Shown here: one piece after another, positions 1-60,697 of the stretch
Numbering within the stretch: the stretch's first letter is position 1
Layout of the letters: each line of letters starts with the position of its first letter
NCBI GenBank assembly: GCA_030648255.1
Contig: JAUSHZ010000012.1
Coordinates: 1-60,697, forward strand
DNA from: a bacterium
Lineage (GTDB): Bacteria; Patescibacteriota; Minisyncoccia; Minisyncoccales; CG1-02-41-26
Reading direction: 5' to 3'
DNA length: 60,697 nt
Translations under genes and position numbers: made by a program
Notes under the pieces: generated by a model
Databases searched by the model: none
What the model saw: only the letters and a program-made list of their open reading frames with translations
Told to the model about the DNA's origin: nothing

Positions 1-93
1 CTTAACCATATTTTTAATTGATATTTCTTTGTCTAAAATTGGCTTTATCCATCGATACTTCTCCTCTTTTGTTGATTTGGGCATGATTTTCAT
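1..93 (-). CDS. Partial ORF showing the N-terminus only; it continues past the left edge. Possibly an HTH or transposase-type N-terminus.
   Basis: Manual reverse-strand translation from the ATG at 93-91 gives MKIMPKSTKEEKYRWIKPILDKEISIKNMVK with no stop before position 1. It is open-ended, so it is absent from the ORF track. The family guess rests on 31 residues. Confidence 0.3.
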   Translation of the reverse strand, partial: MKIMPKSTKEEKYRWIKPILDKEISIKNMVK

Positions 94-147
94 ATGCCCC
101 TAGACTATCAGGAAAGTGCAATATGTCTGTATAGATTACCAAAGCTA

Positions 148-176
148 TTGACAGTAAATAGCTTTTATGTTTAAAT
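148..176 (+). promoter_or_regulatory. Candidate sigma70-type promoter for the gene starting at 213
   Basis: TTGACA lies at 148-153, followed by a 17-nt spacer and TTAAAT at 171-176. AAGGAG at 186-191 precedes ATG 213. Confidence 0.35.
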
Positions 177-212
177 GGTATTATTAAGGAGAGTAAAACC
201 TCCTGATTATTT

Positions 213-1232
213 ATGAGTGATTTTGACTATCAAGCAATTTGCGAGGAGCTCTTAGCAGTTTTGCCATCAAGGCAAAGCCAGGTTTTGATGAGAAGGTTTG
301 GTTTAAATCAGGCCCAATCAGAAACCTTGCAAAGAATTGGCAATGATTTGGGCATAACCAGAGAAAGAGTAAGGCAGCTTGAAAAAAGCGGTTTTTTGCG
401 TTTAAAGGATTTTACCGAAAATCAAAACTTAAAAAAAGCGTTTGAATATTTTGGAAATTATTTAAACAAAACCGCTGGGTTAAGACGGGAAGATATTTTA
501 TTTAAAGAACTATCTAATGAAAAAAATAAAAACTTTATTTATTTCTTGCTTGAATTGGCTCCGAGTTTTTCCCGGCTGGGCGATAATGAAAGCGCCTATC
601 CTTTTTGGGCAATAGAAAAAAGCAAAGAAGGGCTGGTTGACTCAATGGTCAAAAAAATAAAAGATTTTTTTCAAAAAGAAAAAAAGCCAATGGATTTGGA
701 AACCTTGGCAAAATGTCTGGATATAAGCGATAATTTATTTTTAAGTTCTTGCTTGGAAATTGCCAAAGACATTGAAGTTGGGCCCTTGGGAAGCTACGGC
801 CTATCAGCTTGGCCAGAAATTAAGCCAAGAGGCGTTAGGGACGCTGCTTTTTTGGTTTTAAAAAAATCTGGCGAGCCATTGCATTTTAGAGCAATTGCTG
901 ATAAGGCCGGAGAATTGCCAGGCGATTTATTTTTAAAAAGAAAAATGCTTCCCCAAACAATTCATAATGAATTGATTCGTGATAGCAGGTTTATTTTGGT
1001 GGGAAGGGGCATCTATGGGTTAAGTGATTGGGGGTATTCATCTGGCACAGTAAAAGATGTTATATTTAAAGTATTACAAGCAAATGCTGGAATGGACAAA
1101 GAAGAGATTTTATTGGCTGTTCAAAAGCAGAGGCTTGTTAAGCCCAATACAGTTTTTTTAAATTTGTCTGATAAGAAGAACTTTGTTAGAGACACTCAGG
1201 GCAAATATACTCTTGCTATTAAAACCGCATAG
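213..1232 (+). CDS. Sigma-70 region-4-like HTH protein with C-terminal winged-helix (HARE-HTH-like) repeats
   Basis: The N-terminus (LPSRQSQVLMRRFGL...ETLQRIGNDLGITRERVRQLEKSGFLRLK) matches the sigma70 region 4 pattern. The C-terminal half contains two RDAAFLVLKKSGEPLHFRAI...GRGIYGL-type modules. Confidence 0.55.
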   Translation: MSDFDYQAICEELLAVLPSRQSQVLMRRFGLNQAQSETLQRIGNDLGITRERVRQLEKSGFLRLKDFTENQNLKKAFEYFGNYLNKTAGLRREDILFKELSNEKNKNFIYFLLELAPSFSRLGDNESAYPFWAIEKSKEGLVDSMVKKIKDFFQKEKKPMDLETLAKCLDISDNLFLSSCLEIAKDIEVGPLGSYGLSAWPEIKPRGVRDAAFLVLKKSGEPLHFRAIADKAGELPGDLFLKRKMLPQTIHNELIRDSRFILVGRGIYGLSDWGYSSGTVKDVIFKVLQANAGMDKEEILLAVQKQRLVKPNTVFLNLSDKKNFVRDTQGKYTLAIKTA

Positions 1233-1235
1233 AAA

Positions 1236-1277
1236 ATTATTCTAATTATTCTAATTGCTCTAATTATTCTAAATAAG
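1236..1277. repeat. Solo copy of the TTCTAATT-type repeat that forms the inverted repeats around the third four-helix-bundle gene
   Basis: The sequence attattctaattattctaattgctctaattattctaaataagc lies directly after the stop at 1232. It shares ttctaattgctctaatt.ttctaaataa with the reverse complement of 37321-37356. Confidence 0.6.
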
Positions 1278-1351
1278 CTCCAAGCCCCAATTGGGAATTG
1301 TTTATTGGGATTTATTTAGGTTAATTAGTATAATTAGGTTAATTTATTTTA

Positions 1352-2659
1352 ATGGACCCTTCTGCTTTTTTACCAATAATAAAAAGTACTCTGAACATAA
1401 TTTGGCAGGTTTTTTCTGTTTGGTGGTGGCTTCCTTTGCCATTTATTTTTTTCCCAAACTTAAAGTTTATATACGAGTGGTATATGAATGATAAATATTG
1501 GGCCCGAGCCAATTGGATAGTTTTGGAAGTTAAAATATCCAAAGAAATTGACAGGCCATTAAAAGCCATGGAGCAGGTTATTTCTAATTTTTGGCAGGTG
1601 TATGACCCAGCTGATTTTAAAGAAAGATGGTTTGAGGGAAAATATCTTTTAAATTTTTCTTTAGAGATTGCTTCAATTGACGGCAAGATCCATTTTTTTA
1701 TTTATTTGCCCGGAGCTTTTAGAAAGGCCTTTGAATCAGCTATTTATTCTCAATACCCAGAAGTGGAAGTTGACCAGGTAATGGACTACACTCGCAGGGT
1801 TCCTCAAGATATCCCCAATAAGGATTGGGATATATGGGCTTGCAATTTTAAAATGATGAAAAAAAGGTGTTATCCTATTAAAACATATCTTAGTTTTTTT
1901 GAGGCAACCCAAGAAATTGAAGAAGAGAGAAGAGTGGACCCATTAGGAGTTCTTTTAGAGGGGATGTCGCGATTAGGCCCGGGCGAGCAGTTGTGGTTTC
2001 AAGTTATGCTCAAGCCAATTTTAAAAGATGATGAAAATGACTGGAGAATAGAGGGCAGAGAAGAATTAGCCAAGCTTCTAAAAAGACCATTGCCAGCCAA
2101 AGATAACAAAACAATTGTGGGGGAGGCATTTAACCTTTTGCTTCACGACAAAGAGCCATTTAAGTCTGAAGAAAAAGTTGAGCCATTGTTACCGCCTGAA
2201 TTGCATATGAGCCCGGGGGAAAAAGATATGGTGGTGGGCATTGAAAATAAAATGGCAAAGTATGGATTTGAAGCAACTATAAGAATGGCTCTTTTGGGTA
2301 AAAAAGATGCTTTTTTCAAGCCAAACTTGCGATTTGTTTTAAATTTGTCAAGCGGTGTTACCACAATAAATTTAAATGGCCTTAAGCCCTTTATGACAAC
2401 TAAGGTGGTTGCTCCAGCTTTTTTTAGAAATCAAAGGCTATATATTAAAAAAAGAAAGCTTTTTGTGCGATATAGAAGCCGATGGGGCTATTACTTCCCC
2501 AAATATGTTCCCGGCCAGGAAAATGGGCATTTAATTTTAAATCAAGAAGAGATAGCCACCCTATGGCATTTTCCAGGCAAAGCTGCTATGCCAGCCGCCG
2601 GACTTGAAACAATTGAATCCAAAAAAGCCGGCCCACCCGCCAATCTACCGATTGGCTAG
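1352..2659 (+). CDS. Hypothetical membrane protein, upstream partner of the VirD4/TraG-like ATPase
   Basis: This is a 435-aa ORF with a hydrophobic N-terminus (IIWQVFSVWWWLPLPFIFF). I recognise no family motif. Confidence 0.5.
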   Translation: MDPSAFLPIIKSTLNIIWQVFSVWWWLPLPFIFFPNLKFIYEWYMNDKYWARANWIVLEVKISKEIDRPLKAMEQVISNFWQVYDPADFKERWFEGKYLLNFSLEIASIDGKIHFFIYLPGAFRKAFESAIYSQYPEVEVDQVMDYTRRVPQDIPNKDWDIWACNFKMMKKRCYPIKTYLSFFEATQEIEEERRVDPLGVLLEGMSRLGPGEQLWFQVMLKPILKDDENDWRIEGREELAKLLKRPLPAKDNKTIVGEAFNLLLHDKEPFKSEEKVEPLLPPELHMSPGEKDMVVGIENKMAKYGFEATIRMALLGKKDAFFKPNLRFVLNLSSGVTTINLNGLKPFMTTKVVAPAFFRNQRLYIKKRKLFVRYRSRWGYYFPKYVPGQENGHLILNQEEIATLWHFPGKAAMPAAGLETIESKKAGPPANLPIG

Positions 2660-2660
2660 A

Positions 2661-2754
2661 AGCTGTTGAAGCCGAGCTTCAACAGCTTCCGAATTGGGTA
2701 AAAGCTGTTGAAGCCGAGTTTTGGGGAGCCTTTGAAGCTCGGGTTCAACAGCTT
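2661..2754. repeat. Two family-A palindromes (CTGTTGAAGC.GAG... core), intergenic
   Basis: One copy is agctgttgaagccgagcttcaacagct at 2661-2687. The other is aagctgttgaagccgagttttggggagcctttgaagctcgggttcaacagctt at 2702-2754. Confidence 0.8.
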
Positions 2755-2777
2755 CACATAAAATAAACACAAAATCT

Positions 2778-4445
2778 ATGCCAGAAGAAATTACATTTTT
2801 CGGTGAGACATCATTTCGTAACGAGCGTAAAAGATTCGGCATCAAGCTTGACGACAGGCGCAAGCATGTTTATGTTATTGGAAAAACTGGCATGGGCAAA
2901 ACCCAGCTTTTAAAAAACATGGCTATCCAGGATATTCAAAATGGCCATGGTGTTGGCTTTGTGGACCCGCACGGCGAAGCAGCCAGCGAGCTTTTGGATT
3001 ATATTCCCAAAGAACGCCTTAAAGATGTTATCTATTTTAACCCGGCTGATCTAGACTTTCCAATTAGTTTTAATGTTATGGAAAAAGTTGATGTTGAGTT
3101 TAGGCACCTCGTTGCCTCTGGCTTAATGGGCGTTTTTAAAAAGATATGGCCTGATGTTTGGTCGGCTCGTATGGAATATATTTTAAACAACTGTATTTTA
3201 TCTTTGTTGGAGTATCCCAATTCAACCCTGCTTGGCGTTAATAGGATTTTAGCTGACGAAGAGTATAGAGCCCGTGTTGTTGAAAAAATTAAAGACCCTA
3301 TTGTTAAGTCATTTTGGCTTAATGAATTTGCCAGATACTCGCAAAAGTATGAAACCGAAGCCACAGCCGCCATTCAAAATAAGATTGGCCAGTTTATTTC
3401 TTCTCCTCTAATTAGAAATATTATCGGGCAAACAAAATCGTCTCTTGATATGAGAAAAATAATGGATGAAGAAAAGATTTTAATTATGGATCTTTCAAAA
3501 GGTAGAATTGGAGAGGATTCTTCAAAACTGTTGGGCGGTCTTTTAATCACTAAACTGCAACTGGCCGCCATGTCGCGGGTGGATACTCCAGAAGATGAGC
3601 GAAAAGATTTCTTTTTATATGTTGATGAGTTTCAAAACTTTGCCACAGAGTCATTTGCCAATATCTTGTCGGAAGCTCGAAAATATAGATTGGGCTTAAC
3701 TTTAGGGCATCAATACATAACTCAAATGGAAGAAACAGTGAGAGACGCTGTGTTTGGCAATGTGGGCACGATGATTGTTTTTAGAGTGGGGGCGGAGGAC
3801 GCTGAGTTTTTAGAAAAAGAATTTGCTCCTAATTTAACAGCCAACGATATTGTTAATTTGGGCAAGTATAATATTTACACAAAGTTAATGGTTAATGGCA
3901 TAGCTGCAAATCCATTTTCAGCTGATACGCTTCCTCCGCTCGATATGCCCGAAAAATCCTTTAAAGATGAAATTATTAATTTTTCAAGAAAAGAATACTC
4001 TGGTGATAGAGAAAAAATAGAGGAAGAAATATCTAGGTGGACCGGGGATTTTGTTTTGCAAAAAGATTTTAAAAAGCCAATTGAGCTTTATGACGCAGTT
4101 TGCGAGGGCTGTAAGAAAAGCACAAAAGTGCCATTCAAACCAGACAACAAAAGGCCTGTTTATTGCAAGGCCTGTTTAAAAAAAATGGAAGCAGATAGTT
4201 CTTTGAATATTCCGAATGCCCCAAATATTCCGAATGCCCCAAAAGTCCCTATTGAAGAAGAGCCAAAGCCAACTTCTTTAGAAGAGCTTTTAATGCGAAA
4301 TACTGTGCCCTTTCTCCGCAAGCAAAAAGAAGAGCAAAAAAGAGCTAAACAAGAAATAAATAAAGAAAAGTTAAAAGAAGCTATCAAAGAGTCATTGAAA
4401 GAAGAGCCAAAGGAGATTTCTCCTGGTGAAGTCATCAAATTTTAA
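2778..4445 (+). CDS. VirD4/TraG/TraD-like P-loop ATPase (type IV coupling-protein family) with a C-terminal CxxC...CxxC zinc ribbon
   Basis: Walker A is GKTGMGKT and Walker-B-like is FFLYVDEFQNF. The C-terminus has CEGCKKS...VYCKAC followed by a Lys/Glu-rich tail. Confidence 0.65.
   Translation: MPEEITFFGETSFRNERKRFGIKLDDRRKHVYVIGKTGMGKTQLLKNMAIQDIQNGHGVGFVDPHGEAASELLDYIPKERLKDVIYFNPADLDFPISFNVMEKVDVEFRHLVASGLMGVFKKIWPDVWSARMEYILNNCILSLLEYPNSTLLGVNRILADEEYRARVVEKIKDPIVKSFWLNEFARYSQKYETEATAAIQNKIGQFISSPLIRNIIGQTKSSLDMRKIMDEEKILIMDLSKGRIGEDSSKLLGGLLITKLQLAAMSRVDTPEDERKDFFLYVDEFQNFATESFANILSEARKYRLGLTLGHQYITQMEETVRDAVFGNVGTMIVFRVGAEDAEFLEKEFAPNLTANDIVNLGKYNIYTKLMVNGIAANPFSADTLPPLDMPEKSFKDEIINFSRKEYSGDREKIEEEISRWTGDFVLQKDFKKPIELYDAVCEGCKKSTKVPFKPDNKRPVYCKACLKKMEADSSLNIPNAPNIPNAPKVPIEEEPKPTSLEELLMRNTVPFLRKQKEEQKRAKQEINKEKLKEAIKESLKEEPKEISPGEVIKF
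4206..4241. repeat. Perfect 18-bp tandem duplication inside the ATPase gene
   Basis: The unit aatattccgaatgcccca occurs twice and encodes NIPNAP NIPNAP. Confidence 0.85.
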
Positions 4446-4446
4446 T

Positions 4447-5580
4447 ATGTTTCGCTACTTAAACGATTATAATTTTTTTAATAAAAAAGTGCTTGTTAGG
4501 TGCGATTTTAACGTAGCGATTGAAAAAAATAAAGTTGTTGATGATTTTAAAATAAAAAGGGCTCTGGAAACCATTAGTTATTTAAAAGAAAGCGAGGCAA
4601 AAATAATTTTAATAAGCCATTTAGAGAAAAAAAACTTTTTTGATAAAGCATCGTTAAGGCCAGTTGTTTCTGTTTTAGAAAATTTGCTTAATGATAAAGT
4701 TTTATTTTCTAAAAAAATGGTTAATAGCTTAAAGCCGGGCCAGATTTTACTTTTGGAAAATTTGCGATTTAACAAAGGTGAAAAAAATAATAGCGAAAAA
4801 TTTGCTAAAGAATTAGCCAGCTTAGCTGATGTATTTGTCCAAGAAGCTTTTAGCTGCTGTCATAGAAGGCATGCCTCAATTGTTTCAATGCCGAAGTTTT
4901 TGCCTCATTTTATTGGGTTTGAGTGCGAGAGAGAGATTAATGTTTTAGGTTCTTTAATTGAAAACCCAGAAAGACCGTTAGTTGTTTTGATTGGCGGGGC
5001 AAAAATTGAAGCCAAGTTAAGTATGCTAAAAAGATTTTTGCCTCTGAGCGACCATCTGCTTTTTGGCGGTAAAATCGCTAACGCTTTATTGATTACCAAG
5101 GGGATTATTGTTGGCAGGGATCTGCCAAATAAGGAAACTCAAGAAATTTTGTCTAATATAAATCTAACCGACCAAAAAATTCATTTACCTTTAGATGTTT
5201 TAGCCTATTGGGACGATGGTAATGATATCACTCGACAAACATCTCCAGGAAAAGTAAGAAAAGACGAAGAAATTTTTGATATTGGCCAAGCGACTGTAGA
5301 AAAGTTTTCGGAAATTTTAAAAATAGCCAAAACAATTTTTTGGTCAGGGGATTTGGGCATGGTTGAAAATCCAAAATTTAGAAAAGGCACTTTAGAAATT
5401 GCCAAAGCCATAAGCCAAAATAAAAACGCCTTAAAAGTGGCTGGAGGGGGAGACACCGTTGCTTTCATAAGAGCTCAAGGCATGACTGATGGTTTTTCTT
5501 TTATGTCAATTGGCGGAAGCGCAATGTTGGAATTTATCGCTAACGGTACCCTACCCGGCATTGAAGCCCTGAAAATATGA
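4447..5580 (+). CDS. pgk: Phosphoglycerate kinase
   Basis: Residues VLVRCDFNV...ISHL...LLLENLRFNKGE...GGAKI...GGGDT are PGK hallmarks. I prefer ATG 4447 (MFRYLNDY) over the track start at 4426, which overlaps the upstream stop. Confidence 0.9.
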   Translation: MFRYLNDYNFFNKKVLVRCDFNVAIEKNKVVDDFKIKRALETISYLKESEAKIILISHLEKKNFFDKASLRPVVSVLENLLNDKVLFSKKMVNSLKPGQILLLENLRFNKGEKNNSEKFAKELASLADVFVQEAFSCCHRRHASIVSMPKFLPHFIGFECEREINVLGSLIENPERPLVVLIGGAKIEAKLSMLKRFLPLSDHLLFGGKIANALLITKGIIVGRDLPNKETQEILSNINLTDQKIHLPLDVLAYWDDGNDITRQTSPGKVRKDEEIFDIGQATVEKFSEILKIAKTIFWSGDLGMVENPKFRKGTLEIAKAISQNKNALKVAGGGDTVAFIRAQGMTDGFSFMSIGGSAMLEFIANGTLPGIEALKI

Positions 5581-6818
5581 CAGAAATAAAAAACTTAAAA
5601 AAAGCCGCTAAAAAGATTAGACAGGCCATCAAAAAGAGAGAAAAAATTATTATTTTTGCCGACGCTGATTTAGATGGGACAACCTCAGCCCTTATTTTGG
5701 AAGAAACAATCCAGAACTTAGGGGGGGGGGTTGATTTAGTTTACTTTCCAGATAGAGATACCGACGGTTATGGATTAACCGAAAAAGCGCTTGGTAATTT
5801 TATTAATAGGGCCCCTGGCCTTTTAGTGGCTTTGGATTGCGGAATCGGTAGCTTTGAGGGAATAAAAAAGGCATCTCGGGCTGGTTTTAAAGTTATTGTT
5901 ATCGACCATCATGAAATTTTAGGGAAATTACCCGAAAACGCTCTGGTTATTGACCCCAAACAGCCAAAAGATAAATATCCATTTAAAAAGTTAGCTAATG
6001 TTAGCTTAACATATAAGCTAAGCGAAATAATTTTAGGTAAAGAAATGTCCAATATTGTTCAAAAAAGTTTTCTGGAGCTTTCGGCTTTGGGCGCAATTGC
6101 CGACATGATGCCAGAACAGGATTATAATAAAAAAGTCATTGAGGAAGGGACCCTTTGTTTAAAGGAAACATTCAGGCCCGGTTTTCTAGCTCTTATTGAT
6201 TTTGTAAAAAAAGATGGAGATACCTCCCGAAATATTTTTCAAAAAATAGTTACGATTTTAAATATTACAGGCCTGAGAAACAACTTAACCGAAAGCTATT
6301 TGCTTTTTAAAGAAAAAAATCTTTCAAAAGCCAAGGAAATGGTAAGAAATTTGGTTGACGAATCAGTAAAGAGGCAGATAAGAATTCAAGAAATAGCCGA
6401 GCAAGTTATTCTTAGCGATAAATTAGACAACAATATTGTTTTTATTGGAAACGAAATGTGGGAGCAAATTTTAACAGGGCCGGTTGCTTCAAGGGTTTGT
6501 AATAAAACTAAAAAACCAACTTTTATTTTTAAAATTGGCAAACCCTGTAGTGAGAGCGAGAGCGCTCTACTACGGGGCAAAGAAAAATGCAGGGGGTCGG
6601 TTCGCATGCCTGATAAAAGAGATGCGGTTATGGCTATGAAATCCTGCGACAATTTTTTAGAGGTTTATGGGGGCCATCCACCAGCGGCCGGGTTTACAAC
6701 TTCAAAAGATAAAGTAGAGGGATTAAAAAAGTGCTTGAAAGAATACTTTTTAAAAAATCTCGACCCCACCCCTCTGCCCGCAAGCAGAGGAGTGGGGTCG
6801 GGTGGAAATTCTTTATGA
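5577..6818 (+). CDS. recJ: Short RecJ-like DHH-family phosphoesterase/exonuclease
   Basis: DHH motifs are present: FADADLDGTTS, DRDTDGYG, ALDCG and VIVIDHH. At 413 aa it is shorter than canonical RecJ. It shares an ATGA overlap with rnhA. Confidence 0.7.
   Translation: MTEIKNLKKAAKKIRQAIKKREKIIIFADADLDGTTSALILEETIQNLGGGVDLVYFPDRDTDGYGLTEKALGNFINRAPGLLVALDCGIGSFEGIKKASRAGFKVIVIDHHEILGKLPENALVIDPKQPKDKYPFKKLANVSLTYKLSEIILGKEMSNIVQKSFLELSALGAIADMMPEQDYNKKVIEEGTLCLKETFRPGFLALIDFVKKDGDTSRNIFQKIVTILNITGLRNNLTESYLLFKEKNLSKAKEMVRNLVDESVKRQIRIQEIAEQVILSDKLDNNIVFIGNEMWEQILTGPVASRVCNKTKKPTFIFKIGKPCSESESALLRGKEKCRGSVRMPDKRDAVMAMKSCDNFLEVYGGHPPAAGFTTSKDKVEGLKKCLKEYFLKNLDPTPLPASRGVGSGGNSL
5721..5730. repeat. 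G10 homopolymer inside the recJ-like coding sequence
   Basis: A run of ten G residues is read as GGG GGG GGG G (..LGGGV..). Confidence 0.9.
6761..6802. repeat. Family-C GC-rich palindrome forming the recJ-like C-terminus
   Basis: The sequence is cgaccccacccctctgcccgcaagcagaggagtggggtcgg. A second copy lies in ftsZ at 41354-41397. Confidence 0.85.
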
Positions 6819-7255
6819 AAATCATAATAAATACTGATGGAGGTTCGCGGGGCAATCCCGGGGAGGGAGCAATTGGGGTTGTCTTAAGCGACGAGAAGGG
6901 AAGCGTTATTAAAAGTTATGGTGAAGCAATTGGTTTTTGCACTAACAACGAAGCAGAATATAGGGCCTTGATTTTTGCTTTAAAAAAAGCCAAGGCCTAT
7001 TTTGGCAAAGATAAAATTAAATCGTATGAAATTGAGGTAAGGTCAGATTCTGAACTTTTAGTTAATCAAATAAACGGGAAATATAAAATACAGGACGAAA
7101 GAATGGGAAAGCTGTTTTTAGAGGTTTGGAATTTAAGAGTTGAATTGCCAAAAATAAAGTTCACATCAATACCTAGAGAGCAAAATAAATTAGCTGATAA
7201 ATTGGTTAATGATTCTTTTTTAGTTTTGCAACAAAAAACCTTAGCAAACCGATAA
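6815..7255 (+). CDS. rnhA: Ribonuclease HI
   Basis: Residues IINTDGGSRGNPG...NNEAEYRALIFAL...VRSDSELLVNQ match RNase H type 1. The start is set at ATG 6815. The track's 28-codon extension lies inside the family-C palindrome. Confidence 0.85.
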   Translation: MKIIINTDGGSRGNPGEGAIGVVLSDEKGSVIKSYGEAIGFCTNNEAEYRALIFALKKAKAYFGKDKIKSYEIEVRSDSELLVNQINGKYKIQDERMGKLFLEVWNLRVELPKIKFTSIPREQNKLADKLVNDSFLVLQQKTLANR

Positions 7256-7584
7256 GCCGAATTCTGTCGAGGACAATCATTTATCTAGCCCTAATATTAC
7301 TATTAAGGTCATGCGAGCTACTTTTTACGATTAGGCAAATCCGGAGATTGTCTAATCGCTTGCTCTTGCACCCAAGTAAGGATTTAGCCGTTTCACCCTT
7401 CGCTTCTGCGAAGATTACCCCAATTGCTGGGGCCTTTTTATTTTTCAATAAAAAGCGTCACTGTTCGCACCTCGCGCCTTACGGCGGACGGGGATTACCC
7501 GCTACTATTCAATGGAGTGTTCGGACTTTCCTCCAACCTCATAATTTGTTATCATGAAGTCAGCGATTGCCTAGTTTGCTAAGG
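7239..7584 (-). ncRNA. rnpB: RNase P RNA, bacterial type
   Basis: The reverse strand carries GGAGGAAAGTCCGAACAC (CR-I) and ACAGAATTCGGCTTA (CR-V). The terminal P1 helix pairs ccttagcaaac with gtttgctaagg. Length is about 346 nt. Confidence 0.85.
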
Positions 7585-7613
7585 CATTTTTATTATAAGT
7601 AATCAATTAATTA

Positions 7614-9299
7614 TTGTCAATGATTAGGAAAATATTAAGTTCAAAAACACAAACTATTAGCTTCGCTGCCCTGATTATAAGCATATCAAGTTTTTTTAGC
7701 TTTTTTTTAGGGGCCCTGCGAGATAACTTGCTGGCCAATCATCTGCCAAATCAATTAGCTGATGTTTACTGGGCTGCTTTCAGGGTGCCTGATTTTATTT
7801 ATGGCATTTTAATTACTGGCGGGATAACAGCCGCTTTTCTACCAGTTTTTTCTTCTTATTTTCACAAAAGCCAAGATTCAGCAAAAAGGTTATTTAAAGA
7901 TATCTTTACAATATTTTTTATTGCTTTGGTTTTTTTAGCAGCCATTTTCTTTTTTTTAGCGCCATTTTTAGTTAATTTAACTGTGCCTGGTTTTTCCCAG
8001 GCCCAAAAGCAGGAGACAGCTAATTTAATGCGAATAATGTTTTTAAGCCCTGTATTATTGGGGTTATCGGCAATTTTCTCCAGTGTTTTACAATACTTAA
8101 ATTTTTTCTATGCTTTCTCGTTGGCTCCTATTTTCTATAATACTGGTATTTTAGTGGGTATCTTAGTTTTTTATCCAATTTTCGGTTTACCTGGTTTGGC
8201 TATGGGCGTTATTTTGGGCGCTTTAATGCATCTTCTTATCCAGATGATACCAGCTATGAAGGCTGGATTTATTCCTGCTGTATCTTTTTCTTTAAAGGAA
8301 AAGGAAGGGCTTTTTAAAATTTCAAAACTAATGGTTCCAAGAGTTATAAGCTCGGCTGCTTTTCAAATTAACTTAATTATCACCACAGCCATTGCCTCTA
8401 CCCTAACAGCTGGCTCTATTAAGATTTTCAATCTTTCTAATAATTTGTATTGTGTGCCAGTTGGCTTAATTGGGCTGTCTTTTGCCACAGCTGTCTTTCC
8501 AACTCTTTCAAAAAGCTTTGTATCTGACCAAAAAGAAAAGTTTTTAGAAATTTTTTCAAATATTTTAAGTAAAATTATTTTTTTTATTCTGCCCTTAAGC
8601 GGGTTTATCTTTATTTTGCGAGCTCAGATTACGCGCCTTATCTATGGAACCCAAATTGCTAGTGGAAATTACTTTGGTTGGTGGGAAACTAGGCTTACCG
8701 CAAGCTCATTGGGGGTTTTATCTCTTTCCTTGTTTGCTGCTTGCTTGATTCCTTTTCTGGCCAGAGCTTTTTTTGCTTTGCACAATACAAAAACTCCCCT
8801 AAAAATCGCTTTGTTTTCCATTGCCTTAAATGTGGGGTTATCTTTCTTGTTTGTTTGGCTTTTAAAAACTTCTGGCGTTTTTCAAAATTTTTCGATTAGC
8901 TTTTTAAAATTAAAAGACTTAACCGATGTTTCGGTTTTAGGCCTGTCCTTAGCCTTATCTATTTCAACTATTTTTCAATTTATTTTTCTTTTGATTGGCC
9001 TAAAGCTTAAGCTGAAAAGTTTGTCTATATTAAAATATAAAAATAATTTTTTAAAAATGTTTTTTGCTTCTCTTATCGCCTCTTTGGCAGTTTATTTTTG
9101 CTTGAAATTAACTGGTTCTGTTCTGCCAGAGCTAAGCTCAGCTTTGGCAACAAATAAAGTGATCGGGCTTTTATTGCAAACTACGGTTTCGGGAATATTG
9201 GGTGTTATTGCTTATTTATTTTTATGTTTTTCAATGGGATTGAAAGAGCCCAAATTAATTTGGAAACATTTATGCAAGATAAAATTTTTAATTTCGTAA
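7614..9299 (+). CDS. murJ: Lipid II flippase MurJ/MviN
   Basis: This is a polytopic 561-aa protein. The N-terminal pattern RDNLLANHL...ADVYWAAFRVPDFIYGIL is typical of MurJ. The TTG at 7614 may be replaced by ATG 7620 as the start. Confidence 0.8.
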   Translation: MSMIRKILSSKTQTISFAALIISISSFFSFFLGALRDNLLANHLPNQLADVYWAAFRVPDFIYGILITGGITAAFLPVFSSYFHKSQDSAKRLFKDIFTIFFIALVFLAAIFFFLAPFLVNLTVPGFSQAQKQETANLMRIMFLSPVLLGLSAIFSSVLQYLNFFYAFSLAPIFYNTGILVGILVFYPIFGLPGLAMGVILGALMHLLIQMIPAMKAGFIPAVSFSLKEKEGLFKISKLMVPRVISSAAFQINLIITTAIASTLTAGSIKIFNLSNNLYCVPVGLIGLSFATAVFPTLSKSFVSDQKEKFLEIFSNILSKIIFFILPLSGFIFILRAQITRLIYGTQIASGNYFGWWETRLTASSLGVLSLSLFAACLIPFLARAFFALHNTKTPLKIALFSIALNVGLSFLFVWLLKTSGVFQNFSISFLKLKDLTDVSVLGLSLALSISTIFQFIFLLIGLKLKLKSLSILKYKNNFLKMFFASLIASLAVYFCLKLTGSVLPELSSALATNKVIGLLLQTTVSGILGVIAYLFLCFSMGLKEPKLIWKHLCKIKFLIS

Positions 9300-11143
9300 T
9301 AATTTCACATATTGATCATGGAAAATCCACTTTAGCTGACCGGCTTTTGGAAATTACCGGCACAATAAGCAAGAGTAAAATGAAGGAGCAATTTTTAGAC
9401 TCAATGGACCTAGAAAGAGAAAAGGGAATTACCATTAAAATGCACCCCGTCCGTTTGGTTTATAAAAATTATATTCTGAATCTGATTGATACTCCGGGGC
9501 ATATAGATTTTTCTTATGAAACATCGCGTGCCCTGGCCTGTTGCGAGGGAGCTGTTCTGTTAGTTGATGTTAAGCAGGGAATTCAGGCCCAAACATTATT
9601 TAATTTAGAACAAGCTCAAAAACAGGGTTTGGCAATTATTGGGGCAATTAATAAAATTGATTTAGCCAGTCAAGACCAAATAAACGAGGCAAAAAAAGAG
9701 TTATCAGTAGTGGCTAATATAAAAGAAGCCGAAATTTTGGAAATTTCTGGTAAAACCGGGCAAGGAGTGCCTGAACTTTTAGAAAAAATAGTAGAATATT
9801 TCCCTGCCCCGAAATTACCACCGCGTCATCCTGAGGCGGAGCCGAAGGATCTCGGCCGAGATGCTTCGCTTGGGGTTCAGCATGACAAAACGGGCGTATC
9901 GGATAGCTTCAAGGCATTAATTTTTGATTCAAAATACGATTCTTTTTCAGGTGTGGTGGCTTTTGTTAAAATTTTTTCAGGAATAGCTAAGAGAGGGGAC
10001 AAAATTAGTTTTTTTGCTGGAAAATGCCAATCTGAAGTCAAAGAAGTTGGTTATTTTACTCCTGGATTATTTCCAACAGAAATTTTAAAGGCAGGGGATA
10101 TTGGCTATATTAAGACCGGCATAAAAGAGCCGGCAAAAGTTAAGGTTGGAGATACAATATTTGGGCAAAATGAAGCGTATCGGATATCGGATAATACTTT
10201 TAAGCCCTTAGCAGAATACAAAGAACCACAACCCGTGCTTTTCTTAAGCCTATACCCAGCCATAGCCGACGAGTTTGATATGTTGAAAGATGCTTTATTA
10301 AAGCATAAATTAAACGACCCAGCGTTTGATTTCCAAATAGAGTCGCAAATGGCCTTGGGCAGGGGGTTTAGATGTGGTTTCTTGGGATCTTTACATGCTG
10401 AAATAACAGTTGGCCGCTTAAAAAACGAATTTGGATTAGATTTGATTGCCACATCTCCCCAAGTTATTTTTAGGGCGATTTTAAAAAATGGAAAGGAGGT
10501 TGAAGTGTCATCTCCCTCCCTTTTTCCCGATCCATCTATAACTCAAGAGATTCAAGAACCAATGGTTAAAGTGGAAATTATAACGCCAAACCAATATTTT
10601 GGTCAATTATTTAAGTTTTTTCCTCAATTTGAAATTGTTTTAGAAAACACCCAATCCCTAACAAACGAAAAATCATTACTGGTGGCCAAGGCCCCTTTAA
10701 GGGAGATAATTTCTGGAAGTTTTTATGAAAAATTAAAATCATCAACCCAGGGCTATGCTTCTTTTAATTTTGAACAGATTGGCCATCAAAAATCTGATTT
10801 GGTTAAGGTAGATGTTTTAGTGGCTGGTGAAAAAGAAGAGGCATTTGCTAAAATTATCACAAAAGAGAAAGCTTATAGCGAAATGAAAAAATTTTTAGAA
10901 AAATTAAAAGAAGTTTTGCCGCCTCAACAATTTGCTTTGGCCATTCAGGCCTCAATTGGGGGCAAAATAATCGCTAGAGAGACAGTAGCAGCCCTAAGGA
11001 AAGATGTTACAGCCAAGCTTTATGGGGGGGATGTAACGAGAAAGAAAAAATTGCTTGAAGCCCAGAAAAAAGGCAAGCAAAAATTAAAAAATCGGGCAAA
11101 AGTTAATATCCCCGCCCAAGTTTTTTTAGATGTGCTAAAATAA
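9272..11143 (+). CDS. lepA: Elongation factor 4 (LepA)
   Basis: The G domain reads NFVIISHIDHGKSTLADRLLE...DTPGHIDF...NKIDL, and a LepA C-terminal domain is present. The start is set at ATG 9272 (MQDKIFNF). Confidence 0.9.
   Translation: MQDKIFNFVIISHIDHGKSTLADRLLEITGTISKSKMKEQFLDSMDLEREKGITIKMHPVRLVYKNYILNLIDTPGHIDFSYETSRALACCEGAVLLVDVKQGIQAQTLFNLEQAQKQGLAIIGAINKIDLASQDQINEAKKELSVVANIKEAEILEISGKTGQGVPELLEKIVEYFPAPKLPPRHPEAEPKDLGRDASLGVQHDKTGVSDSFKALIFDSKYDSFSGVVAFVKIFSGIAKRGDKISFFAGKCQSEVKEVGYFTPGLFPTEILKAGDIGYIKTGIKEPAKVKVGDTIFGQNEAYRISDNTFKPLAEYKEPQPVLFLSLYPAIADEFDMLKDALLKHKLNDPAFDFQIESQMALGRGFRCGFLGSLHAEITVGRLKNEFGLDLIATSPQVIFRAILKNGKEVEVSSPSLFPDPSITQEIQEPMVKVEIITPNQYFGQLFKFFPQFEIVLENTQSLTNEKSLLVAKAPLREIISGSFYEKLKSSTQGYASFNFEQIGHQKSDLVKVDVLVAGEKEEAFAKIITKEKAYSEMKKFLEKLKEVLPPQQFALAIQASIGGKIIARETVAALRKDVTAKLYGGDVTRKKKLLEAQKKGKQKLKNRAKVNIPAQVFLDVLK
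9823..9892. repeat. Family-B palindrome in frame inside lepA
   Basis: The sequence is cgtcatcctgaggcggagccgaaggatctcggccgagatgcttcgcttggggttcagcatgacaaaacg, encoding RHPEAEPKDLGRDASLGVQHDK. Confidence 0.8.
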
Positions 11144-11168
11144 AGCAGGTAAAAACATAGAAGCAACC

Positions 11169-11549
11169 ATGCTTAAAGATACCAAAACAACTAAAATTAC
11201 CCAAACAATTTTTACTAAATTCTTTTTTGCCATATTGGTAATTATTGCAGGTTTTTTGGTTTTTGGCAATTATAAATTAATGAAAGCGGAGAAAAAGCTT
11301 TCTTTAAAGCTACAAGAAGCGCAAACAAACTTTAAAGATATTTCAAAAGAAAAAGAATTGACTCAGGGTAAAATTTTACAAAGTCAAAACTATGATTACT
11401 TAGAGCAAGTGGCAAGAGAAGAATTAAATTTCAAGAAACCGGGCGAACAAGTCGTTGCCTTTCCAGAGCAAAAAGAGTTTCAAGAAACAGAGACAAGTCA
11501 AAAAATTAAGGACTTATGGCAGAAGTTCATGGAGATGAGGAAGAAGTAA
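11169..11549 (+). CDS. FtsB/DivIC-like septum formation initiator
   Basis: It has a single N-terminal transmembrane segment, a coiled coil, and DYLEQVAREELNFKKPGEQVV, which is typical of the DivIC/FtsB family. Confidence 0.6.
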   Translation: MLKDTKTTKITQTIFTKFFFAILVIIAGFLVFGNYKLMKAEKKLSLKLQEAQTNFKDISKEKELTQGKILQSQNYDYLEQVAREELNFKKPGEQVVAFPEQKEFQETETSQKIKDLWQKFMEMRKK

Positions 11550-11550
11550 T

Positions 11551-11622
11551 GCGGGTGTCGTATAACGGCTATTATGGTTCCTTCCCAAGGAACAGACGGC
11601 GGTCCGACTCCGCTCACCCGCT
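11551..11622 (+). tRNA. tRNA-Gly (anticodon CCC)
   Basis: It folds by hand: acceptor GCGGGTG/CACCCGC, anticodon arm GTTCC-TTCCCAA-GGAAC, T arm GGCGG-TCCGACT-CCGCT. The T-loop is unusual, reading TCC rather than TTC. Confidence 0.8.
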
Positions 11623-11660
11623 ATTGATTTTTAAGAATACATTAATTATGTAATTATAAA

Positions 11661-11697
11661 CAAAAAGCGTAGTCTTTATGGGTTACGCTCTTTGTTT
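11661..11697 (-). terminator. Hairpin terminator candidate downstream of the radical SAM gene
   Basis: The stem agcgta (11666-11671) pairs with tacgct (11684-11689). On the minus strand it is followed by a T run. Confidence 0.45.
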
Positions 11698-11702
11698 CGC
11701 GA

Positions 11703-12680
11703 TTATTCGTTTCTTAGTTCCTCTAAGAAAAGGTGGTAGAGGTCGCTTCTTAGAGGGCATGGTATGGATTCTTGCTTAATTTCGCTTAGGAAATTTTTGA
11801 ATCCTTTCCTTATCCTGTGGTAATGTTTTAATAGTTCTTCAGCTGTAGCGTTTGTTGCGTCTCCAAGGAAACTACTTTCTGTGGCATACCCGCAAGAAAG
11901 CAATGCGCCATCTACATCTACGCTAATACCTCTGTAGAAGTAACTGCAAATACCTCCTTCCAGAGAACTTTGCCCACTTGTTTCTGATTTTTCTTTCGCC
12001 ACTTTATTAAGTTCTTCATAGGTGTTACCCACAAGCTCTTTCCAAGCACTCGGATTCTGAAGTTTTCCTATTTTAATGGGAGGGTTAGCAACAAAAAATA
12101 TATCATCACCAGCAAACTCTTTGATAGCATCTAATTCGTGTTGATTTTGTTTGGTAACAGTCACATTAATCCCAAGCCTTACGAAATCTTTTTGTTTTCG
12201 GTAGGCACTTCTTAAAAGTTCTATATTTTTAAGAACCCTTATAAGGTCTCCATTGCCAGTTAGCTCTTTATAAGTTTTTTTATTAATTGAATCCAAGCTT
12301 ACTATTAAGGACACATTATGACTTTGATAAAACTTTGCTTGTTCCCTATCAAGATTGCTCGCATTGGTGAACATTATTGTTACAAAACCATAAGTATTAG
12401 CTGTTTCAATGATTGGCTTCATCAAACTAAAGTATTCAGTCGGCTCTCCTCGGCCAATGACAACTAAAGATTTTATCCCTATTTCATGAGCTAAAGACAT
12501 TATTCTTTGACGCTGAGCTAATGTTAAAGAATCTTTCATATTACACCTATATCCTGGTAAGGCGCATTTAACACACTTATAACTACATCCTGATTCTAAA
12601 TTAAGCATCAAGTATAAGGGAGTGTCTTTTTTTACTCCCTGTAATTTGAAAAATTTTGGCGATCCTTGTAATATTTTCAT
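11703..12680 (-). CDS. Radical SAM protein of unknown specificity
   Basis: The CxxxCxxC cluster is CSYKCVKC. A GRGEPT (GGEP-type) motif and additional C-terminal cysteines are present. Confidence 0.7.
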   Translation of the reverse strand: MKILQGSPKFFKLQGVKKDTPLYLMLNLESGCSYKCVKCALPGYRCNMKDSLTLAQRQRIMSLAHEIGIKSLVVIGRGEPTEYFSLMKPIIETANTYGFVTIMFTNASNLDREQAKFYQSHNVSLIVSLDSINKKTYKELTGNGDLIRVLKNIELLRSAYRKQKDFVRLGINVTVTKQNQHELDAIKEFAGDDIFFVANPPIKIGKLQNPSAWKELVGNTYEELNKVAKEKSETSGQSSLEGGICSYFYRGISVDVDGALLSCGYATESSFLGDATNATAEELLKHYHRIRKGFKNFLSEIKQESIPCPLRSDLYHLFLEELRNE

Positions 12681-12778
12681 AGGTTTCTGTTGGACTTATA
12701 AAATAATTATGACATATTATGACGCAACTGCCAGTATATTTATACAAAATTATTATGCATGAGTTTAAGTAGAAAATA

Positions 12779-12841
12779 TTGACAAGCCATTTACTCTTTA
12801 AATATAAGGGATTTGACACTTTTTACAGTATATGATAAACT
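12779..12841 (+). promoter_or_regulatory. Divergent promoter region with two TTGACA boxes upstream of the TrmB-like gene
   Basis: TTGACA at 12779-12784 has a 17-nt spacer to ATATAA. TTGACA at 12813-12818 has a 17-nt spacer to TAAACT at 12836-12841. Confidence 0.4.
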
Positions 12842-12883
12842 GCTAATATAGTTGTCAGATAATTACTACAACCATATAAGCAT

Positions 12884-13627
12884 ATGTCAGAAATTACAAA
12901 AATACTTACTCAGTTCGGGTTGACTAGCAACCAAATTAAAGTTTATTTAGCCCTTCTAGAGTTAGGAGAGGGGAAGGTGGGGGACATTGCAAAGAAAGCG
13001 CATATTTTACGTCCCACTACTTATGAGGTCTTAGGACAACTTGAAGAGGTTGGGGTTGTAAATCAGCATAATCGTCATAATGTAAGATTACATATGGCAG
13101 AACCTCCAATTAAGTTAGAAAAAATATTAGAGTCCCGCAAGAAAGCTATCCATAGTGTTTTGCCAGAATTGGAGTCTATGTATAACACAGGGGGATTTAA
13201 GCCCAAGATAAGGTACTATGAAGGGGTAGAGGGCTACAAAACAGTATATGAAGATACTTTGACTGTTTCTGGCAAAAGGCTTTTCGGGATTCTTTCCATG
13301 CAAGACTTGTTTGATACAGTAGGGGAAAAATATATGAATGATTATACTAAATGTAGGATTGAAAAGGGTATTCATTTACAAGTTATCAGAAGTGAGGCGA
13401 AAGAAAGTAAACCAATTTGGAAAAATAGCGAAAAAGAGTTTCGTTCACTTCGTTTTGCTCCAGAAGATTTTGTTTTCCCATTGACTATGTATATTTATGA
13501 TAATAAAGTAAGCTTAATGTCTTCAAGGAGAGAAAATTTTGGGTTAATTATAGAGTCCAAGGAGTTTATGCAAACCCAAAAAGCTTTGTTTGATGTATTA
13601 TGGAGGGTTTGTAGTAGGGGGGAATAG
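12884..13627 (+). CDS. TrmB-family transcriptional regulator
   Basis: The N-terminal winged helix LTSNQIKVYLALLELGEGKVGDIAKKAHILRPTTYEVLGQLEEVGVV fits the TrmB family. Confidence 0.7.
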   Translation: MSEITKILTQFGLTSNQIKVYLALLELGEGKVGDIAKKAHILRPTTYEVLGQLEEVGVVNQHNRHNVRLHMAEPPIKLEKILESRKKAIHSVLPELESMYNTGGFKPKIRYYEGVEGYKTVYEDTLTVSGKRLFGILSMQDLFDTVGEKYMNDYTKCRIEKGIHLQVIRSEAKESKPIWKNSEKEFRSLRFAPEDFVFPLTMYIYDNKVSLMSSRRENFGLIIESKEFMQTQKALFDVLWRVCSRGE

Positions 13628-13700
13628 GCCAGCGTAGCTCAGTTGGTAGAGCAGAGCTTTCGTAAAGCTAAGGTCGCCAGTTCGATCCTGGCCGCTGGCT
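13628..13700 (+). tRNA. tRNA-Thr (anticodon CGT)
   Basis: The cloverleaf is GCCAGCG-TA-GCTC-AGTTGGTA-GAGC...loop TTCGTAA...GCCAG-TTCGATC-CTGGC-CGCTGGC-T, 73 nt in total. Confidence 0.85.
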
Positions 13701-13738
13701 CACTTTATTTTTGTCTTAAATTGTGGTATAAATTTGTT

Positions 13739-14804
13739 ATGTTAGAAATAACCGCTTCAATTGAAGATTTGCAACAAAAGCTCAATCAGTTGGAGCAATG
13801 GCTTTGACTTAGAAAAAAAATTCAAGGCACTGAGTGCCTTGCAGGAAGAGTTTTTAAAGCCTGACTTTTGGAAAAATCCAAAAGAGGCTGGAGAAAAACA
13901 AAAAAAAGCCAGCCAGTTAAAAGAGGAAATAGATTCGTTTGAAGCGCTTAAAGCTGAACTTGAATCAACGCAAAACTTAAAAGAATTATCAGTAAAGATA
14001 GAAGAAAAAAGCTTGTTAGTTTTTTTGTCGGGAGAATATGATAAAAAAGACGCGATTTTATCTATCCAAGCGGGAGCGGGCGGAAGAGATGCTGAGGACT
14101 GGGTATGCTTATTGTTAAAAATGTACCAAAAATATGCTGAATCAAAGTCTTGGAGGCATAAAATATTATTTCAAACATTTGGCGAGGCTGGGGGTCCAGA
14201 AGGGCGAATAGGCATTAAAGAAGTTGGCATAGAAATAAAAGGAAAGTTTGTTTTTGGTTTTTTAAAAAAAGAAAACGGGGCTCATCGATTGGTGCGCCTT
14301 TCACCGTTTTCTAATAAACAGTTGCGCCAAACTTCTTTTGCTAAAGTGGAAGTAATTCCAAAAATCGAAGATGACGAAATTACAGAGAGTATTTTAAAGC
14401 CAGATGATTTAAAAATAGAAACATTTAGGTCCTCTGGCGCTGGAGGGCAAAATGTTAATCGTCGGGAGACAGCTGTTAGAGCAACCCATTTGCCAACGGG
14501 TTTGGTGGCGAATTGTCAAACCGAAAGATATCAAGCAGTAAATAAGAAGATTGCTTTGGAAATTTTAGCTGGAAAAGTTCTACAATTAAAAGAAAGAGAG
14601 AAAGAAATTTATTTAGCCGGGTTAAAAGACGAAAAAGTTTCCGCTGACTTTGGCCACCAAATTAGATCATATATTCTACACCCTTATAATTTAGTAAAAG
14701 ACCACCGAACAGAAATTGAAACAACAAATACACAAGCGGTTTTGGGCGGTGATTTAGAAAAATTTATTTATGCTGAAGTTTCAAAACTTAACAAAAATTT
14801 ATAA
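13739..14804 (+). CDS. prfB: Peptide chain release factor 2, made by a programmed +1 frameshift: join(13739..13804,13806..14804)
   Basis: Frame 0 reads MLEITASIEDLQQKLNQLEQWL and ends at CTT TGA C. The +1 frame continues DLEKK... and carries the SPF and GGQ motifs. Confidence 0.9.
13802..13808 (+). promoter_or_regulatory. prfB +1 frameshift site CTT TGA C
   Basis: This is the canonical slippery CUU-UGA-C. GGAG lies 6 nt upstream at 13792-13795. Confidence 0.85.
13823..13841. repeat. Family-D hairpin in frame in prfB
   Basis: The sequence is caaggcactgagtgccttg, encoding KALSAL. It lies 15 nt after the shift site. Confidence 0.75.
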
Positions 14805-15459
14805 TAATCAGAGTGGAAAAATAATTGCCCTATCCAATGTTAATTTGGAAATCGCTAAGGGCGAGCTTGTTTCTATTGTTGGAAAATCTGGAGCAGGTAA
14901 AAGCACATTGGTGAAAATTTTAACCAGAGAAGAAATGCCAACAAAGGGTGGAGTACTTTTTAATGATGTAAATATTTGCGAATTAAAGGGGAAAAAATTG
15001 CAGGAAATGCGAAGAAGAATAGGCGTTGTTCATCAGGACTATAAGTTGCTTTGTGATAAAACAGTTGAAGAAAACTTATGCTATGTTATGCAAGTTGTTG
15101 GTGTTTGCGATGAAACAATTATCAAAGATGTGAAAAAAGTTTTAGAAATTGTTGGCATTGAAAATAGGGTTTGCCATTTCCCGCACGAATTATCGGGTGG
15201 TGAAAAACAACGTTTAGCAATTGCCAGAGCCTTAATTCATAGGCCAGAAATTATAATAGCCGACGAGCCAACTGGAAACTTAGACGTTTATAATTCTTAT
15301 GAGGTTATTAGTTTGTTTAAAAAAATAAATGAAATGGGGACAACTATTATACTGCTAACTCATGATAAAGAAATTGTTGATTCTTTAAAAAGAAGGGTTA
15401 TTACAATAGACCAAGGCAAAGTAATAGGGGACGACGCTAAGGGGAGGTTCATCTTGTAA
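14770..15459 (+). CDS. ftsE: Cell division ATP-binding protein FtsE
   Basis: ABC motifs GKSGAGKST, LSGGEKQR and IIIADEPTGNLD are present. It is followed by ftsX. Confidence 0.85.
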   Translation: MLKFQNLTKIYNNQSGKIIALSNVNLEIAKGELVSIVGKSGAGKSTLVKILTREEMPTKGGVLFNDVNICELKGKKLQEMRRRIGVVHQDYKLLCDKTVEENLCYVMQVVGVCDETIIKDVKKVLEIVGIENRVCHFPHELSGGEKQRLAIARALIHRPEIIIADEPTGNLDVYNSYEVISLFKKINEMGTTIILLTHDKEIVDSLKRRVITIDQGKVIGDDAKGRFIL

Positions 15460-15466
15460 ATTAAGC

Positions 15467-15536
15467 GTGTCATGCTGAGCCAGCAGGCGAAGCATCTCTT
15501 GTACGAGATTCTTCGCTAATCGCTCAGAATGACAAA
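15467..15536. repeat. Family-B palindrome, intergenic between ftsE and ftsX
   Basis: The sequence is gtgtcatgctgagccagcaggcgaagcatctcttgtacgagattcttcgctaatcgctcagaatgacaaa. Confidence 0.85.
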
Positions 15537-15542
15537 TTTTTT

Positions 15543-16454
15543 ATGTTAACAAGCTTTAAACGAATTTTAAAATTTGGGTGGCAGGGTTTTTGGCGGAATA
15601 AAACTTTAAGCTTGCAGGTTATTTTTATAATGGGAGTTGTGGTTTTTGCCATATCATTCATTTTTCTTTTTGAACAAATAGGAAATTTTCTAATTGCTCA
15701 ATCTGAAAAAAAAGTAGACATTTCCGTTTATTTTAAAAAAGACACTCCAGAAGAAAAAATGCTGGAATTGAAGCAAGAGCTTTTAACGCTTTCTGACCAG
15801 GTAAAATCGGTGGACTATATTTCAAAGCAAATGGCTAATGAAATTTTTACTGAAAGACATAAGGACGACAAGTTTTATTTAGAGGCTTTGGGCCAGGTGC
15901 AAGAGGACCCATTTTTGGCTTCGTTGAATATTAAAGCTTTTTCTTCAGGAAACTACGCTCAAATAGACAGCTTTTTACAGACAAAACAAGCTGATAGCTT
16001 TATTGAAAAAGTTTCTTACAGTAAAAATAAAGAAGTTATTGACCAGCTTTTTTATATTACCTCAAACGTAAAAAAAGTTGGGTTTATTGGTGGAATTGCC
16101 GTTGCCTTGTTAGTTATTTTAATTACATTTAACACTATCAAGCTTACTATTCTTTCAACAAAAGACGAAATAACCACAAGCCGTTTAGTGGGGGCTTCTA
16201 ATTGGTTTATCAGGGGCCCGTTTTTAGTGCAAAGCTTTTTGTATGCAATATTTTCAGTTTTGATATTGGATATTATTTTTGTGCTGATTGTGCTATTTTT
16301 GAACTCTAAAATACAAACTTTGTTTTTAGATTTCAATCTCGTGGCGGTTTTAAAACACAACGGATTTTATTTGTTCGCGGTTCAGCTTATTGCTACTGTG
16401 TTTTTGGGCGCTATTTCATCGTTATTGGCCTCAAGGAAATATTTAAAAATGTAG
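15543..16454 (+). CDS. ftsX: Cell division permease-like protein FtsX
   Basis: The topology fits FtsX: one transmembrane segment, a periplasmic-type domain, then three C-terminal transmembrane segments. It lies next to ftsE. Confidence 0.8.
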   Translation: MLTSFKRILKFGWQGFWRNKTLSLQVIFIMGVVVFAISFIFLFEQIGNFLIAQSEKKVDISVYFKKDTPEEKMLELKQELLTLSDQVKSVDYISKQMANEIFTERHKDDKFYLEALGQVQEDPFLASLNIKAFSSGNYAQIDSFLQTKQADSFIEKVSYSKNKEVIDQLFYITSNVKKVGFIGGIAVALLVILITFNTIKLTILSTKDEITTSRLVGASNWFIRGPFLVQSFLYAIFSVLILDIIFVLIVLFLNSKIQTLFLDFNLVAVLKHNGFYLFAVQLIATVFLGAISSLLASRKYLKM

Positions 16455-16487
16455 ATTTAACAAGCAAAATAACGTATCGGATAGTTT

Positions 16488-16558
16488 TCGGGGGTCGTCT
16501 AGCGGTAGGACAGTGGATTCTGGCTCCACTAACTGAGGTTCAAATCCTTGCCCCCGAG
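16488..16558 (+). tRNA. tRNA-Gln (anticodon CTG)
   Basis: The acceptor is TCGGGGG/CCCCCGA (U1-A72), the anticodon arm is GTGGA-TTCTGGC-TCCAC and the T loop is TTCAAAT. Length is 71 nt. Confidence 0.8.
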
Positions 16559-16567
16559 CATAGTAAA

Positions 16568-16743
16568 GTATCGGATAAAAAAGTTGTTGAAACCCGACTT
16601 CTCAAAACTGAGCTTAAGAGTTTAAAGAAGTCGGGTTTCTGGCTCGGCTTAACGGCTGAGCTTTTTATTGTTTATTGTATCGGATGGAAAAGTTGTTGAA
16701 ACTCGGTTTCCTTGGGTTCTTGAAACCGATCTTCAACAACTTT
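16568..16743. repeat. Repeat-dense leader upstream of the giant gene: two GTATCGGAT.-AAAAGTTGTTGAAAC direct repeats, each opening a palindrome
   Basis: The direct repeats are gtatcggataaaaaagttgttgaaacccg at 16568 and gtatcggatggaaaagttgttgaaactcg at 16677. The palindromes are gaaacccgacttc/gaagtcgggtttc and 16690-16743. Confidence 0.75.
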
Positions 16744-16821
16744 TTCTTGGCTCAAAAGTTATCCACAGATTTATAGTATTGACGGGCTTTACAGCCGTAT
16801 CGGTTATGCGATAATAATACA

Positions 16822-19800
16822 ATGTCGGATTCAGATTTAAATTATATTTCCCTATCGGATGCCGCCAAATACTCTGAGATTTACTCTCAAGAGTATTTGA
16901 GTTTAAGAGCCAGGCAAGGAAAATTTAAAGCAACTAAGTTGGGCAGGAATTGGGTTACAACAAAACAGTGGGTGGACGATTATATTCACTTGGAAAAAAA
17001 TGTTAAAGCCAACGGTGTTCTTCACGAAGAAATAAAAAAAGAAAATTTAGAAAAATTCGAAAAAGAAAATTTAATTTTTGAAAAACCAGTTTTTGAAAAA
17101 CCAGAAATAAAAATACAACCCGCCTCTGCTCCTTCAGAGCTACGGCGTGGCGAAGCAAGAAAATATATTTTTAAATTTGCTTTGGCAAGTTCCATAACAG
17201 CTGTTTTAATTTTTAGCGTATTTATTTTTAAAGATAAAATTATAAAAATAGATAAAACTCTTGACGCAAAATTTATATCCGTAACAAAAAATATTTCTGA
17301 AAATATAAAATTACCAAAAGAAAATTATTTTGTTGGTGTGAATTTTTTGTCAAAAGCTGACTTAGTTTTTGCGGATTTAAAAGATAGTTTTTTAAAGCAA
17401 AACAATCTGGCTGTGAAAAGTATTTTAAATGGAATTCCCAAATCAAACCCTCAACACTATATTTCAAAAGTTAACAATTACTTGGCCATAGAAAAACAAA
17501 GAATAAAATTTTTGACTAGCGAATATAAATTATTCACACAAGAAGTTGAAAAAATCAAACAGGAAATTTCTAACTCGGATATTTTCTTTGCCGTAAAAGA
17601 ATTAAAACAATCATTGGGCAATGGGGTTGTGGCATTGTATAAAACGCACCCGTGGAGTCATTCTGAGGGAGTGGAGCGACCGAAGAATCCCAATGAAAAT
17701 AATGGCCGAGATTCTTCGCTATCGCTCAGAATGACACAGCTTGGGCTGTTTATTACTAAAGCAGATAAAACTCTTGACACTAAATTTTTGAGTTTAGCGA
17801 AATCAGTGCCAACAATCAAAATACCAACAATTAAAATACCAACAAACAGCATAAAGACAGCTATTGCAATATCGCAAGAAATAACAAACAAAAAAATTGA
17901 CCAAGCTTTCTCTAACTTAAAAGATAGTTTTTTACAACAAAACGACTTGGCTGTATCTTCTGTAAAAAATTATTTTGTTGGGATAAATATCTTGACAAAA
18001 GATTACCCAGTAAGAGCGAGGCAACAAATAGTTTTGGTTGCCGATGGCTACCAGCTATCTTTTATTGAAATTAATAGAGTTACGGTTGGCTTTGGCGAAA
18101 GAGCTTTGCAGGCGATAAACAGTTACTCTGCTGTGGCAGACAACTACTTTTCTGCCATTAGCATTTTGGTAAAATCAGCTGGCGAGAGCGCTAAGGAGTT
18201 TGCCAGAAGTTTTGTTGGCGATATAAAGACGGTTGTTATAAAGTCGCAAGAAACAACAAACGAAAAAGCCGGTTTAGTTTTCGCAGATTTAAGAAATAGT
18301 TTTTTACAACAAAACGACTTGGTCGCGCTTGGCGTTTCTGGCGGATTTAAAAATATTGGCGATGGGTTTGTCATTCTGAGGGAGTGGAGCGACCGAAGAA
18401 TCTTGACGGCCGAGACCGAGATTCCTCGGCTCTACCTCGGAATGACAGAGTCCGGGCATTTTGTAGCGCAAAATTTAAAAGATTATTTGGCTTTAGCAAA
18501 AGAAAAAATAAATATCTTAGCTAATATAGCGAGTATAGCGAGCAATGTAAATATAGCAGAAAGTTTAAAAGCAATTCAAAGGCCAGTAGATGATTATTTT
18601 TACGGAATATTTTTTGTGGCAAAAGATTATTTAGCATTGGAAAAACAAAATTTTATCTCGGCTATTAAAGATTATAAGCTATCTACCGTGGGAACCACAA
18701 AAGAAATCGGCAAAGAGATTTTAGCTAATGCTTTGGCTGCAACAAGCAATATAAAAAATAATATCAAAGATAGTATCCAAGAGGGACTGGCAATAACCAA
18801 GCAAAAAACAAAAGATTTATTTGCCAATATAAAAGCCCTTACTATATATATAGTAGAGAGCGCACAAAAAGGATTTTATTATGTAATAAGGCCATGGCTG
18901 GAAGATAAAAATTTATTTTTAGTGCAAGGAGTTAAAGAAACCGAGTTTCTAAAAACTGCCTCTTCCACAGTAATTATTAAAGAAACAGTCGTTATTCGAG
19001 AGAAGCAAGGAAGCTCGGTTTCGACTACCCAAATAACTCAAATTTTTCCAATAAAAGAAATCACAAAAGAAACAATTATTGTTGAAAAAGCTGTTGAAGC
19101 TCGGTTTTGGGAGCCCTTAAAAACCGAGCTTCAACAGCTTAAACTTGCGGTTGCTAACTTGCAAAGTCAAGCTGGAAAAATCCAGTATTACTCGCCGAGC
19201 AACAATGTTCCAACCTCCCCGGTTTATATTGGCTCGTCTGGTTTGGAAATTTCAGGTAATGCGTCTTTGGCTTCTTTGGGGGTTTCTGGTTTTGCTGGGA
19301 TCCGCGATTTAGGTGTGGGTAATTCTTTTTCTGTGGGTTCGGGTGGAACTACTTTAACGGTTGATAAAGAAGGCCGTTTAACATCTCCAAGCATAACGGG
19401 AGGGAGCGGCAGTTTTTCTAGCTTGAGCTCAACTGGCAATATAACAGCAACTGGGGATTTAGCGGTTTCTGGTTCAGCAACTATAGCTGGCAACTTAAAT
19501 GTTGGAGGAATAGCGGTTTTTTCCACCTCCACAATAGCAATGACCACTACTACTGCTTCTATTTTTTCTATTGGCACCAGCACCACAGCTAATTTATTTA
19601 CGGTTGCTGGAACAGGGAATACTGTTTTTCAAAATATTGGCCAAGTTTATATTTTACCAACTGGCACCACTACCATTGGGGCAGGCACTTCCACCCCCAC
19701 TGTTTTAACTGGCTATATTGCCTCTGACATTTTGCCATATTATGACAATACATATAACATAGGCAGTTCGGATTATAGGTGGAAGCAGGGATATTTTGGC

Positions 19801-22800
19801 GATTCGTTATCAGTTAACGGCACTTCCACACTAGCAACTACTACTGCCACACTGTTATCAGTTTCGGGAAATGGCATGGTGGCTGGATATTTTGGTATTG
19901 GCACTTCTACTCCATATTACCCATTAGATATTAGTTCCACTTCTACAATCACGAGTAGCAGTGCCAAAGCTCAAAACATTTATCTAACAGCCAATCCTTC
20001 AGCTACTTCATCGGCCAGTTATTATGGTTCAATGTCTATCGCAGATTATCAAGCGAATTATCCAACCAATTCTGGTTATTATGTAATGGGTAATTGGGGT
20101 GAAGGCAGAAACAGCGGAACATCTACTTTAGAAAATGTGGTGGGAGGCTGGTTCAGGGCTGCTAATACTTCATCGGGTACAGTGAATGACGCTAACGGCG
20201 TCGTTGGTCAGGCTAGAAATTCTGGAACAGGCACAATAATAAGGGGATATGGGGTGGTTGGAGCGGCTCGCAATAATTCCAGTGGAGTTATTACCGACGC
20301 TGTGGGTGTGTGGGGTGATATCATTAATGCCAATGCCTCTGGAGTAATTACCAATGCTTACAATATAAGAGCCGCCGTTCCTTATTCTAATGTTGGCACG
20401 ATTCAAAATCTTTATGGTGTTTATATTGATGCGCAATCGCCAACCGGCGGAGGCACTATCAATAATAAATGGGCTTTTTATCAAGCCGGCTCTTCAGACC
20501 AATCATATTTTGCTGGCAATGTGGGTATTGGCACAACTACGCCAACAGCCCTGCTCAATGTTTATTCCAGCAAAGCAACTGCTTACCCCTTATTGAGAAT
20601 ATCCACTACAACTGTTGAGGCATTGTTTGTTGACACAAGCGGCAATGTTGGAATTGGCACAACCACTATTGCTTACAAATTTTTTGTTGACGGAAACTCA
20701 TACATCTCTGGTAATTCCACCTCCACAGGAAACTCGCAAATCGCAGGAAATTTGCAAGTGGTTGGTAGCCAAACAATCGGTTCCACTTTAAATGTGGCAG
20801 CCACAAGCACCCAAGCCACCACAAGTATCACTCAACTTTTGGTTTCGGGATATGGCTCGGTGTTGGGTAGTTTTGGAGTTGGCACATCTTCTGCGCCGTA
20901 TAAACTTACAGTGGAAGGGGATTCGTATTTTATTGGAAACGCCACCACCACTGGCGATTTCACAGTTAATGGTAATTTGAAAGTGGCTGGAAACACTATT
21001 ACTTTGGGAGATAGTTTTACTTCTGATTTGGTAGTCAACACGGCTGTTGCTTCTGATTTAATTCCCGATGAAAACGCTACAAGGGATTTGGGCTCAACAA
21101 ACTACTATTGGGATTATTTATATGTTGATCAAGTGGTGGCGAATAACATTTCAGCTGCTTCAACCACTGTTGGAGGCACGCAAAGCGAGAGCTTCACCCT
21201 TAACTCTGATAATGGTACCGCTGACACAGAATCCCAAAGCTTAATTTTCTTTAGGGGTCAAGTGGTGCCAAACGCTGTTTTGTCTTGGGATGCTGGGGCT
21301 GATAAGTTTGATTTTAATCAGCCGGTTTTTATGCAGAATGATTCTTCAACCACCACTGTTCCCTCTCTTGAAGTGTGGGGAAAAAGTGGCCAAACAGCAG
21401 ACCTTTTCCGCGTGGCAAGTTCCTCTGGAGCTGTTGTGTTTAATGTGGCATCAAGCGGCAATGTGGGCATTGGCACTTCAACCCCGTCATTTCTTTTAAC
21501 CACCGCAGGAACACAATACACAACCGGCGCAACTTATTTCGGCTCCACTTTAAATGTTTCTGCCACTACAACAGTAGCCACAACTTCTATTACCCAACTT
21601 CTTGTCTCTGGAAACTCCATTTTATCTGGCGGGTTGTGGGTGAGTGGCACTTCTACATTATTGGGCGATGTTTCAATTACAAATAACTTGCTTGTTTCTG
21701 ATGATTTAACTGTAACAGCCACCACCACTCTTAATGGAGATGTTGTCTTGGGCAGTGATTCAAATGACAACATTGCTATTAACGGCAGAGTGGGAACCAC
21801 CACTTTTATCGGAGGCATCACAGTGGGCGGGGACTTGGTTGCTAACTTGGACTTCACAGCCAGCGGCACTTCCACTTTGGCCACAACATCTATTACTCAA
21901 TTAACAACTTCCGGGCACGCTCTATTCTCAGGCAATGTTAGCATTGCCACTTCTTCATCCTCTTTTGGCTTAACCACCGCAGGAACCCAATACACAACTG
22001 GCGCAACCTATTTTGGCTCAACTTTAAATGTGGCAGCTACCTCTACTTTAGCCACTACAAGCATTACATACTTAACTGCTTCTGTTGGCGGTTCGGTTAT
22101 GGGAAGGTTTGGCATTGGCACTACCACCCCATATTATTCTTTGGATATTCAAAGTACATCAGGACTTGGTTCTTTCCGTATCGCCTCCTCATCTGTGTAT
22201 AATGCGTTATTAATAGACAACAACGGATTAATGACATTTGGTTTGGCTGACAATTCTTCAACCTCAATGACTATACAAGAGGGCACAAGCGGTACTGCAT
22301 ATCTAACTTTTGACACTAGCAATGACGCAGAAAAAATTGTGGTGGGTAAGGATTTGGAAATAGGCACAATGCGAATTGACCAAGATAGCGGGGCGGTGCA
22401 AATTGCCAATATGAACATCACAACCAGCTCTACTATTAATACGGCTGAAAGTTTAAGTATTGCTTTAGATGGCGTTAGCGTTTTAACTGTTTATGGCGAA
22501 GCCGACGGGGTTGGATATTTACAAAATTACAGAGTGGGTATTGGCACCACCACCCCAATATCAATGCTCACGATTATTGGTAGCGCAAGTTCATCGGCCT
22601 CATCTTTATTAAAAATAGCCACCAGCACAATAACTGCAATGTTTATTGACGGCATGGGTTTGGTGGGTATTGGCACCACTTCGCCAAGCTTTACCTTAAC
22701 AAATGCTGGCACTTTTTATTCAACAGGTGCTTCATACTTTGGCTCCACTTTAAATATTGTTGCCACTTCCACTCAAGCCACCACAAGCATAACTCAACTT

Positions 22801-25800
22801 TTGGTTTCTGGAAATTCTATTCTGTCTGGCGGTTTGTGGACAAGCGGCACCTCTACATTGGCTACCACCTCTATTACATATTTGACTGCTTCTGTTGGGG
22901 GATCGGTTATGGGAAGGTTTGGTATTGGCACTACCACCCCATACTATTCGTTGGATATTCAAAGCACATCAGGTCTTGGCTCTTTCCGTATCGCCTCCTC
23001 ATCTGTGTATAATGCGCTATTAATAGACAACAACGGATTAATGACATTTGGTTTAGGCGACCATAGCTCTTCGTCTCTTGTTATACAAGAAGGCACAAGC
23101 GGTACTGCTTATTTAACTTTTGACACCAGCAATGACGCAGAAAAAATAGTGGTGGGCAAAAATTTAGAAATTGGGCCAATGAATGTGGATCAAGATAGCG
23201 GGGCGGTGTTGTTTGCCACTATGGATGTAACCGCAAGCTCCACAGCTGGAATTGCCAATAGCTTGAGTATTGGCATTGATGGCAATTCGATTTTAACTGT
23301 GTATTCCTCATCAACTGGAAATGGGCAGATAGAACAAATGCGGGTTGGTATTGGTACCACAACCCCAATCGCTATGTTGGAATTGAGGGGTAATGCCTCA
23401 ACCACAGGAGATTTATTTAGGGTCTCAACCAGCACAATTTATGGAATGGTTATTGACGGTATGGGGCTTGTTGGTATTGGCACCTCCTCACCAACATTTA
23501 ATTTAACAGTGGCTGGCACGCAATACACAACAGGAGCTGCATATTTGAGCAGCACTTTAAATGTTTCTGGCACATCAACATTGGCAACTACTTCAATTAC
23601 TTATTTAACTGTTTCACAAGATGCAACAATTGGTGGAAAGCTAGGCATTGGAACAACCACTCCATATACCACTTTTGATTTAAAAGGAACAGCTAGTATT
23701 GATCCGTTTAGGATTGCTTCGTCAACGGGAAATACCTTATTAAAACTTTCCAATACTGGAGCATTAAGCCTTTTACCAGCAGACGGAACAACTGTTGAAG
23801 GTATTTATATGTACCCTCAAACAAATGGAAATCCTGCAAAAATTGTCATAGGAAATTCTGGAACTTCTGTTGGAACTAATCCTGCCTTTGAAATACATAG
23901 AGTGGTAACTGGGGCTACCAATGCTCACGGAATACAGGATTATTCTGATTTGAATATGGACGCAGATATGGCTTATGCTTCCCACGACTCAAGAGTTAAT
24001 CTTATAGGTTCTAATGCTATTGATCATTTTGTTTCTTTTCAAGCTGTTCCAATAATAACAAATACAGGGATAGTAAGTAGTTTATATTCTTTATGGAGCG
24101 CTCCCGTTATAAGCGCAGGAACAACCACTAATAGCTATGGAATAAAATTAGATAACCCAGCGTTAAGTGGTTCTGCGGTTGTTACAAATAATTATGGATT
24201 ATATGTTTCAAGCCAAACAGCGGGTTCGGCTAACAATTATGCTGTTTATACAGCTGGAACGGCCGCCTCTCTTTTTGGAGGAAATGTAGGGATTGGGATA
24301 ACTCCAACTTATGCTTTGCATATCTCAAAAGCCAGTCCAAGAATTTATGTAAAAGATACTGGAACGAGCTATAGTATGGCCCAATTTTCCAACGGTTCAA
24401 CTGGGGATTTTTATATTGGAAAAGAAAGTAGCACTGGAGGTTCAATAATTACGGGTTCATATGGGAACGCTGGCGTTATAAATGTAAGTGGGGCATTTCC
24501 TTTTCAACTTGCAACCAATGGAACGATTAGGATGACAGTAGCAAGTAGCACAGGAAATGTAGGCATGGGCACAACCACCCCAGCCGCCTTGCTGGATATT
24601 TATGGCACAGCCGGGCCAGCTCAATTGAGAATATCCACTTCCACTGGCTGGGCGCAGTTTTATGTTGACAACAGTGGCTACTTAAATATTGAGACACAAA
24701 ATTCCACCACCTCGGCTTTGCAAATTACTAATGCCACTGTGGTTGCCAATCAGCCGTTAAACTTAAATATGGCCGGGGATTTGGGATTGTCTTATGACAT
24801 AATGCTTGAAAATCCATCAGCCAGTTATATTAAATTTGCTGGGGCTGGTTTCGTGCAAACCGAAAGCCCGTTTGGCAATTATAATTTAACATTGTCAGCT
24901 GCCAACACGGGTAAAATTGTTTTAAACGACAATATCCAAATAACAGGCACCACCCAATTTGTGGCAAGTTCAACCGTGCAGGCATTGGCAAGCTCATCAG
25001 CCATTATTCAGGAAGTTACTTTGACCAAAATCTACGCCAGTTCTTCTTTAATCCTTTCATCTGCCCCAACAATTGCTGATGGCGTGGAGGGCGATATAAT
25101 TGTTTTACTTGGCGCTTCAACCACGCAGGCAGTAACCGTGCAAGACCAAGACACATTGGCCTCAAGCAATTTACAGCTTGGTTCAACCAACAGAATGCTC
25201 ACCAACGGATCCACTTTGGCTTTGATGTTTGACGGCACTGATTGGGTGGAGCTTTGGTATTCGGGCATTACTCACGCTGACTTTGCTGAAATGTATAAAA
25301 TAAAAGAAGATGTGGAAATAGGAGATGTGGTGGCGTTTAGCGATGAGTACTTAAAAACCCGCAAAGCCAGTTTACCAGATCAAACTTTGGTGGGAATTAT
25401 TTCTGCCAGCCCTGCCTATTTAATTGGCAATGAATTTAAAAATGAAATGGTAATGCCAGTGGCTTTAAATGGCAGGGTGCCAGTGAAGATCTCGTTGGAG
25501 GCAGGGGCAATCCAAAAAGGGGACTTGTTGATTTTATCCACCAAGCCCGGCTACGCAATGAAATATAACGAAGATTATTTGAGAGAGCTCAAGGCACTCG
25601 GTTCCTTGAAAGAGCTAACCATAGTGCCAATTGTTGGTGTGGCGTTAGAGGATTATGTTACTTCATCAGAAAAAATCCAGCCAGAATTTTTGGAAATAGA
25701 ATACAAAAAAGTTGCTATTCAGTTTAAACAAGAAACTGACGAGGCAATTAAAAATACAATTTTAGCAAAATACAAAATAAACTCTAACAGCGAAGTCAGG

Positions 25801-26502
25801 GCAAGCTATATTGAAAATTTACAAACAGAAGAGCCAATCGCTTCTATTAATATAGTTGGCTCACGAGTTGAAAGAATTGCCAACCCAGATTATAGCCCCG
25901 CCAAAGACGACAAGATTATGGCAATGGTCAAGAGCGGTTATGTAAAAGTTGGACCATCAAACGGATTTTCAAAATTAACAGTGGTGGAAAAAGATGGCAA
26001 ATTGGTCTTTGCCCCAGAAGACAAAAATTTTGCTGATAATTTAGATATGGTTATTGAGGCAGACGGTTCTTTGGTGGTGGGTAAATTAAAAGCCAAGCAA
26101 GCAGAAATTGGCAGCGCAGAAAAACCAGCTGGCATTACTTTGTATGACGAAGACACTGGCGCTCCTTATTGTTTGAAAATGAAAGCTGGAGCAATGATAA
26201 GTCAAGCTGGCAAATGCGGAGAGCTTGGAGCCGAGCTACTTCCGAGCTCAGGAGGAAGTAGCTTGGCTCCTTCGGAGCCCGTCCCCGAGCCCGAGATAAG
26301 TCCCATAGATCCTATTAGTCCTATTGTCCCTCCCCCCATTCTCCCCGAACCAGTAATTTCTGAACCGCCAATAGCCCCAGCACCCGAATTTACACCCGAA
26401 GTAGCCCCCGAAACCCCACCAGTCGAGCAACCCGCGCCTGAGCCCGAAATAAGTCCTATTGGTCTTATAAGTCCTATAAATCAAAACCTATATGTCCTAT
26501 AA
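16822..26502 (+). CDS. Giant (3226 aa) membrane-anchored fibre-like surface protein with an N-terminal excisionase/MerR-type HTH
   Basis: This is a single uninterrupted ORF. The N-terminus reads ISLSDAAKYSEI...KLGRNWVTTKQWVDDYI, followed by a transmembrane segment (YIFKFALASSITAVLIFSVFIF). At least 14 G-[IV]-G-T-[TS]-[TS]-P repeats lie in a Thr/Ser/Gly-rich core, and the tail is Pro-rich. Confidence 0.85.
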   Translation: MSDSDLNYISLSDAAKYSEIYSQEYLSLRARQGKFKATKLGRNWVTTKQWVDDYIHLEKNVKANGVLHEEIKKENLEKFEKENLIFEKPVFEKPEIKIQPASAPSELRRGEARKYIFKFALASSITAVLIFSVFIFKDKIIKIDKTLDAKFISVTKNISENIKLPKENYFVGVNFLSKADLVFADLKDSFLKQNNLAVKSILNGIPKSNPQHYISKVNNYLAIEKQRIKFLTSEYKLFTQEVEKIKQEISNSDIFFAVKELKQSLGNGVVALYKTHPWSHSEGVERPKNPNENNGRDSSLSLRMTQLGLFITKADKTLDTKFLSLAKSVPTIKIPTIKIPTNSIKTAIAISQEITNKKIDQAFSNLKDSFLQQNDLAVSSVKNYFVGINILTKDYPVRARQQIVLVADGYQLSFIEINRVTVGFGERALQAINSYSAVADNYFSAISILVKSAGESAKEFARSFVGDIKTVVIKSQETTNEKAGLVFADLRNSFLQQNDLVALGVSGGFKNIGDGFVILREWSDRRILTAETEIPRLYLGMTESGHFVAQNLKDYLALAKEKINILANIASIASNVNIAESLKAIQRPVDDYFYGIFFVAKDYLALEKQNFISAIKDYKLSTVGTTKEIGKEILANALAATSNIKNNIKDSIQEGLAITKQKTKDLFANIKALTIYIVESAQKGFYYVIRPWLEDKNLFLVQGVKETEFLKTASSTVIIKETVVIREKQGSSVSTTQITQIFPIKEITKETIIVEKAVEARFWEPLKTELQQLKLAVANLQSQAGKIQYYSPSNNVPTSPVYIGSSGLEISGNASLASLGVSGFAGIRDLGVGNSFSVGSGGTTLTVDKEGRLTSPSITGGSGSFSSLSSTGNITATGDLAVSGSATIAGNLNVGGIAVFSTSTIAMTTTTASIFSIGTSTTANLFTVAGTGNTVFQNIGQVYILPTGTTTIGAGTSTPTVLTGYIASDILPYYDNTYNIGSSDYRWKQGYFGDSLSVNGTSTLATTTATLLSVSGNGMVAGYFGIGTSTPYYPLDISSTSTITSSSAKAQNIYLTANPSATSSASYYGSMSIADYQANYPTNSGYYVMGNWGEGRNSGTSTLENVVGGWFRAANTSSGTVNDANGVVGQARNSGTGTIIRGYGVVGAARNNSSGVITDAVGVWGDIINANASGVITNAYNIRAAVPYSNVGTIQNLYGVYIDAQSPTGGGTINNKWAFYQAGSSDQSYFAGNVGIGTTTPTALLNVYSSKATAYPLLRISTTTVEALFVDTSGNVGIGTTTIAYKFFVDGNSYISGNSTSTGNSQIAGNLQVVGSQTIGSTLNVAATSTQATTSITQLLVSGYGSVLGSFGVGTSSAPYKLTVEGDSYFIGNATTTGDFTVNGNLKVAGNTITLGDSFTSDLVVNTAVASDLIPDENATRDLGSTNYYWDYLYVDQVVANNISAASTTVGGTQSESFTLNSDNGTADTESQSLIFFRGQVVPNAVLSWDAGADKFDFNQPVFMQNDSSTTTVPSLEVWGKSGQTADLFRVASSSGAVVFNVASSGNVGIGTSTPSFLLTTAGTQYTTGATYFGSTLNVSATTTVATTSITQLLVSGNSILSGGLWVSGTSTLLGDVSITNNLLVSDDLTVTATTTLNGDVVLGSDSNDNIAINGRVGTTTFIGGITVGGDLVANLDFTASGTSTLATTSITQLTTSGHALFSGNVSIATSSSSFGLTTAGTQYTTGATYFGSTLNVAATSTLATTSITYLTASVGGSVMGRFGIGTTTPYYSLDIQSTSGLGSFRIASSSVYNALLIDNNGLMTFGLADNSSTSMTIQEGTSGTAYLTFDTSNDAEKIVVGKDLEIGTMRIDQDSGAVQIANMNITTSSTINTAESLSIALDGVSVLTVYGEADGVGYLQNYRVGIGTTTPISMLTIIGSASSSASSLLKIATSTITAMFIDGMGLVGIGTTSPSFTLTNAGTFYSTGASYFGSTLNIVATSTQATTSITQLLVSGNSILSGGLWTSGTSTLATTSITYLTASVGGSVMGRFGIGTTTPYYSLDIQSTSGLGSFRIASSSVYNALLIDNNGLMTFGLGDHSSSSLVIQEGTSGTAYLTFDTSNDAEKIVVGKNLEIGPMNVDQDSGAVLFATMDVTASSTAGIANSLSIGIDGNSILTVYSSSTGNGQIEQMRVGIGTTTPIAMLELRGNASTTGDLFRVSTSTIYGMVIDGMGLVGIGTSSPTFNLTVAGTQYTTGAAYLSSTLNVSGTSTLATTSITYLTVSQDATIGGKLGIGTTTPYTTFDLKGTASIDPFRIASSTGNTLLKLSNTGALSLLPADGTTVEGIYMYPQTNGNPAKIVIGNSGTSVGTNPAFEIHRVVTGATNAHGIQDYSDLNMDADMAYASHDSRVNLIGSNAIDHFVSFQAVPIITNTGIVSSLYSLWSAPVISAGTTTNSYGIKLDNPALSGSAVVTNNYGLYVSSQTAGSANNYAVYTAGTAASLFGGNVGIGITPTYALHISKASPRIYVKDTGTSYSMAQFSNGSTGDFYIGKESSTGGSIITGSYGNAGVINVSGAFPFQLATNGTIRMTVASSTGNVGMGTTTPAALLDIYGTAGPAQLRISTSTGWAQFYVDNSGYLNIETQNSTTSALQITNATVVANQPLNLNMAGDLGLSYDIMLENPSASYIKFAGAGFVQTESPFGNYNLTLSAANTGKIVLNDNIQITGTTQFVASSTVQALASSSAIIQEVTLTKIYASSSLILSSAPTIADGVEGDIIVLLGASTTQAVTVQDQDTLASSNLQLGSTNRMLTNGSTLALMFDGTDWVELWYSGITHADFAEMYKIKEDVEIGDVVAFSDEYLKTRKASLPDQTLVGIISASPAYLIGNEFKNEMVMPVALNGRVPVKISLEAGAIQKGDLLILSTKPGYAMKYNEDYLRELKALGSLKELTIVPIVGVALEDYVTSSEKIQPEFLEIEYKKVAIQFKQETDEAIKNTILAKYKINSNSEVRASYIENLQTEEPIASINIVGSRVERIANPDYSPAKDDKIMAMVKSGYVKVGPSNGFSKLTVVEKDGKLVFAPEDKNFADNLDMVIEADGSLVVGKLKAKQAEIGSAEKPAGITLYDEDTGAPYCLKMKAGAMISQAGKCGELGAELLPSSGGSSLAPSEPVPEPEISPIDPISPIVPPPILPEPVISEPPIAPAPEFTPEVAPETPPVEQPAPEPEISPIGLISPINQNLYVL
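17657..17737. repeat. Family-B palindrome in frame in the giant gene
   Basis: The sequence is gtcattctgagggagtggagcgaccgaagaatccc...gagattcttcgctatcgctcagaatgacac. Confidence 0.85.
18369..18447. repeat. Second family-B palindrome in frame in the giant gene
   Basis: The sequence is gtcattctgagggagtggagcgaccgaagaatcttgacggccgagaccgagattcctcggctctacctcggaatgac. Confidence 0.85.
19090..19138. repeat. Family-A long palindrome in frame in the giant gene
   Basis: The sequence gctgttgaagctcggttttgggagcccttaaaaaccgagcttcaacagc is read as AVEARFWEPLKTELQQ. Confidence 0.85.
22070..23170. repeat. Near-identical 810-bp (270-aa) tandem duplication inside the giant gene
   Basis: tctgttggcgg at 22081 recurs as tctgttggggg at 22891. 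The peptide LTASVGGSVMGRFGIGTTTPYYSLDIQSTSGLGSFRIASSSVYNALLIDNNGLMTFGL occurs twice verbatim. Confidence 0.85.
25590..25608. repeat. Family-D hairpin in frame in the giant gene
   Basis: The sequence is caaggcactcggttccttg, encoding KALGSL. Confidence 0.7.
26296..26331. repeat. 9-bp periodic ATAAGTCCY-type repeats at the giant gene 3' end
   Basis: The units ataagtccc atagatcct attagtcct attgtccct encode ISPIDPISPIVP. The same motif recurs through 26449-27100. Confidence 0.8.
26449..26468. repeat. Left arm of the inverted repeat around four-helix-bundle gene 1
   Basis: ataagtcctattggtcttat pairs with 27070-27089 over 20 bp, including one G-U. It lies inside the last codons of the giant gene. 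Confidence 0.7.
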
Positions 26503-27073
26503 AGACCTAAAAACTTACCAAAATTCCACTATTATTTACGATTTTACCGTTGATTTTTGCAACCGTTTTGTTGTTCCGCCCCATTATACGACCTATCAGA
26601 CCGATAAGTCCTATTCTCCCCAGCCCTATCCATCCAATAGGTCCTATCGCACGGCCGACCAAATGGTGCAGGCTGCTCGAAGTGGCAAACAGAATATTGT
26701 GGAAGGTTCAACTGAAAGAGCTTCCAAGAAAAGCGAAATTAAATTGGTGTCGGTTAGTCGCGCTTCTTTTCAAGAGTTATTAGAGGACTACGAGGATTTT
26801 TTACGCCAGCACTCGTTGCCCCTTTGGGAAAAAGATTTTCCGCAAGCAGTCGCTGTGCGACAGCTTGTTTATTTGCCCGATAAGTCCTATCAGACATATA
26901 GGTCTTATTTGAGCTCGCCAGAAAATGCGGCGAACGCAATTATCTGTTTAATCAACCAAAATAATTTTTTGCTTGATAGGCAAATAAAATCGTTAGAAGA
27001 AGCATTTATAAAAGAAGGTGGCTATACCGAGCAACTATTTAAAAAAAGATTAGCCCATAGGGCAATAAAATAG
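26492..27073 (+). CDS. Four-helix-bundle protein (23S rRNA IVS protein / Avd family) with an extended C-terminal domain
   Basis: It contains MVQAARSGKQNIVEGSTERASKKSEIKLVSVSRASFQELLEDYEDFL, the family's R-x-x-x-S-x-x-x-N-I-x-E-G core. It overlaps the giant gene stop by 11 nt. Confidence 0.7.
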   Translation: MSYKDLKTYQNSTIIYDFTVDFCNRFVVPPHYTTYQTDKSYSPQPYPSNRSYRTADQMVQAARSGKQNIVEGSTERASKKSEIKLVSVSRASFQELLEDYEDFLRQHSLPLWEKDFPQAVAVRQLVYLPDKSYQTYRSYLSSPENAANAIICLINQNNFLLDRQIKSLEEAFIKEGGYTEQLFKKRLAHRAIK

Positions 27074-27089
27074 GACCAATAGGACTTAT
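27070..27089. repeat. Right arm of the inverted repeat around four-helix-bundle gene 1
   Basis: The sequence is ataggaccaataggacttat, the reverse complement of 26449-26468 apart from one G-U position. Confidence 0.7.
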
Positions 27090-27102
27090 AAGACTTATAT
27101 TT

Positions 27103-27214
27103 ATGCGCCTATTTACCAAACAATTATTATTTATCCTCACGGCTGTGGCTGTTATCGCCTCTGGGGCTTAAAATCAATCCGATTTTGGGGTTAAAGCCAA
27201 CAGCTTGGCTTTAA
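27103..27214 (+). pseudogene. Degraded N-terminal fragment of a LamG-family paralog
   Basis: ATG 27103 reads MRLFTKQLLFILTAVAVIASGA then a stop. One frame over it reads LKINPILG. Compare MSKFLKQLLFISLG...KLKINPILGHDL at the start of the 30776 gene. Confidence 0.6.
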
Positions 27215-27309
27215 CGGGAATTTTAGCCAAATGCTTTTGGCGTAAAAATTCACAGGGTCGGGCGGAATGTAATGTTTTTCTTTTTCCGCCCGAAAACATA
27301 TTTAATTTT

Positions 27310-29445
27310 ATGAAGAGATTTACAAAACAGTTTATATTTATTCTTGTAGCAGGTGTAATAATTACTGCAGGTGGTTTGATAATTAAAGCTGGAGTGGGAA
27401 ACATTAAAGTGAACCCTATACTTGGACATGATTTGGATTTGAATGCTTTGTATTATGGGCAGGCGGCGAATAATACGGTGCACGATATTACTACGCAGGA
27501 TATTAGTGTGAGTGCGTGGGTGAAGGTGGATGTGGATGCGGGGGCAACACAATTTATTGTATCAAAAGCAACTGGGACTGGGGGACAGGGCGGTTATATT
27601 TTATATCTCACCAGTAATAAAATAAGATTGTTTGCCACTGATAATGCTGATGTTTATACAATAACTGGCAATACGGCTATAAACGACAATAAATGGCATT
27701 ATGTTTCAGCGGTTATTGATAGAAGCGATGCTACGCAATGTAAAATATATTTAGATGGAGTTGAAGATGGAGCAACAGTAAAAAGCGGCACATTGGCAAG
27801 TATAGATTCTATAACAAGCACTCAAACATTTAAAATGGGAGTTGCTGGTGTTATCCTTGACGGGCAAATCCGTGATGTGAAATTGTATTATGCCGCAGGC
27901 GACCATTGGAGTGATAGCCAAGTGTTGTATCAAGCTCAGCATCCGTTTGATTATACTGCCAACGCTGGCACGCTTACGGATTACTGGCGTTTGGACGAGG
28001 GGAGTGGCACTACTCTGTATGGCAAGGTGAATAACTTAACTTTGAGCAATGTTTTGGCGTGGACAACCCAGCCCAAGATTAAAATGGTTAATCAGGAGAA
28101 TGCGACTACTACGGGGAATAATCCTGTGGGGTGGTGGAAAATGGATGAGGGGACAGCAAGCACAACTTATGATAGTTCTGGCAATGGCAACACTGGAACA
28201 TTGACTGGCGGAGTTCAGTGGGCTACTGGCAAGCTGGGTAAGGGGTTGAGCTTTGATGGGGTGAATGATTATGTGAGTGTTGGAACTTCAACGACTTTAA
28301 GACCAACTAAAATTACTGTCTCATTTTGGGGATATAGATATTCTCAAGCGTATGCGCCACTTGCCATTTCTGCTGGGGCGTTAGGAGGGAGTGGTGGGGG
28401 TGGCTATCATATTAGCTATTTAAACACATTTTACATATACAAAGCAGTTGGGGCTTCAGGTTTATGCACTGCTCCTGTGGGTGTTGATTATCTCAATCAA
28501 TGGGTGCATATTGTTGGAACTTATGATGGAGTAAATGTTAGAATTTATCAAAATGGTGTAGAAATTGGGACTGGAACATCTTGCGTTGGAAGTATAACAT
28601 ACAATCTTCCCGCTGGGACTACGATTGCTATTGGCAGTATGGGTTATTTAATGCCAAGTCAGGTATTCAAAGGTTCTATAGACGATGTCCGCATATACAA
28701 CAGGGCGTTGTCAGCCGGGGAGGTGGGGCAGATGTATAACTCTACCAAAGACGGATACTTGGGGAAGATAAAAATGAGCACGGGCTTGGTGGGGTATTGG
28801 AAGCTGGACGAGGCAAGTTGGAATGGCACGACTAACGAAGTGATTGATTATTCTGGGAAGTTAAATCACGGAACAAGCGTAAGTGGGGCAAACACTACCT
28901 CAACGGCTAAAATAGGCAGAGCAGGAAGTTTTAATGGCACAAATGATTATGTGAGCGTGGCAGACAGCGTTTCCATTTCGCCCACTTCCGCTATCACAAT
29001 TTCAATGTGGGCAAAGTTAGTTAGTAAATTACAAGCAGGGGGAGCTTCGCTTATAGCTAAAAATCCAACAGCGGATTCAACTAATTATGACTATATGCTT
29101 TATATAGGCAGTGATGGAAGCTCTATGAGTTTTTATTTTAAAAACAGTGCAGGTTCAGCAGATAATCTTCCAATTACTATGACTGTGTTTGATTCAAGCT
29201 GGCACCTCTACACTGCAACTTTTGACGGAGATATTATGAAATTGTATGTTGACGGGGTTGCCACTTCTTCTAAAGATACTACCCTAACAAACATAAGGGA
29301 CTCGGCTGGGTTGCTAACTTTTGGCAAGGGATATTCTACTAATAGGGTTAGGGGAGTTATTGATGATTTAAAGATTTGGAATTATGCGAGGAGCGGGGAG
29401 GACATCAAAAACGATTATGCCAAAGGCCTGGCAAGGTTGCAGTAG
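27310..29445 (+). CDS. Membrane-anchored multi-LamG (concanavalin-A-like lectin/glucanase, Laminin_G_3-type) protein, three modules
   Basis: The signal anchor is MKRFTKQFIFILVAGVIITAGG. Modules repeat the pattern W.LDEG.G....D.SG.GN.GT...FDG..DYV...DD[VL][RK]I[YW]N[RY]A. The start is set at ATG 27310. Confidence 0.8.
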   Translation: MKRFTKQFIFILVAGVIITAGGLIIKAGVGNIKVNPILGHDLDLNALYYGQAANNTVHDITTQDISVSAWVKVDVDAGATQFIVSKATGTGGQGGYILYLTSNKIRLFATDNADVYTITGNTAINDNKWHYVSAVIDRSDATQCKIYLDGVEDGATVKSGTLASIDSITSTQTFKMGVAGVILDGQIRDVKLYYAAGDHWSDSQVLYQAQHPFDYTANAGTLTDYWRLDEGSGTTLYGKVNNLTLSNVLAWTTQPKIKMVNQENATTTGNNPVGWWKMDEGTASTTYDSSGNGNTGTLTGGVQWATGKLGKGLSFDGVNDYVSVGTSTTLRPTKITVSFWGYRYSQAYAPLAISAGALGGSGGGGYHISYLNTFYIYKAVGASGLCTAPVGVDYLNQWVHIVGTYDGVNVRIYQNGVEIGTGTSCVGSITYNLPAGTTIAIGSMGYLMPSQVFKGSIDDVRIYNRALSAGEVGQMYNSTKDGYLGKIKMSTGLVGYWKLDEASWNGTTNEVIDYSGKLNHGTSVSGANTTSTAKIGRAGSFNGTNDYVSVADSVSISPTSAITISMWAKLVSKLQAGGASLIAKNPTADSTNYDYMLYIGSDGSSMSFYFKNSAGSADNLPITMTVFDSSWHLYTATFDGDIMKLYVDGVATSSKDTTLTNIRDSAGLLTFGKGYSTNRVRGVIDDLKIWNYARSGEDIKNDYAKGLARLQ

Positions 29446-29459
29446 GGCAAAGCATCATC

Positions 29460-29487
29460 TTGACAAAAAAGCATACTTTACTATAAT
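29460..29487 (+). promoter_or_regulatory. Consensus sigma70-type promoter for the AAA ATPase gene
   Basis: TTGACA lies at 29460-29465, followed by a 16-nt spacer and TATAAT at 29482-29487. It is 30 nt upstream of ATG 29518. Confidence 0.6.
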
Positions 29488-29517
29488 TAAACAGCAGTCA
29501 AACTTTAGTAATAAGCT

Positions 29518-30774
29518 ATGAAAGAACCATATATTACAAGGAAATTAGAAAATACCATTTTAAGGTATTTAAATACGCCCGAGATTATTGCGATTGTTGG
29601 GCCTCGTCAAAGTGGCAAAACTACTCTTTTAGAGAGGGTTTTTGAGCCATTGAAAAAACAAGCGGTTTTTTTAACTTTTGAGGATAAAAAAACACTTGAT
29701 TTGTTTGTTCATAATATTGATGAATTTATAGAGCTATACATTAAGCCCTATAAGTATGTTTTCCTTGACGAGTTTCAATATGCCAAAAAAGGTGGCAAGC
29801 TTTTGAAATACATTATTGATACTCAAAAGAGCAAGATTTTTATTTCTGGTTCTTCTAGTATTGAGTTAACGGTGCAGGCGGTGAAATATCTAACTGGCCG
29901 CATTTTTGTTTTTTCACTCTTTCCTTTAGATTTTGAAGAATACTTAAGATTTAAAAATCCAAATTTATTTACCTTATATTCAAAAAGAAAAATAGCATTA
30001 AGCGATTACGGCTTAAAGCCATTTTCTGCAATAAGTGAGAACATTGTTGAACAAATTCAAAATCATTATCAAGATTATGTGATTTATGGTGGCTATCCAA
30101 GAGTGGCTTTGGCTACTAATAGTGACGAGAAAAAAACTATTTTGCAAAATATTTATAACACATATTTTTTAAGGGAAGTAAAAGATATTTTGGGCTTGGT
30201 TGATGATTATAAACTAACGCAAATGATTAAGGCCTTGGCTTTGCAAATTGGCAGTTTAATTCAATATCGGGAAATTTCCGATGTTTCTGAATTAAGCTTT
30301 CAAACAGTGAAGGGTTATCTTAATTTTTTGCAAAAAACCTTTGTTGCTATTTTGGTTAAGCCATATTTCAAAAACAAAAGAACCGAAATTGTAAAAAATC
30401 CTAAGATTTATTTTTTTGATACTGGTTTGCGTAATTATATTGTTGATGATTTTCGCAAAATAGGGGATAGAACTGATAGCGGATTTTTATTAGAGAATTC
30501 CGTGGCTATGCAATTAACTAAGCAAGAAATATCTTTTAAGTTTTGGCGAACCAAGCAAAAATCAGAAGTTGATTTTGTGTTGGATTTAGGCGAAAGAAAA
30601 AAATTGGCTTTGGAAGTAAAAAAATCATTTAGGGATGGAGATTTTAACTCAAAATCAGCGAGAGATTTCAAAGCGCAACATCTGGAAGTGTCTTTATTTT
30701 TTGGCAGTTATGAGCAAAAAAGCGAAAAGCCAAAGCCAATATCGTTAAATGTGGTTTTTTTACCAATGATTTAG
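29518..30774 (+). CDS. AAA-type ATPase of the AAA_14/DUF4143 family
   Basis: The P-loop is IVGPRQSGKTTLL and Walker B is VFLDEFQY. The C-terminal region resembles a restriction-endonuclease-like fold (EVDFVL...LEVK). Confidence 0.7.
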   Translation: MKEPYITRKLENTILRYLNTPEIIAIVGPRQSGKTTLLERVFEPLKKQAVFLTFEDKKTLDLFVHNIDEFIELYIKPYKYVFLDEFQYAKKGGKLLKYIIDTQKSKIFISGSSSIELTVQAVKYLTGRIFVFSLFPLDFEEYLRFKNPNLFTLYSKRKIALSDYGLKPFSAISENIVEQIQNHYQDYVIYGGYPRVALATNSDEKKTILQNIYNTYFLREVKDILGLVDDYKLTQMIKALALQIGSLIQYREISDVSELSFQTVKGYLNFLQKTFVAILVKPYFKNKRTEIVKNPKIYFFDTGLRNYIVDDFRKIGDRTDSGFLLENSVAMQLTKQEISFKFWRTKQKSEVDFVLDLGERKKLALEVKKSFRDGDFNSKSARDFKAQHLEVSLFFGSYEQKSEKPKPISLNVVFLPMI

Positions 30775-30775
30775 C

Positions 30776-32908
30776 ATGAGCAAATTTTTAAAACAATTAT
30801 TATTTATTTCTCTCGGCATTGCCATTCTTGTGGCTGGAGGGCTTGTGATATATTCGGCTACGCCGTCGGGGAAACTGAAAATTAATCCGATTTTGGGGCA
30901 CGATTTGAATGCTAAGAATCTTTATGGGGCTTCGGGTGGGAATGTTTTGAATGTAACGACAGAAGATTTTTCGGTATCCGCTTGGGTAAATTTTCCTGTT
31001 GGGAATGTCCAAAGTCAAGTTATAATGCTAAAAACTCAGTCTTCTTATGCTTCAGGGGCTGGATATAAATTTTATTATACATCTACTAATTTATTGGATA
31101 TTCGCATAAATGACGGAACTGACGATTATCTTGTCTATTTTTCCGTTAACATCAATGACGGAAAATGGCATCATTTAGCCGCTACCATTGATAGAGACAA
31201 CGCCAACAATTGTCTTTTATATATTGACGGAGTAGTTAAAGCGGTTTCAAGAACTGGAACATTGGCAAATATTGACAGCATAACTAATACTGATAATTTT
31301 ACTGTTGCTAAAGATACTAATGGAAATGTGTATCTTAATGGTTCAATTAAGGATACAAAAATTTCTATTGGCACAGTTTGGACTGCGGCACAGATACTTT
31401 ATCAAGCCCAGCATCCGTTTGATTATACGGCTAATGCTGGCACGCTTACGGACTACTGGCGTTTGGACGAGGGGAGTGGCACTACTTTGTATGGCCTTGT
31501 GAATAACTTAACTTTGAGCAATGTTTTGGCTTGGACAACCCAGCCCAAGATTAAAATGGTTAATCAGGAGAATGCGACTACTACCAGTAATAATCCTGTG
31601 GGGTGGTGGAAGATGGATGAGGGGACAGCCAGCTCAAGTTATGACAGCTCTGGGAATGGGAATACGGGAACTTTGACAGGCGGGGTGCAATGGACTACTG
31701 GCAAGCTGGGCAAGGGGTTGAGTTTTGACGGGGTGAATGATTATGTGAGTGTGGGTGACCCTGCAAGTGGTGTTTTGGATTTCGGAATAAGTAATTTTAG
31801 TATTGGAACTTGGGTAAAGACAAGTTCTGTTCAAGCAATTAAAACAATTATATATAAAGGGGCAACAAGTGCTGCTAATAAAGGATATTGGATATATATA
31901 AATGCCACAGGAGTGGTTATTGCTAATATTGCTGATGGAACGAATAGACCTACAGCTGTTAGCACTTCTGGTTGGAATAATAACCAATGGCATTATGTGA
32001 TTGTTGTATTTAATAGGGCAGGTAATTCGCAAGTTTATATGGATGGTGTGGCAAACGGAACGCCTGCGAGTTTAGCTCCCATTGCAGGCAACACAATAGA
32101 CAATGCTTTTTCTTTTAGAATAGGCGGAACAAGTGGAGCTAATGCTTCGGCTGATGGGATTATAGACGATGTCCGCATATACAACAGGGCGTTGTCAGCC
32201 GGGGAGGTGGGGCAGATGTATAACTCTACCAAAGACGGATACTTGGGCAAGATAAAAGTAAGCACGGGCTTGGTGGGGTATTGGAAGCTGGACGATAACA
32301 ATACTTTGACTTCGGTGATTGACTACTCGGGCAAGGGCAACACAGGCACGGCTTATTCTGGCACTGCCACAAGCACTTCGGTGTTGTCCACCAGCACAGC
32401 GATGGTGGGGAGGGCGATGGGGTTTGATGGGGTGAATGATTGGGTGGGTAGCACTTATTCAAGTAATTTGAAATTAGGCAACAATGGAACGGTTTCTTTG
32501 TGGGTAAAACCAATCTCTTTGCCAAGCGGAACGCATATATTGGTTAGTTATGGAGGAAGTGGATACATCAGTGGGTATTTAGTAAGTCAAAATGGAAGTG
32601 ATTTGTATGTTTATTGGATAACAGCAGGGAGCAATATGTATGTTGCTTCTGTTTTGCAACTTAATACTTGGCAACATATAGCATTTACTAATAAAGATGG
32701 AGCTATGACTCTTTATTACAATGGCGTTAACATAAAAACGGGAAATTCGGGAGGAACTTTAACAGCCGATTGGTCTACATATATCGGTGGTGGATATTCT
32801 ACTTGGTATTTCAACGGGCTCATAGACGAGGTGAAGATTTGGAATTATGCGAGGAGCGCAGAGCAGATAGGGCAGGATTATGTGAGGGGGGTGAAAGGAT
32901 TACCTTAA
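30776..32908 (+). CDS. Membrane-anchored multi-LamG protein, paralog of 27310-29445
   Basis: It has the same anchor and module grammar. It shares about 360 nt and about 135 nt of near-identical DNA with the upstream paralog. Confidence 0.8.
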   Translation: MSKFLKQLLFISLGIAILVAGGLVIYSATPSGKLKINPILGHDLNAKNLYGASGGNVLNVTTEDFSVSAWVNFPVGNVQSQVIMLKTQSSYASGAGYKFYYTSTNLLDIRINDGTDDYLVYFSVNINDGKWHHLAATIDRDNANNCLLYIDGVVKAVSRTGTLANIDSITNTDNFTVAKDTNGNVYLNGSIKDTKISIGTVWTAAQILYQAQHPFDYTANAGTLTDYWRLDEGSGTTLYGLVNNLTLSNVLAWTTQPKIKMVNQENATTTSNNPVGWWKMDEGTASSSYDSSGNGNTGTLTGGVQWTTGKLGKGLSFDGVNDYVSVGDPASGVLDFGISNFSIGTWVKTSSVQAIKTIIYKGATSAANKGYWIYINATGVVIANIADGTNRPTAVSTSGWNNNQWHYVIVVFNRAGNSQVYMDGVANGTPASLAPIAGNTIDNAFSFRIGGTSGANASADGIIDDVRIYNRALSAGEVGQMYNSTKDGYLGKIKVSTGLVGYWKLDDNNTLTSVIDYSGKGNTGTAYSGTATSTSVLSTSTAMVGRAMGFDGVNDWVGSTYSSNLKLGNNGTVSLWVKPISLPSGTHILVSYGGSGYISGYLVSQNGSDLYVYWITAGSNMYVASVLQLNTWQHIAFTNKDGAMTLYYNGVNIKTGNSGGTLTADWSTYIGGGYSTWYFNGLIDEVKIWNYARSAEQIGQDYVRGVKGLP

Positions 32909-32913
32909 TAAGC

Positions 32914-32945
32914 AATCAATCACCAAACCAGAAATCCGAACAAAT
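32914..32945. repeat. Left arm of the inverted repeat around four-helix-bundle gene 2
   Basis: The sequence is aatcaatcaccaaaccagaaatccgaacaaat. The 28-nt core pairs with 33416-33443 with one mismatch. Confidence 0.85.
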
Positions 32946-32957
32946 TATCAAATTCCA

Positions 32958-33314
32958 ATGAACAATAACCAAAAATTTGACCTTGAAGAGAGAACTGCTA
33001 AATTTGGCGAGGATATTATAAAATTTTCCAGAAAGATAAAAAAGGATTCAACCACACTGCCACTTATTAGCCAATTAGTTAGGTCTGGGACAAGTGTTGG
33101 CGCTAACTATTTGGAAGCCGATGACGCGGAATCAAAAAAAGATTTTATCCATAAACTTAGTATTTCGCGTAAAGAGTCTAAAGAAGTAAAACACTGGTTG
33201 AGAATGATAGCCGTTGCCACCCCCGAATTAACAGAAGAAGCAAGAAAATTATGGAAAGAAGCTCAAGAATTAAATTTAATTTTTTCAGCAATTATACGCA
33301 AAAAGAAAGAATAA
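32958..33314 (+). CDS. Four-helix-bundle protein (23S rRNA IVS protein / Avd family)
   Basis: At 118 aa, it contains QLVRSGTSVGANYLEADDAESKKDFIHKLSISRKESKEVKHWLRM, which is diagnostic of the family. Confidence 0.8.
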   Translation: MNNNQKFDLEERTAKFGEDIIKFSRKIKKDSTTLPLISQLVRSGTSVGANYLEADDAESKKDFIHKLSISRKESKEVKHWLRMIAVATPELTEEARKLWKEAQELNLIFSAIIRKKKE

Positions 33315-33415
33315 GTAGCTATAAAATGACCAAACCAGAAATCAGAATACCCAAAAAATAACCAAGCCACAATACCCAATATCCAATTTCTAATTTTGGT
33401 TATTAGGATTTGGAT

Positions 33416-33449
33416 ATTTGTTCGGAATTCTGGTTTGGTGATTGGGATT
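33416..33449. repeat. Right arm of the inverted repeat around four-helix-bundle gene 2
   Basis: The sequence is atttgttcggaattctggtttggtgattgggatt. It ends 3 nt before ATG 33453 of the next LamG gene. Confidence 0.85.
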
Positions 33450-33452
33450 TAT

Positions 33453-36400
33453 ATGAAACAATTTACCAAACAACTTATATTTATCTCTCTGGGCGTTGCT
33501 ATTCTCGCAGTTGGCGGGGTTTTGATATTCGCGGTGGGGGATAAGGGGGCGGCGCCGGTGGCTCATTGGAAACTTAACGAGGGGAGCGGCAATTACGCTT
33601 ATGATTCCAGCGGCAACGCCAACACTGGCACCCTGTACTTGGGCGGCTCGGCCACCTCGTCCGCTTGGGTGAGCGGCGTTTATGGTGGCGCTATGAGTTT
33701 TGATGGCACGGATGATTATGCAGATGCGGGGAATGGGGCGAGTTTGCAAATTACAGGAAATTTAAGTGTTTCTGCTTGGATAAAAACGACCGATACTGCT
33801 GGTAGAATAATTGGGAAGTTTGAAGCCACAGATGAAAAAATAGCATATATTTTTAATATTTCTAGTGCCCCCTATTTAGGTGTTAGTGGCAACGGCACAT
33901 CTTTGGCATATCGAAATCTAAATGGCAATGCTTTAGACAACCAATGGCACCATATAGCTGGTGTCTATAATGCTACAGCTCAAACTATTTCTATGTATTT
34001 AGACGGTGTTTTATCACAAGGAACTTTGGGCGGAACTGTTCCAGCATCCATTTATAACAGTACAGGGAATGTTAAAATGGGCTATGATTATGGGGGTAAT
34101 GGTTATCTCAACGGAACTATAGACGATGTCCGCATATACAACTACGCGCGCACGGCGGATCAGGTGCGGGCGGATTACAACGATGGCAAAGCGTTATATG
34201 TGGGGGCGCGGGCGGCTGACTGCGATGTGTCGCCAGCAGATTGTGTGAACAAGGGCTTGGTGGGGTATTGGGATATGAGCCAGATGGGCGGGCAAACAGC
34301 CAGCGACAAAAGCGGCAATGGGAATAACGGCACTCTTGGCGCCTCCGCCTCAAAAGGCACAGACGACCCAACTTGGGCGCAAGGCATCCAGCCCTTTTCT
34401 GGTGGCCGGCCTGGCGGGGGAGGGTTGAGTTTTGATGGGGTGAATGATTATGTGGATGCGGGAAATAATATAGATGTTAGCTCAACGAACGCTATTACTA
34501 TTTCAGCTTGGGTTTATCCAAAAGCCAATACTGTAGCTGGAACTATTATCACCCAAAGAGACACTAATATTTTTGGACAATTTATTTTACGCCAAAGTTC
34601 AGCAGGGAATGGAAAAATAGAAATTTTCATTATAGATACCTCATCAAGACAAACTATCACTAATTTAGCCCCGACTTTGAACCAATGGACTCTTATTACA
34701 GCAGTTTGGGATAAAACTCAAAATAGCGGTAAGCCAAAAATATACTTTAATAGCGTGGAACAAACTTATAGCATACAAACTGCGGCTACGGGAGTATTAT
34801 CCACGAAACGAACTACAATAATGGGAATAAGAAGCTCAACGGAAGTCACAAACCTTTTCAACGGCCTCATAGACGATGTCCGCATATACAACAGGGCGTT
34901 GAGTGCGGCCGAAATTAGTTATCAATATAACCAAGCTAAGCCGATTGCGCAGTGGAAGTTTGACGAGGGGAGCGGCAATTATGCTTATGACAGCTCGGCT
35001 AATGCGAATACCGGCTCGCTGAATTTAGGCGGCTCGGCCACTTCGTCCGCCTGGGTAAGCGGAGCTTATGGCGGGGCTATGAGCTTTGACGGCACGGATG
35101 ATTATGTGGCTGTTAGCAACTCTATTTCAATGGCAACTGGCACCTTGAGCTTTTGGGCCAAGCCCAACACCACCACGCAAAAACTGGTTGAATTGTCGGC
35201 CAGCGATTATGTGTCTTTGGCCAGCGGGGTAGTTACTGTGGCTGGCTTTGGCACGGAAATTGTCTATGTTGACGGAAAACAAACAACAACATTTCCCGAC
35301 ACCAACTGGCATCATATTGAAATTGTGTCATCAGCCAGCATAACTGCTAACACAGTTAATTTAGGCAAAAATAGCGCGACTTATTATAATGGATTATTAG
35401 ATGATATAAGAATTTATAACTACGCGCATACTGCCGATCAGGTGCGAGCGGATTATAACAACGGCAAGGCGCTGTATGTTGGCGCGCGGGCGGCGGACTG
35501 CGATGTGTCGCCAGCGGATTGCGTCAACAAGGGCTTGGTGGGGTATTGGGATATGAGCCAGATGGGAGGGCAAACTGTGGCCGATAAAAGCGGGAATGCT
35601 AATACAGGGACCCTCGGCGCCTCCGCCGCAAGCGGCTCCGACGACCCAAGGTGGGCAAGCGGCATCCAGCCCTTTTCTGGTGGCCGGCCTGGCGGGGGAG
35701 CGTTGAGTTTTGACGGGGTGGATGACCTTGTTAGTTTTAGCAGTTTGACAGCGTATAACAGTAGCAGTTCACATAGTTATTCCGCTTGGATAAAACCAGG
35801 GGTTATGACAAGTTACAGGTGGATTATAAATAATGGAAGCGATACTCAAGGCACAAGTTTAATTCTTTATTCTGGCAAAATTGGGTTTTTTTATGCTGGC
35901 GGAAGAGCGGTTGATGTTGGCAACACTACTTTAATAGCTGGGCGGTGGTATCATATAGTCGCTGTGTATGATGGCAACGGAAATATCAACTTTTATTTAA
36001 ATGGGGCGGGAGATGGTGTTCAAACAACCGACGCAACCTATAGTTCATGGACCGCTACAAACTCTAATCCAAGATTGGGTAGTTGGACAGATGGAAGTTA
36101 CGATTTAGACGCTGTTTTAGACGACATCCGCATATACAACAGGGCGTTGAGTGCGGCCGAAATTAGTTATCAATATAACCAAGCTAAGCCGATTGCTTGG
36201 TGGAAAATGGACGAGGGCGCCGACACCGCCACCACCTGCAACGCCACGATTAGCAGTGTCTATGACTATTCGGGCAACGCTAACACTGGCACTTTGCAAA
36301 ACGCCAATGCCTCGCCCGCCACCTCGTCTATGTGGAGCGACGGTAAATACGGCTGCGCCCTCACCCTTGACGGCACGGATGATTATGTGGCTTTGGGAAC

Positions 36401-36869
36401 AGTTAAGTATAACAACATAGGCACAGGCGATTTTACTTTTTCGGCTTGGGTTAATCCTACATCATTTGATACAACAAATAATAATTACATCACAGACAAC
36501 GCAGGCACTAATCGGTGGATAATTGGTTCCACTAATGTTGCAGGAGCCATTAAAATATACTCATTAAACGCTGGCGCATGGACAACAGCTGCTCTTGCTA
36601 CAACAAGCGTTGGCGTTTGGTCGCACCTTGAAATAGCCCGAAGAAGCGGTGTGGTCTATGGATACTTAAATGGGGCTTATCAGGCATCCGCAAATTTTAA
36701 CTATAGTATCAGCCACACAGGCGTAAGCACTATAGGCAGCCATAATGCTGGCGCGGCGGCATTTTGGAGCGGGTCAATAGACGATGCGCGTATGTATAAC
36801 TACGCCCGCACCGCCGACCAAATCCGCGCCGACTACAACGGAGGGGCAGGGCTACATTTGGGGCAGTAA
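33453..36869 (+). CDS. Membrane-anchored five-module LamG protein
   Basis: The anchor is MKQFTKQLIFISLGVAILAVGG. Five D-D-[VIA]-R-[IM]-Y-N module ends are present. Modules 1/3 and 2/4 share long near-identical N-terminal parts. The start is set at ATG 33453 rather than the track's 33396. Confidence 0.8.
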   Translation: MKQFTKQLIFISLGVAILAVGGVLIFAVGDKGAAPVAHWKLNEGSGNYAYDSSGNANTGTLYLGGSATSSAWVSGVYGGAMSFDGTDDYADAGNGASLQITGNLSVSAWIKTTDTAGRIIGKFEATDEKIAYIFNISSAPYLGVSGNGTSLAYRNLNGNALDNQWHHIAGVYNATAQTISMYLDGVLSQGTLGGTVPASIYNSTGNVKMGYDYGGNGYLNGTIDDVRIYNYARTADQVRADYNDGKALYVGARAADCDVSPADCVNKGLVGYWDMSQMGGQTASDKSGNGNNGTLGASASKGTDDPTWAQGIQPFSGGRPGGGGLSFDGVNDYVDAGNNIDVSSTNAITISAWVYPKANTVAGTIITQRDTNIFGQFILRQSSAGNGKIEIFIIDTSSRQTITNLAPTLNQWTLITAVWDKTQNSGKPKIYFNSVEQTYSIQTAATGVLSTKRTTIMGIRSSTEVTNLFNGLIDDVRIYNRALSAAEISYQYNQAKPIAQWKFDEGSGNYAYDSSANANTGSLNLGGSATSSAWVSGAYGGAMSFDGTDDYVAVSNSISMATGTLSFWAKPNTTTQKLVELSASDYVSLASGVVTVAGFGTEIVYVDGKQTTTFPDTNWHHIEIVSSASITANTVNLGKNSATYYNGLLDDIRIYNYAHTADQVRADYNNGKALYVGARAADCDVSPADCVNKGLVGYWDMSQMGGQTVADKSGNANTGTLGASAASGSDDPRWASGIQPFSGGRPGGGALSFDGVDDLVSFSSLTAYNSSSSHSYSAWIKPGVMTSYRWIINNGSDTQGTSLILYSGKIGFFYAGGRAVDVGNTTLIAGRWYHIVAVYDGNGNINFYLNGAGDGVQTTDATYSSWTATNSNPRLGSWTDGSYDLDAVLDDIRIYNRALSAAEISYQYNQAKPIAWWKMDEGADTATTCNATISSVYDYSGNANTGTLQNANASPATSSMWSDGKYGCALTLDGTDDYVALGTVKYNNIGTGDFTFSAWVNPTSFDTTNNNYITDNAGTNRWIIGSTNVAGAIKIYSLNAGAWTTAALATTSVGVWSHLEIARRSGVVYGYLNGAYQASANFNYSISHTGVSTIGSHNAGAAAFWSGSIDDARMYNYARTADQIRADYNGGAGLHLGQ

Positions 36870-36876
36870 CTAAATC

Positions 36877-36912
36877 AATTTCTAATTAACCTAATTTCTA
36901 ATTTCTAAATAA
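36877..36912. repeat. Left arm of the inverted repeat around four-helix-bundle gene 3
   Basis: The sequence is aatttctaattaacctaatttctaatttctaaataa. It matches the reverse complement of 37321-37356 at 33 of 36 positions. Confidence 0.85.
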
Positions 36913-36927
36913 GCACCAATTAAAAAA

Positions 36928-37290
36928 ATGACCAATGAACAAAAAGAACCAAAGATATTTGATTTAGAAGAAAGAACTGCCAAGTTTGGTGAAGACATTA
37001 TTAGATTTTGCAGAGAATTACCTAAAGATGAAATTACTCGCCCAATAATCAATCAGTTAGTAAAATGTGGAACCAGTGTTGGAGCAAATTATTGCGAAGC
37101 AGATGACGCAGAATCACGCAAGGATTTTAAGCATAAAATTGGTATTTGCAAAAAGGAATCCAGAGAATCAAAGCACTTTTTGCGAATGTCAGCCATCGCC
37201 ATTCCAGACAAAAAAGATAGAGCCCGCAAGCTATGGGTAGAAGCCAAAGAAATTAACTTAATCTTTAATTCTATCTATCAAAAATTATAG
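36928..37290 (+). CDS. Four-helix-bundle protein (23S rRNA IVS protein / Avd family)
   Basis: At 120 aa, it contains QLVKCGTSVGANYCEADDAESRKDFKHKIGICKKESRESKHFLRM. It is a close paralog of 32958-33314. Confidence 0.8.
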   Translation: MTNEQKEPKIFDLEERTAKFGEDIIRFCRELPKDEITRPIINQLVKCGTSVGANYCEADDAESRKDFKHKIGICKKESRESKHFLRMSAIAIPDKKDRARKLWVEAKEINLIFNSIYQKL

Positions 37291-37320
37291 TTTTGTCCAT
37301 TGGGATTTAGTTATTAGACA

Positions 37321-37356
37321 TTATTTAGAAATTAGAAATTAGAGCAATTAGAAATT
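37321..37356. repeat. Right arm of the inverted repeat around four-helix-bundle gene 3
   Basis: The sequence is ttatttagaaattagaaattagagcaattagaaatt. Confidence 0.85.
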
Positions 37357-37373
37357 ATTATCTTTTATGGCTG

Positions 37374-37643
37374 TTGGGTTATGTGAATGGAAATATAACA
37401 ATTCATGGGTTAGGAGATTTTGAAAATTATCCTTGGTCAAGCTACGGTGCAATTTTCAAGGCACTGGGTGCCTTGAAAAACAAGGAACTGAGTGCCTTGT
37501 CGAACCTGTCGGTGTTGAGCGGGTTGGAAATTGTTTTGTCGCAGTTTGGTAGTGCGGAAGAGTTCCGCAATTTTGTTAAGCAAGTTGTTAAAGAGAGTAA
37601 GGAAAACAAAGCGATGAAAAAGTATTTGTTAGAGGATATTTAA
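37374..37643 (+). pseudogene. Probable 3' fragment of a RAYT/IS200-like Y1 transposase gene carrying family-D hairpins
   Basis: GYVNGNITIHGLGDFENYPWSSY resembles the YI..NP....L......Y.WSS motif. The tail SQFGSAEEFRNFVKQVV parallels EIFPTIDDYKKFIVSLI of the intact gene at 53009. There is no HUH region, and the track start is TTG. Confidence 0.45.
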
Positions 37644-37709
37644 AATTTCAAGGCACCCAGTGCCTTGTTTATCCACATTTGCGAAATTAGAATTTAAGAG
37701 GTAAAATAT

Positions 37710-37902
37710 GTAATCCGTTATTGAAAGCGAGCCGAAAGGCGATGCTTGAAATTTACGGAGGACTTACCCCGTGGAGTAGAAATTTGTAGGGCAAATTTCT
37801 ATTTTAAATTTTTTGCTAAAAATTTAAAATTACTCCACAGGGTGTAAGAACTCGTAAATTCACTCGTGGCTAATCGCCACTCATTCATTAACGATTTCTA
37901 AC
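37710..37902 (+). promoter_or_regulatory. Long imperfect-palindrome leader ending in the conserved boxes GGGTGTAAGAACTCGTAAATTC and CATTAACGATTTCTAAC, abutting ATG 37903
   Basis: The boxes lie at 37840-37861 and 37886-37902. The 5' arm ttacggaggacttaccccgtggagta pairs with tactccacagggtgtaagaactcgtaa. No Shine-Dalgarno sequence is seen. Confidence 0.5.
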
Positions 37903-40242
37903 ATGTTCCAAAAAATTATTAAGTGGTGTATTTATGCGTTGGTCTTTTTAATGCCATTGTTCTGGCTACCCTTTTCTCTTGAGGCATACGATATAAACAA
38001 GGCGTATCTGTTGGCCTTTTTGGCTGGCATTGGAATTTTGGCATGGGTTGGGAAAATGATTTTTCATAATAAAAAGATCATTTTCAAGCGCACTGCTTTG
38101 GATTTTTTTGTTTTGGGGTATTTGGCAATTTTAATTTTATCAGCCATTTTTGCTAAAGATAAGACATCAGTATTTTTGGGGTTTTATGGCAGGTTTTGGC
38201 CAAGTATTTTAACTTCAGTGTCTTTGGTTGGATTTTATTTTTTAATTACCAACAATGTTTCAAACGATGACGAGCAAAAAGATAAAGAATCAATTGGTTT
38301 AAAAAAGATTTTATCAGTATTTTTTGCTGGGTGTTTGGGGGTGGTGGCTGTTGTTTATCTGTCTTTGTTAAATGTTTGGGCGCTTTTAGCCAAGCTTTTG
38401 TCTGTTAAGCTTCCGGTTATCATGACCAACAGATTTTTTAACACAGTTGGCTCTTTGCAGGGCTTGGCAATATTTTTAGCTTTTGTGTTAACAATGTTAC
38501 TGGCCTTCTTGGCATTTGGAGATAAAGATAAAGATAAAGACAAAGAAAAGGAAAAAGACAAGAAAAAAACAAAGGTAAAGCAAGTTGCTTGGTATGTTAT
38601 GGCGTTTGCTATTTTGGGCTTATTGGCGATTATAAATTTTTGGCAGGCCTGGTTTTGTTTGGCGTTGGCTTTAGCTATATTTTTGGTTTTAAGTTTTTGG
38701 AAAAGAATGTTTAAAGAAGATGTTCAGCAATTATCTTTGCCGATCTTGTTTCTATTGCTTGCTATTGTATTTTTATTTCCCAATCCTTTAACAAAATTTT
38801 TAAACCAAAATAGCTTGATAGCGGCCTTACCAAAAGAGGCAATCTTGTCACAGCAAACAAGCTATCAAACAGCAATTAACGGCCTCAGCGAAAACCCTGC
38901 TTTGGGGTCTGGGGTTGGAGGGTTTCATTATTCGTTTGCAAAGTTTAAGCCAGCTAGTTTTTTAACCAGCCAGTTTTGGCAGGTAAGGTTTGATAGAGCG
39001 GGCAATAATATTTCAGAAATGTTAGCCACAAACGGTATTTTGGGCATTTTGGGCTTTACGGCTTTATTTTTTATGTTCTTTTTGGTTTCTTACTTTCACA
39101 TCAAAGCATCAGATAGAGAAAAAACTTCCAGTTTGCAGGATTCATCAAAAAGAATACCAATTTTAATTGGGTTTATTGCTTTGTTGGTGGGCCAATTTTT
39201 TTACTATCAAACAGCTGTGCTCGGGTTTTCTTTTTGGCTAATATTGGCTTTGGGGGTTGTTAGCTGGGGGAAGGGCACAAAGGAAAAGAAATTTTCTTTT
39301 AAGGAATTTCCAGAAGTCGGGCTTTTAATGAGTATTGTTTTTTGGGTAATGTTGTTGGCCTTGGCCTTTTTGTATTTTACTTTGTTAAGATATTATATGG
39401 CTGATGTTGCGTATCGAAACTATTTGGTTAGTGGTGGAACTGAAATAGCGGGGCTTGAGAAAGCAGCGAAATCAAATAGTTTTGGCCCAACTTATCATGT
39501 TGCCCTAGCCAGCGCTTATATGCAAAAGCTTTATAATGAGGCCGCCAAAGAAACACCAGATAAACAAATAGTCACCAACATTGCCGCCTCCGCTATTCAA
39601 GAAGCCAGAAAAGCCACAACATTGGGCCCAAATAGGGTTTCAACATACGAGGTTTCAGGAGTTATTTATAGGGATTTGCAGGCTGTGGCTCAGGGCGCGT
39701 TGGATTGGTCTGTAAAAAGTTTTGAAAGCGCCCTAAAGCTTGAACCGTTAAATCCAGTTATAACAACTGAAATTGGAAAGCTAAAACTTACTGGGGGCTT
39801 TAAGGATGCAGCAAAGATATATTTTGAAAAGGCAATGAATATGAAAAAGGATTTTGTTGAAAGTGGATTACAACTGGCAATGATGGATGAGGCCGAAGGC
39901 AAAACAAGCGATGTTCTATCTAAGCTTGAGGGATTGGTGCAATCAGCCCCGTTTTCAGTGGAAGCCAGATTTCAGTTAGCGAGAGCTTACTACAATGATA
40001 ATGAATTTGAAAAAGCTGCCCAGCAAGCCCAGCAGGCCTTGATTGTTTTTCCTAATCATTCAAATTCTTTATTCTTGCTTGGGTTGGCGTTTGAAAAAAT
40101 GGGCGAAAGGGACTTGGCATTGCAGACCTTGGAAAAAGTGTTAGAATTAAATCCAAATAACCAGCAAGTTATAGACCAGATATCAAGAATTAAAAAACCA
40201 GTTGTTATCGAAAAACCAAATGAAGAAAAAATCAGCCAGTAA
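37903..40242 (+). CDS. O-antigen ligase/polymerase-like polytopic membrane protein with a C-terminal TPR domain
   Basis: It has about 12 hydrophobic segments. The C-terminus carries TPR-like repeats (ARFQLARAYYNDNEFEKAAQQAQQAL, LFLLGLAFEKMGERDLALQTLEKVLELNPNN). A DKDKDKDKEKEKDKKK loop is present. Confidence 0.6.
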   Translation: MFQKIIKWCIYALVFLMPLFWLPFSLEAYDINKAYLLAFLAGIGILAWVGKMIFHNKKIIFKRTALDFFVLGYLAILILSAIFAKDKTSVFLGFYGRFWPSILTSVSLVGFYFLITNNVSNDDEQKDKESIGLKKILSVFFAGCLGVVAVVYLSLLNVWALLAKLLSVKLPVIMTNRFFNTVGSLQGLAIFLAFVLTMLLAFLAFGDKDKDKDKEKEKDKKKTKVKQVAWYVMAFAILGLLAIINFWQAWFCLALALAIFLVLSFWKRMFKEDVQQLSLPILFLLLAIVFLFPNPLTKFLNQNSLIAALPKEAILSQQTSYQTAINGLSENPALGSGVGGFHYSFAKFKPASFLTSQFWQVRFDRAGNNISEMLATNGILGILGFTALFFMFFLVSYFHIKASDREKTSSLQDSSKRIPILIGFIALLVGQFFYYQTAVLGFSFWLILALGVVSWGKGTKEKKFSFKEFPEVGLLMSIVFWVMLLALAFLYFTLLRYYMADVAYRNYLVSGGTEIAGLEKAAKSNSFGPTYHVALASAYMQKLYNEAAKETPDKQIVTNIAASAIQEARKATTLGPNRVSTYEVSGVIYRDLQAVAQGALDWSVKSFESALKLEPLNPVITTEIGKLKLTGGFKDAAKIYFEKAMNMKKDFVESGLQLAMMDEAEGKTSDVLSKLEGLVQSAPFSVEARFQLARAYYNDNEFEKAAQQAQQALIVFPNHSNSLFLLGLAFEKMGERDLALQTLEKVLELNPNNQQVIDQISRIKKPVVIEKPNEEKISQ

Positions 40243-41542
40243 AATTAAACCTAAAAAAGTTCAAGTTCAAGGATTTCAAGGAACTCGGTTCCTTGAGAAA
40301 AAATTCAAGGAACCGAGTTCCTTGAAATCCTCCTCTTCGGCGGTAGTAGAGGACAATTTTAAAATACGGAAAATAAAAGTTAAAATTGTTGGGATTGGGG
40401 GCGGAGGAGCTTCGATTGTTTCAGAGGTTTCTTCTCTGTTGAAGGCCTACAGCTTTGTGGCTTGCGATACAGATATTAGAACTGCCAAAAAAATAAAAAA
40501 GGGCGTGAAGTTTTTTCAGCTTGGCAGTAATGTTTTAAATGGAATGGGCACGGGAATGAATACGGATTTGGCTGGTAAAATTGCTAACGACGAAAAAGAT
40601 AAAATTGAGCAAATTTTTGCCGGGCAGGATATTTGTGTTTTAGTTGGCTGTTTGGGGGGCGGGGTAGCCAGTGGGGCTGGGCCTATTTTTGCCGCTGCCG
40701 CCAAAAACCAAAAGTGCCTGTCTATTGGCATTTTCACTTTGCCATTTATTTTTGAGGGCGAGAAAAAAATGAAAGTGGCCAGAAAAGCTATTACTGAATT
40801 AAAAGAGTACTTATCAGGGATTATTGTTGTTTCTAATGAAAAAATCTTTCAATTAACCGATAAAAAAATTTCTTTAAAAAAGGCGTTGTCTTTTTTAAAC
40901 CAGTTTTTTGCCTTATGGCTCGCTGAGTTATTAGATGTTGTTTTTAAGCCAAGCTTAGTGAATATTGACTTCGCTGACTTAAAAGCCATATTAAAGGATA
41001 GAGGGCACACTTTATTTTTTAGCCAAGCGCAAGCCGCAGGAGTTAATAGGGTGGATGATATTATAAAAAATATTTTTCAAAATAATTTATTATCAGAGCC
41101 TCCTAAAAATGTTAAGAGAGCTCTTTTTAATATTTCTGGCGGGAAGGATTTAAAATTAAAAGAGGTTGAGCTGATAAGCGAAGAGATTAGCCGGCTCAAT
41201 CCCAAAGCCAAAATTATTTTTGGCATATCCCAAGTAAGCCAGCAAAAAGAAAAAATAAAAGTGGTGTTATTGGCTGTTTGCGAAGACGATAAAAAATTAA
41301 AAATTTTAGAAGAAAAACCAAAAGAGGAGCCAGTTAAATTAAAAAAGAAGAGTCCGACCCCACCCCTCCGCCTCCCAAAGCGGAGGAGTGGGGTCGGGGG
41401 ATCTGTTGTGCCTGTGGTGGTAGAAAAAACCCGAAGAACTGCCATTGAAGCTCAAAAAGCCGAAGACGAAGCAGAAAAAATTGAATGGCTCACAGAAACC
41501 GACTGGGATGTCCCTGCGTTTATGCGCAATAACAAGAAATGA
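40220..41542 (+). CDS. ftsZ: Cell division protein FtsZ (divergent)
   Basis: Residues IVGIGGGGASIV...NGMGTGMN...GGGVASGAGP fit the tubulin/FtsZ signature, and the C-terminal tail reads DVPAFMR. The start is set at ATG 40220. Confidence 0.8.
   Translation: MKKKSASKIKPKKVQVQGFQGTRFLEKKFKEPSSLKSSSSAVVEDNFKIRKIKVKIVGIGGGGASIVSEVSSLLKAYSFVACDTDIRTAKKIKKGVKFFQLGSNVLNGMGTGMNTDLAGKIANDEKDKIEQIFAGQDICVLVGCLGGGVASGAGPIFAAAAKNQKCLSIGIFTLPFIFEGEKKMKVARKAITELKEYLSGIIVVSNEKIFQLTDKKISLKKALSFLNQFFALWLAELLDVVFKPSLVNIDFADLKAILKDRGHTLFFSQAQAAGVNRVDDIIKNIFQNNLLSEPPKNVKRALFNISGGKDLKLKEVELISEEISRLNPKAKIIFGISQVSQQKEKIKVVLLAVCEDDKKLKILEEKPKEEPVKLKKKSPTPPLRLPKRRSGVGGSVVPVVVEKTRRTAIEAQKAEDEAEKIEWLTETDWDVPAFMRNNKK
40271..40330. 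repeat. Family-D double hairpin in frame in the ftsZ N-terminal extension
   Basis: The sequence ggatttcaaggaactcggttccttgagaaaaaattcaaggaaccgagttccttgaaatcc is read as GFQGTRFLEKKFKEPSSLKS. Confidence 0.85.
41354..41397. repeat. Family-C GC-rich palindrome in frame in the ftsZ C-terminal linker
   Basis: The sequence ccgaccccacccctccgcctcccaaagcggaggagtggggtcgg is read as PTPPLRLPKRRSGVG. Confidence 0.85.
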
Positions 41543-41544
41543 AA

Positions 41545-41634
41545 GGCTGTTGAAGCTCGGTTTTTAGAGAGCCCAAAACCGAGCTTCAACAGCCTCGCCC
41601 TCAAAGTTTGTTGTTGAACCCGAGCTTCAACAAC
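41545..41634. repeat. Family-A long palindrome plus a short hairpin downstream of ftsZ
   Basis: The long copy is ggctgttgaagctcggtttttagagagcccaaaaccgagcttcaacagcc at 41545-41594. The short copy is gttgttgaacccgagcttcaacaac at 41610-41634. Confidence 0.85.
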
Positions 41635-41647
41635 AGCAAATAAACCT

Positions 41648-42538
41648 ATGGAAGAAAAATTAGAAGTTCAAAAAGTTATTATTCCGGTTGCAGGCCTTGG
41701 CACTAGGTTTTTGCCTTTCACAAGAATTTTGCCAAAAGCAATTATGCCGGTGGTGGATGAGCCAATGATAGCGGGCTCTGTGAGAGAGGCAAAAGACGCA
41801 GGAATTACTGATATTACAATGGTAATTTCAGAAAATATGAAATTGGTCTTGGATTATTTTAAGCCAAAAACAAAACTGGAAAGTATTTTGGAGAAACGGG
41901 GCTGTTTTGAGGTGCTAGAAAAGTTAAAACAAGTTGACAAGGAGTTTGAAGGAATTAATTTATCTTACACCATACAGCAAATCCCAAGAGGCGACGGGGA
42001 CGCTGTTTTAAAAGCAAAATTAAAAGTTGGCAAGGATCCGTTTGGAGTATTGTTTCACGACGATTTGTTTTTTGGTAAAATTCCCGCTATTGCCCAGCTT
42101 ATAAAAGTTTTCCAAACAGCCCAAAAGCCAATTATTGGCTTAAAAAAACTTGATCCATCAAAAATTTCAAAATATGGGTGCGTGGCAGTGGAAAAAGTTG
42201 CTAATCGGCTTTATAAAATAAAAAAAATTGTTGAAAAACCAAAGCAAGGCGAGGCCCCATCGGACTTGGCAATGTGTGGGCGGTATATTTTAACTAATGA
42301 AGTTTTTCAATATCTTGCAAAGGCCAAATTAAATAAAAAAGGAGAGCTTATTTTAGCGCAAGCATTTCAGGAAATGATTGATGATGGAAAAGTTATTTAT
42401 GGCTGTGAGATAGAGGGGGATTGGCTTGAGTGCGGGCAAACAGTTGACTGGTTGAAATCAAGTTTGTTTTTGACTTTACAGCACAAAGAGTACGGGCCAG
42501 TTATAAGAGAGTGGCTGAAGAAAATGAAATTTTCTTAA
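41648..42538 (+). CDS. galU: UTP--glucose-1-phosphate uridylyltransferase
   Basis: The N-terminus VIIPVAGLGTRFLPFTRILPKAIMPVVDEPMI fits the nucleotidyltransferase fold. Confidence 0.8.
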   Translation: MEEKLEVQKVIIPVAGLGTRFLPFTRILPKAIMPVVDEPMIAGSVREAKDAGITDITMVISENMKLVLDYFKPKTKLESILEKRGCFEVLEKLKQVDKEFEGINLSYTIQQIPRGDGDAVLKAKLKVGKDPFGVLFHDDLFFGKIPAIAQLIKVFQTAQKPIIGLKKLDPSKISKYGCVAVEKVANRLYKIKKIVEKPKQGEAPSDLAMCGRYILTNEVFQYLAKAKLNKKGELILAQAFQEMIDDGKVIYGCEIEGDWLECGQTVDWLKSSLFLTLQHKEYGPVIREWLKKMKFS

Positions 42539-42650
42539 TGAAAAATGTAAAATGAAAAATGAAAAACCACAAGTAAAAATTAAAAATGAGCGAAACTTTT
42601 AACTTTTAAATTTTGGTTTTTAGTTTTTCACTTTTAGTTTTTAATTTATT
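42537..42650. repeat. AT-rich imperfect inverted repeat with no ORF in its loop
   Basis: aaaatgaaaaatgaaaaaccacaagtaaaaattaaaa is matched by the reverse complement of ttttaacttttaaattttggtttttagtttttcactttt. Confidence 0.5.
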
Positions 42651-42653
42651 TCT

Positions 42654-43517
42654 ATGAACAAAGTTACCAAAGACATACTAAAAAAAGTCTACCCACTTCG
42701 CCCCGCAGAGTCCCGCAAGTATGATTTCGGCCTTTTGCTTATCATTGGTGGAGGAGAGTTTTATACTGGCTCTCCGGCTTTGTCAGCCATGGCTGCTTTT
42801 AGGGCAGGTGTGGATATGGCGCATATCTTAGCGCCAAAAAGAGCGGCTGATATTGTTGCTGGTTTTTCGCCAAACTTGGCGGCTTTTCCATTAAAAGGCG
42901 ACTGGCTTGATAAAGAAGATGTGCCTGTTTTAATTTCGCATGCAATTTCAGCTAAGTCAGTCTCTTTGGATAAGACAGCTATTGTTATTGGGGGTGGAGT
43001 TGGGCGCTCGGTTGAAACTCAAGAGGCATTGGCCGATTTCTTGCAAGAAACAGACAGTAAAATAGTAGTAGACGCTGACGCTATTTATGCCTTATCTAAA
43101 AGCCCGCTTTCTATAAAAGATAATCCAGCCATTATTACGCCAAATATCCACGAATTTTTTATTTTAACAGGAAAAAAGGTAGATGGTTTGTTAATTGAAG
43201 AAAAAGCTAAGATTGTGCAAGAAGAGGCGCTAAAAATTAATTCCACAATTTTATTAAAAGGTTTTGTTGATATAATATCAGATGGCAAAGAAACAATTAT
43301 TGATGAAACAGGCACACCTTATATGACGGTTGGAGGCACAGGCGACACTTTGGCTGGAATTTGCGGGGCGTTTTTGGCCATGGGTTTTTCGCCTTTTATA
43401 TCAGCTCAAGCTGGAAGTTTTGTAAATGGGAAAGCAGGGGAACTGGCAAGTAAGAAGTTTGGTCCAAGTATGACAGCAATGGACTTGATTGAGGAAATAA
43501 CAAACGCAATTAAATAG
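42654..43517 (+). CDS. nnrD: NAD(P)H-hydrate dehydratase (YjeF C-terminal / carbohydrate kinase family)
   Basis: Residues KYDFGLLLIIGGGEFYTGSPALSAMAAFRAGVD and GGTGDTLAGICGAFLAMG fit this family. Confidence 0.75.
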   Translation: MNKVTKDILKKVYPLRPAESRKYDFGLLLIIGGGEFYTGSPALSAMAAFRAGVDMAHILAPKRAADIVAGFSPNLAAFPLKGDWLDKEDVPVLISHAISAKSVSLDKTAIVIGGGVGRSVETQEALADFLQETDSKIVVDADAIYALSKSPLSIKDNPAIITPNIHEFFILTGKKVDGLLIEEKAKIVQEEALKINSTILLKGFVDIISDGKETIIDETGTPYMTVGGTGDTLAGICGAFLAMGFSPFISAQAGSFVNGKAGELASKKFGPSMTAMDLIEEITNAIK

Positions 43518-43577
43518 TTGTTGAAGTTTGACTTCAACAAGCTTGTTGAAGTCAAACTTCAAAAGCTCAATAACTTT

Positions 43578-44555
43578 ATGCTTGATTTAATTATAATTGG
43601 CGGGGGGCCAGCTGGAGTCACTGCTGGCATTTACGCTTCTCGGAAAAAATTAAATACCTTGATTATTGCCAAAGATTTTTTTGGTCAAATTTCAAAAACA
43701 GGCCAAGTGGATAATTGGCCAGGGGATATGGCCATCAGCGGAGTGAACCTGGCTTTAAAATTAGAAAAGCATTTAAAAAGTTTTTTAGTTGAGATAAAAG
43801 AAGGTCAAAAAGTAGTGGCTGTTTCTTACGCTCCCGTCATTCTGAGCCAGCAGGCGAAGAATCTCGGCTGCGACCCTTCGCTAATCACTCAGGGTGACAA
43901 ATTCACGGTGCAGATTGAAAGTGGGGAAATTTTTGAGGCCAAGGCATTAATAATTGCCACTGGCCGAAACGCTAAAACTTTGTGCGTTGAAGGCGAACAG
44001 GATTTTGTGGGCAAGGGGCTTTCTTATTGTTCAATTTGCGATGCGCCGTTTTTTAAAGATAAGCAAGTGGCGGTTTTTGGAGGTGGAAACGCTGGCTTTG
44101 AAACAGCTTTGGATTTAATAAAATACGCTAAAAAAGTTTTTATTTTTGAAAAGAGCGACAAAATTTTAGCTGACGAGGCCTTAGTTGAAAAAGCAAAAAT
44201 AACTGGAAAAATAGAAATTTGTTTGCAAGTAGAAATTTTAAAGGTAGAAGGCACAAACAGAGTCCAGTCAATAGTTTATAAAAATTTGGCTTCGGGTAAA
44301 ACAATGCAGCAGCCAATGGACGGGGTATTTGTGCAAATCGGCTCGGTGCCAGCCACTGGATTTTTAGGGAAGTTAGTTGATTTTGATGAAGACAATGAAA
44401 TAAAAGTTGATTCAAAAACCTTGGAAACGTCGGTTAAGGGGATATTTGCCGCTGGCGATTGCAATGATACAAAGTGGAAACAAGCCATAATTGCCGCAGG
44501 ACAAGGAGCAACTGCCGCGCTATCGGCTTACGAGTTTTTACAGAAGGGCTGTTGA
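43578..44555 (+). CDS. trxB: Thioredoxin-disulfide reductase
   Basis: FAD and NAD GxGxxG motifs are present (IIIGGGPAG, VFGGGNAG). The redox centre is CSICD, and GDC lies near the C-terminus. The start is set at ATG 43578. The track's 20-codon extension is a nested palindrome at 43517-43565. Confidence 0.85.
   Translation: MLDLIIIGGGPAGVTAGIYASRKKLNTLIIAKDFFGQISKTGQVDNWPGDMAISGVNLALKLEKHLKSFLVEIKEGQKVVAVSYAPVILSQQAKNLGCDPSLITQGDKFTVQIESGEIFEAKALIIATGRNAKTLCVEGEQDFVGKGLSYCSICDAPFFKDKQVAVFGGGNAGFETALDLIKYAKKVFIFEKSDKILADEALVEKAKITGKIEICLQVEILKVEGTNRVQSIVYKNLASGKTMQQPMDGVFVQIGSVPATGFLGKLVDFDEDNEIKVDSKTLETSVKGIFAAGDCNDTKWKQAIIAAGQGATAALSAYEFLQKGC
43835..43901. repeat. Family-B palindrome in frame inside trxB
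   Basis: The sequence cgtcattctgagccagcaggcgaagaatctcggctgcgacccttcgctaatcactcagggtgacaaa is read as VILSQQAKNLGCDPSLITQGDK. Confidence 0.85.
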
Positions 44556-44596
44556 AGCTCGGTTTTGGGAGCCCTAAAAACCGAGCTTCAACAGCC
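44547..44596. repeat. Family-A long palindrome containing the trxB stop codon
   Basis: The sequence is ggctgttgaagctcggttttgggagccctaaaaaccgagcttcaacagcc. trxB ends GGC TGT TGA inside it. Confidence 0.85.
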
Positions 44597-44608
44597 TACT
44601 AATAACAT

Positions 44609-45898
44609 ATGAAAATTCTATCTCTTAAAGCTCGAGAAATTTTAGATAGCCGTGGCGTGCCAACGGTGGAAGCGATTTTAGAAACTGATGGCGGGTTGTT
44701 TAAGGCGTCTGTTCCGTCGGGCACTTCAACGGGCAAATATGAGGCGTTTGAACTGCGAGACAACGACGAGCGGTTTTTTGGCAAAGGCGTTTTAAAAGCA
44801 GTGAAAAATATTGAGAAAAAAATAGCGGAAGCTATTTTAAATAAAGATTTTTCCAGCCAAAAAGATCTGGACGATTTTTTAATAAAATTAGATGCTACAG
44901 AAAATAAGTCGCATTTAGGGGCAAACGCGATTTTAGCTGTTTCAATGGCGGGTTGTCGGGCTTTTGCCTGCGAAAAAAACCAGGAGCTTTTTGAGTTTAT
45001 AGCTGTTGAAGCTCGGTTTTTAGGGGGCCCAAAACCGAGCTTCAACAGCCCCAACAGTCCCGAAATTTGGCTTCCAACTCCGTGCTTTAATATAATAGAA
45101 GGAGGAAAGCACGCAGGCAATAACCTTGAAGTGCAAGAATTTATGGCTGTGCCATTTTTGGAAAGTTTTGCTGAAAACCTGCGATCCGGGGCTGAAGTTT
45201 ATTACCATTTAAAGTTGCTTTTAATAAAAAATTTTGGCGAAACTGCCATGAACACAGGCTATGAGTCAGGATTTGCTCCAGCTTTCAAAAAAACCGAAAC
45301 AGCTTTTGAATTTTTGTTAAAAGCTATCCAAAAAGCGGGCTATGAAGGAAAATTCAAAATTGGTTTGGACATAGCATCAAGCGAGCTTTTATACAAGGAA
45401 AAATATAGAATTAATGCTAAGTTTTTTTCTCCAAAAAAACTTGCTGATTATTATTTGAAACTTTACCACAATTACCCAATAGCTTTTATTGAAGATGGTT
45501 TTGGTCAGGATGATTTAACGGGCTGGCGGGGATTAGAATCAGGAATCAAGAATCAGGAATTAGGAATTATTGTAGTGGGGGATGATTTAACAGCTACTAA
45601 TCCAGAAAGAATAAAAATGGCGCAAGAGAAAAATTTATGCAATGCTGTTATTATAAAACTTAACCAAATTGGGTCAGTAACAGAAGCAATCAATGCGGCT
45701 AACTTGGCAAAAAGTTTTAACTGGAAAGTTATTGTATCGCACAGAAGCGGTGAAACAAACGACGACTTTATTGCTGATTTTGCAGTTGGCATTGGAGCTG
45801 ATTTTATTAAAACAGGCGCACCAGCTGGTGGAGAAAGAGTGGCAAAATATAACCGTTTACTAGAAATTGAAAAAGAGCTGTTGAAGCTCGGTTTTTAG
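44609..45898 (+). CDS. eno: Enolase
   Basis: The N-terminus reads KAREILDSRGVPTVEA. Residues NIIEGGKHAGN, IEDGF..DD, VGDDLTATN and SHRSGET are also present. Confidence 0.9.
   Translation: MKILSLKAREILDSRGVPTVEAILETDGGLFKASVPSGTSTGKYEAFELRDNDERFFGKGVLKAVKNIEKKIAEAILNKDFSSQKDLDDFLIKLDATENKSHLGANAILAVSMAGCRAFACEKNQELFEFIAVEARFLGGPKPSFNSPNSPEIWLPTPCFNIIEGGKHAGNNLEVQEFMAVPFLESFAENLRSGAEVYYHLKLLLIKNFGETAMNTGYESGFAPAFKKTETAFEFLLKAIQKAGYEGKFKIGLDIASSELLYKEKYRINAKFFSPKKLADYYLKLYHNYPIAFIEDGFGQDDLTGWRGLESGIKNQELGIIVVGDDLTATNPERIKMAQEKNLCNAVIIKLNQIGSVTEAINAANLAKSFNWKVIVSHRSGETNDDFIADFAVGIGADFIKTGAPAGGERVAKYNRLLEIEKELLKLGF
45001..45050. repeat. Family-A long palindrome in frame inside enolase
   Basis: The sequence agctgttgaagctcggtttttagggggcccaaaaccgagcttcaacagcc is read as AVEARFLGGPKPSFNS. 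It is identical to the copy at 49031-49079. Confidence 0.9.
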
Positions 45899-45922
45899 AG
45901 AGCCCAAAACCGAGCTTCAACA
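45876..45922. repeat. Family-A long palindrome containing the enolase stop codon
   Basis: The sequence is gagctgttgaagctcggtttttagagagcccaaaaccgagcttcaaca. eno ends ...E LLKLGF TAG inside it. Confidence 0.85.
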
Positions 45923-45962
45923 TCCTCGCCCCCGAAGCTCGGTTTCAACAGCTTTAAAACAT

Positions 45963-46613
45963 ATGTATAAATTAGTATTATTACGGCATGGAGAGAGCTT
46001 GTGGAACAAAGAAAATATTTTCACTGGCTGGGTTGATATTGGCCTTTCCGATTCTGGAAGAGAGCAGGCAAAAAGAGCTGGTTTTCTATTAAAAGAAAAC
46101 GGTTTTGTTTTTGATATGGCCTTTACTTCGGTTTTAAAAAGAGCCACTCAAACTTTAGAAGTTGTTTTGAAAGAAATGGGCCTGACAGATGTAGTAATAG
46201 TAGAAAGGTCTTTATGCTTAAACGAAAGGCATTACGGAGCCCTGCAGGGCGTTAACAAGGACACGGTCATTGAAAAATTTGGCCTTGAACAATTTACGAT
46301 TTGGAGAAGAGGATATAAGGGCAGGCCTCCCGCCGTCGCTAAAGCTTTGGCGGGCTCGCCCGCCAGCGAATCGCTGGAAGATGTTTTCTTAAGAGTTGTT
46401 CCATATTGGGAAGAGAAAATAGCGCCAGCAATTTTACAGCAAAAAAGTGTTTTAATTGTGGCTCATGGAAATTCCTTAAGGGCTTTAGTAAAAATGCTGG
46501 ATAATATTTCAGACAAAGATATTGAAAAATTAGAAATTCCCATTGGTGTACCCATTGTTTATGAGCTTGACGAAAACTTAAAGCCAATTGCTTTTTCTAA
46601 ACTGGTTTGTTAA
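45963..46613 (+). CDS. gpmA: 2,3-bisphosphoglycerate-dependent phosphoglycerate mutase
   Basis: It contains LVLLRHGESLWNKENIFTGWVD (RHGE motif), ERHYGALQG and AHGNSLRAL. Confidence 0.85.
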   Translation: MYKLVLLRHGESLWNKENIFTGWVDIGLSDSGREQAKRAGFLLKENGFVFDMAFTSVLKRATQTLEVVLKEMGLTDVVIVERSLCLNERHYGALQGVNKDTVIEKFGLEQFTIWRRGYKGRPPAVAKALAGSPASESLEDVFLRVVPYWEEKIAPAILQQKSVLIVAHGNSLRALVKMLDNISDKDIEKLEIPIGVPIVYELDENLKPIAFSKLVC

Positions 46614-46629
46614 AATAATAAATTGAATA

Positions 46630-46741
46630 CCCCAGTTAAGTAGCTCACTAATCGCTCGCACTTAACGGGGTGTAAGAACTCGTAAAATTCTGCTGCAATT
46701 TTATGGGGTAAAAATTGCAGCAAGAATTAACGATTTCTAAC
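46630..46741 (+). promoter_or_regulatory. Conserved leader: hairpin ccccagttaag...cttaacgggg plus both conserved boxes
   Basis: The boxes are ggggtgtaagaactcgtaaaattc at 46667-46690 and attaacgatttctaac at 46726-46741. It ends 6 nt before ATG 46748. Confidence 0.5.
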
Positions 46742-46747
46742 AAAAAT

Positions 46748-47752
46748 ATGATAAAAGACAAAGAACAAATTAAGTCAATCGTTATCGGTGTTTTAGCTGT
46801 TGGTATTTTGGCAATAGCTTATTACACATTTTTCGGTTCGCCAACAAGCTTAACAGCAAAGGGGGCAACAGATATTGCTTTGGGCTATATTAATAGCACT
46901 TTATTAACAGACGGCTCAACAGCAACAATAGACGGCGCTGTTTCCAGCCAGAGCGGGCTTTATAAGTTTAAGTTAAAAGTTGGAGAGCAAAGCTTTGATT
47001 CTTTTATAACAAAAGATGGCAAATTTTTATTTCCTCAAGTTATTGAAATAAAACAATCAACTTCAACAGCACCTGTGGCTAATAATAATCAGCCAGCTCC
47101 AAAAACCTGCGAAGATGTTGCAAAAGAGGCAACTCCTCAAATGGAAGCATTTGTGGTTTCTTATTGCCCGTATGGTTTGCAAATGCAAAGGGTTTTAGCT
47201 GAGGTTGTGAATAGTGCTTCTGCATTGCAGTCAAATATTAAGATTATGTATATGGGGTCAATCAGCGGAGGAAAAATTCAATCAATGCATGGCGATCAAG
47301 AAGCAGTTGAAAATTTGAAACAAATTTGTATTAGAGAAGAACAGCCAACAAAATTTTATCCTTACTTGAATTGCTTTATAAAAGAAGAAGGAAAGTCTGA
47401 TGAGTGTTCCACTGCAGCTGGAATTGACACAACAAAATTAAAGGCCTGCACAACCGACCCAAACAAGGGCTTAAAATACGCGCAAGCTGACTTTACGGCA
47501 AGTGAAAAATACGGAGTTTCTGGCTCACCAACTTTAATTTTAAATGGTCAGAAGGTTAGCGAATATGACTTTGGAGGTAGAACTGCCCAAGCAGTGAAAA
47601 CCCTATTATGCTGTGGATTTAACCAGCCACCAGAAATTTGTTCAACAGATATTTCAACAGCCCAAGCTGCCCCAAGTTTTTCTACAACTTATGCTGGCTC
47701 TGGCGGGGGAACTTCAAATTCAGGAGGAACTAATTGCGCTCCTGCAAAGTAA
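46748..47752 (+). CDS. Membrane-anchored thioredoxin-fold protein (monothiol CPYG)
   Basis: MIKDKEQIKSIVIGVLAVGILA parallels the paralog at 47999. It contains FVVSYCPYGLQ and a GSPTLILNG motif. The start is set at ATG 46748, because the track's TTG 46715 lies inside the leader. Confidence 0.6.
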   Translation: MIKDKEQIKSIVIGVLAVGILAIAYYTFFGSPTSLTAKGATDIALGYINSTLLTDGSTATIDGAVSSQSGLYKFKLKVGEQSFDSFITKDGKFLFPQVIEIKQSTSTAPVANNNQPAPKTCEDVAKEATPQMEAFVVSYCPYGLQMQRVLAEVVNSASALQSNIKIMYMGSISGGKIQSMHGDQEAVENLKQICIREEQPTKFYPYLNCFIKEEGKSDECSTAAGIDTTKLKACTTDPNKGLKYAQADFTASEKYGVSGSPTLILNGQKVSEYDFGGRTAQAVKTLLCCGFNQPPEICSTDISTAQAAPSFSTTYAGSGGGTSNSGGTNCAPAK

Positions 47753-47992
47753 GTAATCCGTTAGCGATGGCGAGGCGATTAGCCGAAGCCAGAGCTTACG
47801 GAGGACTTACCCCGTGAAGTAAAATTTGTACTCAAATTTTAAATTTAGCAAAATTTAAAATTACTTCACTGGGGTGTGGTAAGAATACAAACAAACCCCA
47901 GTTAAGTAGCTCGCTCCGCCAGCTGGCGGACGCTCGCACTTAACGGGGTGTAAGAACTCGTAAATTCGCTTCGCTCATTAACGATTTCTAAC
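47753..47992 (+). promoter_or_regulatory. Full-length leader element: outer imperfect palindrome, nested hairpin and both conserved boxes
   Basis: gtaatccgttagcgatgg...ttacggaggacttaccccgtgaagta...tacttcactggggtg...ccccagttaagtagctcgc...cacttaacgggg. The boxes lie at 47945-47967 and 47976-47992. Confidence 0.5.
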
Positions 47993-47998
47993 AAAATT

Positions 47999-48730
47999 AT
48001 GATAAAAAATAAAGAACAAATAAAAACAATAGTTATCGGCGTTTTAGCAGTGGGAATATTAGTGATGGCTTACCTTGTTTTCGCTGGCACACCAAACGGT
48101 TTATCTGGTGATAAAGCAGCAAAAAAGGCAATTGATTTCGTCAATGCAAAGGTTTTAACTGGAGAAAATAGGGCAAGCATTGACGGAAAAGTGGTTTCAG
48201 AAAGCGGGCTTTATAAATTCAATGTAAAAGTGGCAGCAGATTCTTTTCCTTCCTATGTTTCTAAAGACGGAAAATTGCTTTTTCCCCAAGTTATGAAAAT
48301 TGAGGATGTTGCTGGCAACGGCATTACTCCAACAACTATCCAAGCCGACCAAAAAACAATAGGCGAGTTTTCTGTTTCAAAGGACGAGGTTTGTTTGGAA
48401 AACGGCAAGCCAATTGTTTACTTCTTTGGAGAAGATAAATGCCCGCACTGTGTTTGGGAACACCCAATTGTCCAAAAAGTTGCTAATCAATTTCAGGGGC
48501 TTATCTCTTTTCATGACAATATGAACAATATTAGTAAAGATATAGATATTTTTACAAAATATAGCCCAAGTGGAAGCGTGCCTGTTTTAGTTATTGGCTG
48601 TAAATACTATAGAGTTGGCACTGTTGAGCCAGAAACAGCCGAAGGCGCTTTGGAGGCAGAAAATAATCTTGTTTCTTTGGTTTGCCAATTAACTAATAAC
48701 CAGCCATCTGGGTTATGCACCCAACCATAA
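47999..48730 (+). CDS. Membrane-anchored thioredoxin-fold protein (CPHC)
   Basis: The N-terminal anchor is paralogous to 46748. It contains FFGEDKCPHCVWEHP and a GSVPVLVIG motif. Confidence 0.65.
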   Translation: MIKNKEQIKTIVIGVLAVGILVMAYLVFAGTPNGLSGDKAAKKAIDFVNAKVLTGENRASIDGKVVSESGLYKFNVKVAADSFPSYVSKDGKLLFPQVMKIEDVAGNGITPTTIQADQKTIGEFSVSKDEVCLENGKPIVYFFGEDKCPHCVWEHPIVQKVANQFQGLISFHDNMNNISKDIDIFTKYSPSGSVPVLVIGCKYYRVGTVEPETAEGALEAENNLVSLVCQLTNNQPSGLCTQP

Positions 48731-48813
48731 CCCCAGTTAAACAGCTCCCTGAGGTCGCGTTTAACAGGGTGTAAGTTCTCGTAAATTCGTTTCACTCATT
48801 AACGATAACTAAC
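48730..48813 (+). promoter_or_regulatory. Conserved leader: hairpin plus both boxes, abutting ATG 48814
   Basis: The hairpin is ccccagttaaacagctccctgaggtcgcgtttaacaggg. The boxes are gggtgtaagttctcgtaaattc at 48767-48788 and cattaacgataactaac at 48797-48813. Confidence 0.5.
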
Positions 48814-49053
48814 ATGTCAAAAATAAAAGTATATTCAACAGAGTTTTGCCCATACTGTGTTGCTTTAAAAGAATTTTTAAAGGAAAATAAAATTGATTTT
48901 GAGGCAGTTGATGTAACCGAAGATTTAAAAGCTCAAGATGAAATGATTGAAAAATCTGGCCAACTGGGCGTGCCGGTCATAGATATCAACGGTGAGATTA
49001 TAGTAGGATTTGACAGGGAGAGAATAAAACAGCTGTTGAAGCTCGGTTTTTAG
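48814..49053 (+). CDS. Glutaredoxin/NrdH-like small redox protein
   Basis: At 79 aa, it contains YSTEFCPYCVALKEFL...GVPVIDING. The last six codons and the stop lie in a family-A palindrome. Confidence 0.8.
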   Translation: MSKIKVYSTEFCPYCVALKEFLKENKIDFEAVDVTEDLKAQDEMIEKSGQLGVPVIDINGEIIVGFDRERIKQLLKLGF

Positions 49054-49079
49054 GGGGCCCAAAACCGAGCTTCAACAGC
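49030..49079. repeat. Family-A long palindrome containing the glutaredoxin stop codon
   Basis: The sequence is cagctgttgaagctcggtttttagggggcccaaaaccgagcttcaacagc. The gene ends Q LLKLGF TAG. Confidence 0.9.
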
Positions 49080-49108
49080 AACTCGACTTCAACAACTTCT
49101 CTATTTAT

Positions 49109-50074
49109 ATGACAAGAATTGCTATAAATGGTTTTGGCAGAATTGGAATGCTCACAGCTCAAAGGATGCAGGAAAAGCATCCTAATTTAGAATTAGTGGC
49201 TATAAACGAGGTCAACCCCGTTGAAAAGCAAGCTTTCAACAGGGCAAGATTTTTTTCTGAAAAAGATCCATCAAATTTGCCCTGGAAAGATTTGGAGGTT
49301 GATACTGTTTTGGAGTGTTCTGGTTTTTTTACAGAATTGAACGCCGCTAAAAAACATTTGTTGGCGGGCGCTAAAAAAGTAATAATTTCAGCGCCATCGG
49401 ATTCACCAGAAATTCCTGTTTTTTTATTGGGAGTTAATGCCCAGAATTATAAAGGCGAAGCAATAATTTCCATGGGTTCTTGCACAACCAATGCTGTGGC
49501 CCCTTTGGCAAAAATTTTAGACGCAAATTTTGGCGTTAAAAATGGTTTTGTCAATACAGTGCATAGCTACACTAATTCACAAAATAAATTATATCCAAAC
49601 TGGCGACAAGAACCAGCTAGCAAGCTAAGCATTATTCCTTCCACAACCGGAGCCACCAAAACTATTGAAAAATGTTTGCCAAAATTAAAAGGCAAGCTAA
49701 ACGGCCTTTCTTTAAGAGTGCCCACAGAAACAGTTTCCATTGTGGAATTTGTTTTTTTAGCAAAGAAAAAAGCCACAGTTGAACAAGTAAACGCAGTATT
49801 GCAGAGAGCCGCCGAAGAATTTCAAGGCACTCGGTTCCTTGAAAGGGGATTCAAGGAACCGAGTGCCTTGAAATCCCCAAGCAATATTTTAAAATTTGAA
49901 AATAAAAAATTAATTTCTACGGATTTAAAAAATAGCGAGTATTCCTCAATAATTGATGGCTCGTTGACCCAAACATTTGGCAAGCTAATAAAGGTTTTCG
50001 CTTGGTATGATAATGAGTGGGGGTATATCTGCAGATTAGCCGAAATGGCGGAGTACATCGGGGGCAAGAATTAG
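49109..50074 (+). CDS. gap: Glyceraldehyde-3-phosphate dehydrogenase
   Basis: It contains RIAINGFGRIG, the catalytic SCTTNA and WYDNEWGY. Confidence 0.9.
   Translation: MTRIAINGFGRIGMLTAQRMQEKHPNLELVAINEVNPVEKQAFNRARFFSEKDPSNLPWKDLEVDTVLECSGFFTELNAAKKHLLAGAKKVIISAPSDSPEIPVFLLGVNAQNYKGEAIISMGSCTTNAVAPLAKILDANFGVKNGFVNTVHSYTNSQNKLYPNWRQEPASKLSIIPSTTGATKTIEKCLPKLKGKLNGLSLRVPTETVSIVEFVFLAKKKATVEQVNAVLQRAAEEFQGTRFLERGFKEPSALKSPSNILKFENKKLISTDLKNSEYSSIIDGSLTQTFGKLIKVFAWYDNEWGYICRLAEMAEYIGGKN
49819..49873. repeat. Family-D double hairpin in frame inside gap
   Basis: The sequence atttcaaggcactcggttccttgaaaggggattcaaggaaccgagtgccttgaaat is read as FQGTRFLERGFKEPSALKS. Confidence 0.85.
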
Positions 50075-50096
50075 GAATTAGGAATTAAGAATTAGG

Positions 50097-50122
50097 GCTT
50101 GGGGGTTTTCCCCAAGCTTTTT
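50097..50122 (+). terminator. Rho-independent terminator after gap
   Basis: The stem gcttgggg/ccccaagc has the loop gtttt and is followed by ttttt. A gaattag-type 7-mer repeat precedes it at 50068-50096. Confidence 0.7.
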
Positions 50123-50158
50123 ATTTAGAAAAAATAAACTATAATAAGGGAATGCTTT

Positions 50159-50797
50159 ATGTTATTAAACTTTGAAAAAACAAAAGAGTTATTAGAAAAA
50201 TACCAAATACCAATGGTGGAAAGTTTGGTTATTAAAAATTTAGGGCAGGGGATTGATTTTGCCAACAAGGTTGGTTTTCCCGTTGTCTTAAAATTAATTT
50301 CAAGCGATGTTTTGCATAAAATTGATAAGGGTTTAGTGAAGTTGAATATTCAAAATGCACAAGATTTGGAAATTACTTGGAAGGAACTCGGTTACTTCGG
50401 GGGTCAAAGTAACCGAGTTCCTTCGGACGGCGAGATTGTTATTCAGAAACAAATTTCCGGGCTAGAGCTCTTTGTAGGCATGAAGCGAGATAAAAGTTTT
50501 GGGCCAGTTATCAGTTTTGGCTTGGGCGGGGTATTCGTGGAAGTTTTAGAAGATATTGTTTTTGGCATTTGCCCTGTTGATAAAACACAAGCCTTGGAGA
50601 TGATAAAAAAGATTAGGGGTTATAAAATTTTACAAGGATATAGGGGGCAGTCAAAAATAGATATTGAAAAATTAGCAAATATCTTGGCAAGTATTTCAAA
50701 ATTAGCTGTTGAAAATGAGAATATCCAAGAAATTGATTTTAACCCTATAATAGCAAACGAAAACAATATTTTAGTAGTAGATGGAAAAATTATTTAA
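50159..50797 (+). CDS. acdB: Acetate--CoA ligase (ADP-forming), beta/ATP-grasp subunit
   Basis: The ATP-grasp pattern GFPVVLKLISSDVLHKIDKGLVKLNI...GPVISFGLGGVFVE is present. It overlaps the alpha subunit gene. Confidence 0.7.
   Translation: MLLNFEKTKELLEKYQIPMVESLVIKNLGQGIDFANKVGFPVVLKLISSDVLHKIDKGLVKLNIQNAQDLEITWKELGYFGGQSNRVPSDGEIVIQKQISGLELFVGMKRDKSFGPVISFGLGGVFVEVLEDIVFGICPVDKTQALEMIKKIRGYKILQGYRGQSKIDIEKLANILASISKLAVENENIQEIDFNPIIANENNILVVDGKII
50379..50424. repeat. Family-D-like palindrome in frame in acdB
   Basis: The sequence ggaaggaactcggttacttcgggggtcaaagtaaccgagttccttc is read as KELGYFGGQSNRVPS. Confidence 0.75.
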
Positions 50798-52163
50798 TCC
50801 AAAATCCGTTGTCTTGATTGGCGCTACTGACAGGCCTGGTTCTGTTGGTTTGGGCATTGCTAAAAATTTGCTTTCTGGAAAAAATAAAAGAAAGATTTTT
50901 TTTATTAACCCCAATAGCAAAAAAGTTTTAAACCAAAAAACCTTTGCTTCCATTCTAGATATAAAAGAAAAAATTGATTTAGCCATTATTGCTGTTCCAG
51001 TAAAATTTGTTAAGCAGGTTTGTATTGAAGTATGCCAAACCAATGTTGGCTCTTGTATTATAATTTCATCTGGCTTTGCTGAAGCAGGAAGGGAAGGGGC
51101 GATATTACAAAAAGAAATTAAAGAACTTTTTTTAGAAAATAGTATTTCTTTGGTTGGGCCAAATTGTTTGGGAGTTATAAATCCAAGCGTGGCTCTCAAC
51201 GCTTCTTTTGCTCCTGAAATGCCAAAACAGGGTAGCATTGCCTTCTTAAGCCAGTCGGGCGCTTTAATAGATTCTATAATTGACAAATCACTTTTGGAAA
51301 ATTTCGGATTTTCTTTAATGGTGTCTTATGGCAACGAAGCAGGACTTTCTTTAAACGATTTTTTAAAAATAGCCAATGACAATAAAGATACCAAAGTTAT
51401 TGCTGTTTATTTAGAGGAAATAAAAAAGGGCCCGGAGTTTATTAAAATTGCCAACGAAATTACAAAAAATAAACCGATTGTTATTTTAAAGGGAGGTAAA
51501 ACCCAGGAAGGAAGATTGGCCGTGCAAAGCCACACAGCTTCTTTAGCTGGCAATGAAAAAATTTACGCAGCAGCATTTCAAAAGGCTGGCGTAATTGAAG
51601 TTGAAACAATAAGAGATTTATTTTTAATTAGCCAGGCTTTATCAATTTACAGCACTCGGAGCGCTGTAGCGGGCTGGCCCGCCAGCAACGTTTCGCGTAG
51701 CGATGCGGGCTGGCCCGCCCAAAGCCCTGCGGGCAATGAGGCGGGCTGGGCTATTTTAACCAATGGGGGAGCGGTTGGTGTAATAACTGCTGATTGGTGC
51801 TCTAGATTTGGGGTAAAATTAGTAAAAATATCGCAAAATAATCCTTGGGATATTTTAGGAGACGCCTCTAGCGAAAAATATCAAACGGCATTAATTTCCC
51901 TATTAAGACAAAAAGAAATTTCTGGTGTTATTTTTTGCCAAACCTTGCAAACAATGACCGACCCATTACAAAATGCTAAAGTAATTATTGAGGCTCAAAA
52001 ACAATTTCTTGACAAGCCAATTCTGCCATTATTTTTGGGTGGAAAAATAACAAAAAAGGGGAGTGATTTTTTAAGTAAAAATGGTCTTTTGAATTTTAAC
52101 GAGCCAAGAGACATTGCTCTATGTGCCAAATTTTTAGAAAACAAAACGGCTTCACATTATTAG
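50781..52163 (+). CDS. acdA: Acetate--CoA ligase (ADP-forming), alpha subunit (CoA-binding plus succinyl-CoA-synthetase-like)
   Basis: It contains LFNPKSVVLIGATDRPGSVG and the phospho-His loop QSHTASLAG. Confidence 0.75.
   Translation: MEKLFNPKSVVLIGATDRPGSVGLGIAKNLLSGKNKRKIFFINPNSKKVLNQKTFASILDIKEKIDLAIIAVPVKFVKQVCIEVCQTNVGSCIIISSGFAEAGREGAILQKEIKELFLENSISLVGPNCLGVINPSVALNASFAPEMPKQGSIAFLSQSGALIDSIIDKSLLENFGFSLMVSYGNEAGLSLNDFLKIANDNKDTKVIAVYLEEIKKGPEFIKIANEITKNKPIVILKGGKTQEGRLAVQSHTASLAGNEKIYAAAFQKAGVIEVETIRDLFLISQALSIYSTRSAVAGWPASNVSRSDAGWPAQSPAGNEAGWAILTNGGAVGVITADWCSRFGVKLVKISQNNPWDILGDASSEKYQTALISLLRQKEISGVIFCQTLQTMTDPLQNAKVIIEAQKQFLDKPILPLFLGGKITKKGSDFLSKNGLLNFNEPRDIALCAKFLENKTASHY
51669..51752. 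repeat. Three tandem GC-rich hairpins (gcgggctggcccgcc) in frame in acdA
   Basis: Copies lie at 51669-51683, 51705-51719 and a partial one at 51741-51752. They are read as AGWPA...AGWPA...AGWA. Confidence 0.8.
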
Positions 52164-52957
52164 AGCTTTTAATTGTCATCGGCATTATCGGCATTTTAGC
52201 TGGTGTTGTCTTGGTTAGCTTTCCTTCCGCTGATAAGAAAGCTAAACTAGCTAATGCTTTAAGCTTTTCCGATAATGTTAGGGGCTCTTTGCAGCCAGAT
52301 ATGATTGCTTGGTGGAAACTTGATGAAACAGCCGGAACTATTGCCAGCGATTCCTGGTGGAACCAACTTAATGGCACTGTTTTTGGCGCCACCTGGGTTG
52401 AGGGCATTATTAATAATGCTTTAAGTTTTGACGGGGCGAATGATTATGTAGATTTTGGGAATAATGCGAGTTTAGACTTAACTCATACTGGAACTATAGA
52501 ATTTTGGTTTAAAAATGACAGTTGGCAGAGTAGCTACGTTTCCCTTATTCAAAAAGGCGCGGGTGGTGGCTGGTGTAGCAATAATTATCAGCCCTTTACT
52601 ATTTTTAACCACTACACTGGAAATTACATTGCCTTTAGCATGTGCAGCGCTTCATCATATAATTCTGTTTCAATAGCCCCGCGGCCAACCACTGGCGCGT
52701 GGCATCATTATGTTTTTACTTTTAATGGCACAAAATTAAAATCATATCTTGATGGGAAAATTCAGCAAACTGCAAATCAAACATTAGATATGAGGGTTCA
52801 AAATGTTGCCCTGTGGGTTGGGAGAAGTTCTCCTGGCTATATATTGGGTTTGGTAGATGAAGTTCGCATTTATTCAGAGGCGCTACCCACTTCTGCTATT
52901 CAGCAGCATTATGCTCAAGGCCTTGAAACTCATTCAAGCTTCTTAGTTGAAAAATAA
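52121..52957 (+). CDS. Type IV pilin-like protein with a LamG domain
   Basis: The class III signal NG/FTLLELLIVIGIIGILAGVVLV is followed by a W.LDE....D......GT...FDG.NDYV...VDEVRIYSEAL LamG module. It overlaps the acdA 3' end by 43 nt. Confidence 0.8.
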   Translation: MCQIFRKQNGFTLLELLIVIGIIGILAGVVLVSFPSADKKAKLANALSFSDNVRGSLQPDMIAWWKLDETAGTIASDSWWNQLNGTVFGATWVEGIINNALSFDGANDYVDFGNNASLDLTHTGTIEFWFKNDSWQSSYVSLIQKGAGGGWCSNNYQPFTIFNHYTGNYIAFSMCSASSYNSVSIAPRPTTGAWHHYVFTFNGTKLKSYLDGKIQQTANQTLDMRVQNVALWVGRSSPGYILGLVDEVRIYSEALPTSAIQQHYAQGLETHSSFLVEK

Positions 52958-52972
52958 AAACTTGTTAAAAAA

Positions 52973-53791
52973 GTTGTTGAACCCGAGCTTCAACAGCAAA
53001 ATAAAAATATGAGATTTGAAACAATTCAAGTAGGCGAGTATGCCCATATTTATAACAGAGGCAACCGTAAACAAGATATTATTAAAAATGAAAAAGACAG
53101 CTGGCGTTTTATTCAGGCCTTAATGTTTTTTAATGACAGCCATTCTTCAGTAAATATCTTGCGTCAGATTGTTTCCTCAAAAGCTAAAAAAACTGTTGAA
53201 CCCGAGCTTCAACAGATGCCAGAGTCGGTGTTTAGAATGGGTTGGCCAAAAGATTGGCCAGAAAAAGATCCGTTAGTTAAAATTTTATGTTATTGTTTAT
53301 CACCTAATCATTTTCATTTGCTCTTACAAGAAATTCGCGAGGGCGGTATTAGTAAGTTTATGCAAAAATTTGGTGGTGGTTATACGAAATATTTTAATAT
53401 AAAACATAAAGAAGTGGGACGAGTTTTTCAAGGGCCTTATAAAATAAAAATAGTCGGAAGCGATCAAGTTTATCTTGAGTATTTAAGCGCTTATATTCAA
53501 GTAAAAAATGTTTTAGAATTATTTCCAGGCGGTATTCAGGAGGCGAAAAAAAATATTAGCGAGGCAATAAAGTTTTTAGAAAAGTATGTTTTTTCAAGTT
53601 GTCCAGATTTTTTAGGCGTTCGTAATTCCCTAATTATTGATAAAGGTATTTTGGGAGAGATTTTTCCAACTATAGATGACTACAAGAAGTTTATTGTGAG
53701 TTTAATTGAAAGTGGCAGTTTTGACCACGAAGTTATAGCTGATTCTTTATTTGATGAGTAGTAAAAACTGTTGAAGCTCGGGTTCAACAAC
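52973..53791 (+). mobile_element. REPtron-like unit: a RAYT-like gene bracketed by exact inverted 24-mers
   Basis: GTTGTTGAACCCGAGCTTCAACAG at 52973-52996 has its exact reverse complement at 53768-53791. A third copy sits in frame at 53193-53215. Confidence 0.65.
53009..53761 (+). CDS. Y1 (HUH) tyrosine transposase, IS200/IS605 TnpA / REP-associated (RAYT)-like
   Basis: The HUH motif reads SPNHFHLLLQE. It also has RVFQGPYKIKIV and the Tyr motif YLSAYIQVKNV. Confidence 0.7.
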   Translation: MRFETIQVGEYAHIYNRGNRKQDIIKNEKDSWRFIQALMFFNDSHSSVNILRQIVSSKAKKTVEPELQQMPESVFRMGWPKDWPEKDPLVKILCYCLSPNHFHLLLQEIREGGISKFMQKFGGGYTKYFNIKHKEVGRVFQGPYKIKIVGSDQVYLEYLSAYIQVKNVLELFPGGIQEAKKNISEAIKFLEKYVFSSCPDFLGVRNSLIIDKGILGEIFPTIDDYKKFIVSLIESGSFDHEVIADSLFDE

Positions 53792-53798
53792 AAATAAT

Positions 53799-56531
53799 AT
53801 GATAAATCCTTGTCCAAAAAGAAATATTTTTTTAAAGTGGCTTTTTTGGCATTTTATTGATGTTCCCAAGGCCATTGTTTTGGGCTGGAAGAATTTTTTA
53901 AAATTTAATCTTTATTATTTTTCTATAGGAGTTCTGATAAAAAGCTTGCTTTCTCCTTGGAGAGGGGATGTTGGGGATTATGGCAGGGGGTTTGACGCTA
54001 AGAGATATTTTGAAACGTTTTTGGGCAATATGATCTCCAGAGTGTTGGGCGCGATTATTCGCTTGGTTATAATTGCTATTGGCCTGGTGATGCAGGTTTG
54101 TATATTTTTTGCCGGGCTTTTTATTTTAATACTTTGGATTTTCTTGCCAGCTGTTGTGGTGGTAGGATTTTTTACAGCAATCGGGTCTGAGTCATCTTGG
54201 TCAAAGTATCTAGCTTTGCTGTGCTTTTTAATTATTGTTTGGGAAGCAAAAAGATTTTTTGAGAAAAGCGTTAAAAATTCCAAATTAAAGTATTCTCTAA
54301 AGCAGGGTTTAGCCAATCCAAAAGATTTTAAATGGATTGGGTTTTTAGATTATACGGCCGGTAAAATTTTTAAAAAAGCAAAATCAAAAGACGCCTTGCT
54401 CATTTTATTGGCAAAGTCAAAGTCGCCAGATATTGTTTTCGTGTTCCAAAGGGCAGAATTAAGCCAAAAGAAATTGCAAAAATTTTGCCTTGAGGAGCTG
54501 AACAAAATAAAAGAAAACGAAATCGGCTTGGAAAAAATAATTATTGAAGCAGCCGCCTCCGCTGGAGCTTCCGCCGACGCTAAAGCTTTGGCGGACAAGT
54601 CGGCGAGCCAAAGGGAAAAAATAACCCCAGGAGATTTATTGGTGGCGTTTGCCGCGCTTGACCCTGTGTTGGAAAAATTTTTAGTGGAAAACGATTTTAA
54701 AAAAGATGACATTAAAAATTTAGTTGATTGGTTTTGCAAAGAAAAAAACAGAAGGGAAAAACTATCTTGTTGGTGGGATTATACAAATTTATTAACAAGA
54801 GGTTCTGTGGGCCAAGATTTTGCCGCTGGATATACCATAACATTAGACAGGTTTTCATTTGATTGGAGAAATAAAATTGGAAAAAATGTTTTTAGGGAAG
54901 TTATCGGGCATCAGGAAGAAATAAAACAAACAGAAAGGATTTTAGAGAAAGAACAAACCAAAAATGTCTTATTGGTGGGGGAGCCAGGCACTGGCAGAAA
55001 TAGTATTGTTGAAGCAATGGCTCAAAGAGCATTTTTGGGAATTTCCACTCCATCAATTAACCATAAACGAATTTTACAGTTTGATATTGAATCCTTAATG
55101 GCGCAAGCTCAATCTAAAGAGGAAGAAGACGCGCTTTTAGAAAAATGCTTTTCAGAGGCCATTAAAGCAAAGAATGTTATTTTAGCTATAAATGACTTTC
55201 ATAATTATGTTTCCATTTCTGGCATTATGGCAAGATATCTGCCCTTACCGTCTTTTCAAGTGGTTGCCACTACTACGTTTGACGGATTTCATACTTTTAT
55301 TGAACGCAATTCCTCTTTTAGCAATTTATTTGAAAAGATAGATGTTACTGAAATTTCAGAACAAGACACACTTGTTTTAATGGAGCAGTTTGTGCCATTT
55401 TTTGAAGCAAAGCATAAAAAATATATTAGCTTTAGAGCTTTAAAAGAAATTTTGAAAGTAAGCTCAAGATATATGGCCCAGAAACCATTTCCAGAAAAAG
55501 CGACTCGCCTTTTAGACGAAGCAATGGTTTATTTAAAAATGTACACAAAAGATAATGCTTTGAGAGCTAACCATATTAGAAAAATTGTTTCCGAAAAAAC
55601 AAAAATTCCATTGGAGGCATTGGAAAGCAAAGAAAAACAAATCTTGCTTAACTTGGAGGATTTAATTCACACTCGCTTGATTAATCAAGTTGAAGCGGTT
55701 TCGGATGTTTCCTCGGCTTTAAGAAGGGCAAGGTCTGAAGTTAATTTAAAATCAGGGCCCATTGGTTCATTTTTGTTTTTGGGTCCAACAGGTGTTGGCA
55801 AAACAGAAACCGCCAAAGCCCTAGCTGAAATTTATTTTGGCAACGAGCAAAATATGATTAGATTTGATATGTCAGAATTTCAAGTAATAGAAGATATAAA
55901 ACGGCTTATCGGCACTTCACAGGAAAATGGTCTTTTAACCACGAAAATAAAGGAAAAGCCGTTTTCTTTGCTATTGCTTGACGAGCTTGAAAAAGCCCAT
56001 CCAAATGTTTTAACTTTATTCTTGCAAGTTTTGGACGAGGGTTGGCTCACTGATGGCTTGGGGAGAAGGGTTGATTTTAAAAATACAATTATTATTGCCA
56101 CAAGCAATGTAGCTTCAGAGGTGATTATGGAAGATGTAAAACAAGGTAGCGCTTTAGACAAAATAAAAGAACATGTTTTTAACTATGCTTTTTCCCAACG
56201 CTTATTGAGGCCAGAGTTTGTTAATAGGTTTGACGCGGTTGTTTTATTTAAACCCCTTGGAAAGCTTGAGCTTCTGCAAATAGCTGGCTTAATGCTTAAT
56301 AAGCTAGCTAAAAATTTACTTGATAAAGGCATTAAATTTTCAGCAACCCAAGAGTTAAAAGAAAAAATTGTTGAATTATCATACAACCCAGCATTCGGCG
56401 CCAGAGAAATGAAAAGAGTAATACAGGATAAAGTGGAAAATAATTTAGCAAAGGCATTGTTGCTTGGAGATTTAAAGCGTGGTAAAATTGTTTCTGTTGA
56501 CCCAGTGGACTTTAGTTTAAAAATTTTATGA
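53799..56531 (+). CDS. ClpA/ClpB-family double AAA+ ATPase with an N-terminal transmembrane domain and a degenerate first Walker A
   Basis: D2 is canonical (GPTGVGKTE, LLLLDELEKAH). D1 reads GEPGTGRNS and ILAINDFH. The N-terminal ~150 aa hold several hydrophobic helices. Confidence 0.7.
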   Translation: MINPCPKRNIFLKWLFWHFIDVPKAIVLGWKNFLKFNLYYFSIGVLIKSLLSPWRGDVGDYGRGFDAKRYFETFLGNMISRVLGAIIRLVIIAIGLVMQVCIFFAGLFILILWIFLPAVVVVGFFTAIGSESSWSKYLALLCFLIIVWEAKRFFEKSVKNSKLKYSLKQGLANPKDFKWIGFLDYTAGKIFKKAKSKDALLILLAKSKSPDIVFVFQRAELSQKKLQKFCLEELNKIKENEIGLEKIIIEAAASAGASADAKALADKSASQREKITPGDLLVAFAALDPVLEKFLVENDFKKDDIKNLVDWFCKEKNRREKLSCWWDYTNLLTRGSVGQDFAAGYTITLDRFSFDWRNKIGKNVFREVIGHQEEIKQTERILEKEQTKNVLLVGEPGTGRNSIVEAMAQRAFLGISTPSINHKRILQFDIESLMAQAQSKEEEDALLEKCFSEAIKAKNVILAINDFHNYVSISGIMARYLPLPSFQVVATTTFDGFHTFIERNSSFSNLFEKIDVTEISEQDTLVLMEQFVPFFEAKHKKYISFRALKEILKVSSRYMAQKPFPEKATRLLDEAMVYLKMYTKDNALRANHIRKIVSEKTKIPLEALESKEKQILLNLEDLIHTRLINQVEAVSDVSSALRRARSEVNLKSGPIGSFLFLGPTGVGKTETAKALAEIYFGNEQNMIRFDMSEFQVIEDIKRLIGTSQENGLLTTKIKEKPFSLLLLDELEKAHPNVLTLFLQVLDEGWLTDGLGRRVDFKNTIIIATSNVASEVIMEDVKQGSALDKIKEHVFNYAFSQRLLRPEFVNRFDAVVLFKPLGKLELLQIAGLMLNKLAKNLLDKGIKFSATQELKEKIVELSYNPAFGAREMKRVIQDKVENNLAKALLLGDLKRGKIVSVDPVDFSLKIL

Positions 56532-57502
56532 CCAAAACTTATAAATACGTTATAGGAGGAGTTGTGGGAGCTGTTGTGTTGGGTGTTTTTTTATTGTCCT
56601 CTGGGGCTGTTAATCCTTCGTGGAATCCATTTAGTCAGCCCCCAAGTGGCGAGGTTTTGGAAACCGCAATTTATAATTTAAGCAAAATTGAAAAAATGCG
56701 GATTTTGGCTTTGGTTGATTTATCTATTGAAAAGCCAAAAAAAATAACCGGCGCCTTAAACTTGAATCAAGCTATTGATTATACAAACAAAGACCAGAAG
56801 AAAAATTTAACTGATTTTAATTTATCAGTTGGCATAGAGGGGATGGAGCTTTCAATAAATGCTGAAATGGTTGGCATTGATAAAAATTTATATTTAAAAA
56901 TAAATAGCTTGCCTCCATATTTGCCGTTGGGGGTTGATGTTGAAACATTAAAAAATCAGTGGCTATTGGTTGATCCAGCCAAGCTTGGCTTGTTTGGCTC
57001 GGTGGCTTCAACTTCAGATGAGGCCAAAACCAAGCAAGACACTGCTTTTTTAAATGACTTGAAGTCCTTGATTGCTAATAAAAATTTATTTAAATTAAAA
57101 AGAAATTTAGGCAAGGGCCATTATGCGGCCGAAGTTGATAAGCAAACAGCCAAAGAAGTTATACCGCAAATTTTTGCTGTTATAAGCAAGCAATTGCCAA
57201 ACTCCAGCGATAGCTACCAGCAGGACTTGCAAAAAAGTTTAGATGAATTTGAGCAAAATTTTGACGCAATATGGAAGGCTTTGGGCGGATTAAATTTTGA
57301 GGTGTGGATTGATGAAAATAGCCAGATACTAAAAAAAGTGAAATTTGCCAAAGAAATCCAGCAAAACAAAATTGGCATTGAAGTTTCTTTTACTGATTTT
57401 AATAAGGATATTGTTATTGAGGCGCCTCTTGAATTTAAGCCGATAGAAGATGTTTTGCCTCCCGACTTGTTGGGCCTTAGCACTTCGACTTTGACTTATT
57501 AG
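56528..57502 (+). CDS. Hypothetical membrane-anchored extracytoplasmic protein
   Basis: The N-terminal anchor is YVIGGVVGAVVLGVFLL. It shares an ATGA-type overlap with the upstream gene. I recognise no family. Confidence 0.5.
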   Translation: MTKTYKYVIGGVVGAVVLGVFLLSSGAVNPSWNPFSQPPSGEVLETAIYNLSKIEKMRILALVDLSIEKPKKITGALNLNQAIDYTNKDQKKNLTDFNLSVGIEGMELSINAEMVGIDKNLYLKINSLPPYLPLGVDVETLKNQWLLVDPAKLGLFGSVASTSDEAKTKQDTAFLNDLKSLIANKNLFKLKRNLGKGHYAAEVDKQTAKEVIPQIFAVISKQLPNSSDSYQQDLQKSLDEFEQNFDAIWKALGGLNFEVWIDENSQILKKVKFAKEIQQNKIGIEVSFTDFNKDIVIEAPLEFKPIEDVLPPDLLGLSTSTLTY

Positions 57503-57534
57503 CTTTATTGTGGTAGAAACAGGATATAAATTAT

Positions 57535-57561
57535 AACCTTAAATTTATTATAAGGTTTTTT
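57535..57561 (+). terminator. Rho-independent terminator candidate
   Basis: The stem aacctta/taaggtt has the loop aatttatta and is followed by tttt. Confidence 0.55.
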
Positions 57562-57621
57562 AGTTTACTGAAGTGTGCTACTTAAAAATTTATTCCACTT
57601 AAAGTGGAGGAGGGTACTATC

Positions 57622-58776
57622 TTGAAAAGAAGAACGCTGAGAGTTTCTTTAAGGGTGATTATGATCGCTGTTTTGATTTTTGTGGTCGCTGCGATTGCAG
57701 TTTATTGTAGTTCGATTGTTGTTTCCTCTGCTGTTGGGGCAGAAAGAGATGAAGCTAAGATTTTTCCCCAGAGGGTATTGGATTTAATTTTTAAACCAGA
57801 CCCATTAAAAGATAGTGAGGTGCTGGAAATCAAAAATTCCCTGCAATCGGTTTGGGGGAGCGGGTACGACTTTAACTCTAGCGAGAGGTGGAAAGCTATA
57901 ATGTCTATGGCTGATGACCAGAGGAAGGTAGAAATTTTGCTCCTGTGGCTTGAGATTGACTCGAAAATTCGAGACGAAAAAATCTTGAAGGCCATTAATG
58001 GTCAAGATGGAAAAATTGAAAACGTCCAAAGCATTATTGCTGGTTATCATGCTTGGGTAAAAGAGTTTGTGGAGAAATATTCAGATGCATTATTGAAGGC
58101 AAAAAATGATGAGTTGTTCCGCAAAGATGCGCTTCTGGCGGAAATTTCTAAAAAGCTTGACTGGGCGCTTCAAGAAGTAAAGAGGTTGGAAAATAAACTT
58201 GATGAAATGCCAGTTCAAGAATTTGGCGTTAGCCAAGAAGAGTATGACCAGCTCAAGGCGGATCATGGCCGCCGAATCGCTCAACTTAAAGACGAGATTG
58301 ATTGGTTGACGAAACGAATTGAAGAATTGAAAGCCGAGATTGATCGGCTTAAAAAAGAATTAACAAAAAAGCCAAAAAGTTTTTGGGCTGGGGTTGGAGC
58401 TCTTGGTGGGGAAAAGGTTTATTCAAACCCACTTGGGGTTATGGCAGATTTTGCTGTTTTTCATACTCGCCCATGGATGCCGGTTTATGTCGAACTTGGC
58501 GCTAGAAAGTTTTTAATAAAAGATTTTTTAGCAATCCAGATATTTGGTAGCTATGGCAGTTCCTGGTTTTTAGGCACTGGCCTAGTTGTTAACATTAAAC
58601 TCTTGGACTTGTCCATTTCGGGTGGGGCTCAATATCTTCCCGATTACTTGGTAGGGGATCTAAGTCCTGTCCAAGTTTATGCGGAATTAACCCACGAAGG
58701 GGATTGGACAAGGATGAGCTTGCGGGTTATTCCGTGGCTCAATATGGTCCAGCTTTCTGGCGGGGTAAAATTTTGA
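57622..58776 (+). CDS. Hypothetical transmembrane plus coiled-coil protein
   Basis: GGAGGAG at 57606-57612 favours the TTG start at 57622 (LKRRTLRV...). It has one transmembrane segment, a heptad-rich middle (LKDEIDWLTKRIEELKAEIDRLKKEL) and a Gly/aromatic-rich C-terminal domain. Confidence 0.5.
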   Translation: MKRRTLRVSLRVIMIAVLIFVVAAIAVYCSSIVVSSAVGAERDEAKIFPQRVLDLIFKPDPLKDSEVLEIKNSLQSVWGSGYDFNSSERWKAIMSMADDQRKVEILLLWLEIDSKIRDEKILKAINGQDGKIENVQSIIAGYHAWVKEFVEKYSDALLKAKNDELFRKDALLAEISKKLDWALQEVKRLENKLDEMPVQEFGVSQEEYDQLKADHGRRIAQLKDEIDWLTKRIEELKAEIDRLKKELTKKPKSFWAGVGALGGEKVYSNPLGVMADFAVFHTRPWMPVYVELGARKFLIKDFLAIQIFGSYGSSWFLGTGLVVNIKLLDLSISGGAQYLPDYLVGDLSPVQVYAELTHEGDWTRMSLRVIPWLNMVQLSGGVKF

Positions 58777-58823
58777 AAGGAGTTTCTCTCCTTTCTGTGG
58801 CACTAGATTTTTTTCTCTAGTGC
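58776..58823 (+). terminator. Tandem hairpins after the 57622 gene
   Basis: The hairpins are aaaggag-tttct-ctccttt at 58776-58794 and gcactaga-tttttttc-tctagtgc at 58800-58823. Confidence 0.5.
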
Positions 58824-58866
58824 AAGTGTCCTTGTTTTTAATTTTCTAATATAGGAGGGCCTTAAA

Positions 58867-60093
58867 ATGAAGGCACTAGGTATTCTTTCTGTTTCTGTTT
58901 TTTTAGCTTTTTTGGTTTTCGGGTTTCTTGGGTGTACTAGTGTGGATGAAACAATCGTCTCATTAAAAGTTACTGGACCAACTTCTGTTACAGTAACTGA
59001 CAAGCTAGCTCTTACCACTTATACTGCGACAGGATTTAATGGAGAAATTTGGAACGCTAATGGTAAGTCCTATACCAGTAGCGTTGAGGGTCCTTATTTT
59101 TGGTATGTTATTGCCGATAAGGGAAATAACAACTATGCCGTAGTTTTTCAGGCAGTTGGTGGTCCAATTTTTTCTGTCAATTTTTCGGTGGCTGGAAGTT
59201 ATGTTGTGTTTGTTTCCACAGGCGCTTCCTTTAAAAGTGGTAAGGTCACTAATGCCGAACTTGCCTCAAGGGCAAAGTTAGCAGTAACTGTATCAAAGGG
59301 ACAGGGCTACAAGGAAACCACCATTACTCCTCGGATGGTAATCGACGAATGGTATCCAGGATATATTCTTGTTGATACCTCGAGAAGTACTGTTGATCCC
59401 ATAACGGATGAGATTACTGGGTGGAGCTTGAGTATTGATGGAAAGAAATTTTCTTCTCAGCAAAGAGCAGGAGTCTCTGTTTCCGAAGGAAATCATATAA
59501 TCCGCATAGAGTTAAATACTCTCTACGGGTTCAGTCATTATTTGGAAACTAATTATACTTACAAGAGTGGTGCTGCCTCTGTTGAAATTAAAGGTTCAAC
59601 TGGAGGAAGTGCCACTGGCGGAACCTCCGGCACAATAGATAATCCTCCATATAACCCACCCGTTGACGATAACCCAGTTATTATTCCCAAACCAGTTGAA
59701 GGACGAGACGGTAACTTTGACGCCTCTTTCAATAAGGGGCAGGAAATGCAGGTTAACAAGAACGAAACTGTTCGAGTTCCTGTTTATGGGCAGGGATTGT
59801 GCGATAAGGTTAATATCGCTGGGATCTATTTCGATCCGGCATTATTAACCCTTCAGGCGATTGAATCTGCTGGACCTTGGGAGGTTAGCCAGAAAAGTGG
59901 GGCAAACTTTTCTGCGACTAATTCCTCGCCAGATGCCGGTGCCGTAGTTATTTGCTATCTTGTCTTCAAGGTAGGAAATAATGTCGGTATCTCTGGTCTG
60001 ACCTGGCCATCTGGCATGTCTGGATCTTCTGCCGGTTATCTAGGCAGGGGACTCTTCTTACGCGGGATCGACGGCTCGGTCCGCGTAAAATAG
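58867..60093 (+). CDS. Putative lipoprotein with Ig-like N-terminal and cohesin-like C-terminal domains
   Basis: The lipobox is FGFLGC, and GGAGGG lies 9 nt upstream of the ATG. The C-terminal VRVPVYGQGLCDKVNIAGIYFDPALLTLQAIES resembles cohesin-type modules, though this match is weak. Confidence 0.5.
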   Translation: MKALGILSVSVFLAFLVFGFLGCTSVDETIVSLKVTGPTSVTVTDKLALTTYTATGFNGEIWNANGKSYTSSVEGPYFWYVIADKGNNNYAVVFQAVGGPIFSVNFSVAGSYVVFVSTGASFKSGKVTNAELASRAKLAVTVSKGQGYKETTITPRMVIDEWYPGYILVDTSRSTVDPITDEITGWSLSIDGKKFSSQQRAGVSVSEGNHIIRIELNTLYGFSHYLETNYTYKSGAASVEIKGSTGGSATGGTSGTIDNPPYNPPVDDNPVIIPKPVEGRDGNFDASFNKGQEMQVNKNETVRVPVYGQGLCDKVNIAGIYFDPALLTLQAIESAGPWEVSQKSGANFSATNSSPDAGAVVICYLVFKVGNNVGISGLTWPSGMSGSSAGYLGRGLFLRGIDGSVRVK

Positions 60094-60290
60094 TTTTTCT
60101 TAAAACAGAGCATACGTAAATGAATAAGAGGACAAGATTTAGCAATAGCTACTTCTTGCCTCTTATTCAACAACAAAATTAAAATTTAATTTTTGAGAAT
60201 TTGAAAAAAGTTTTTAAAAATTAAATTTTAACTTAACAAAGTTGACTTTTTACTTAAAAGGAGTAGAACTAAATAAAGACAATAAAATAT

Positions 60291-60697
60291 ATGAAAGGAG
60301 CGAACAAGTTTTTAATCTCGTTAATTATTCCAGCCATTTTTTTAGTTGGAATTTTTTCTTTTTATCAAACAGCTAATGCCGCTGACCTATGTCAAACAGG
60401 AGACAGGATGTGCGTTAGTGATAGGACATTTAAGTCCTGTGGAGATTATAATAATGATGGATCTCTGGAATGGTCGGAGTCGTACAGTTGTTTCTTAGGA
60501 CAATATTGTTCTTCTGGTAGGTGCTATGACCCAAATGTAACCATAACTCCAGCACCGCCAAGCTGTACAAATGCATGTTCAGCCAATCAAAAACAATGTT
60601 CAACCAATGGACAATACCAACTCTGCGGAAACTATGACACAGACACTTGTTTGGAATGGTCAACCTCTTACACCTGCCCAACAGGCCAGACCTGTGG
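60291..60697 (+). CDS. Partial secreted Cys-rich repeat protein that runs off the right edge
   Basis: Manual translation gives MKGANKFLISLIIPAIFLVGIFSFYQTANA/ADLCQTGDRMC...CGDYNNDGSLEWSESYSC..GQYC....CGNYDTDTCLEWSTSYTCPTGQTC with no stop. It is absent from the ORF track because it is open-ended. Confidence 0.6.
   Translation, partial: MKGANKFLISLIIPAIFLVGIFSFYQTANAADLCQTGDRMCVSDRTFKSCGDYNNDGSLEWSESYSCFLGQYCSSGRCYDPNVTITPAPPSCTNACSANQKQCSTNGQYQLCGNYDTDTCLEWSTSYTCPTGQTC

Follow-up and report, generated by a model that had tools for sequence, protein, structure and literature searches.

Conserved module edges and divergent cores in three multi-LamG genes of a Patescibacteria bacterium: a mosaic probably shaped by recombination

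Genes in which conserved segments alternate with variable ones are known from several systems. The closest of them are the mosaic phage tail-fibre and receptor-binding genes (T-even gp37/gp38, lambdoid side tail fibres), gene-conversion antigenic variation (Neisseria pilE/pilS, Borrelia vlsE, Anaplasma msp2, Mycoplasma genitalium MgPar), the multi-domain adhesin paralogues var/PfEMP1 of Plasmodium falciparum with their “homology blocks”, and the polymorphic toxin loci Rhs/CdiA with orphan C-terminal cassettes. Core exchange at the edges is a familiar route to adhesin diversity. The LamG/concanavalin-A-like proteins of CPR and DPANN are predicted to be secreted or anchored, and a role in cell–cell attachment has been proposed for them (PMC13059738, PMC9563170). 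The proteins analysed here belong to the same domain family; unlike our analysis, these two reports list LamG domains only. The multi-LamG proteins of Patescibacteria number in the hundreds. We found in the literature searched no description of a constant-flank/variable-core mosaic for multi-LamG CPR proteins and none of phage-borne copies of this gene type.

The host of the locus is a tiny uncultured Patescibacteria (CPR) bacterium near Ca. Pacebacteria. Within the window (the whole stretch of DNA analysed, 60.7 kb), the LamG genes and their neighbours are as follows:

16822–26502, + strand: gene of a giant repetitive membrane protein, 3226 aa, directly upstream of the LamG cluster
27310–29445, + strand: LamG gene A, N-terminal membrane anchor and three Laminin_G_3 modules, 711 aa
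29518–30774, + strand: AAA_14/DUF4143 ATPase gene, inserted between A and B
30776–32908, + strand: LamG gene B, membrane anchor and three Laminin_G_3 modules, 710 aa
32958–33314, + strand: four-helix-bundle gene (23S_rRNA_IVP / TIGR02436), between B and C
33453–36869, + strand: LamG gene C, membrane anchor and five Laminin_G_3 modules
36928–37290, + strand: four-helix-bundle gene, after C
37368–37643: transposase-like remnant
52121–52957: complete pilin-LamG gene, the sole other LamG match in the window (tblastn of A, B and C)
53009–53761: Y1_Tnp-like gene, transposase-like

All three LamG genes are full length, each with its own start codon and membrane anchor. Pfam PF13385 is matched in three stretches of A (E=6.6e-66, 221.5 bits), three of B (E=5.3e-67, 225.1 bits) and five of C (E=3.5e-97, 323.1 bits), the gathering cut-off being 27.6. 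The start of A is placed at ATG 27310 rather than at the upstream TTG 27205, in agreement with the homologues, which open with MKRFTKQ or MSKFLKQ; B starts 2 nt past the stop of the ATPase gene. We regard A, B and C as predicted paralogous membrane-anchored multi-LamG (concanavalin-A-like lectin) surface proteins; their domain family and the hydrophobic helix at their N-terminus suggest surface exposure and ligand binding. An AF2 model of B gives three all-beta domains (putative beta-sandwiches) with a mean pLDDT of 61.6, residues 215–298 lying below 50. Each module comprises a constant N-terminal part of about 50–95 aa that closes with FDGxNDYV, a variable core (about 95–135 aa), which differs in length, and a constant C-terminal part, i.e., the last strand and helix (IDDVRIYNRALSxxE). 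The conserved segments were called “linkers” in a reading of the sequence alone; they are mostly N-terminal strands of the LamG fold (W.LDEG...SGNGNTGTL...FDGxNDYV) together with its last strand and helix, and not free linkers. The junctions also join modules to other N-terminal parts, namely the anchor alone, the module-1 type and a weak FGE-sulfatase-like domain.

The giant protein gene is syntenic in related genomes, and its product matched no Pfam family. The ATPase gene is missing at the syntenic site of L001, a perfect TTGACA-16-TATAAT lies at 29460–29487, and DUF4143 ATPase homologues adjoin LamG genes in L083 and L089. Both four-helix-bundle genes are bracketed by inverted repeats, of 49 nt (32917–32965 / 33396–33444) and 51 nt (36877–36927 / 37306–37356), respectively. 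The Y1_Tnp-like gene and the remnant at 37368–37643 are the only transposase-like genes found in the window.

The constant parts of the modules form the following pairs of blocks:

27928–28283, + strand: block 1, A copy; end of module 1, junction and N-terminal strands of module 2 to FDGVNDYVSVG
31400–31755, + strand: block 1, B copy, partner of 27928–28283
28677–28811, + strand: block 2, A copy; last strand/helix of module 2, junction and first strand of module 3: IDDVRIYNRALSAGEVGQMYNSTKDGYLGKIK.STGLVGYWKLD
32161–32295, + strand: block 2, B copy, partner of 28677–28811
34870–34969, + strand: internal block of C, module 2/3 junction
36118–36217, + strand: internal block of C, module 4/5 junction, partner of 34870–34969
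34120–34447, + strand: internal block of C, module 1/2 junction
35398–35725, + strand: internal block of C, module 3/4 junction, partner of 34120–34447
33554–33720, + strand: N-flank of C module 1
34940–35106, + strand: N-flank of C module 3, partner of 33554–33720

The sequence-only reading had listed three repeat pairs, and all of them exist, with a chance expectation of none. Its count of 3 mismatches in 135 nt for block 2 is exact, the longest identical run being 87 nt, as is that of 2 mismatches in 78 nt for 34871–34948 and 36119–36196 within C, a block that extends to 34870–34969 / 36118–36217 (92% over 100 nt, exact run 70 nt, third-position identity 0.90). The A/B pair of about 360 nt is a genuine repeat, but it had been given in a wrong register (27931–28290 against 31396–31755 yields 267 mismatches in 360 positions); at the true offset of 3472, the copies are 90.7% identical over 356 nt without gaps, so “near-identical” was too strong. 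Of its 33 mismatches, 26 fall at third codon positions and 14 cluster in 28158–28222. Two pairs unlisted before were found in C: 34120–34447 / 35398–35725 (83.8% over 328 nt, amino-acid identity 0.75–1.0) and 33554–33720 / 34940–35106 (81%, third-position identity 0.45–0.65), the latter being an older block with nearly saturated third positions. Internal alignment shows that C contains a tandem duplication of two modules (1–2 and 3–4) whose cores have diverged. Every LamG repeat is direct, and all lie on one strand. In other genomes, the B copy of block 1 is matched by the phage contig L094 (92.2% over 348 nt) and by L001 (86.5% over 377 nt), while similarity at block 2 of B runs on to about 32450 (91.5% over 283 nt in L001, 92.4% over 289 nt in L082).

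Between these blocks lie the cores:

27415–27867, + strand: core A1, 44% aa identity to B1
28285–28677, + strand: core A2, 26% aa identity to B2
28963–29358, + strand: core A3, 30% aa identity to B3
30887–31345, + strand: core B1, 44% aa identity to A1
31757–32161, + strand: core B2, 26% aa identity to A2
32456–32821, + strand: core B3, 30% aa identity to A3
33732–34118, + strand: core C1, 38% aa identity to C3
34464–34868, + strand: core C2, 29% aa identity to C4, though the flanks are 83–90% identical
35118–35396, + strand: core C3, a short variant, 38% aa identity to C1
35742–36116, + strand: core C4, 29% aa identity to C2
36399–36776, + strand: core C5, 20–34% aa identity to all other window cores

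As DNA, the cores indeed cannot be aligned, but they are not “unrelated”, all being Laminin_G_3 with 20–44% aa identity. They are less alike than the blocks, and cores at the same position resemble each other about as much as any pair of LamG modules (26–30% against a background of 20–35%). The A1 module-1 type varies less than the other cores do: its best matches reach 57–59% aa (P0002, P0003, P0004), and the same type occupies the second position in P0006 and P0022. The closest relative of A3 is the first module of P0022 (41%), B2 is 41% identical to the L083/L090 core, and C1 is 48% identical in aa to the terminal core of L087. B1 shows 28–44% aa identity to the first-module cores in seven related genes, B3 18–27% to the third cores of six, C4 33–38% to its best matches among 118 homologues, and C5 26–35% to its best matches in the homologue set. 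C3 belongs to the type found as the terminal module of the metagenome gene L081 (70% aa by BLAST over 91 aa; 72.9% nt over 291 nt), where it stands behind a different N-flank type; in this alignment, the core is conserved and the N-flanks are unrelated. A concatenated-core search revealed no relative above about 43% local identity for any core and no near-identical donor for A2, A3, B2 or B3 (best about 43%), although it was a weak search that missed gene C itself, the source of five of the nine query cores.

Both edges of the cores are marked by short anchors:

28243–28285, + strand: 5' anchor of A2 (GLSFDGVNDYVSVG), one of nine copies
28921, 31715, 32414, 33690, 34422, 35076, 35700 and 36357, + strand: the other copies of the 5' anchor (nine in all, 65–88% identity)
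28678–28719, + strand: 3' anchor of A2 (IDDVRIYNRALSA), with equivalents at 32162 (B2), 34119 (C1), 34869 (C2) and 36117 (C4)

The 5' anchors of A2, B2 and C2 share exact runs of 18–24 nt and the 3' anchors of A2, B2, C1, C2 and C4 of 23–57 nt; a 34-nt pattern of the 3' anchor occurs four times at no more than two mismatches, with none expected. The 3' anchors are candidate substrates for homologous exchange, and the 5' anchor motif is the breakpoint of identity in A/B, L083/L090 and L080/L081.

The conservation of the blocks exceeds the need of the protein. Among the residues identical between A and B, codons are identical in 121/148 (0.82) inside the blocks and in 76/179 (0.42) outside (p=2e-13). 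Since synonymous codons are conserved inside the blocks, protein constraint alone cannot account for their identity. In the segment 28822–28920, amino acids of A and B are 60–70% identical at a third-position identity of just 0.15–0.2; therefore, protein constraint alone does not preserve the DNA. Codon choice in the flank peptide is not forced either: L084 and L079 have the identical peptide, yet their codons for it are saturated (0.36–0.58). As a between-genome reference, we used eleven housekeeping genes of the syntenic genome GCA_964948515.1 (nt 0.68–0.84, aa 0.57–0.91 with LepA at 0.88, identical-codon fraction 0.60). The LamG flanks are better conserved than LepA (nt 0.86–0.91, aa 0.92–0.96, identical-codon fraction 0.69–0.77; p=0.07, 0.0016, 0.0014), while the cores all differ (13–47% aa). 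Against L087, the identical-codon fraction is 0.75 in the flank and 0.49 in the adjacent giant gene (p=3e-5). The between-genome synonymous excess is modest (0.69–0.77 vs. 0.60), and local codon bias, or selection acting on mRNA or DNA, could be responsible for part of it.

Comparison with relatives, all of them metagenome assemblies, shows that the nearest neighbours shift along the genes. Gene A holds the common N-terminus and module-1 C-flank (77–100% to L001/L091), where B shows 39–60%; gene B holds the common N-flank 3 and C-flank 3 (87–93% to L001g1/L082), where A shows 46–64%; A and B are mutual closest relatives in linker 1b only (94%). Recombination in the flank alignment of seven sequences is indicated by the PHI test (p=0.002). 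The phylogenies are not congruent along the gene, whereas congruence would have spoken against the sequence-only reading; near linker 2, the A/B incongruence depends on the correct contig join across the 87-nt exact repeat. In L083 and L090, 98.1% identity over 1447 nt gives way to no similarity from FDGVDDY onward, and in L080 and L081, 97.1% identity over 583 nt breaks into unrelated sequence at the FDGxDDYV motif. P0066 (99% aa) and L085 (94.6% nt) also contain the terminal core of L083, but in L085 it precedes linker 2 and not the gene end. Hence, a single core type is found behind different flank types and at different positions, and the alternative module arrangements that had been anticipated are present across public metagenome assemblies. 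Core variants were seen between assemblies only, and some alternative arrangements could be assembly chimeras at repeats, because several contigs (L077, L086, L088, L094) end inside flanks.

Two of the relatives, L093 and L094, are phage contigs with genes for terminase, SU10-type portal and adaptor, major head protein, tail fibre and lysozyme. Each carries a membrane-anchored 3-module LamG gene at the contig end (the match to block 1 of B noted above is linker 1 of the phage gene), and in L094 this gene is preceded by a 472-aa homologue of the giant protein. The window copies sit between housekeeping genes and not among phage structural genes.

Could this pattern arise without exchange of DNA? 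It is very improbable that A, B and C are ancient paralogues which never recombined, their edges being kept alike by purifying selection on the protein and their cores drifting. The flank peptides are family-wide LamG motifs with 92–100% aa identity, above LepA, but this reading is contradicted by the synonymous identity, which differs between blocks and other parts of the same genes, by the saturated codons of L084 and L079, by the incongruent neighbours and the PHI test, and by the abrupt breaks in genes that are 97–98% identical. We give equally little credence to an artefact of short-read assembly, in which paralogues would be mis-joined at shared flanks. Exact repeats reach 87 nt and many related contigs end inside flanks; however, mis-joins cannot create like flanks with unlike cores, because this pattern is independent of the core–flank pairing. 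Moreover, numerous separate assemblies show it, among them a 143-kb contig of an NCBI genome, and the two direct repeats in A and B lie on one linear contig, for which the sole alternative resolution is a deletion.

More credible, but still unlikely, is a programmed system in which silent donors feed variable cores into one or a few expressed LamG loci through high-frequency gene conversion between the anchors. It agrees with the bracketing of all cores by 5' and 3' anchors of near-exact DNA, with the near-identical metagenome genes that have different terminal cores, and with flank DNA conserved beyond protein need. Against it, tblastn of A, B and C detected no truncated, promoterless or silent LamG copies in the 60.7-kb window, where the only further gene is the complete pilin-LamG one; A, B and C each possess a start codon and an anchor; no dedicated or site-specific recombinase was found in the window; and the weak concatenated-core search gave no donor for the window cores. 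The “cassette-type diversification system” suggested from the sequence alone is therefore not supported: the window has neither silent cassettes nor a recombinase nor a reverse transcriptase, and the three genes are full length. Switching of the shufflon/invertase kind finds no support in the window, as the repeats are direct and on one strand and the window yielded no recombinase. The probability is negligible that a diversity-generating retroelement (DGR), or a mechanism like it, targets the cores for hypermutation. In favour of this reading, the LamG genes are flanked by PF05635/TIGR02436 four-helix-bundle genes, and the DGR accessory protein Avd belongs to that Pfam family too. For the window, the reading is contradicted: Pfam scans of ORFs of about 115 aa or more showed no reverse transcriptase (the RVT_3 match at 6731–7255 is an RNase H-like protein), a template/variable repeat pair is absent, block mismatches have no adenine bias and spread over all base types, and the cores differ by indels, length and all codon positions.

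We suppose that the most probable process is homologous recombination and gene conversion for which the conserved first and last strands of each module provide the anchors, with replacement of the core and a lateral spread that perhaps involves phages. Exchange at conserved module edges had been proposed from the sequence alone, and it agrees with the synonymous conservation, the changing neighbours, the abrupt breaks and the presence of a core behind different flanks. Homologous recombination or gene conversion, among paralogues as well as across genomes, thus appears to maintain the DNA similarity of the constant parts, and the cores appear to be old, highly divergent LamG variants that are exchanged whole, the breaks falling at the two anchors. 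What the data show is mosaicism on an evolutionary scale, not programmed switching. The exact anchor runs of 18–57 nt may serve as the substrate of general RecA-type recombination; unequal exchange between anchors would also alter the module number. Such exchange would explain how C came to have a duplicated pair of modules, and it predicts that an A5'-B3' hybrid can form when the DNA between the direct repeats of 87 nt is lost. Phages with the same gene type may carry segments between lineages. The cores presumably set the ligand specificity (probably for a glycan or host surface) and may be under diversifying selection.

One can also imagine, as an unlikely extension, that Patescibacteria and their phages share a combinatorial adhesin repertoire for which the module edges act as recombination anchors, the phage copies delivering new cores. 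In this scheme, the Y1-transposase-like, four-helix-bundle (Avd-family) and DUF4143 ATPase genes recurring between LamG genes might take part. If so, the attachment target of the episymbiont, or those that attach to the episymbiont, would change; the flank DNA would exceed housekeeping conservation because selection maintains recombination competence; and the phage LamG genes, each behind a giant-protein homologue, would feed the chromosomal giant-protein/LamG cluster.

In comparison with the known systems, the LamG genes resemble Rhs/CdiA in that conserved sequence gives way suddenly, at a short conserved motif, to sequence that is unrelated, and in that the variable part is replaced as a unit. 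However, this part is a lectin-like core in a repeated module, unlike the C-terminal toxins of those loci with their immunity genes, and orphan cassettes were not observed. As in var/PfEMP1, short conserved blocks alternate with hypervariable stretches, and block recombination among paralogues yields mosaics, although that family is eukaryotic, has other domains and is expressed in a mutually exclusive manner, which is not known for the LamG genes. Surface-protein genes with variable segments bracketed by conserved DNA as a recombination substrate are also typical of gene-conversion antigenic variation, but in the 60.7-kb window the LamG locus has no silent donor array or expressed/silent asymmetry, and its exchange would concern whole domain cores of ~130 aa from an old, open pool. 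With regard to the phage tail-fibre genes, the window genes differ in being chromosomal, placed between housekeeping genes and composed of an N-terminal anchor and tandem LamG modules; the phage LamG copies are anchored as well, and a role in the virion would be putative even for them. In both cases, conserved segments alternate with unrelated ones (receptor-binding in the tail fibres), exchange at short conserved sequences would occur between genomes, and relatives switch abruptly from near-identical to unrelated sequence; moreover, near relatives of the window genes occur on two phage contigs with structural genes, in both at a contig end.

The window is a chromosomal segment (G+C about 38%) that carries three tRNA genes and the housekeeping genes for PGK, MurJ, LepA, RF, FtsEX, FtsZ, enolase and GAPDH. 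According to LepA, the organism belongs to the Patescibacteria near Ca. Pacebacteria (71–72% identity to named Pacebacteria MAGs and 85–87% to other relatives). The multi-LamG genes A, B and C are arranged as follows:

16822-26502, upstream of A, B and C: giant repetitive membrane protein gene (3226 aa, N-terminal membrane segment, long internal repeats)
26492-27073, 32958-33314 and 36928-37290, between and around the LamG genes: four-helix-bundle genes (23S_rRNA_IVP/TIGR02436)
27310-29445, + strand: gene A, N-terminal hydrophobic anchor and three Laminin_G_3 modules (PF13385, E = 7e-66)
29518-30774, between A and B, with its stop 2 nt before B: AAA_14/DUF4143 ATPase gene
30776-32908, + strand: gene B, N-terminal hydrophobic anchor and three Laminin_G_3 modules (PF13385, E = 5e-67)
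33453-36869, + strand: gene C, N-terminal hydrophobic anchor and five Laminin_G_3 modules (PF13385, E = 4e-97)

The giant protein matched no Pfam family, and its gene keeps its place upstream of LamG genes in four related loci (L001, L084, L087 and L088). The ATPase gene is missing at the syntenic site of GCA_964948515.1, and its homologues adjoin LamG genes in L083 and L089. A promoter/terminator scan gave counts equal to the shuffled expectation, its sole notable site being a perfect consensus promoter, TTGACA-16-TATAAT, at 29460-29487, 5' of the ATPase gene. An exact-sequence look-up of protein B matched no record.

The sequence-only reading described this family as near-identical linkers joined to unrelated LamG cores. 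Two of its three repeat pairs are exactly as claimed: 28677-28811 and 32161-32295 differ at 3 of 135 nt and match without interruption over 87 nt, and 34871-34948 and 36119-36196 differ at 2 of 78 nt. The third repeat is real, but its coordinates had been shifted against each other: the correct alignment sets 27928-28283 against 31400-31755 and has 33 mismatches over 356 nt (90.7%), 26 of them at third codon positions and 14 within 28158-28222. Gene C holds two more internal blocks. These “linkers” are mostly structural parts of the modules, namely the N-terminal strands up to FDGxNDYV plus the last strand and short helix IDDVRIYNRALSxxE. The cores defy alignment at the DNA level, yet they are not unrelated, because all are LamG domains alignable as protein. 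Amino acid identity between positional counterparts is 26% for A2/B2, 30% for A3/B3, 44% for A1/B1, 29% for C2/C4 and 38% for C1/C3; most of these values fall within the 20–35% range of any two modules, while the flanks reach 77–100%. An AF2 model of full-length B (8-sequence alignment, pLDDT 61.6) was too weak to map the variability onto a binding face.

The most conserved segment is linker 1a (27973-28080 and 31445-31552), at 92–100% amino acid identity across genomes. It holds the remnant of a module start, WRLDEGSGTTLYGKVNNLTLSNVLAWTT, that no core follows (AF2 pLDDT 23–43, very low confidence). This remnant might be what module loss left behind, or it may supply a strand that completes module 1. 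At E<=1e-10, linker 1a is limited to 18 representatives, and its position within those proteins varies widely, which counts among the signs of recombination and unit replacement.

Such a pattern might arise if A and B were recent duplicates of a whole gene, or if purifying selection on the protein alone kept the flanks constant. Codon usage speaks against both. Where A and B have the same residue, the codon is also the same for 121 of 148 residues (0.82) within the two blocks, against 76 of 179 (0.42) elsewhere (Fisher p=2e-13), and an internal control at 28822-28920, with 60–70% amino acid identity, has a third-position identity of only 0.15–0.2. The blocks therefore go back to a recent common DNA ancestor, whereas the cores have reached saturation, which excludes recent whole-gene duplication as well as pure purifying selection. 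In the comparison with L087, the identical-codon fraction is 0.75 for the flank and 0.49 for the giant gene beside it (p=3e-5). Flank codons are evidently not forced, since in L084 and L079 the codons for the same peptide are saturated (0.36–0.58).

The supposition that recombination is anchored on the conserved edges finds support. The N-terminus and module-1 C-flank common among relatives are present in A and absent in B, and the common module-3 N-flank and C-flank are present in B and absent in A, an incongruence that around linker 2 presumes a correct contig across the 87-nt direct repeat, whose sole other resolution is a deletion yielding an A5'-B3' hybrid. A and B are mutually closest only in linker 1b, the nearest neighbours shift along the gene, and the PHI test on seven flank sequences gave p=0.002. 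Breaks are abrupt: L083 and L090 run at 98.1% identity for 1447 nt and then lose all similarity at FDGVDDY, as do L080 and L081 after 583 nt at 97.1%. Cores recur as units. The core that ends the L083 gene reappears in the homologous protein P0066 at 99% identity and in L085 at 94.6% nt, where linker 2 follows it and not the gene end; the L081 gene ends with the C3 core (35118-35396), there behind another N-flank type; the C1 and L077 core types are found in further positions elsewhere. The junction KIKMVNQENATT..NNPVGWWK.DEG links LamG modules to three upstream parts: the anchor alone, the module-1 type and a weak FGE-sulfatase-like domain. The flank motifs contain common exact runs of 18–57 nt, a length close to what RecA-type exchange requires. 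Thus, the paralog histories are not congruent along the whole gene, the cores are less alike than the linkers, and module arrangements vary among the metagenome assemblies; the recombination reading of the LamG mosaic is supported.

In L083, L090 and L078, module 1 is replaced by a domain ending in ..GFRCV, which is linked to the LamG modules via the same KIKMVNQENAT junction and weakly matches FGE-sulfatase (C-type-lectin-fold; 21.9 bits, below the cut-off of 23.3).

The loci used for comparison all come from metagenome assemblies, in which several contigs stop inside flanks, so single “alternative arrangements” could be chimeras. The mosaic pattern as such is not an assembly artefact, because it is independent of which core joins which flank.

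The closest database proteins are 35–51% identical overall, with flanks at 90–100% and unalignable cores. One of them, P0002, lies in the syntenic locus of GCA_964948515.1 (order FtsX, giant protein, LamG, LamG). We compared 11 syntenic housekeeping genes of this genome with the LamG flanks: nucleotide identity to the window is 68–84% for the former and 86–91% for the latter, amino acid identity 57–91% (LepA 88%) and 92–96%, and the identical-codon fraction 0.60 (1967/3273) and 0.69–0.77 (p=0.07, 0.0016 and 0.0014). The cores all differ (13–47% aa), which indicates complete core turnover while housekeeping proteins changed by 10–25%. Scanning metagenome contigs for any DNA coding for YNSTKDGYLG gave 15 loci, several of them syntenic with the window. 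A separate genome-contig scan with the general motifs GWWK[MF]DE and KM[VA][NKR]Q[EQ]N[AT]T yielded 75 loci from across the CPR, only 25–42% identical, with close relatives absent. The best relative in a search with nine concatenated cores was at about 43%; this is weak negative evidence, since gene C itself was also missed. In multi-LamG proteins of other CPR lineages (P0067, P0078, P0109, P0018 and P0030), cores 94–100% identical occur in other combinations and positions (for example, P0018 residues 789-942 and P0030 residues 312-465, 94%), so that module reassortment appears to be general in the LamG family.

The same gene type, flanks included, is carried by two phage contigs:

L093 (IMGVR_UViG_3300009168_000078, the contig of L091), 12910-14949, - strand: membrane-anchored LamG gene with three modules
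L094 (IMGVR_UViG_3300027743_000097), about 12277 to the locus end: membrane-anchored LamG gene with three modules

In L094, the order is terminase, SU10-type portal, major head protein, HylP-like tail fibre, giant-protein homologue (10853-12268, 472 aa, E=1e-24) and LamG gene; the giant-protein/LamG pair is hence common to phage and chromosome. Its linker 1 is 92.2% identical to that of gene B over 348 nt, above the A-to-B identity. In L093, the LamG gene is followed by a peptidase, SU10 adaptor, structural and tail-fibre proteins, lysozyme and replication genes. Over 936 nt the two copies match at 94.9%; they differ in a short tract within the module-2 N-flank. Both genes are located at a contig end; extension beyond that of L093 returned the same loci, so the contig probably ends there. 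Among GenBank phages, the LamG matches were only distant (26–33%); they lie in proteins of cyanophages and Streptomyces phages whose annotation is virion structural or hypothetical. Given these contigs, phages are a plausible vehicle for sharing flank DNA between genomes, and the copies suggest that phages trade LamG modules with their hosts. A common phage/host module pool would gain in significance if it is functional.

Several other elements were seen near the LamG genes. The four-helix-bundle genes all lie between long AT-rich inverted repeats (26449-27099, 32917-33444 and 36877-37356, with repeats of 49–51 nt at 80–84%; also in L077, L081 and L086, with 57–83 nt), a layout like that of an rRNA intervening sequence (stem, ORF in the loop), here located in intergenic DNA. 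A fourth LamG gene (52121-52957) combines a type IV pilin-like N-terminal methylation motif with one Laminin_G_3 domain; its identity to A, B and C is only 24–31%, and it has none of their flanks. It is followed by a Y1_Tnp (IS200-like) gene (53009-53761), of which a truncated homologue (37368-37643) follows gene C; homologues directly adjoin LamG genes in five metagenome loci (L078, L080, L083, L084 and L090). A REP-like palindrome, CAAGGCACNNNGTGCCTTG, has 9 copies in the window where 0.01 are expected (13823, 25590, 37457, 37481, 37649, 40277, 40306, 49823 and 49852): three surround the truncated Y1 ORF, and others lie within annotated ORFs (the giant and GAPDH genes, the 5' ends of the RF and FtsZ ORFs).

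CPR bacteria, mostly uncultured, are presumed to live in physical attachment to other cells. Since LamG cores turn over completely at a modest divergence of housekeeping proteins, the anchored lectin-like LamG proteins, with their putative binding cores, could be a determinant of partner specificity. The conservation of the constant flanks suffices for using them as PCR or capture handles when the diversity of cores in a community is surveyed.

A dedicated cassette-type diversification system, as the sequence-only reading had proposed, is not demonstrated: the window has zero truncated or silent LamG copies, and no recombinase adjoins the LamG genes. The four-helix-bundle neighbours, which we take to be of the family of the accessory protein Avd, raised the possibility of a diversity-generating retroelement; it is excluded by the lack of adenine bias in the substitutions and of a reverse transcriptase in the window, where no template repeat was found either. 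Membership among diversity-generating retroelements, shufflons or classical silent cassettes fails in each case on the defining features tested. The literature searched gave no earlier account of a LamG flank/core mosaic, and LamG/concanavalin-A-like proteins of CPR/DPANN appear there only as candidate adhesins. Recombination at conserved segments is a familiar mechanism in phage tail fibres and antigenic-variation genes. The LamG genes resemble gene-conversion cassettes in behaviour, although they do not have the silent-array architecture, and they behave like mosaic receptor-binding and adhesin genes such as phage tail fibres and the homology blocks of var.

What the first reader, a model, noticed from the sequence alone, without database searches (positions are those of the whole stretch)
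44547..49079. One palindrome, three frames: internal copies use the only open frame and terminal copies supply the stop codon
The family-A long palindrome (ctgttgaagctcggtttt-loop-aaaaccgagcttcaacag) is open in only one frame, which reads AVEARF.... Both intragenic copies (eno 45001-45050 and the giant gene 19090-19138) are read in exactly that frame. In the other two frames the element stops translation. trxB ends GGC TGT TGA at 44547. eno and the glutaredoxin both end with the element-encoded peptide LLKLGF followed by TAG (45876 and 49030). The copy inside eno and the copy ending the glutaredoxin are the same 49-mer. This looks like frame-dependent survival of insertions and C-terminal remodelling by a mobile hairpin.
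Basis: seen in the sequence. Interest (0 to 1): 0.75.

Follow-up and report, generated by a model that had tools for sequence, protein, structure and literature searches.

The report
Mobile hairpin repeats overlapping gene ends
A 48-base hairpin repeat has spread through this candidate-phyla-radiation (Paceibacteria) genome fragment, sitting between genes, on stop codons and in frame inside enolase, and it shares its core with hairpins that bracket a transposase-like gene in the same window, so it looks like a new variant of the bacterial REP/RAYT repeat system.

Summary
The sequence facts are correct. There are six near-identical long hairpins, arm CTGTTGAAGCTCGGTTTT. trxB ends on TGA inside an arm. 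eno and grx end LLKLGF-TAG. One copy lies in frame in eno and another in the giant ORF.

"Only one open frame" holds only per orientation. The loop is asymmetric, and the giant-gene copy is an inverted variant with an 11-nt loop.

What it is: ORF 53009-53761 is an IS200-like HUH/Y1 transposase. Short hairpins sharing the 14-nt core CTGTTGAAGCTCGG flank it on both sides in inverted orientation, and a third copy lies in frame inside it. Six of six orthologues in related Paceibacteria contigs show the same trio. Their lineage-specific hairpin sequences co-vary (93.5% paired, 7 of 10 pairs doubly changed).

Syntenic relatives lack the hairpin at the trxB end, the eno end and the eno loop. All three empty sites read AGCT|AAA at the junction.

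Best reading: REP/RAYT-like mobile hairpins. Frame use is survivorship. The stop codons are by-products of insertion where there is almost no intergenic space.

C-terminal remodelling is small: trxB +1 aa and eno +2 to +5 aa. In grx only GF is new, because LLKL is ancestral.

This is a new variant of a known kind, of moderate interest.

The parts
44547..44596 (.). Long family-A hairpin in reverse loop orientation (GGGAGCCCTA). It fills the trxB-eno spacer, and the trxB stop TGA (44553-44555) lies in its left arm.
   Evidence: DNA fold -24.7 kcal/mol, z -9.5. It is absent at the orthologous junction in L001, L003 and L016.
45002..45049 (.). Long hairpin in forward orientation (loop TAGGGGGCCC), 48 nt = 16 codons. 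It lies in frame in enolase and encodes AVEARFLGGPKPSFNS in the interdomain linker.
   Evidence: The enolase model keeps its fold (pLDDT 86, lowest at residues 143-148). L001 has the empty site TTTATAGCT|AAAGAA.
45877..45924 (.). Long hairpin in forward orientation (loop TAGAGAGCCC, one arm mismatch). It supplies the last codons LKLGF and the stop TAG (45896-45898) of enolase.
   Evidence: Relatives end EIEKELY* (L001), EIEKELNDL* (L003) and EIEQNLLTI* (L016).
45930..45953 (.). Partial or short family-A unit that follows the eno-end copy after the spacer CCTCGCCCCC.
49032..49079 (.). Long hairpin in forward orientation, the same 49-mer as the eno-internal copy. It supplies GF and the stop TAG (49051-49053) of glutaredoxin.
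   Evidence: grx orthologues without the hairpin already end in LLKL-like sequence.
41544..41595 (.). Long hairpin in forward orientation, starting 1 nt after the ftsZ stop (TGA 41540-41542).
   Evidence: L016 carries an orthologous hairpin at the same junction, with one compensated arm change.
41612..41636 (.). Short family-A hairpin (GTTGTTGAACCCGAGCTTCAACAAC) just upstream of the NTP-transferase start.
19088..19140 (.). Long hairpin in reverse orientation with an 11-nt loop (GGGAGCCCTTA). It lies in frame in the 3226-aa ORF and encodes AVEARFWEPLKTELQQL.
   Evidence: The only homologue found is distant and aligns across the segment without a net gap, so insertion is not demonstrated at this site.
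43516..43567 (.). REPIN-like doublet of two diverged short hairpins in inverted orientation, pivoting on AAGCTT. It overlaps the stop TAG (43515-43517) of the carbohydrate-kinase gene and lies upstream of the likely trxB start (ATG 43578).
   Evidence: -20.1 kcal/mol
52973..52997 (.). Short family-A hairpin immediately upstream of the Y1 transposase gene.
53009..53761 (+). RAYT-like HUH/Y1 (IS200-like) transposase gene, 250 aa. The HUH motif is NHFHLLL. Tyr155, Tyr162, Gln164 and Asn167 are invariant.
   Evidence: Pfam PF01797 at 33.8 bits against a cut-off of 23. Family alignment. Model and Foldseek hits to IS608, ISDra2 and IS200 TnpA. Single copy in the window.
53192..53216 (.). Short family-A hairpin in frame inside the transposase gene (KTVEPELQQM). 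It has the same orientation as the upstream copy.
   Evidence: The position is conserved in 6 of 6 orthologues, each with its own lineage's hairpin.
53767..53791 (.). Short family-A hairpin just downstream of the transposase stop, inverted relative to the upstream copy (loop GCTCGGG versus CCCGAGC).
2659..2755 (.). Cluster of diverged family-A units in the spacer after ORF 1352-2659. The hairpin begins at the last base of its stop codon TAG (2657-2659).
16585..16744 (.). Two diverged cousin hairpins upstream of the giant ORF.

Best explanation
Family A is a REP/REPIN-like family of small non-autonomous hairpin elements in a Paceibacteria (CPR) genome. It is most likely mobilised in trans by the single RAYT-like HUH/Y1 transposase encoded at 53009-53761.

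Inferred mechanism, by analogy with IS200/IS605 TnpA and RAYTs:
- The enzyme recognises the hairpin on single-stranded DNA.
- It cuts at the foot of the hairpin.
- It places copies next to an AGCT tetranucleotide, without target duplication.

The genome is about 90% coding, and neighbouring genes abut or overlap. New copies therefore survive only in three kinds of place:
- In the few spacer bases between genes.
- On the last codons of a gene. There the element's own stops end the protein within 2 to 7 codons. These stops are TGA inside CTGTTGA in either orientation, and TAG at the start of the forward loop.
- In permissive surface loops, in the one reading frame without a stop. The 48-nt unit adds 16 codons there.

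Shown: the anatomy, the frames, the empty orthologous sites, the transposase fold and motifs, the flanking and internal cognate hairpins, and the covariation across genomes.

Inferred: that this enzyme moves these hairpins, the AGCT targeting, and selection as the filter.
For: 1. The repeat family is far above chance, and its units fold as very stable hairpins.
2. ORF 53009-53761 is a Y1_Tnp protein above Pfam's cut-off, with an HUH motif and invariant Tyr residues. Its best structural matches are all IS608, ISDra2 or IS200 transposases.
3. The gene is flanked by short hairpins in inverted orientation that share the 14-nt core CTGTTGAAGCTCGG with the long-form arms. A third copy lies in frame inside it.
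4. Six of six orthologous genes (window, L004, L005, L007, L013, L014) have the same upstream, internal and downstream trio, each with a lineage-specific hairpin sequence. On 17 such hairpins, 93.5% of cells pair and 7 of 10 pairs show double changes. No shuffle of 500 reached this, and slid controls gave 27-48%.
5. In a second genome (L001/L005) the single long form shares a 13-nt core with that genome's own transposase hairpins. It keeps the same loop (AAGGGCTCCC) as the window. L011 shows the same loop with a third stem.
6. Relatives are empty at the trxB end, the eno end and the eno loop. All three empty sites read AGCT|AAA at the junction. Doublets in the window, L004 and L017 pivot on AGCT.
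7. Only 3 of 12 family-A loci are intragenic, at about 90% coding density. The binomial P is about 1.6e-7 (calculated by hand from the counts, not by a tool).
8. The transposase gene sits at the same place, after the N_methyl/Laminin_G_3 gene, in the window and in L005. This fits a vertically inherited, domesticated gene.
Against: - No activity is shown.
- The curated RAYT model fails: NCBIfam NF047646 gives 14.3 bits against a cut-off of 80. There is no sequence-level match to any solved Y1 transposase.
- The hairpins lack the GTAG or CGTC head of classical REPs.
- In four relatives the cognate short hairpins were seen only around the transposase gene within about 20 kb. Dispersal is therefore documented mainly in this window.
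- The long form has a conserved loop that the transposase-flanking short form lacks.
- At grx, and possibly the giant ORF, the element overlies sequence that already resembled it and adds little or no net length. Simple insertion does not explain this well.
- Only one 60.7-kb contig of the genome is available.
Confidence: 0.68

Rival explanations
1. An RPE-like or MITE-like selfish hairpin that spreads by an unknown route, such as host recombination or replication slippage. On this view the Y1 gene is merely another place where the hairpins accumulate.
For: - In-frame copies in housekeeping genes resemble Rickettsia palindromic elements, as summarised in PMC3733652.
- The curated RAYT model is not matched.
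- The long form carries a conserved loop that is absent from the transposase-flanking hairpins.
- In relatives the short hairpins are hardly dispersed.
Against: - A cognate hairpin trio around and inside the Y1 gene in 6 of 6 genomes, with covariation, is hard to explain by passive accumulation.
- In two genomes the long-form arms track that genome's own transposase hairpins.
- There are no terminal inverted repeats plus target duplication of the MITE kind.
Confidence: 0.14
2. The hairpins are host-selected structural signals at gene ends, such as mRNA 3' stabilisers, terminators or protein-binding sites. On this view they are kept in place rather than mobile, and the overlap with stop codons reflects genome compaction.
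For: - Nine of 12 loci are at gene 3' ends or in spacers, all between co-directional genes, as for classical REPs (PMC3733652).
- The ftsZ-NTP-transferase junction carries an orthologous hairpin in L016 with a compensated change, so structure is preserved over time.
Against: - No T-tract follows the long hairpins, and none is called as a plus-strand terminator.
- There is no Rfam family.
- Identical 49-mers occur inside enolase and at the grx end.
- The orthologous junctions are empty or hold unrelated repeats in relatives.
- A regulatory role and mobility are not mutually exclusive.
Confidence: 0.1
3. Copies arise or are renewed by conversion, that is by overwriting pre-existing similar sequence or older resident hairpins, rather than by fresh insertion. 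This would explain sites with no net gain in length.
For: - The ancestral grx end CAGCTGCTTAAGCT resembles the arm CAGCTGTTGAAGCT, and LLKL is ancestral.
- The giant-ORF copy aligns to a non-palindromic homologue without a net gap.
- The same sites carry different hairpin sequences in different lineages: the eno loop, the eno end, a site in the ATP-grasp gene, and the internal site of the transposase gene.
Against: - The eno loop gains about 11-13 residues over hairpin-free orthologues, and the gap family-B copy is a clean gain of 17-20 aa.
- The giant-ORF homologue is only 36% identical.
- Re-insertion at a preserved AGCT target explains repeated use of a site equally well.
Confidence: 0.08

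Closest known systems
REP/REPIN-RAYT systems (Nunvar 2010, PMC2817692; Bertels and Rainey 2011, PMC3116915; Bertels 2017, PMC5581495)
   Same: - A single-copy HUH/Y1 transposase gene is flanked by two cognate palindromes in inverted orientation.
- The same palindrome is dispersed mainly in extragenic space, as singlets and as inverted doublets that form longer hairpins.
- Palindromy is kept by compensatory change.
- The gene sits at a syntenic position.
   Different: - The host is a CPR bacterium (Paceibacteria). My literature searches found no report of such a system there.
- The protein is about 245 aa, fails the curated RAYT model, and has no sequence-level match to solved Y1 enzymes.
- There is no GTAG or CGTC head. 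The recurrent junction is the palindromic AGCT.
- A cognate hairpin lies in frame inside the transposase gene in every orthologue examined.
- A 48-nt near-perfect long form has a loop conserved across lineages.
Rickettsia palindromic elements (RPE) and intragenic REPs (Di Nocera 2013, PMC3733652, which also summarises Ogata et al.)
   Same: - Palindromic repeats are inserted in frame in genes for apparently functional proteins.
- Some copies lie at ORF ends.
- The authors likewise argue that disruptive insertions were purged.
   Different: - No sequence relation, and a different phylum.
- This element is much smaller: 48 nt, whereas RPE-1 is about 100-150 nt by my own knowledge.
- Here a candidate mobilising enzyme with cognate flanks is present in the same window.
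IS200/IS605 insertion sequences (IS608, ISDra2)
   Same: - The Y1 fold is the best structural match.
- Hairpins lie at both ends of the gene.
- Insertion next to a fixed tetranucleotide without target duplication, an established property of that family, matches the AGCT junctions seen here.
   Different: - The gene-plus-hairpins unit is single-copy and syntenic, not multi-copy.
- The flanking hairpins are the same sequence inverted, not distinct left and right ends.
- What has multiplied is the hairpin alone.
Bacterial MITEs (for example Correia elements; review PMC10969869)
   Same: Small non-coding repeats that land next to or inside genes and can alter gene ends.
   Different: There are no terminal inverted repeats flanking an internal segment, and no target-site duplication is detectable. 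The whole element is one hairpin.

Membership tests
REP/RAYT system | The associated protein is an HUH/Y1 (IS200-like) tyrosine transposase with an HUH motif and a catalytic Tyr. | tested here: met
   - Pfam PF01797 gives 33.8 bits against a cut-off of 23.
- NHFHLLL is present, and Y155, Y162, Q164 and N167 are invariant in 43 homologues.
- The top Foldseek hits are IS608, ISDra2 and IS200 TnpA, at probability 1.0 and TM 0.5-0.6. The model's pLDDT is only 64.9.
REP/RAYT system | [quoted passage not shown] | tested here: met
   Hairpins 52973-52997 (loop CCCGAGC) and 53767-53791 (loop GCTCGGG) flank the gene. The same arrangement is seen in L004 and L007, and flanking hairpins occur in 6 of 6 orthologues.
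REP/RAYT system | The flanking palindrome is over-represented elsewhere in the same genome. | tested here: inconclusive
   Within the 60.7-kb contig there are about 12 loci sharing the core, against 0.04 matches expected. The rest of the genome is not available. In four relatives no dispersed copies were seen within about 20 kb.
REP/RAYT system | The transposase is single-copy and vertically inherited. | tested here: inconclusive
   - There is one copy in the window.
- It has the same neighbour gene in L005.
- There are 871 homologues, mostly single-member clusters in CPR assemblies.
- L004 holds a diverged paralogue with its own hairpin type.
- No whole genome or phylogeny was examined.
REP/RAYT system | A conserved GTAG or CGTC tetranucleotide head at the hairpin foot (PMC3733652). 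| tested here: not met
   No GTAG or CGTC is present. The feet read RGCT...AGCY, and AGCT recurs at junctions.
REP/RAYT system | The protein matches the curated RAYT model. | tested here: not met
   NCBIfam NF047646 REP_Tyr_transpos gives 14.3 bits against a cut-off of 80.
REP/RAYT system | The enzyme binds and cleaves its cognate hairpins. | not testable with these tools
   This needs biochemistry.
Rickettsia palindromic elements (RPE) | A palindromic repeat inserted in frame in genes that remain plausibly functional. | tested here: met
   The eno copy adds 16 codons in the interdomain linker, and the model keeps the enolase fold.
Rickettsia palindromic elements (RPE) | Sequence membership of an RPE family in a Rickettsia lineage. 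| tested here: not met
   The host is Paceibacteria by closest homologues. There is no Rfam match, and the sequence is unrelated.
IS200/IS605 insertion sequence | The whole unit (gene plus ends) is the mobile, multi-copy entity. | tested here: not met
   The gene is single and syntenic, and only the hairpins are repeated.
IS200/IS605 insertion sequence | Insertion 3' of a specific tetra- or pentanucleotide without target duplication. | tested here: inconclusive
   Three of three empty sites read AGCT|AAA, and the doublets pivot on AGCT. However, GCT also pairs with AGC at the other foot, so it may belong to the element. n = 3.
Intrinsic transcription terminator | A GC-rich hairpin followed by a T-tract. 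| tested here: not met
   The hairpins are followed by CCTACT, CCCCAA, CCTCGC or CAACTC. None is called on the plus strand.
MITE | Terminal inverted repeats with a target-site duplication. | tested here: not met
   No direct duplication flanks any of the six copies.

The most novel reading that the evidence does not exclude
A CPR-wide subfamily of domesticated Y1 transposases carries its own cognate hairpin in frame inside its own gene. Its hairpins repeatedly occupy the same AGCT sites in housekeeping genes in different lineages, namely the enolase linker and C-terminus, the ATP-grasp gene and gene junctions.

This would imply a site-specific, possibly reversible hairpin cassette exchange. 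It would remodel protein loops and termini, and may autoregulate the transposase.
Probability: 0.18. Interest if true: 0.85.

Novelty: new variant of a known kind. Interest (0 to 1): 0.58.

Why it matters
REP/RAYT systems are described mainly from Proteobacteria and a few other phyla, and as extragenic. This window shows a compact CPR genome with almost no spacer DNA, in which the same kind of system is forced onto stop codons and into proteins. The affected proteins include enolase and the transposase itself, and sister hairpin families lie in GAPDH and FtsZ.

Three practical points follow.
- It explains odd insertions and C-terminal tails in CPR protein predictions, and some gene-calling errors. 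One example is an NTP-transferase start extended through a hairpin in L016.
- It offers a candidate target motif (AGCT) and a testable enzyme-substrate pair.
- The conserved in-frame hairpin inside the transposase gene is a feature I found in no paper searched.

If the hairpins are indeed re-used at fixed sites, they would be a source of lineage-specific surface variation in otherwise conserved enzymes.

Tried and rejected
- **Exact two-arm scans.** These found nothing in GTDB species genomes, JGI metagenomes or IMG/VR. A genome-wide census of this family was therefore impossible.
- **Relaxed scan.** I kept only the outer stem and the conserved loop. It returned the already known L001 contig, one metagenome copy (L011) and chance hits.
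- **Giant-ORF segment.** The homologue search found one protein at 36% identity, which is too distant to define an empty site.
- **Solved structures.** Sequence and profile searches against PDB gave no meaningful hit for the Y1 protein. Only the fold search worked.
- **Rfam.** It gave only spurious miRNA-model matches to other hairpins.
- **Terminator reading.** Rejected, because no T-tract follows the hairpins.
- **MITE reading.** Rejected, because there is no target duplication.
- **Assembly artefact.** Rejected, because the copies sit in different and otherwise well-conserved contexts.
- **Right-hand boundary of the element.** I could not fix it, nor decide whether GCT belongs to the element or to the target.
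- **Alternative genetic code (TGA as sense).** Not supported. TGA ends ftsZ at exactly the same residue as in L001.

Full report

Yes, for the sequence facts.
- The arm CTGTTGAAGCTCGGTTTT gives 20 matches at up to 3 mismatches in 60.7 kb, against 0.04 expected.
- These resolve into six long hairpins: 19088-19140, 41544-41595, 44547-44596, 45002-45049, 45877-45924 and 49032-49079. Five have perfect 17-21-bp arms and one has a single arm mismatch. Loops are 10 or 11 nt.
- As single-stranded DNA they fold at -23 to -25 kcal/mol, with z about -9.
- trxB (ORF ending at 44555) ends GGC TGT TGA inside the left arm.
- eno (44609-45898) and the glutaredoxin gene (48814-49053) both end CTG TTG AAG CTC GGT TTT TAG, which reads LLKLGF-stop.
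- The eno-internal copy reads AVEARFLGGPKPSFNS. The copy in the 3226-aa ORF begins AVEARF.
- The eno-internal and grx-terminal copies are the same 49-mer.
- All six copies are bounded by G...C. The unit is therefore 19+10+19 = 48 nt, or 16 codons.

**2.

The palindrome is not symmetric, because the loop gives it an orientation.
- Four copies have the loop TAGRGRGCCC on the plus strand.
- Two copies (44547 and 19088) have its reverse complement.

Translating all frames gives three cases.
- Forward copies are open only in the AVEARF...KPSFNS frame.
- Reverse copies with a 10-nt loop are open only in the LLKLGFG.PKNRASTA frame. In the AVEARF frame they read AVEARFWEP-stop.
- The giant-ORF copy is a reverse copy with one extra T in the loop. 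The extra base removes that stop and shifts the second arm into a different frame (KTELQQL).

So "one open frame" holds per orientation, and the two intragenic copies are not read identically. A copy inside an intact ORF is in an open frame by definition, so two such copies cannot show a frame bias. TGA inside CTGTTGA is present in both orientations. TAG is present only at the start of the forward loop.

**3. What the window is**

The closest enolase homologues, at 65-78% identity, come from Candidatus Pacebacteria/Paceibacterota assemblies.

Four contigs are syntenic with window 40-54 kb. The gene order is ftsZ, NTP-transferase, carbohydrate kinase, trxB, eno, gpm, two thioredoxin-fold genes, grx, gap, ATP-grasp.
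- L001/L005 come from GCA_028718785.1.
- L003 comes from GCA_043797465.1.
- L016 comes from GCA_964501975.1.
- L017 comes from an ENA metagenome.

The window is about 90% coding and nearly all genes are on one strand. In relatives, neighbouring genes often overlap by ATGA. Examples are trxB/eno in L003, eno and the next gene in L016, and grx/gap in L017.

**4. The key finding outside the given coordinates**

ORF 53009-53761 (250 aa) is an IS200-like Y1 transposase.
- Pfam PF01797 gives 33.8 bits against a cut-off of 23.
- It has an HUH motif (NHFHLLL) and a Tyr-bearing helix (YLEYLSAYIQVKN). In 43 homologues, H13, N16, R17, G18, N100, H103, Y155, Y162, Q164 and N167 are invariant, and H101 is conserved in at least 90% of them.
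- An AlphaFold model (pLDDT 65) shows the beta-alpha-beta-beta-alpha-beta-alpha core. Its best PDB matches are all IS608, ISDra2 or IS200 transposases, at probability 1.0 and target TM 0.5-0.6.

Three short hairpins accompany the gene.
- A 25-nt hairpin (52973-52997, GTTGTTGAACCCGAGCTTCAACAGC) lies immediately upstream.
- The inverted form (53767-53791, ACTGTTGAAGCTCGGGTTCAACAAC) lies immediately downstream.
- A third copy lies in frame inside the gene (53192-53216, KTVEPELQQM).

These short hairpins share the 14-nt core CTGTTGAAGCTCGG with the arms of the long form, so they belong to the same family. A tyrosine-transposase gene flanked by two cognate palindromes in inverted orientation is the defining arrangement of REP-associated tyrosine transposases (PMC2817692).

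**5. Comparative support**

The protein has 871 homologues at E <= 1e-5. Those that carry a name come from CPR/Parcubacteria assemblies, and they are 55-80% identical to the window's protein.

I fetched five orthologous loci (L004, L005, L007, L013, L014).
- All have a hairpin just upstream, a hairpin in frame at the same internal position (about +180 nt), and a hairpin just downstream.
- The sequence differs by lineage. L004 has CTGTTGACACTCGGTGTCAACAG, L005 has GTGGTTGGTATCCGATACCAACCAC, and L007 has CTGTTGACATCTGATGTCAACAG.
- In the protein alignment the only hypervariable segment is exactly this internal site.

On 17 such hairpins:
- 93.5% of cells form pairs.
- 7 of 10 pairs show changes on both sides.
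- 0 of 500 shuffles reach the observed covariation.
- Sliding the partner by 1-3 columns drops pairing to 27-48%.

The long form also tracks the local hairpins in a second genome.
- In L001/L005 the single long form is CTGTTGATATCAGATTTC-AAGGGCTCCCA-GAAATCCGATATCAACAG.
- It shares a 13-nt core with that genome's own transposase hairpins.
- It has the same loop as the window's copies.
- L011 has the same loop on a third stem.

So hairpins and transposase co-evolve, and the long form tracks the local short form.

A diverged paralogue in L004 (2511-3245) carries hairpins of another type, GAAGGAGCYGAGCTCCTTC and AAGGAACCGAGTTCC. These resemble the window's second hairpin family. This suggests one transposase paralogue per hairpin family.

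**6. Evidence for insertion**

At the DNA level, syntenic relatives run collinear with the window up to the left foot of the hairpin and then diverge.
- eno loop: L001 reads TTTATAGCT|AAAGAA.
- eno 3' end: L003 reads GGAGCT|AAACGA.
- trxB 3' end: L001 reads AAGAGCT|AAAGAG.

All three empty sites read AGCT|AAA. AGCT occupies only about 0.6% of positions in the window.

Doublets of hairpins pivot on the same palindromic tetranucleotide.
- Window 43516-43567 and the L004 doublet upstream of its transposase pivot on AAGCTT.
- The L017 doublet at 5951-5988 pivots on AGCT.

This fits the established behaviour of IS200/IS605 enzymes, which insert next to a fixed tetranucleotide without target duplication. 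However, GCT also pairs with AGC at the other foot, so I cannot decide whether it is target or element.

Only 3 of 12 family-A loci are intragenic despite about 90% coding density. The binomial P is about 1.6e-7 (my hand calculation). Di Nocera et al. report the same pattern of extragenic and 3'-end preference for classical REPs (PMC3733652).

**7. How big is the protein remodelling?**

It is small.
- **trxB:** ...LQKGC*, against ...LQKS* in L001 and ...LQGS* in L017.
- **eno C-terminus:** ...EIEKELLKLGF*, against ...ELY* (L001)...ELNDL* (L003) and ...NLLTI* (L016).
- **grx:** the window ends QLLKLGF*. Orthologues without any hairpin end QLLKL* (L017, DNA CAGCTGCTTAAGCTATGA overlapping the gap start), KILKLET* (L001) and KLLSLTT* (L003). 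LLKL is therefore ancestral, and only GF plus the stop come from the element. The ancestral DNA already resembled the arm, which simple insertion does not explain.
- **eno loop:** the window has 23 residues between FI and LPxPCFN, against 10-12 in hairpin-free orthologues. An AlphaFold model of the window's enolase keeps the fold (pLDDT 86, pTM 0.89). The insert extends a helix and then forms the least confident loop, residues 143-148.
- **giant ORF:** the only homologue (36% identity) aligns across the hairpin-encoded peptide with no net gap, and its DNA is not palindromic. Insertion is not demonstrated there.

**8. Recurrent use of the same sites**

- L017 carries a different, GC-rich hairpin (CCGACCCCCGAGGTCGGG) at the same enolase linker site, again just after AGCT. 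It carries a second copy at the enolase 3' end. That copy is read through in its open frame and extends the protein by about 19 residues. This is an independent replicate of the window's pattern of one internal and one terminal copy in eno.
- L016 has yet another imperfect palindrome in the eno loop.
- The enolase alignment shows many lineage-specific inserts at that site.
- The ftsZ-NTP-transferase junction carries an orthologous hairpin in L016, differing from the window's arm by one compensated pair.

These sites are therefore hot spots. They could be re-used through a preserved target, or resident hairpins could be renewed by conversion.

**9. Mechanism and rivals**

My best-supported explanation, at confidence about 0.68, is a REP/REPIN-like family mobilised by the RAYT-like enzyme. 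The frame and stop-codon pattern is then a survivorship effect in a genome with almost no spacer DNA.
- Copies persist in spacers.
- They persist on terminal codons, where the element's TGA or TAG ends translation quickly.
- They persist in permissive loops in the stop-free frame.

The rivals, with my confidence in each:
- Host-selected structural signals at gene ends (0.10). No T-tract follows the hairpins, none is called as a plus-strand terminator, and there is no Rfam family.
- Conversion or overwriting rather than insertion (0.08).

A host function at the RNA level is not excluded and would be compatible with mobility.

**10. Comparison with known systems, and novelty**

It works like REP/RAYT, and the in-frame copies resemble Rickettsia RPEs and the intragenic REPs catalogued in PMC3733652.

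The membership tests are mixed.
- Met: the Y1 fold and motifs, and the inverted flanking palindromes.
- Inconclusive: genome-wide over-representation and single-copy inheritance.
- Not met: the GTAG or CGTC head, and the curated RAYT model (14.3 bits against a cut-off of 80).

Four literature searches found no description of REP/RAYT systems in CPR bacteria, or of a cognate hairpin conserved inside the transposase gene. Absence from that library is not proof of novelty.

I rate this as a new variant of a known kind. It is only partly borne out here.

Noticed in passing
window 40270-40331 (ftsZ), 49819-49874 (gap), 50380-50424 (ATP-grasp gene): A second hairpin family (TTTCAAGGMACTCGGTTCCTTGA and a cousin) lies in frame in three housekeeping genes. 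In both ftsZ and gap it reads FQGTRFLE..FKEPS.LKS. The gap copy is a clean insertion of 17-20 aa relative to L001 and L003. A paralogous Y1 gene in L004 (2511-3245) carries similar hairpins inside and downstream of itself, so the cognate transposase is probably elsewhere in this genome.
   Followed up: partly
window 50380-50424; L001 9361-9411; L003 5819-5861: The orthologous ATP-grasp genes of three genomes each carry an in-frame hairpin at the same position, but with different sequences. The window and L001 arms share AAGGA...TCCTT and both encode the conserved KEL. This suggests an old insertion that kept its pairing through compensatory change, or repeated re-use of the site.
   Followed up: partly
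window 46626-46752, 47893-48001, 48729-48816: A conserved two-hairpin leader precedes each of the three thioredoxin-fold genes (GILT/DsbA-like, an unknown protein, and glutaredoxin). Its consensus is ACCCCAGTTAAGTAGCTC...GCACTTAACGGGGTGTAAGAACTCGTAAATTC...ATTAACGATTTCTAAC. Five base pairs show compensatory change among the three copies. There is no Rfam match. L001 has these genes packed without such leaders.
   Followed up: partly
window 43836-43905 (trxB), 9825-9886 (ORF 9224-11143), 17639-17753 (giant ORF): A third palindrome family of the GTCATYCTGAG...CTCAGRATGAC type is read in frame in three genes. The encoded peptides include VILSQQAKNLGCDPSLITQGDK and HSEGVERPKNP...LSLRMTQ.
   Followed up: no
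window 41354-41397 (ftsZ C-terminal region) and 6761-6800: A fourth, GC-rich hairpin family (CGACCCCACCCCTC...GAGGAGTGGGGTCG) lies in coding sequence. The ftsZ copy encodes SPTPPLRLPKRRSGVGGS.
   Followed up: no
L017 6406-6449 and 7327-7368: In another Paceibacteria lineage the enolase gene carries a different GC-rich hairpin at the same linker site. It carries a second copy at its 3' end, read through in frame, which gives a C-terminal extension of about 19 aa.
   Followed up: yes
L001 3500-3800: The trxB gene of GCA_028718785.1 appears to carry a duplication of its last 30 or so codons (WKQAIIA...SAYEFLQ occurs twice). The two copies are separated by a hairpin-rich segment with stops, so the gene call ends early. 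This is a possible example of a disruptive repeat-associated rearrangement.
   Followed up: no
L016 1025-1080: The public gene call for the NTP-transferase starts inside the junction hairpin (MKAVETRCRHRVSTANKF-MEEKLEV...). The conserved start is the downstream ATG. This is a gene-calling artefact caused by the open frame of the hairpin.
   Followed up: yes
window 41596-41611 and 45925-45934: Two long copies are followed by the same spacer, CCTCGCCC(T/C)C, and then a short or partial unit. This suggests a composite unit (long hairpin, spacer, short hairpin) that was copied as a whole.
   Followed up: no

Follow-up and report, generated by a model that had tools for sequence, protein, structure and literature searches.

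Does a small nuclease gene in a Patescibacteria genome carry the hairpins that its product recognises, and does that product account for the palindromes scattered through the surrounding DNA? The question arises from a contig of 60,697 nucleotides, analysed here as a whole (the window), in which an earlier, sequence-only reading had proposed a candidate REPtron, a transposase gene between inverted hairpins that drives palindromic elements. Work on RAYTs and REPs has so far dealt almost only with Proteobacteria and Cyanobacteria; no relevant paper came out of literature searches that combined RAYT with Patescibacteria/CPR, and the RAYT classification papers make no mention of these phyla. The locus reveals a very large, unstudied Patescibacteria clade, with at least 7250 homolog clusters of the nuclease in hundreds of species genomes. 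In our judgement, the open reading frame (ORF) at the centre of the locus probably encodes a single-stranded DNA endonuclease/transferase of the TnpA(REP)/RAYT class with three cognate hairpins, relatives of which have been amplified as palindromes (Table 1).

A Y1 HUH nuclease encoded by a low-copy gene

The ORF encodes a Y1 HUH nuclease, and the HUH and Tyr motifs that the sequence-only reading had pointed out survive both a profile search and a proper alignment. The protein scores 33.8 bits against Pfam PF01797 (Y1_Tnp, cut-off 23) over residues 90–164, and the same profile matches 58/58 diverse family members. When the family profile is compared with E. coli RayT by hhalign (probability 81%, E 1.3e-5), PNHFH pairs with PEHMH and Y162 with Y115. 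A broad profile search of the PDB aligns the HUH motif with DHVH of ISDra2 TnpA, a weak match (E 0.12), and searches of the PDB with the single sequence and with a narrow profile gave no relevant match. An alignment of 91 sequences shows no variation at H103 or Y162 and at least 90% conservation at H101; the HUH motif is kept across three family alignments (A1, A2 and A4). The AF2 model built on the 91-sequence alignment has a pLDDT of 89.4 and places Tyr162 on a helix formed by residues 153–169; a first model, from 26 close homologs, reached a pLDDT of 50 and was discarded in its favour. The best Foldseek match is 4ER8 (E 1.2e-4), followed by 2XMA, 2A6M and 2F4F, which are the ISDra2, IS608 and IS200 TnpA proteins, with a probability of 1.00 throughout and TM scores that are modest at 0.5–0.6 on target length. 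The nuclease core covers residues ~10–169 and is followed by a C-terminal helical extension. RAYTs bear a Y---NP signature that starts with the catalytic Tyr. At this place the family consensus reads YIHLNP; the window protein and its clade read YIQV(K/I)NV, with the Asn shifted by one position and the Pro absent. Against the NCBIfam equivalog NF047646 (REP_Tyr_transpos), the window protein scores 14.3 bits, below the cut-off of 80.

As judged from the 60.7-kb contig and the protein clusters, the gene is low-copy and vertically inherited, and it is no jumping insertion sequence. The window holds one intact family gene and one remnant. The contig JAQULB010000009.1 is collinear with the window over a stretch that runs from FtsZ through the LamG pilin gene to the RAYT-like gene behind it, whose product is just 67% identical to the window protein. 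One might still read the hairpin-gene-hairpin unit as an autonomous insertion sequence of the IS200/IS605 type, with the hairpins as its ends and the palindromes as MITE derivatives: the protein superfamily is the same, palindromes border the coding sequence (PMC8266576), synteny with the relative stops immediately past the 3' hairpin, and a second family gene lies within 10 kb in 9/84 loci. These second copies are, however, highly divergent paralogs with different hairpins rather than identical ones, and the gene in the relative occupies an orthologous position despite the divergence of its protein. The 90%-identity cluster of the window protein has one member on one contig, and such clusters are almost all single-member and single-contig. 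The 250-residue protein has FQ and an SS tail, as in class 2, and not the Y---Q of IS200; no tnpB adjoins the gene; and the flank hairpins are inverted, not co-oriented on one strand. We therefore consider an autonomous element of this type very improbable.

Table 1. Position of the nuclease gene, its motifs, hairpins and related palindromes in the window
Feature	Position	Strand	Context or evidence
Composite of short hairpin variant (2662-2685) and long palindrome variant (2702-2754)	2659..2755		Intergenic
Degenerate long palindrome, same family	16688..16744		Intergenic
Long palindrome (AVEARFWEPLKTELQQ)	19088..19140		In frame in 3226-aa ORF
Second RAYT-like gene remnant (37329-37643, C-terminal part only) and hairpin after its stop	37329..37668	+	HMM E 2.7e-5
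Family-B palindrome, two inverted hairpins (TCAAGGAAC-TCG-GTTCCTTGA)	40270..40331		Inside ORF 40202-41542
Long palindrome	41544..41595		Directly after stop of ORF 40202-41542
Short hairpin, 1 mismatch	41610..41633	+	Intergenic, adjoins 41544-41595
Long palindrome	44547..44596		Provides final codons plus stop of ORF 43518-44555; enolase lies downstream
Long palindrome, 48 nt = 16 codons (AVEARFLGGPKPSFNS)	45002..45049		In frame, enolase interdomain loop
Long palindrome	45879..45922		Enolase C-terminal residues (ELLKLGF) and stop codon
Long palindrome	49032..49079		Intergenic, upstream of GAPDH
Family-B sibling	49819-49874		In GAPDH
Family-B sibling	50380-50424		In ATP-grasp gene
5' flank hairpin, 24-mer GTTGTTGAACCCGAGCTTCAACAG	52973..52996	+	Exact match, fold; ends 12 nt before ATG
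RAYT-like Y1 HUH nuclease gene	53009..53761	+	250 aa; Pfam, hhalign, AF2, Foldseek
Internal in-frame hairpin copy, encodes TVEPELQQ (aa 62-69)	53192..53215	+	Sequence match
HUH motif H101-F102-H103 (in NHFHLLL)	53309..53317	+	Conservation and alignment with E. coli RayT, ISDra2 TnpA
Putative catalytic Tyr162 (in YIQVKNV)	53492..53494	+	Invariant in 91 sequences; aligned with E. coli Y115
3' flank hairpin, the 5' 24-mer in exact reverse complement	53768..53791	-	Starts 7 nt after stop codon

Three hairpins at the gene

The two 24-mers that bracket the gene are exact inverted copies, each folds into a small hairpin, and a third copy lies in frame within the gene, as the sequence-only reading had described. 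The hairpin consists of an 8-bp stem (TGTTGAA.../...TTCAACA) and a 7-nt loop (CCCGAGC), with DNA dG values of -4.6 to -6.0 kcal/mol for the 24-mers; the internal copy departs from the 24-mer at the two outermost bases only. With up to three mismatches, the 24-mer has 6 matches in the window and 0 in 100 shuffles, which rules out chance or low complexity as the origin of the repeats. The feet of the hairpins are AAGT, AAAC and TTGT, followed by TGTTGAA; the GTAG (GT[AG]G) foot, or guide tetranucleotide, is absent from the window hairpins. In some distant relatives, CTAC...GTAG forms the outer stem. Rfam has no family at the nuclease locus. Within the protein, the internal copy encodes part of a variable linker between a helix (residues 47–59) and a strand (residues 90–97), and this stretch is the lowest-confidence part of the AF2 model. 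Intrinsic termination was considered as the main role of the hairpins and rejected, because a terminator in frame is implausible; on the plus strand a T run follows none of the three, and a terminator scan scored the internal hairpin alone as terminator-like, on the minus strand. An A run precedes all three hairpins on the plus strand.

The hairpin layout is family-wide in Patescibacteria. Counting flank segments with a score of at least 15, 52/89 homologous genes have shared flank hairpins, compared with 10/720 control ORFs. The hairpin sequence differs from genome to genome and between paralogs inside one genome, and orthologs bear their own hairpin at places that match the flanks in the window. 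Its orientation follows no consistent rule across loci: the downstream copy may be inverted relative to the other two, the upstream copy may be inverted relative to an internal and a downstream copy that agree, or all three may be direct. At many loci, the copies differ at the central loop base alone.

Far from a one-off, the internal copy is conserved and covarying in a large clade, a point that the sequence-only reading undersold. A match between linker and flank is present in 29/82 genes, compared with 0/84 for a control region after the HUH motif. The hairpin sits 30–40 residues upstream of the HUH, a position that is constant across clades just 30–40% identical in sequence. Its occurrence is structured by clade: 6/6 in the window's clade, 9/10 in another, and none in two large clades. 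In the window's clade, 95.7% of cells are paired and both sides have changed in 6/10 pairs, values equalled by 0/500 shuffles; this covariation points to selection on structure. The identity between copies is 21.7/23 inside a locus and 14.8/23 between genomes, and within this clade the three copies at the gene evolve in concert. The codon phase of the internal hairpin in the window is unlike that of six relatives, which suggests replacement.

Such replacement favours the view that the in-gene copy is a tolerated selfish REP insertion in a permissive loop, functionless and repeatedly re-acquired. This account is possible, though short of probable. It draws on the in-frame REPs published for tnpA(REP) genes of subclass 2.4 (PMC6006769), on the same elements lying in frame in enolase, GAPDH and other genes of the window, and on the two large clades that lack the internal copy. 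What it leaves hard to explain is the constancy of the position over such divergent clades and its avoidance of the control region, the near-complete presence in two clades, the compensatory changes that maintain the stem, and the near-identity of the internal copy to the flank copies even in genomes that show no further copy nearby. The internal copy most likely represents a recognition site under selection, with a possible role in autoregulation or as a master copy that the reading frame protects. With a hairpin fixed in place, conserved in structure and read in frame, one and the same stretch is under selection both for its DNA or RNA structure and for the protein it encodes.

How far the hairpins serve the gene itself is suggested by their distribution. 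They end 9–23 nt before the ATG and start 1–23 nt after the stop codon in relatives, and in most of these (~25), apart from the copies before, within and after the gene, the hairpin does not occur within 10–20 kb. Dispersal may thus be exceptional, and the hairpins may work for the gene instead of being produced by it. Carried to its end, this line of thought makes them cis-regulatory elements that act locally for an HUH protein domesticated to a host function. Structures in the 5'-UTR, inside the gene and at its 3' end would then act in autoregulation, in mRNA stability or in blocking antisense transcription, nothing being mobilised; the palindromes would share the module by descent only, or would have spread by fold-back replication errors or through another enzyme. 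The confinement to the gene and the tight bracketing of the ORF speak for this, as do the terminator-like score of the internal hairpin on the minus strand, the A runs on the plus strand, the selection on structure that covariation reveals, and the report that subclass 2.1 proteins lack REPs (PMC6006769). The dispersed elements described below nevertheless lead us to judge it unlikely.

A related reading, which we offer tentatively and hold to be doubtful, takes the three-hairpin module as self-contained and the covarying internal hairpin as functional. The HUH nuclease, present across Patescibacteria, would have its own gene as its first target, be it for autoregulation, for self-templated homogenisation or in a host role linked to the replication fork. 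REP-like proliferation, with the in-frame entry into housekeeping genes, would be a by-product that arises now and then. If this is true, the largest RAYT-like subclass could no longer count as 'no REP', and selfish DNA of the RPE type inside proteins would have its first candidate enzyme.

Dispersed palindromes and their insertion polymorphism

The core CTGTTGAAGCTCGG occurs 17 times in the window with up to one mismatch, against 0.01 expected. Beyond the three copies at the gene, it marks 11 elements spread over 50 kb: 3 short hairpins (2662, 2729 and 41610) and 8 long palindromes, of which 6 are canonical (19088, 41544, 44547, 45002, 45879 and 49032) and 2 are degenerate or composite (2702 and 16688). 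The long palindromes share with the 24-mer only a 15-nt module made of the loop and the 3' stem, and are no simple REP doublets. The sequence-only reading had described palindromes of roughly 49 nt built on the core of the 24-mers and present at least 10 times; the link through the core is borne out, whereas 8 such palindromes are found and a count of at least 10 is reached only by counting arms. It was also right that elements sit inside coding sequences, as the in-frame long palindromes of enolase and the 3226-aa ORF demonstrate. Partial repeats (CAACAG/TTGTTGAA) adjoin several long palindromes, in copies too few to call target-site duplication. In a metagenome scan with CTGTTGAAGCTCGGKTT, the matches listed comprised chance matches only and no real family member; they are unrelated high-GC contigs coding for ELLKLGF-like peptides.

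The window contains a second pairing of the same kind. The degraded second paralog of the nuclease gene goes with a second family of palindromes (family B), whose hairpins lie inside the remnant at 37455-37499 and just past its stop codon at 37646-37668, and whose dispersed members are listed in Table 1.

Comparison with the syntenic relative, which covers 25.5 kb, shows that not every copy is fixed. It lacks all 8 long palindromes, among them palindrome 44547 in the orthologous spacer, and the inserts in GAPDH and Pyr_redox are absent there as well. The enolase insert adds 12–16 residues to the interdomain loop and is absent from the closest enolases, which are 76–80% identical. The inserts in enolase and GAPDH are thus lineage-specific, in frame and located in loops. 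It is here that a purely local regulatory role for the hairpins meets its main difficulties: the same module underlies 11 further elements, a second dispersed family goes with the remnant of a second paralog, the elements are insertion-polymorphic, and hairpin-specific DNA cleavage and joining have been demonstrated for the nearest characterised relatives (PMC8266576).

We return to the reading that we prefer, in which the nuclease recognises its own three hairpins and has amplified their relatives. The cognate substrate would be the 23–24-nt hairpin, placed upstream of the gene, inverted downstream of it, and in frame in a surface linker before the HUH strand, where the protein is probably free of structural constraint. 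By analogy with E. coli TnpA(REP) and with the TnpA proteins of IS608 and ISDra2, the protein would bind the hairpin as folded single-stranded DNA at replication forks, cleave beside it through Tyr162 with a metal held by His101 and His103, and rejoin the strands. The same analogy suggests that this activity amplified the 15-nt module into perfect palindromes of 48–53 nt, and mobilisation of the palindromes by the nuclease is what we infer. Copies would survive only where they are harmless, in spacers, at gene ends and in protein loops, and conversion or re-pasting could hold the internal copy to the sequence of the flank copies.

The in-frame palindromes of enolase, GAPDH and other conserved proteins are tied in this way to a resident candidate nuclease, so that the origin of 'selfish DNA inside proteins' becomes testable with a protein of 250 residues and oligonucleotides of 24 nt. 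The inserts, and the stop codons that palindromes supply, also affect gene calling and protein alignments in genomes of the candidate phyla radiation.

Comparison with known systems

E. coli REPtron: the TnpA(REP)/RayT protein of E. coli (4ER8; RAYT group 2, or subclass 2.2), with its REP/BIME elements, shares with the window protein the Y1 HUH fold and an alignable HUH motif and catalytic Tyr. In both systems a low-copy, syntenic gene lies between cognate hairpins, the hairpin sequence co-varies with the protein, and related palindromes are dispersed. The E. coli protein has 165 residues against 250 in the window, where an extra helix and a linker precede the HUH strand and a helical extension follows at the C-terminus. 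The E. coli rayT gene lacks an internal copy, its maximum gene-to-flank score of 9 being at background. The REP foot is defined by the GTAG tetranucleotide (PMC8266576), which the window hairpins do not have; the window protein fails the NCBIfam RAYT equivalog; and dispersed copies are few in the window, with none nearby in most relatives. The candidate REPtron of the sequence-only reading is supported, by architecture and by polymorphism. Of the three outcomes that it named as refuting, none came about in the alignments, in the spread of the motif over 50 kb of the window or in the comparison with the relative. The driving of the palindromes by the nuclease is likewise drawn from analogy. With no GTAG foot, a failed equivalog and a modest copy number, the system is REPtron-like and not a canonical REPtron.

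Subclasses 2.1 and 2.4: the motif signature appears closest to that of subclass 2.1 (RAYT group 1, 'TIRYT'), an assignment made by motifs alone and not by joint phylogeny. The family consensus fits a variant listed for that subclass (NH[YF]H, FQ, Y[IV]HLNP and an SS tail), and the median length of 238 residues is shared. Subclass 2.1 is described as having no REP-like structures near the gene, terminal inverted repeats of the form GGGG[AT][CG]A[CG], and HTH/DnaA_C tails (PMC6006769). The present family has hairpins, cognate and gene-specific despite the signature of a subclass described as REP-less, and no GGGG-type repeat lies in the 100-nt flanks. Subclass 2.4 (RAYT group 4), from Cyanobacteria and Bacteroidetes, contains tnpA(REP) genes with REPs in frame (Quentin et al. 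2018, PMC6006769), so that an in-frame REP in such a gene is already published, at a different position. The likeness extends to a cognate REP in the nuclease's own gene with the frame intact, its location in a peripheral variable region, and the presence of flanking REPs. The present family differs in that its one internal hairpin has a constant place ahead of the HUH, and its motifs are FQ and YIHLNP where subclass 2.4 has WQ and YIxNNP. The REPs of subclass 2.4 are long 'double foot' elements of the form GT[AG]G...C[TC]AC.

IS200/IS605 elements and rolling-circle Rep proteins: IS608, ISDra2 and other IS200/IS605 elements share the catalytic domain and a coding sequence set between palindromes, and their subterminal hairpins, recognised as single-stranded DNA, are the feature to which the hairpins at the gene can be likened. 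These elements are multi-copy, near-identical and mobile, with a TnpA of ~150 residues, a Y---Q motif and often a tnpB gene, none of which applies here. The rolling-circle Rep proteins of phiX174 (gene A) and pT181 (repC) have their nick site inside their own gene. They thus provide a precedent for an HUH enzyme whose own coding sequence contains the hairpin or nick site that it recognises; they differ in belonging to the Rep class and not to the Y1 transposases, in serving extrachromosomal replicons, and in having a single origin as opposed to three copies.

Rickettsia palindromic elements: the RPEs, reportedly described by Ogata et al. in 2000, resemble the inserts of the window as short palindromic DNA lying in frame in the loops of conserved proteins and variably present among relatives. 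To our knowledge, RPEs have no known cognate enzyme, whereas the family inserted here has its core in common with the hairpins that belong to a Y1 nuclease gene resident in the window.

Hairpins and fold of the RAYT-like gene

The three-hairpin RAYT-like locus is a real feature of the window. ORF 53009-53761 (+) encodes 250 aa, and re-reading of the window sequence bore out what the sequence-only reading had described, namely the ORF, the exact inverted 24-mers that bracket it and a third copy in frame. Each 24-mer had also been called a small hairpin, and every copy indeed folds into an 8-bp stem with a 7-nt loop. Shuffled windows yielded zero 24-mer matches, and the 14-nt core occurs 17 times in the window versus 0.01 expected. 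Rfam has no family at the RAYT-like locus, and the orientation of the three copies, compared across loci, follows no consistent rule. The window's RNase P RNA (class A, bacterial, 7237-7582 on the minus strand, 144.6 bits) and three tRNA genes (11551-11622, 13628-13700 and 16488-16558) are ordinary and unrelated to the hairpins.

Hairpins at the RAYT-like gene and members of the other palindrome families
Feature	Position	Strand	Remarks
5' flank hairpin	52973-52996	+	exact GTTGTTGAACCCGAGCTTCAACAG; ends 12 nt before ATG
Internal third copy	53192-53215		in frame (TVEPELQQ); two outermost bases differ from the 24-mer, rest the same
3' flank hairpin	53768-53791		exact reverse complement of GTTGTTGAACCCGAGCTTCAACAG; begins 7 nt past stop
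Family-B long form	40270-40331		within ORF
Family-B long form	49819-49874		within ORF
Family-B long form	50380-50424		within ORF
Third family, GTCATYCTGAG...CTCAGSRTGAC	9824-9886; 43835-43895		RNA-parameter dG about -29 to -33 kcal/mol
Fourth family, GC-rich, CGACCCCACCCCTCYGC...GCRGAGGAGTGGGGTCG	6761-6800; 41354-41397		RNA-parameter dG about -36 to -40 kcal/mol

The proposed profile search against Y1_Tnp and RAYT models succeeded in its first half: the protein passes Pfam Y1_Tnp (33.8 bits versus a cut-off of 23) and does not pass the NCBIfam RAYT equivalog (14 bits versus 80). It has at least 871 close homologs of ~240-250 aa, all in Patescibacteria. The family profile matches at least 7250 protein clusters and 1473 representatives at 50% identity with E ≤1e-30, and relatives are encoded in at least 492 stretches of species-representative genomes. 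A diverse 58-member profile aligns with E. coli K-12 RayT (probability 81%, E 1.3e-5), placing PNHFH on PEHMH and Y162 on Y115; these are the HUH and Tyr motifs named in the sequence-only reading. A structure model built from a 91-sequence alignment (pLDDT 89.4) has as its top PDB match 4ER8, the complex of E. coli RAYT with a REP hairpin, followed by the ISDra2, ISHp608 and IS200 transposases. The peptide encoded by the internal hairpin lies in the lowest-confidence stretch of this model, a linker joining an extra helix (aa 47-59) to the strand before HUH (aa 90-97).

Flank and internal hairpins across the family

Flank hairpins: Flanking hairpins are a trait of the family. Among fetched loci, 52 of 89 family genes have a segment common to their 100-nt upstream and downstream flanks (score at least 15), versus 10 of 720 control ORFs from those loci. 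The shared segment is a hairpin every time, and its sequence varies from genome to genome. A second, divergent family gene is present in 9 of 84 loci, each paralog having its own hairpin. In ~25 relatives examined, copies of the hairpin within 10 kb on either side were confined to the RAYT-like gene, so dispersal may not be general. A minority of relatives (L036, L068, L028, L040, L047, L059, L060 and L080) show an additional match to the flank hairpin towards the C-terminal end of the gene, at aa ~150-217 (7/84 at score ≥15). This could be another internal site, or hairpin insertion may have cut the gene short.

Internal copy: In 29 of 82 genes a copy of the flank hairpin sits within the linker, 5-50 codons before HUH; the equal-sized control region after HUH has one in 0 of 84. 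On a neighbour-joining tree the internal copy is clade-structured, occurring in 6/6 members of the window's clade and 9/10 of a second, scattered in a third, and found in 0/23 across two others. What is conserved is nucleic-acid structure, not peptide. In a gap-free alignment of seven internal hairpins from the window's clade and the syntenic relative, 95.7% of stem cells are paired and both sides changed in 6 of 10 pairs, a level of covariation reached by 0 of 500 shuffles, and slid controls paired at 24-49%. The window's internal hairpin begins at codon position 2, those of the six relatives at position 1. Internal and flank copies of the same locus are identical at a mean of 21.7 of 23 positions, versus 14.8 of 23 for internal copies between genomes; the three copies therefore evolve in concert. 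Any role of the internal copy is putative.

Long palindromes and in-frame inserts

Synteny: The Paceibacteria contig JAQULB010000009.1 (L208), whose RAYT-like protein and enolase are 67% and 76% identical to those of the window, is collinear with it over 40.2-53.8 kb, from FtsZ through the enolase, GAPDH and CoA-ligase genes to a LamG pilin gene and the RAYT-like gene. The relative's RAYT-like gene carries three copies of a hairpin of its own, TGGTTGGTATCNGATACCAACCA: one upstream, one downstream and one within the coding sequence (WLISDTNQ). No further copy is present in the relative's 25.5 kb, and the proposed comparison of orthologous loci found none of the window's long palindromes there. 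It is the derived palindromes that moved, presumably by enzymatic mobilisation; the RAYT-like gene itself is not mobile.

Collinearity ends exactly past the 3' hairpin (53791/53799 onward), where the window has a 910-aa ClpB-like gene and L208 has PfkB, ferredoxin and L25; L208 also has a PPDK gene between the CoA-ligase and LamG genes that is missing from the window. The LamG (Laminin_G_3) pilin-like gene (window 52121-52957) lies <500 nt from the RAYT-like gene in both. By tblastn, a LamG pilin-like or giant multi-LamG gene lies within that distance in all 7 LamG-positive loci of 83; loci with this adjacency are L001, L024, L037, L066, L071, L081, L083 and L208. The adjacency may mean that the neighbourhood is conserved, or that the genes are functionally linked.

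Long palindromes: Palindromes of about 49 nt do occur elsewhere in the window, as first read, numbering eight (six canonical, two degenerate) rather than at least ten, plus three additional short hairpins. The long palindromes have perfect arms of 19-21 nt, loops of 10-11 nt and DNA dG of -23 to -25 kcal/mol. What they share with the 24-mer is a 15-nt module (loop plus one stem arm); the overlap is this module only, and the palindromes are not simple doublets of the 24-mer. In a metagenome scan for the core, the matches listed were all chance hits. In enolase, the 48-nt element at 45002-45049 inserts AVEARFLGGPKPSFNS into an interdomain loop; it is absent from the closest enolases, and other relatives have different inserts there. 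Two ORFs owe their final codons and their stop to elements 44547 and 45879. The 3226-aa single ORF at 16822-26502 holds one long palindrome in frame. Clade enolases (P0126-P0133, alignment A3) carry differing lineage-specific inserts at the interdomain loop and two other loops, for example HPVKSAEGGAEQFNGV and NPPAGGQSAK in P0130/P0133, a pattern suggesting that other palindromic elements have repeatedly entered these genes in frame.

Other families: A second gene of the RAYT-like family survives in the window as a C-terminal remnant (37329-37643, HMM E 2.7e-5), with hairpins of the window's second palindrome family, family B (CAAGGCAC...GTGCCTTG), within it and directly past its stop (to 37668). 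Just upstream, at 36928-37290, lies a four-helix-bundle gene that is 23S-rRNA-IVP-like; L081 and L083/L084 have members of its family near their RAYT-like genes. Unlike the 24-mer-related palindromes, family-B long forms are true inverted doublets of their hairpin (9-bp stem, TCG loop), and the GAPDH element is an in-frame insert specific to the window versus the syntenic relative. The third family is in frame within ORF 9224-11143 and a Pyr_redox gene, where it adds ~20 aa (YAPVILSQQAKNLGCDPSLIT) absent in the syntenic relative. ORFs 6731-7255 and 40202-41542 contain the fourth. The CoA-binding protein gene has a GC-rich repeat (51660-51780) encoding AGWPASNVSRSDAGWPAQSPAGNEAGWA; both genomes share this in-frame insert, which is thus older and fixed. 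A link between the REPtron-like system and in-frame palindromic inserts is plausible.

Comparison with known REPtrons

In a REPtron, by definition, tnpA(REP) is single-copy, REPs have a GTAG foot, and they lie both close to their cognate gene and across the genome (PMC8266576); this foot is absent from the window's hairpins. Subclass 2.1 (RAYT group 1) has the motif variant NH[YF]H / FQ / Y[IV]HLNP, an SS tail, a median of 238 aa and, reportedly, no REP-like structures near the gene (PMC6006769). By motif comparison only, the Patescibacteria family matches this signature, but it has flank hairpins. Subclass 2.4 of Quentin et al. 2018 carries REPs in frame inside tnpA(REP), generally between HuH and Y, and REP insertions were also described in unrelated genes (PMC6006769); in the Patescibacteria family the internal hairpin occupies a different, fixed site. 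The E. coli rayT gene is flanked by REPs and contains no internal copy. Neither family classification paper deals with the Patescibacteria phyla, and we found nothing relevant in the literature linking RAYTs to them. The locus combines a known class of enzyme with a conserved three-hairpin layout, a REPtron-like system not described before in this lineage and subclass.
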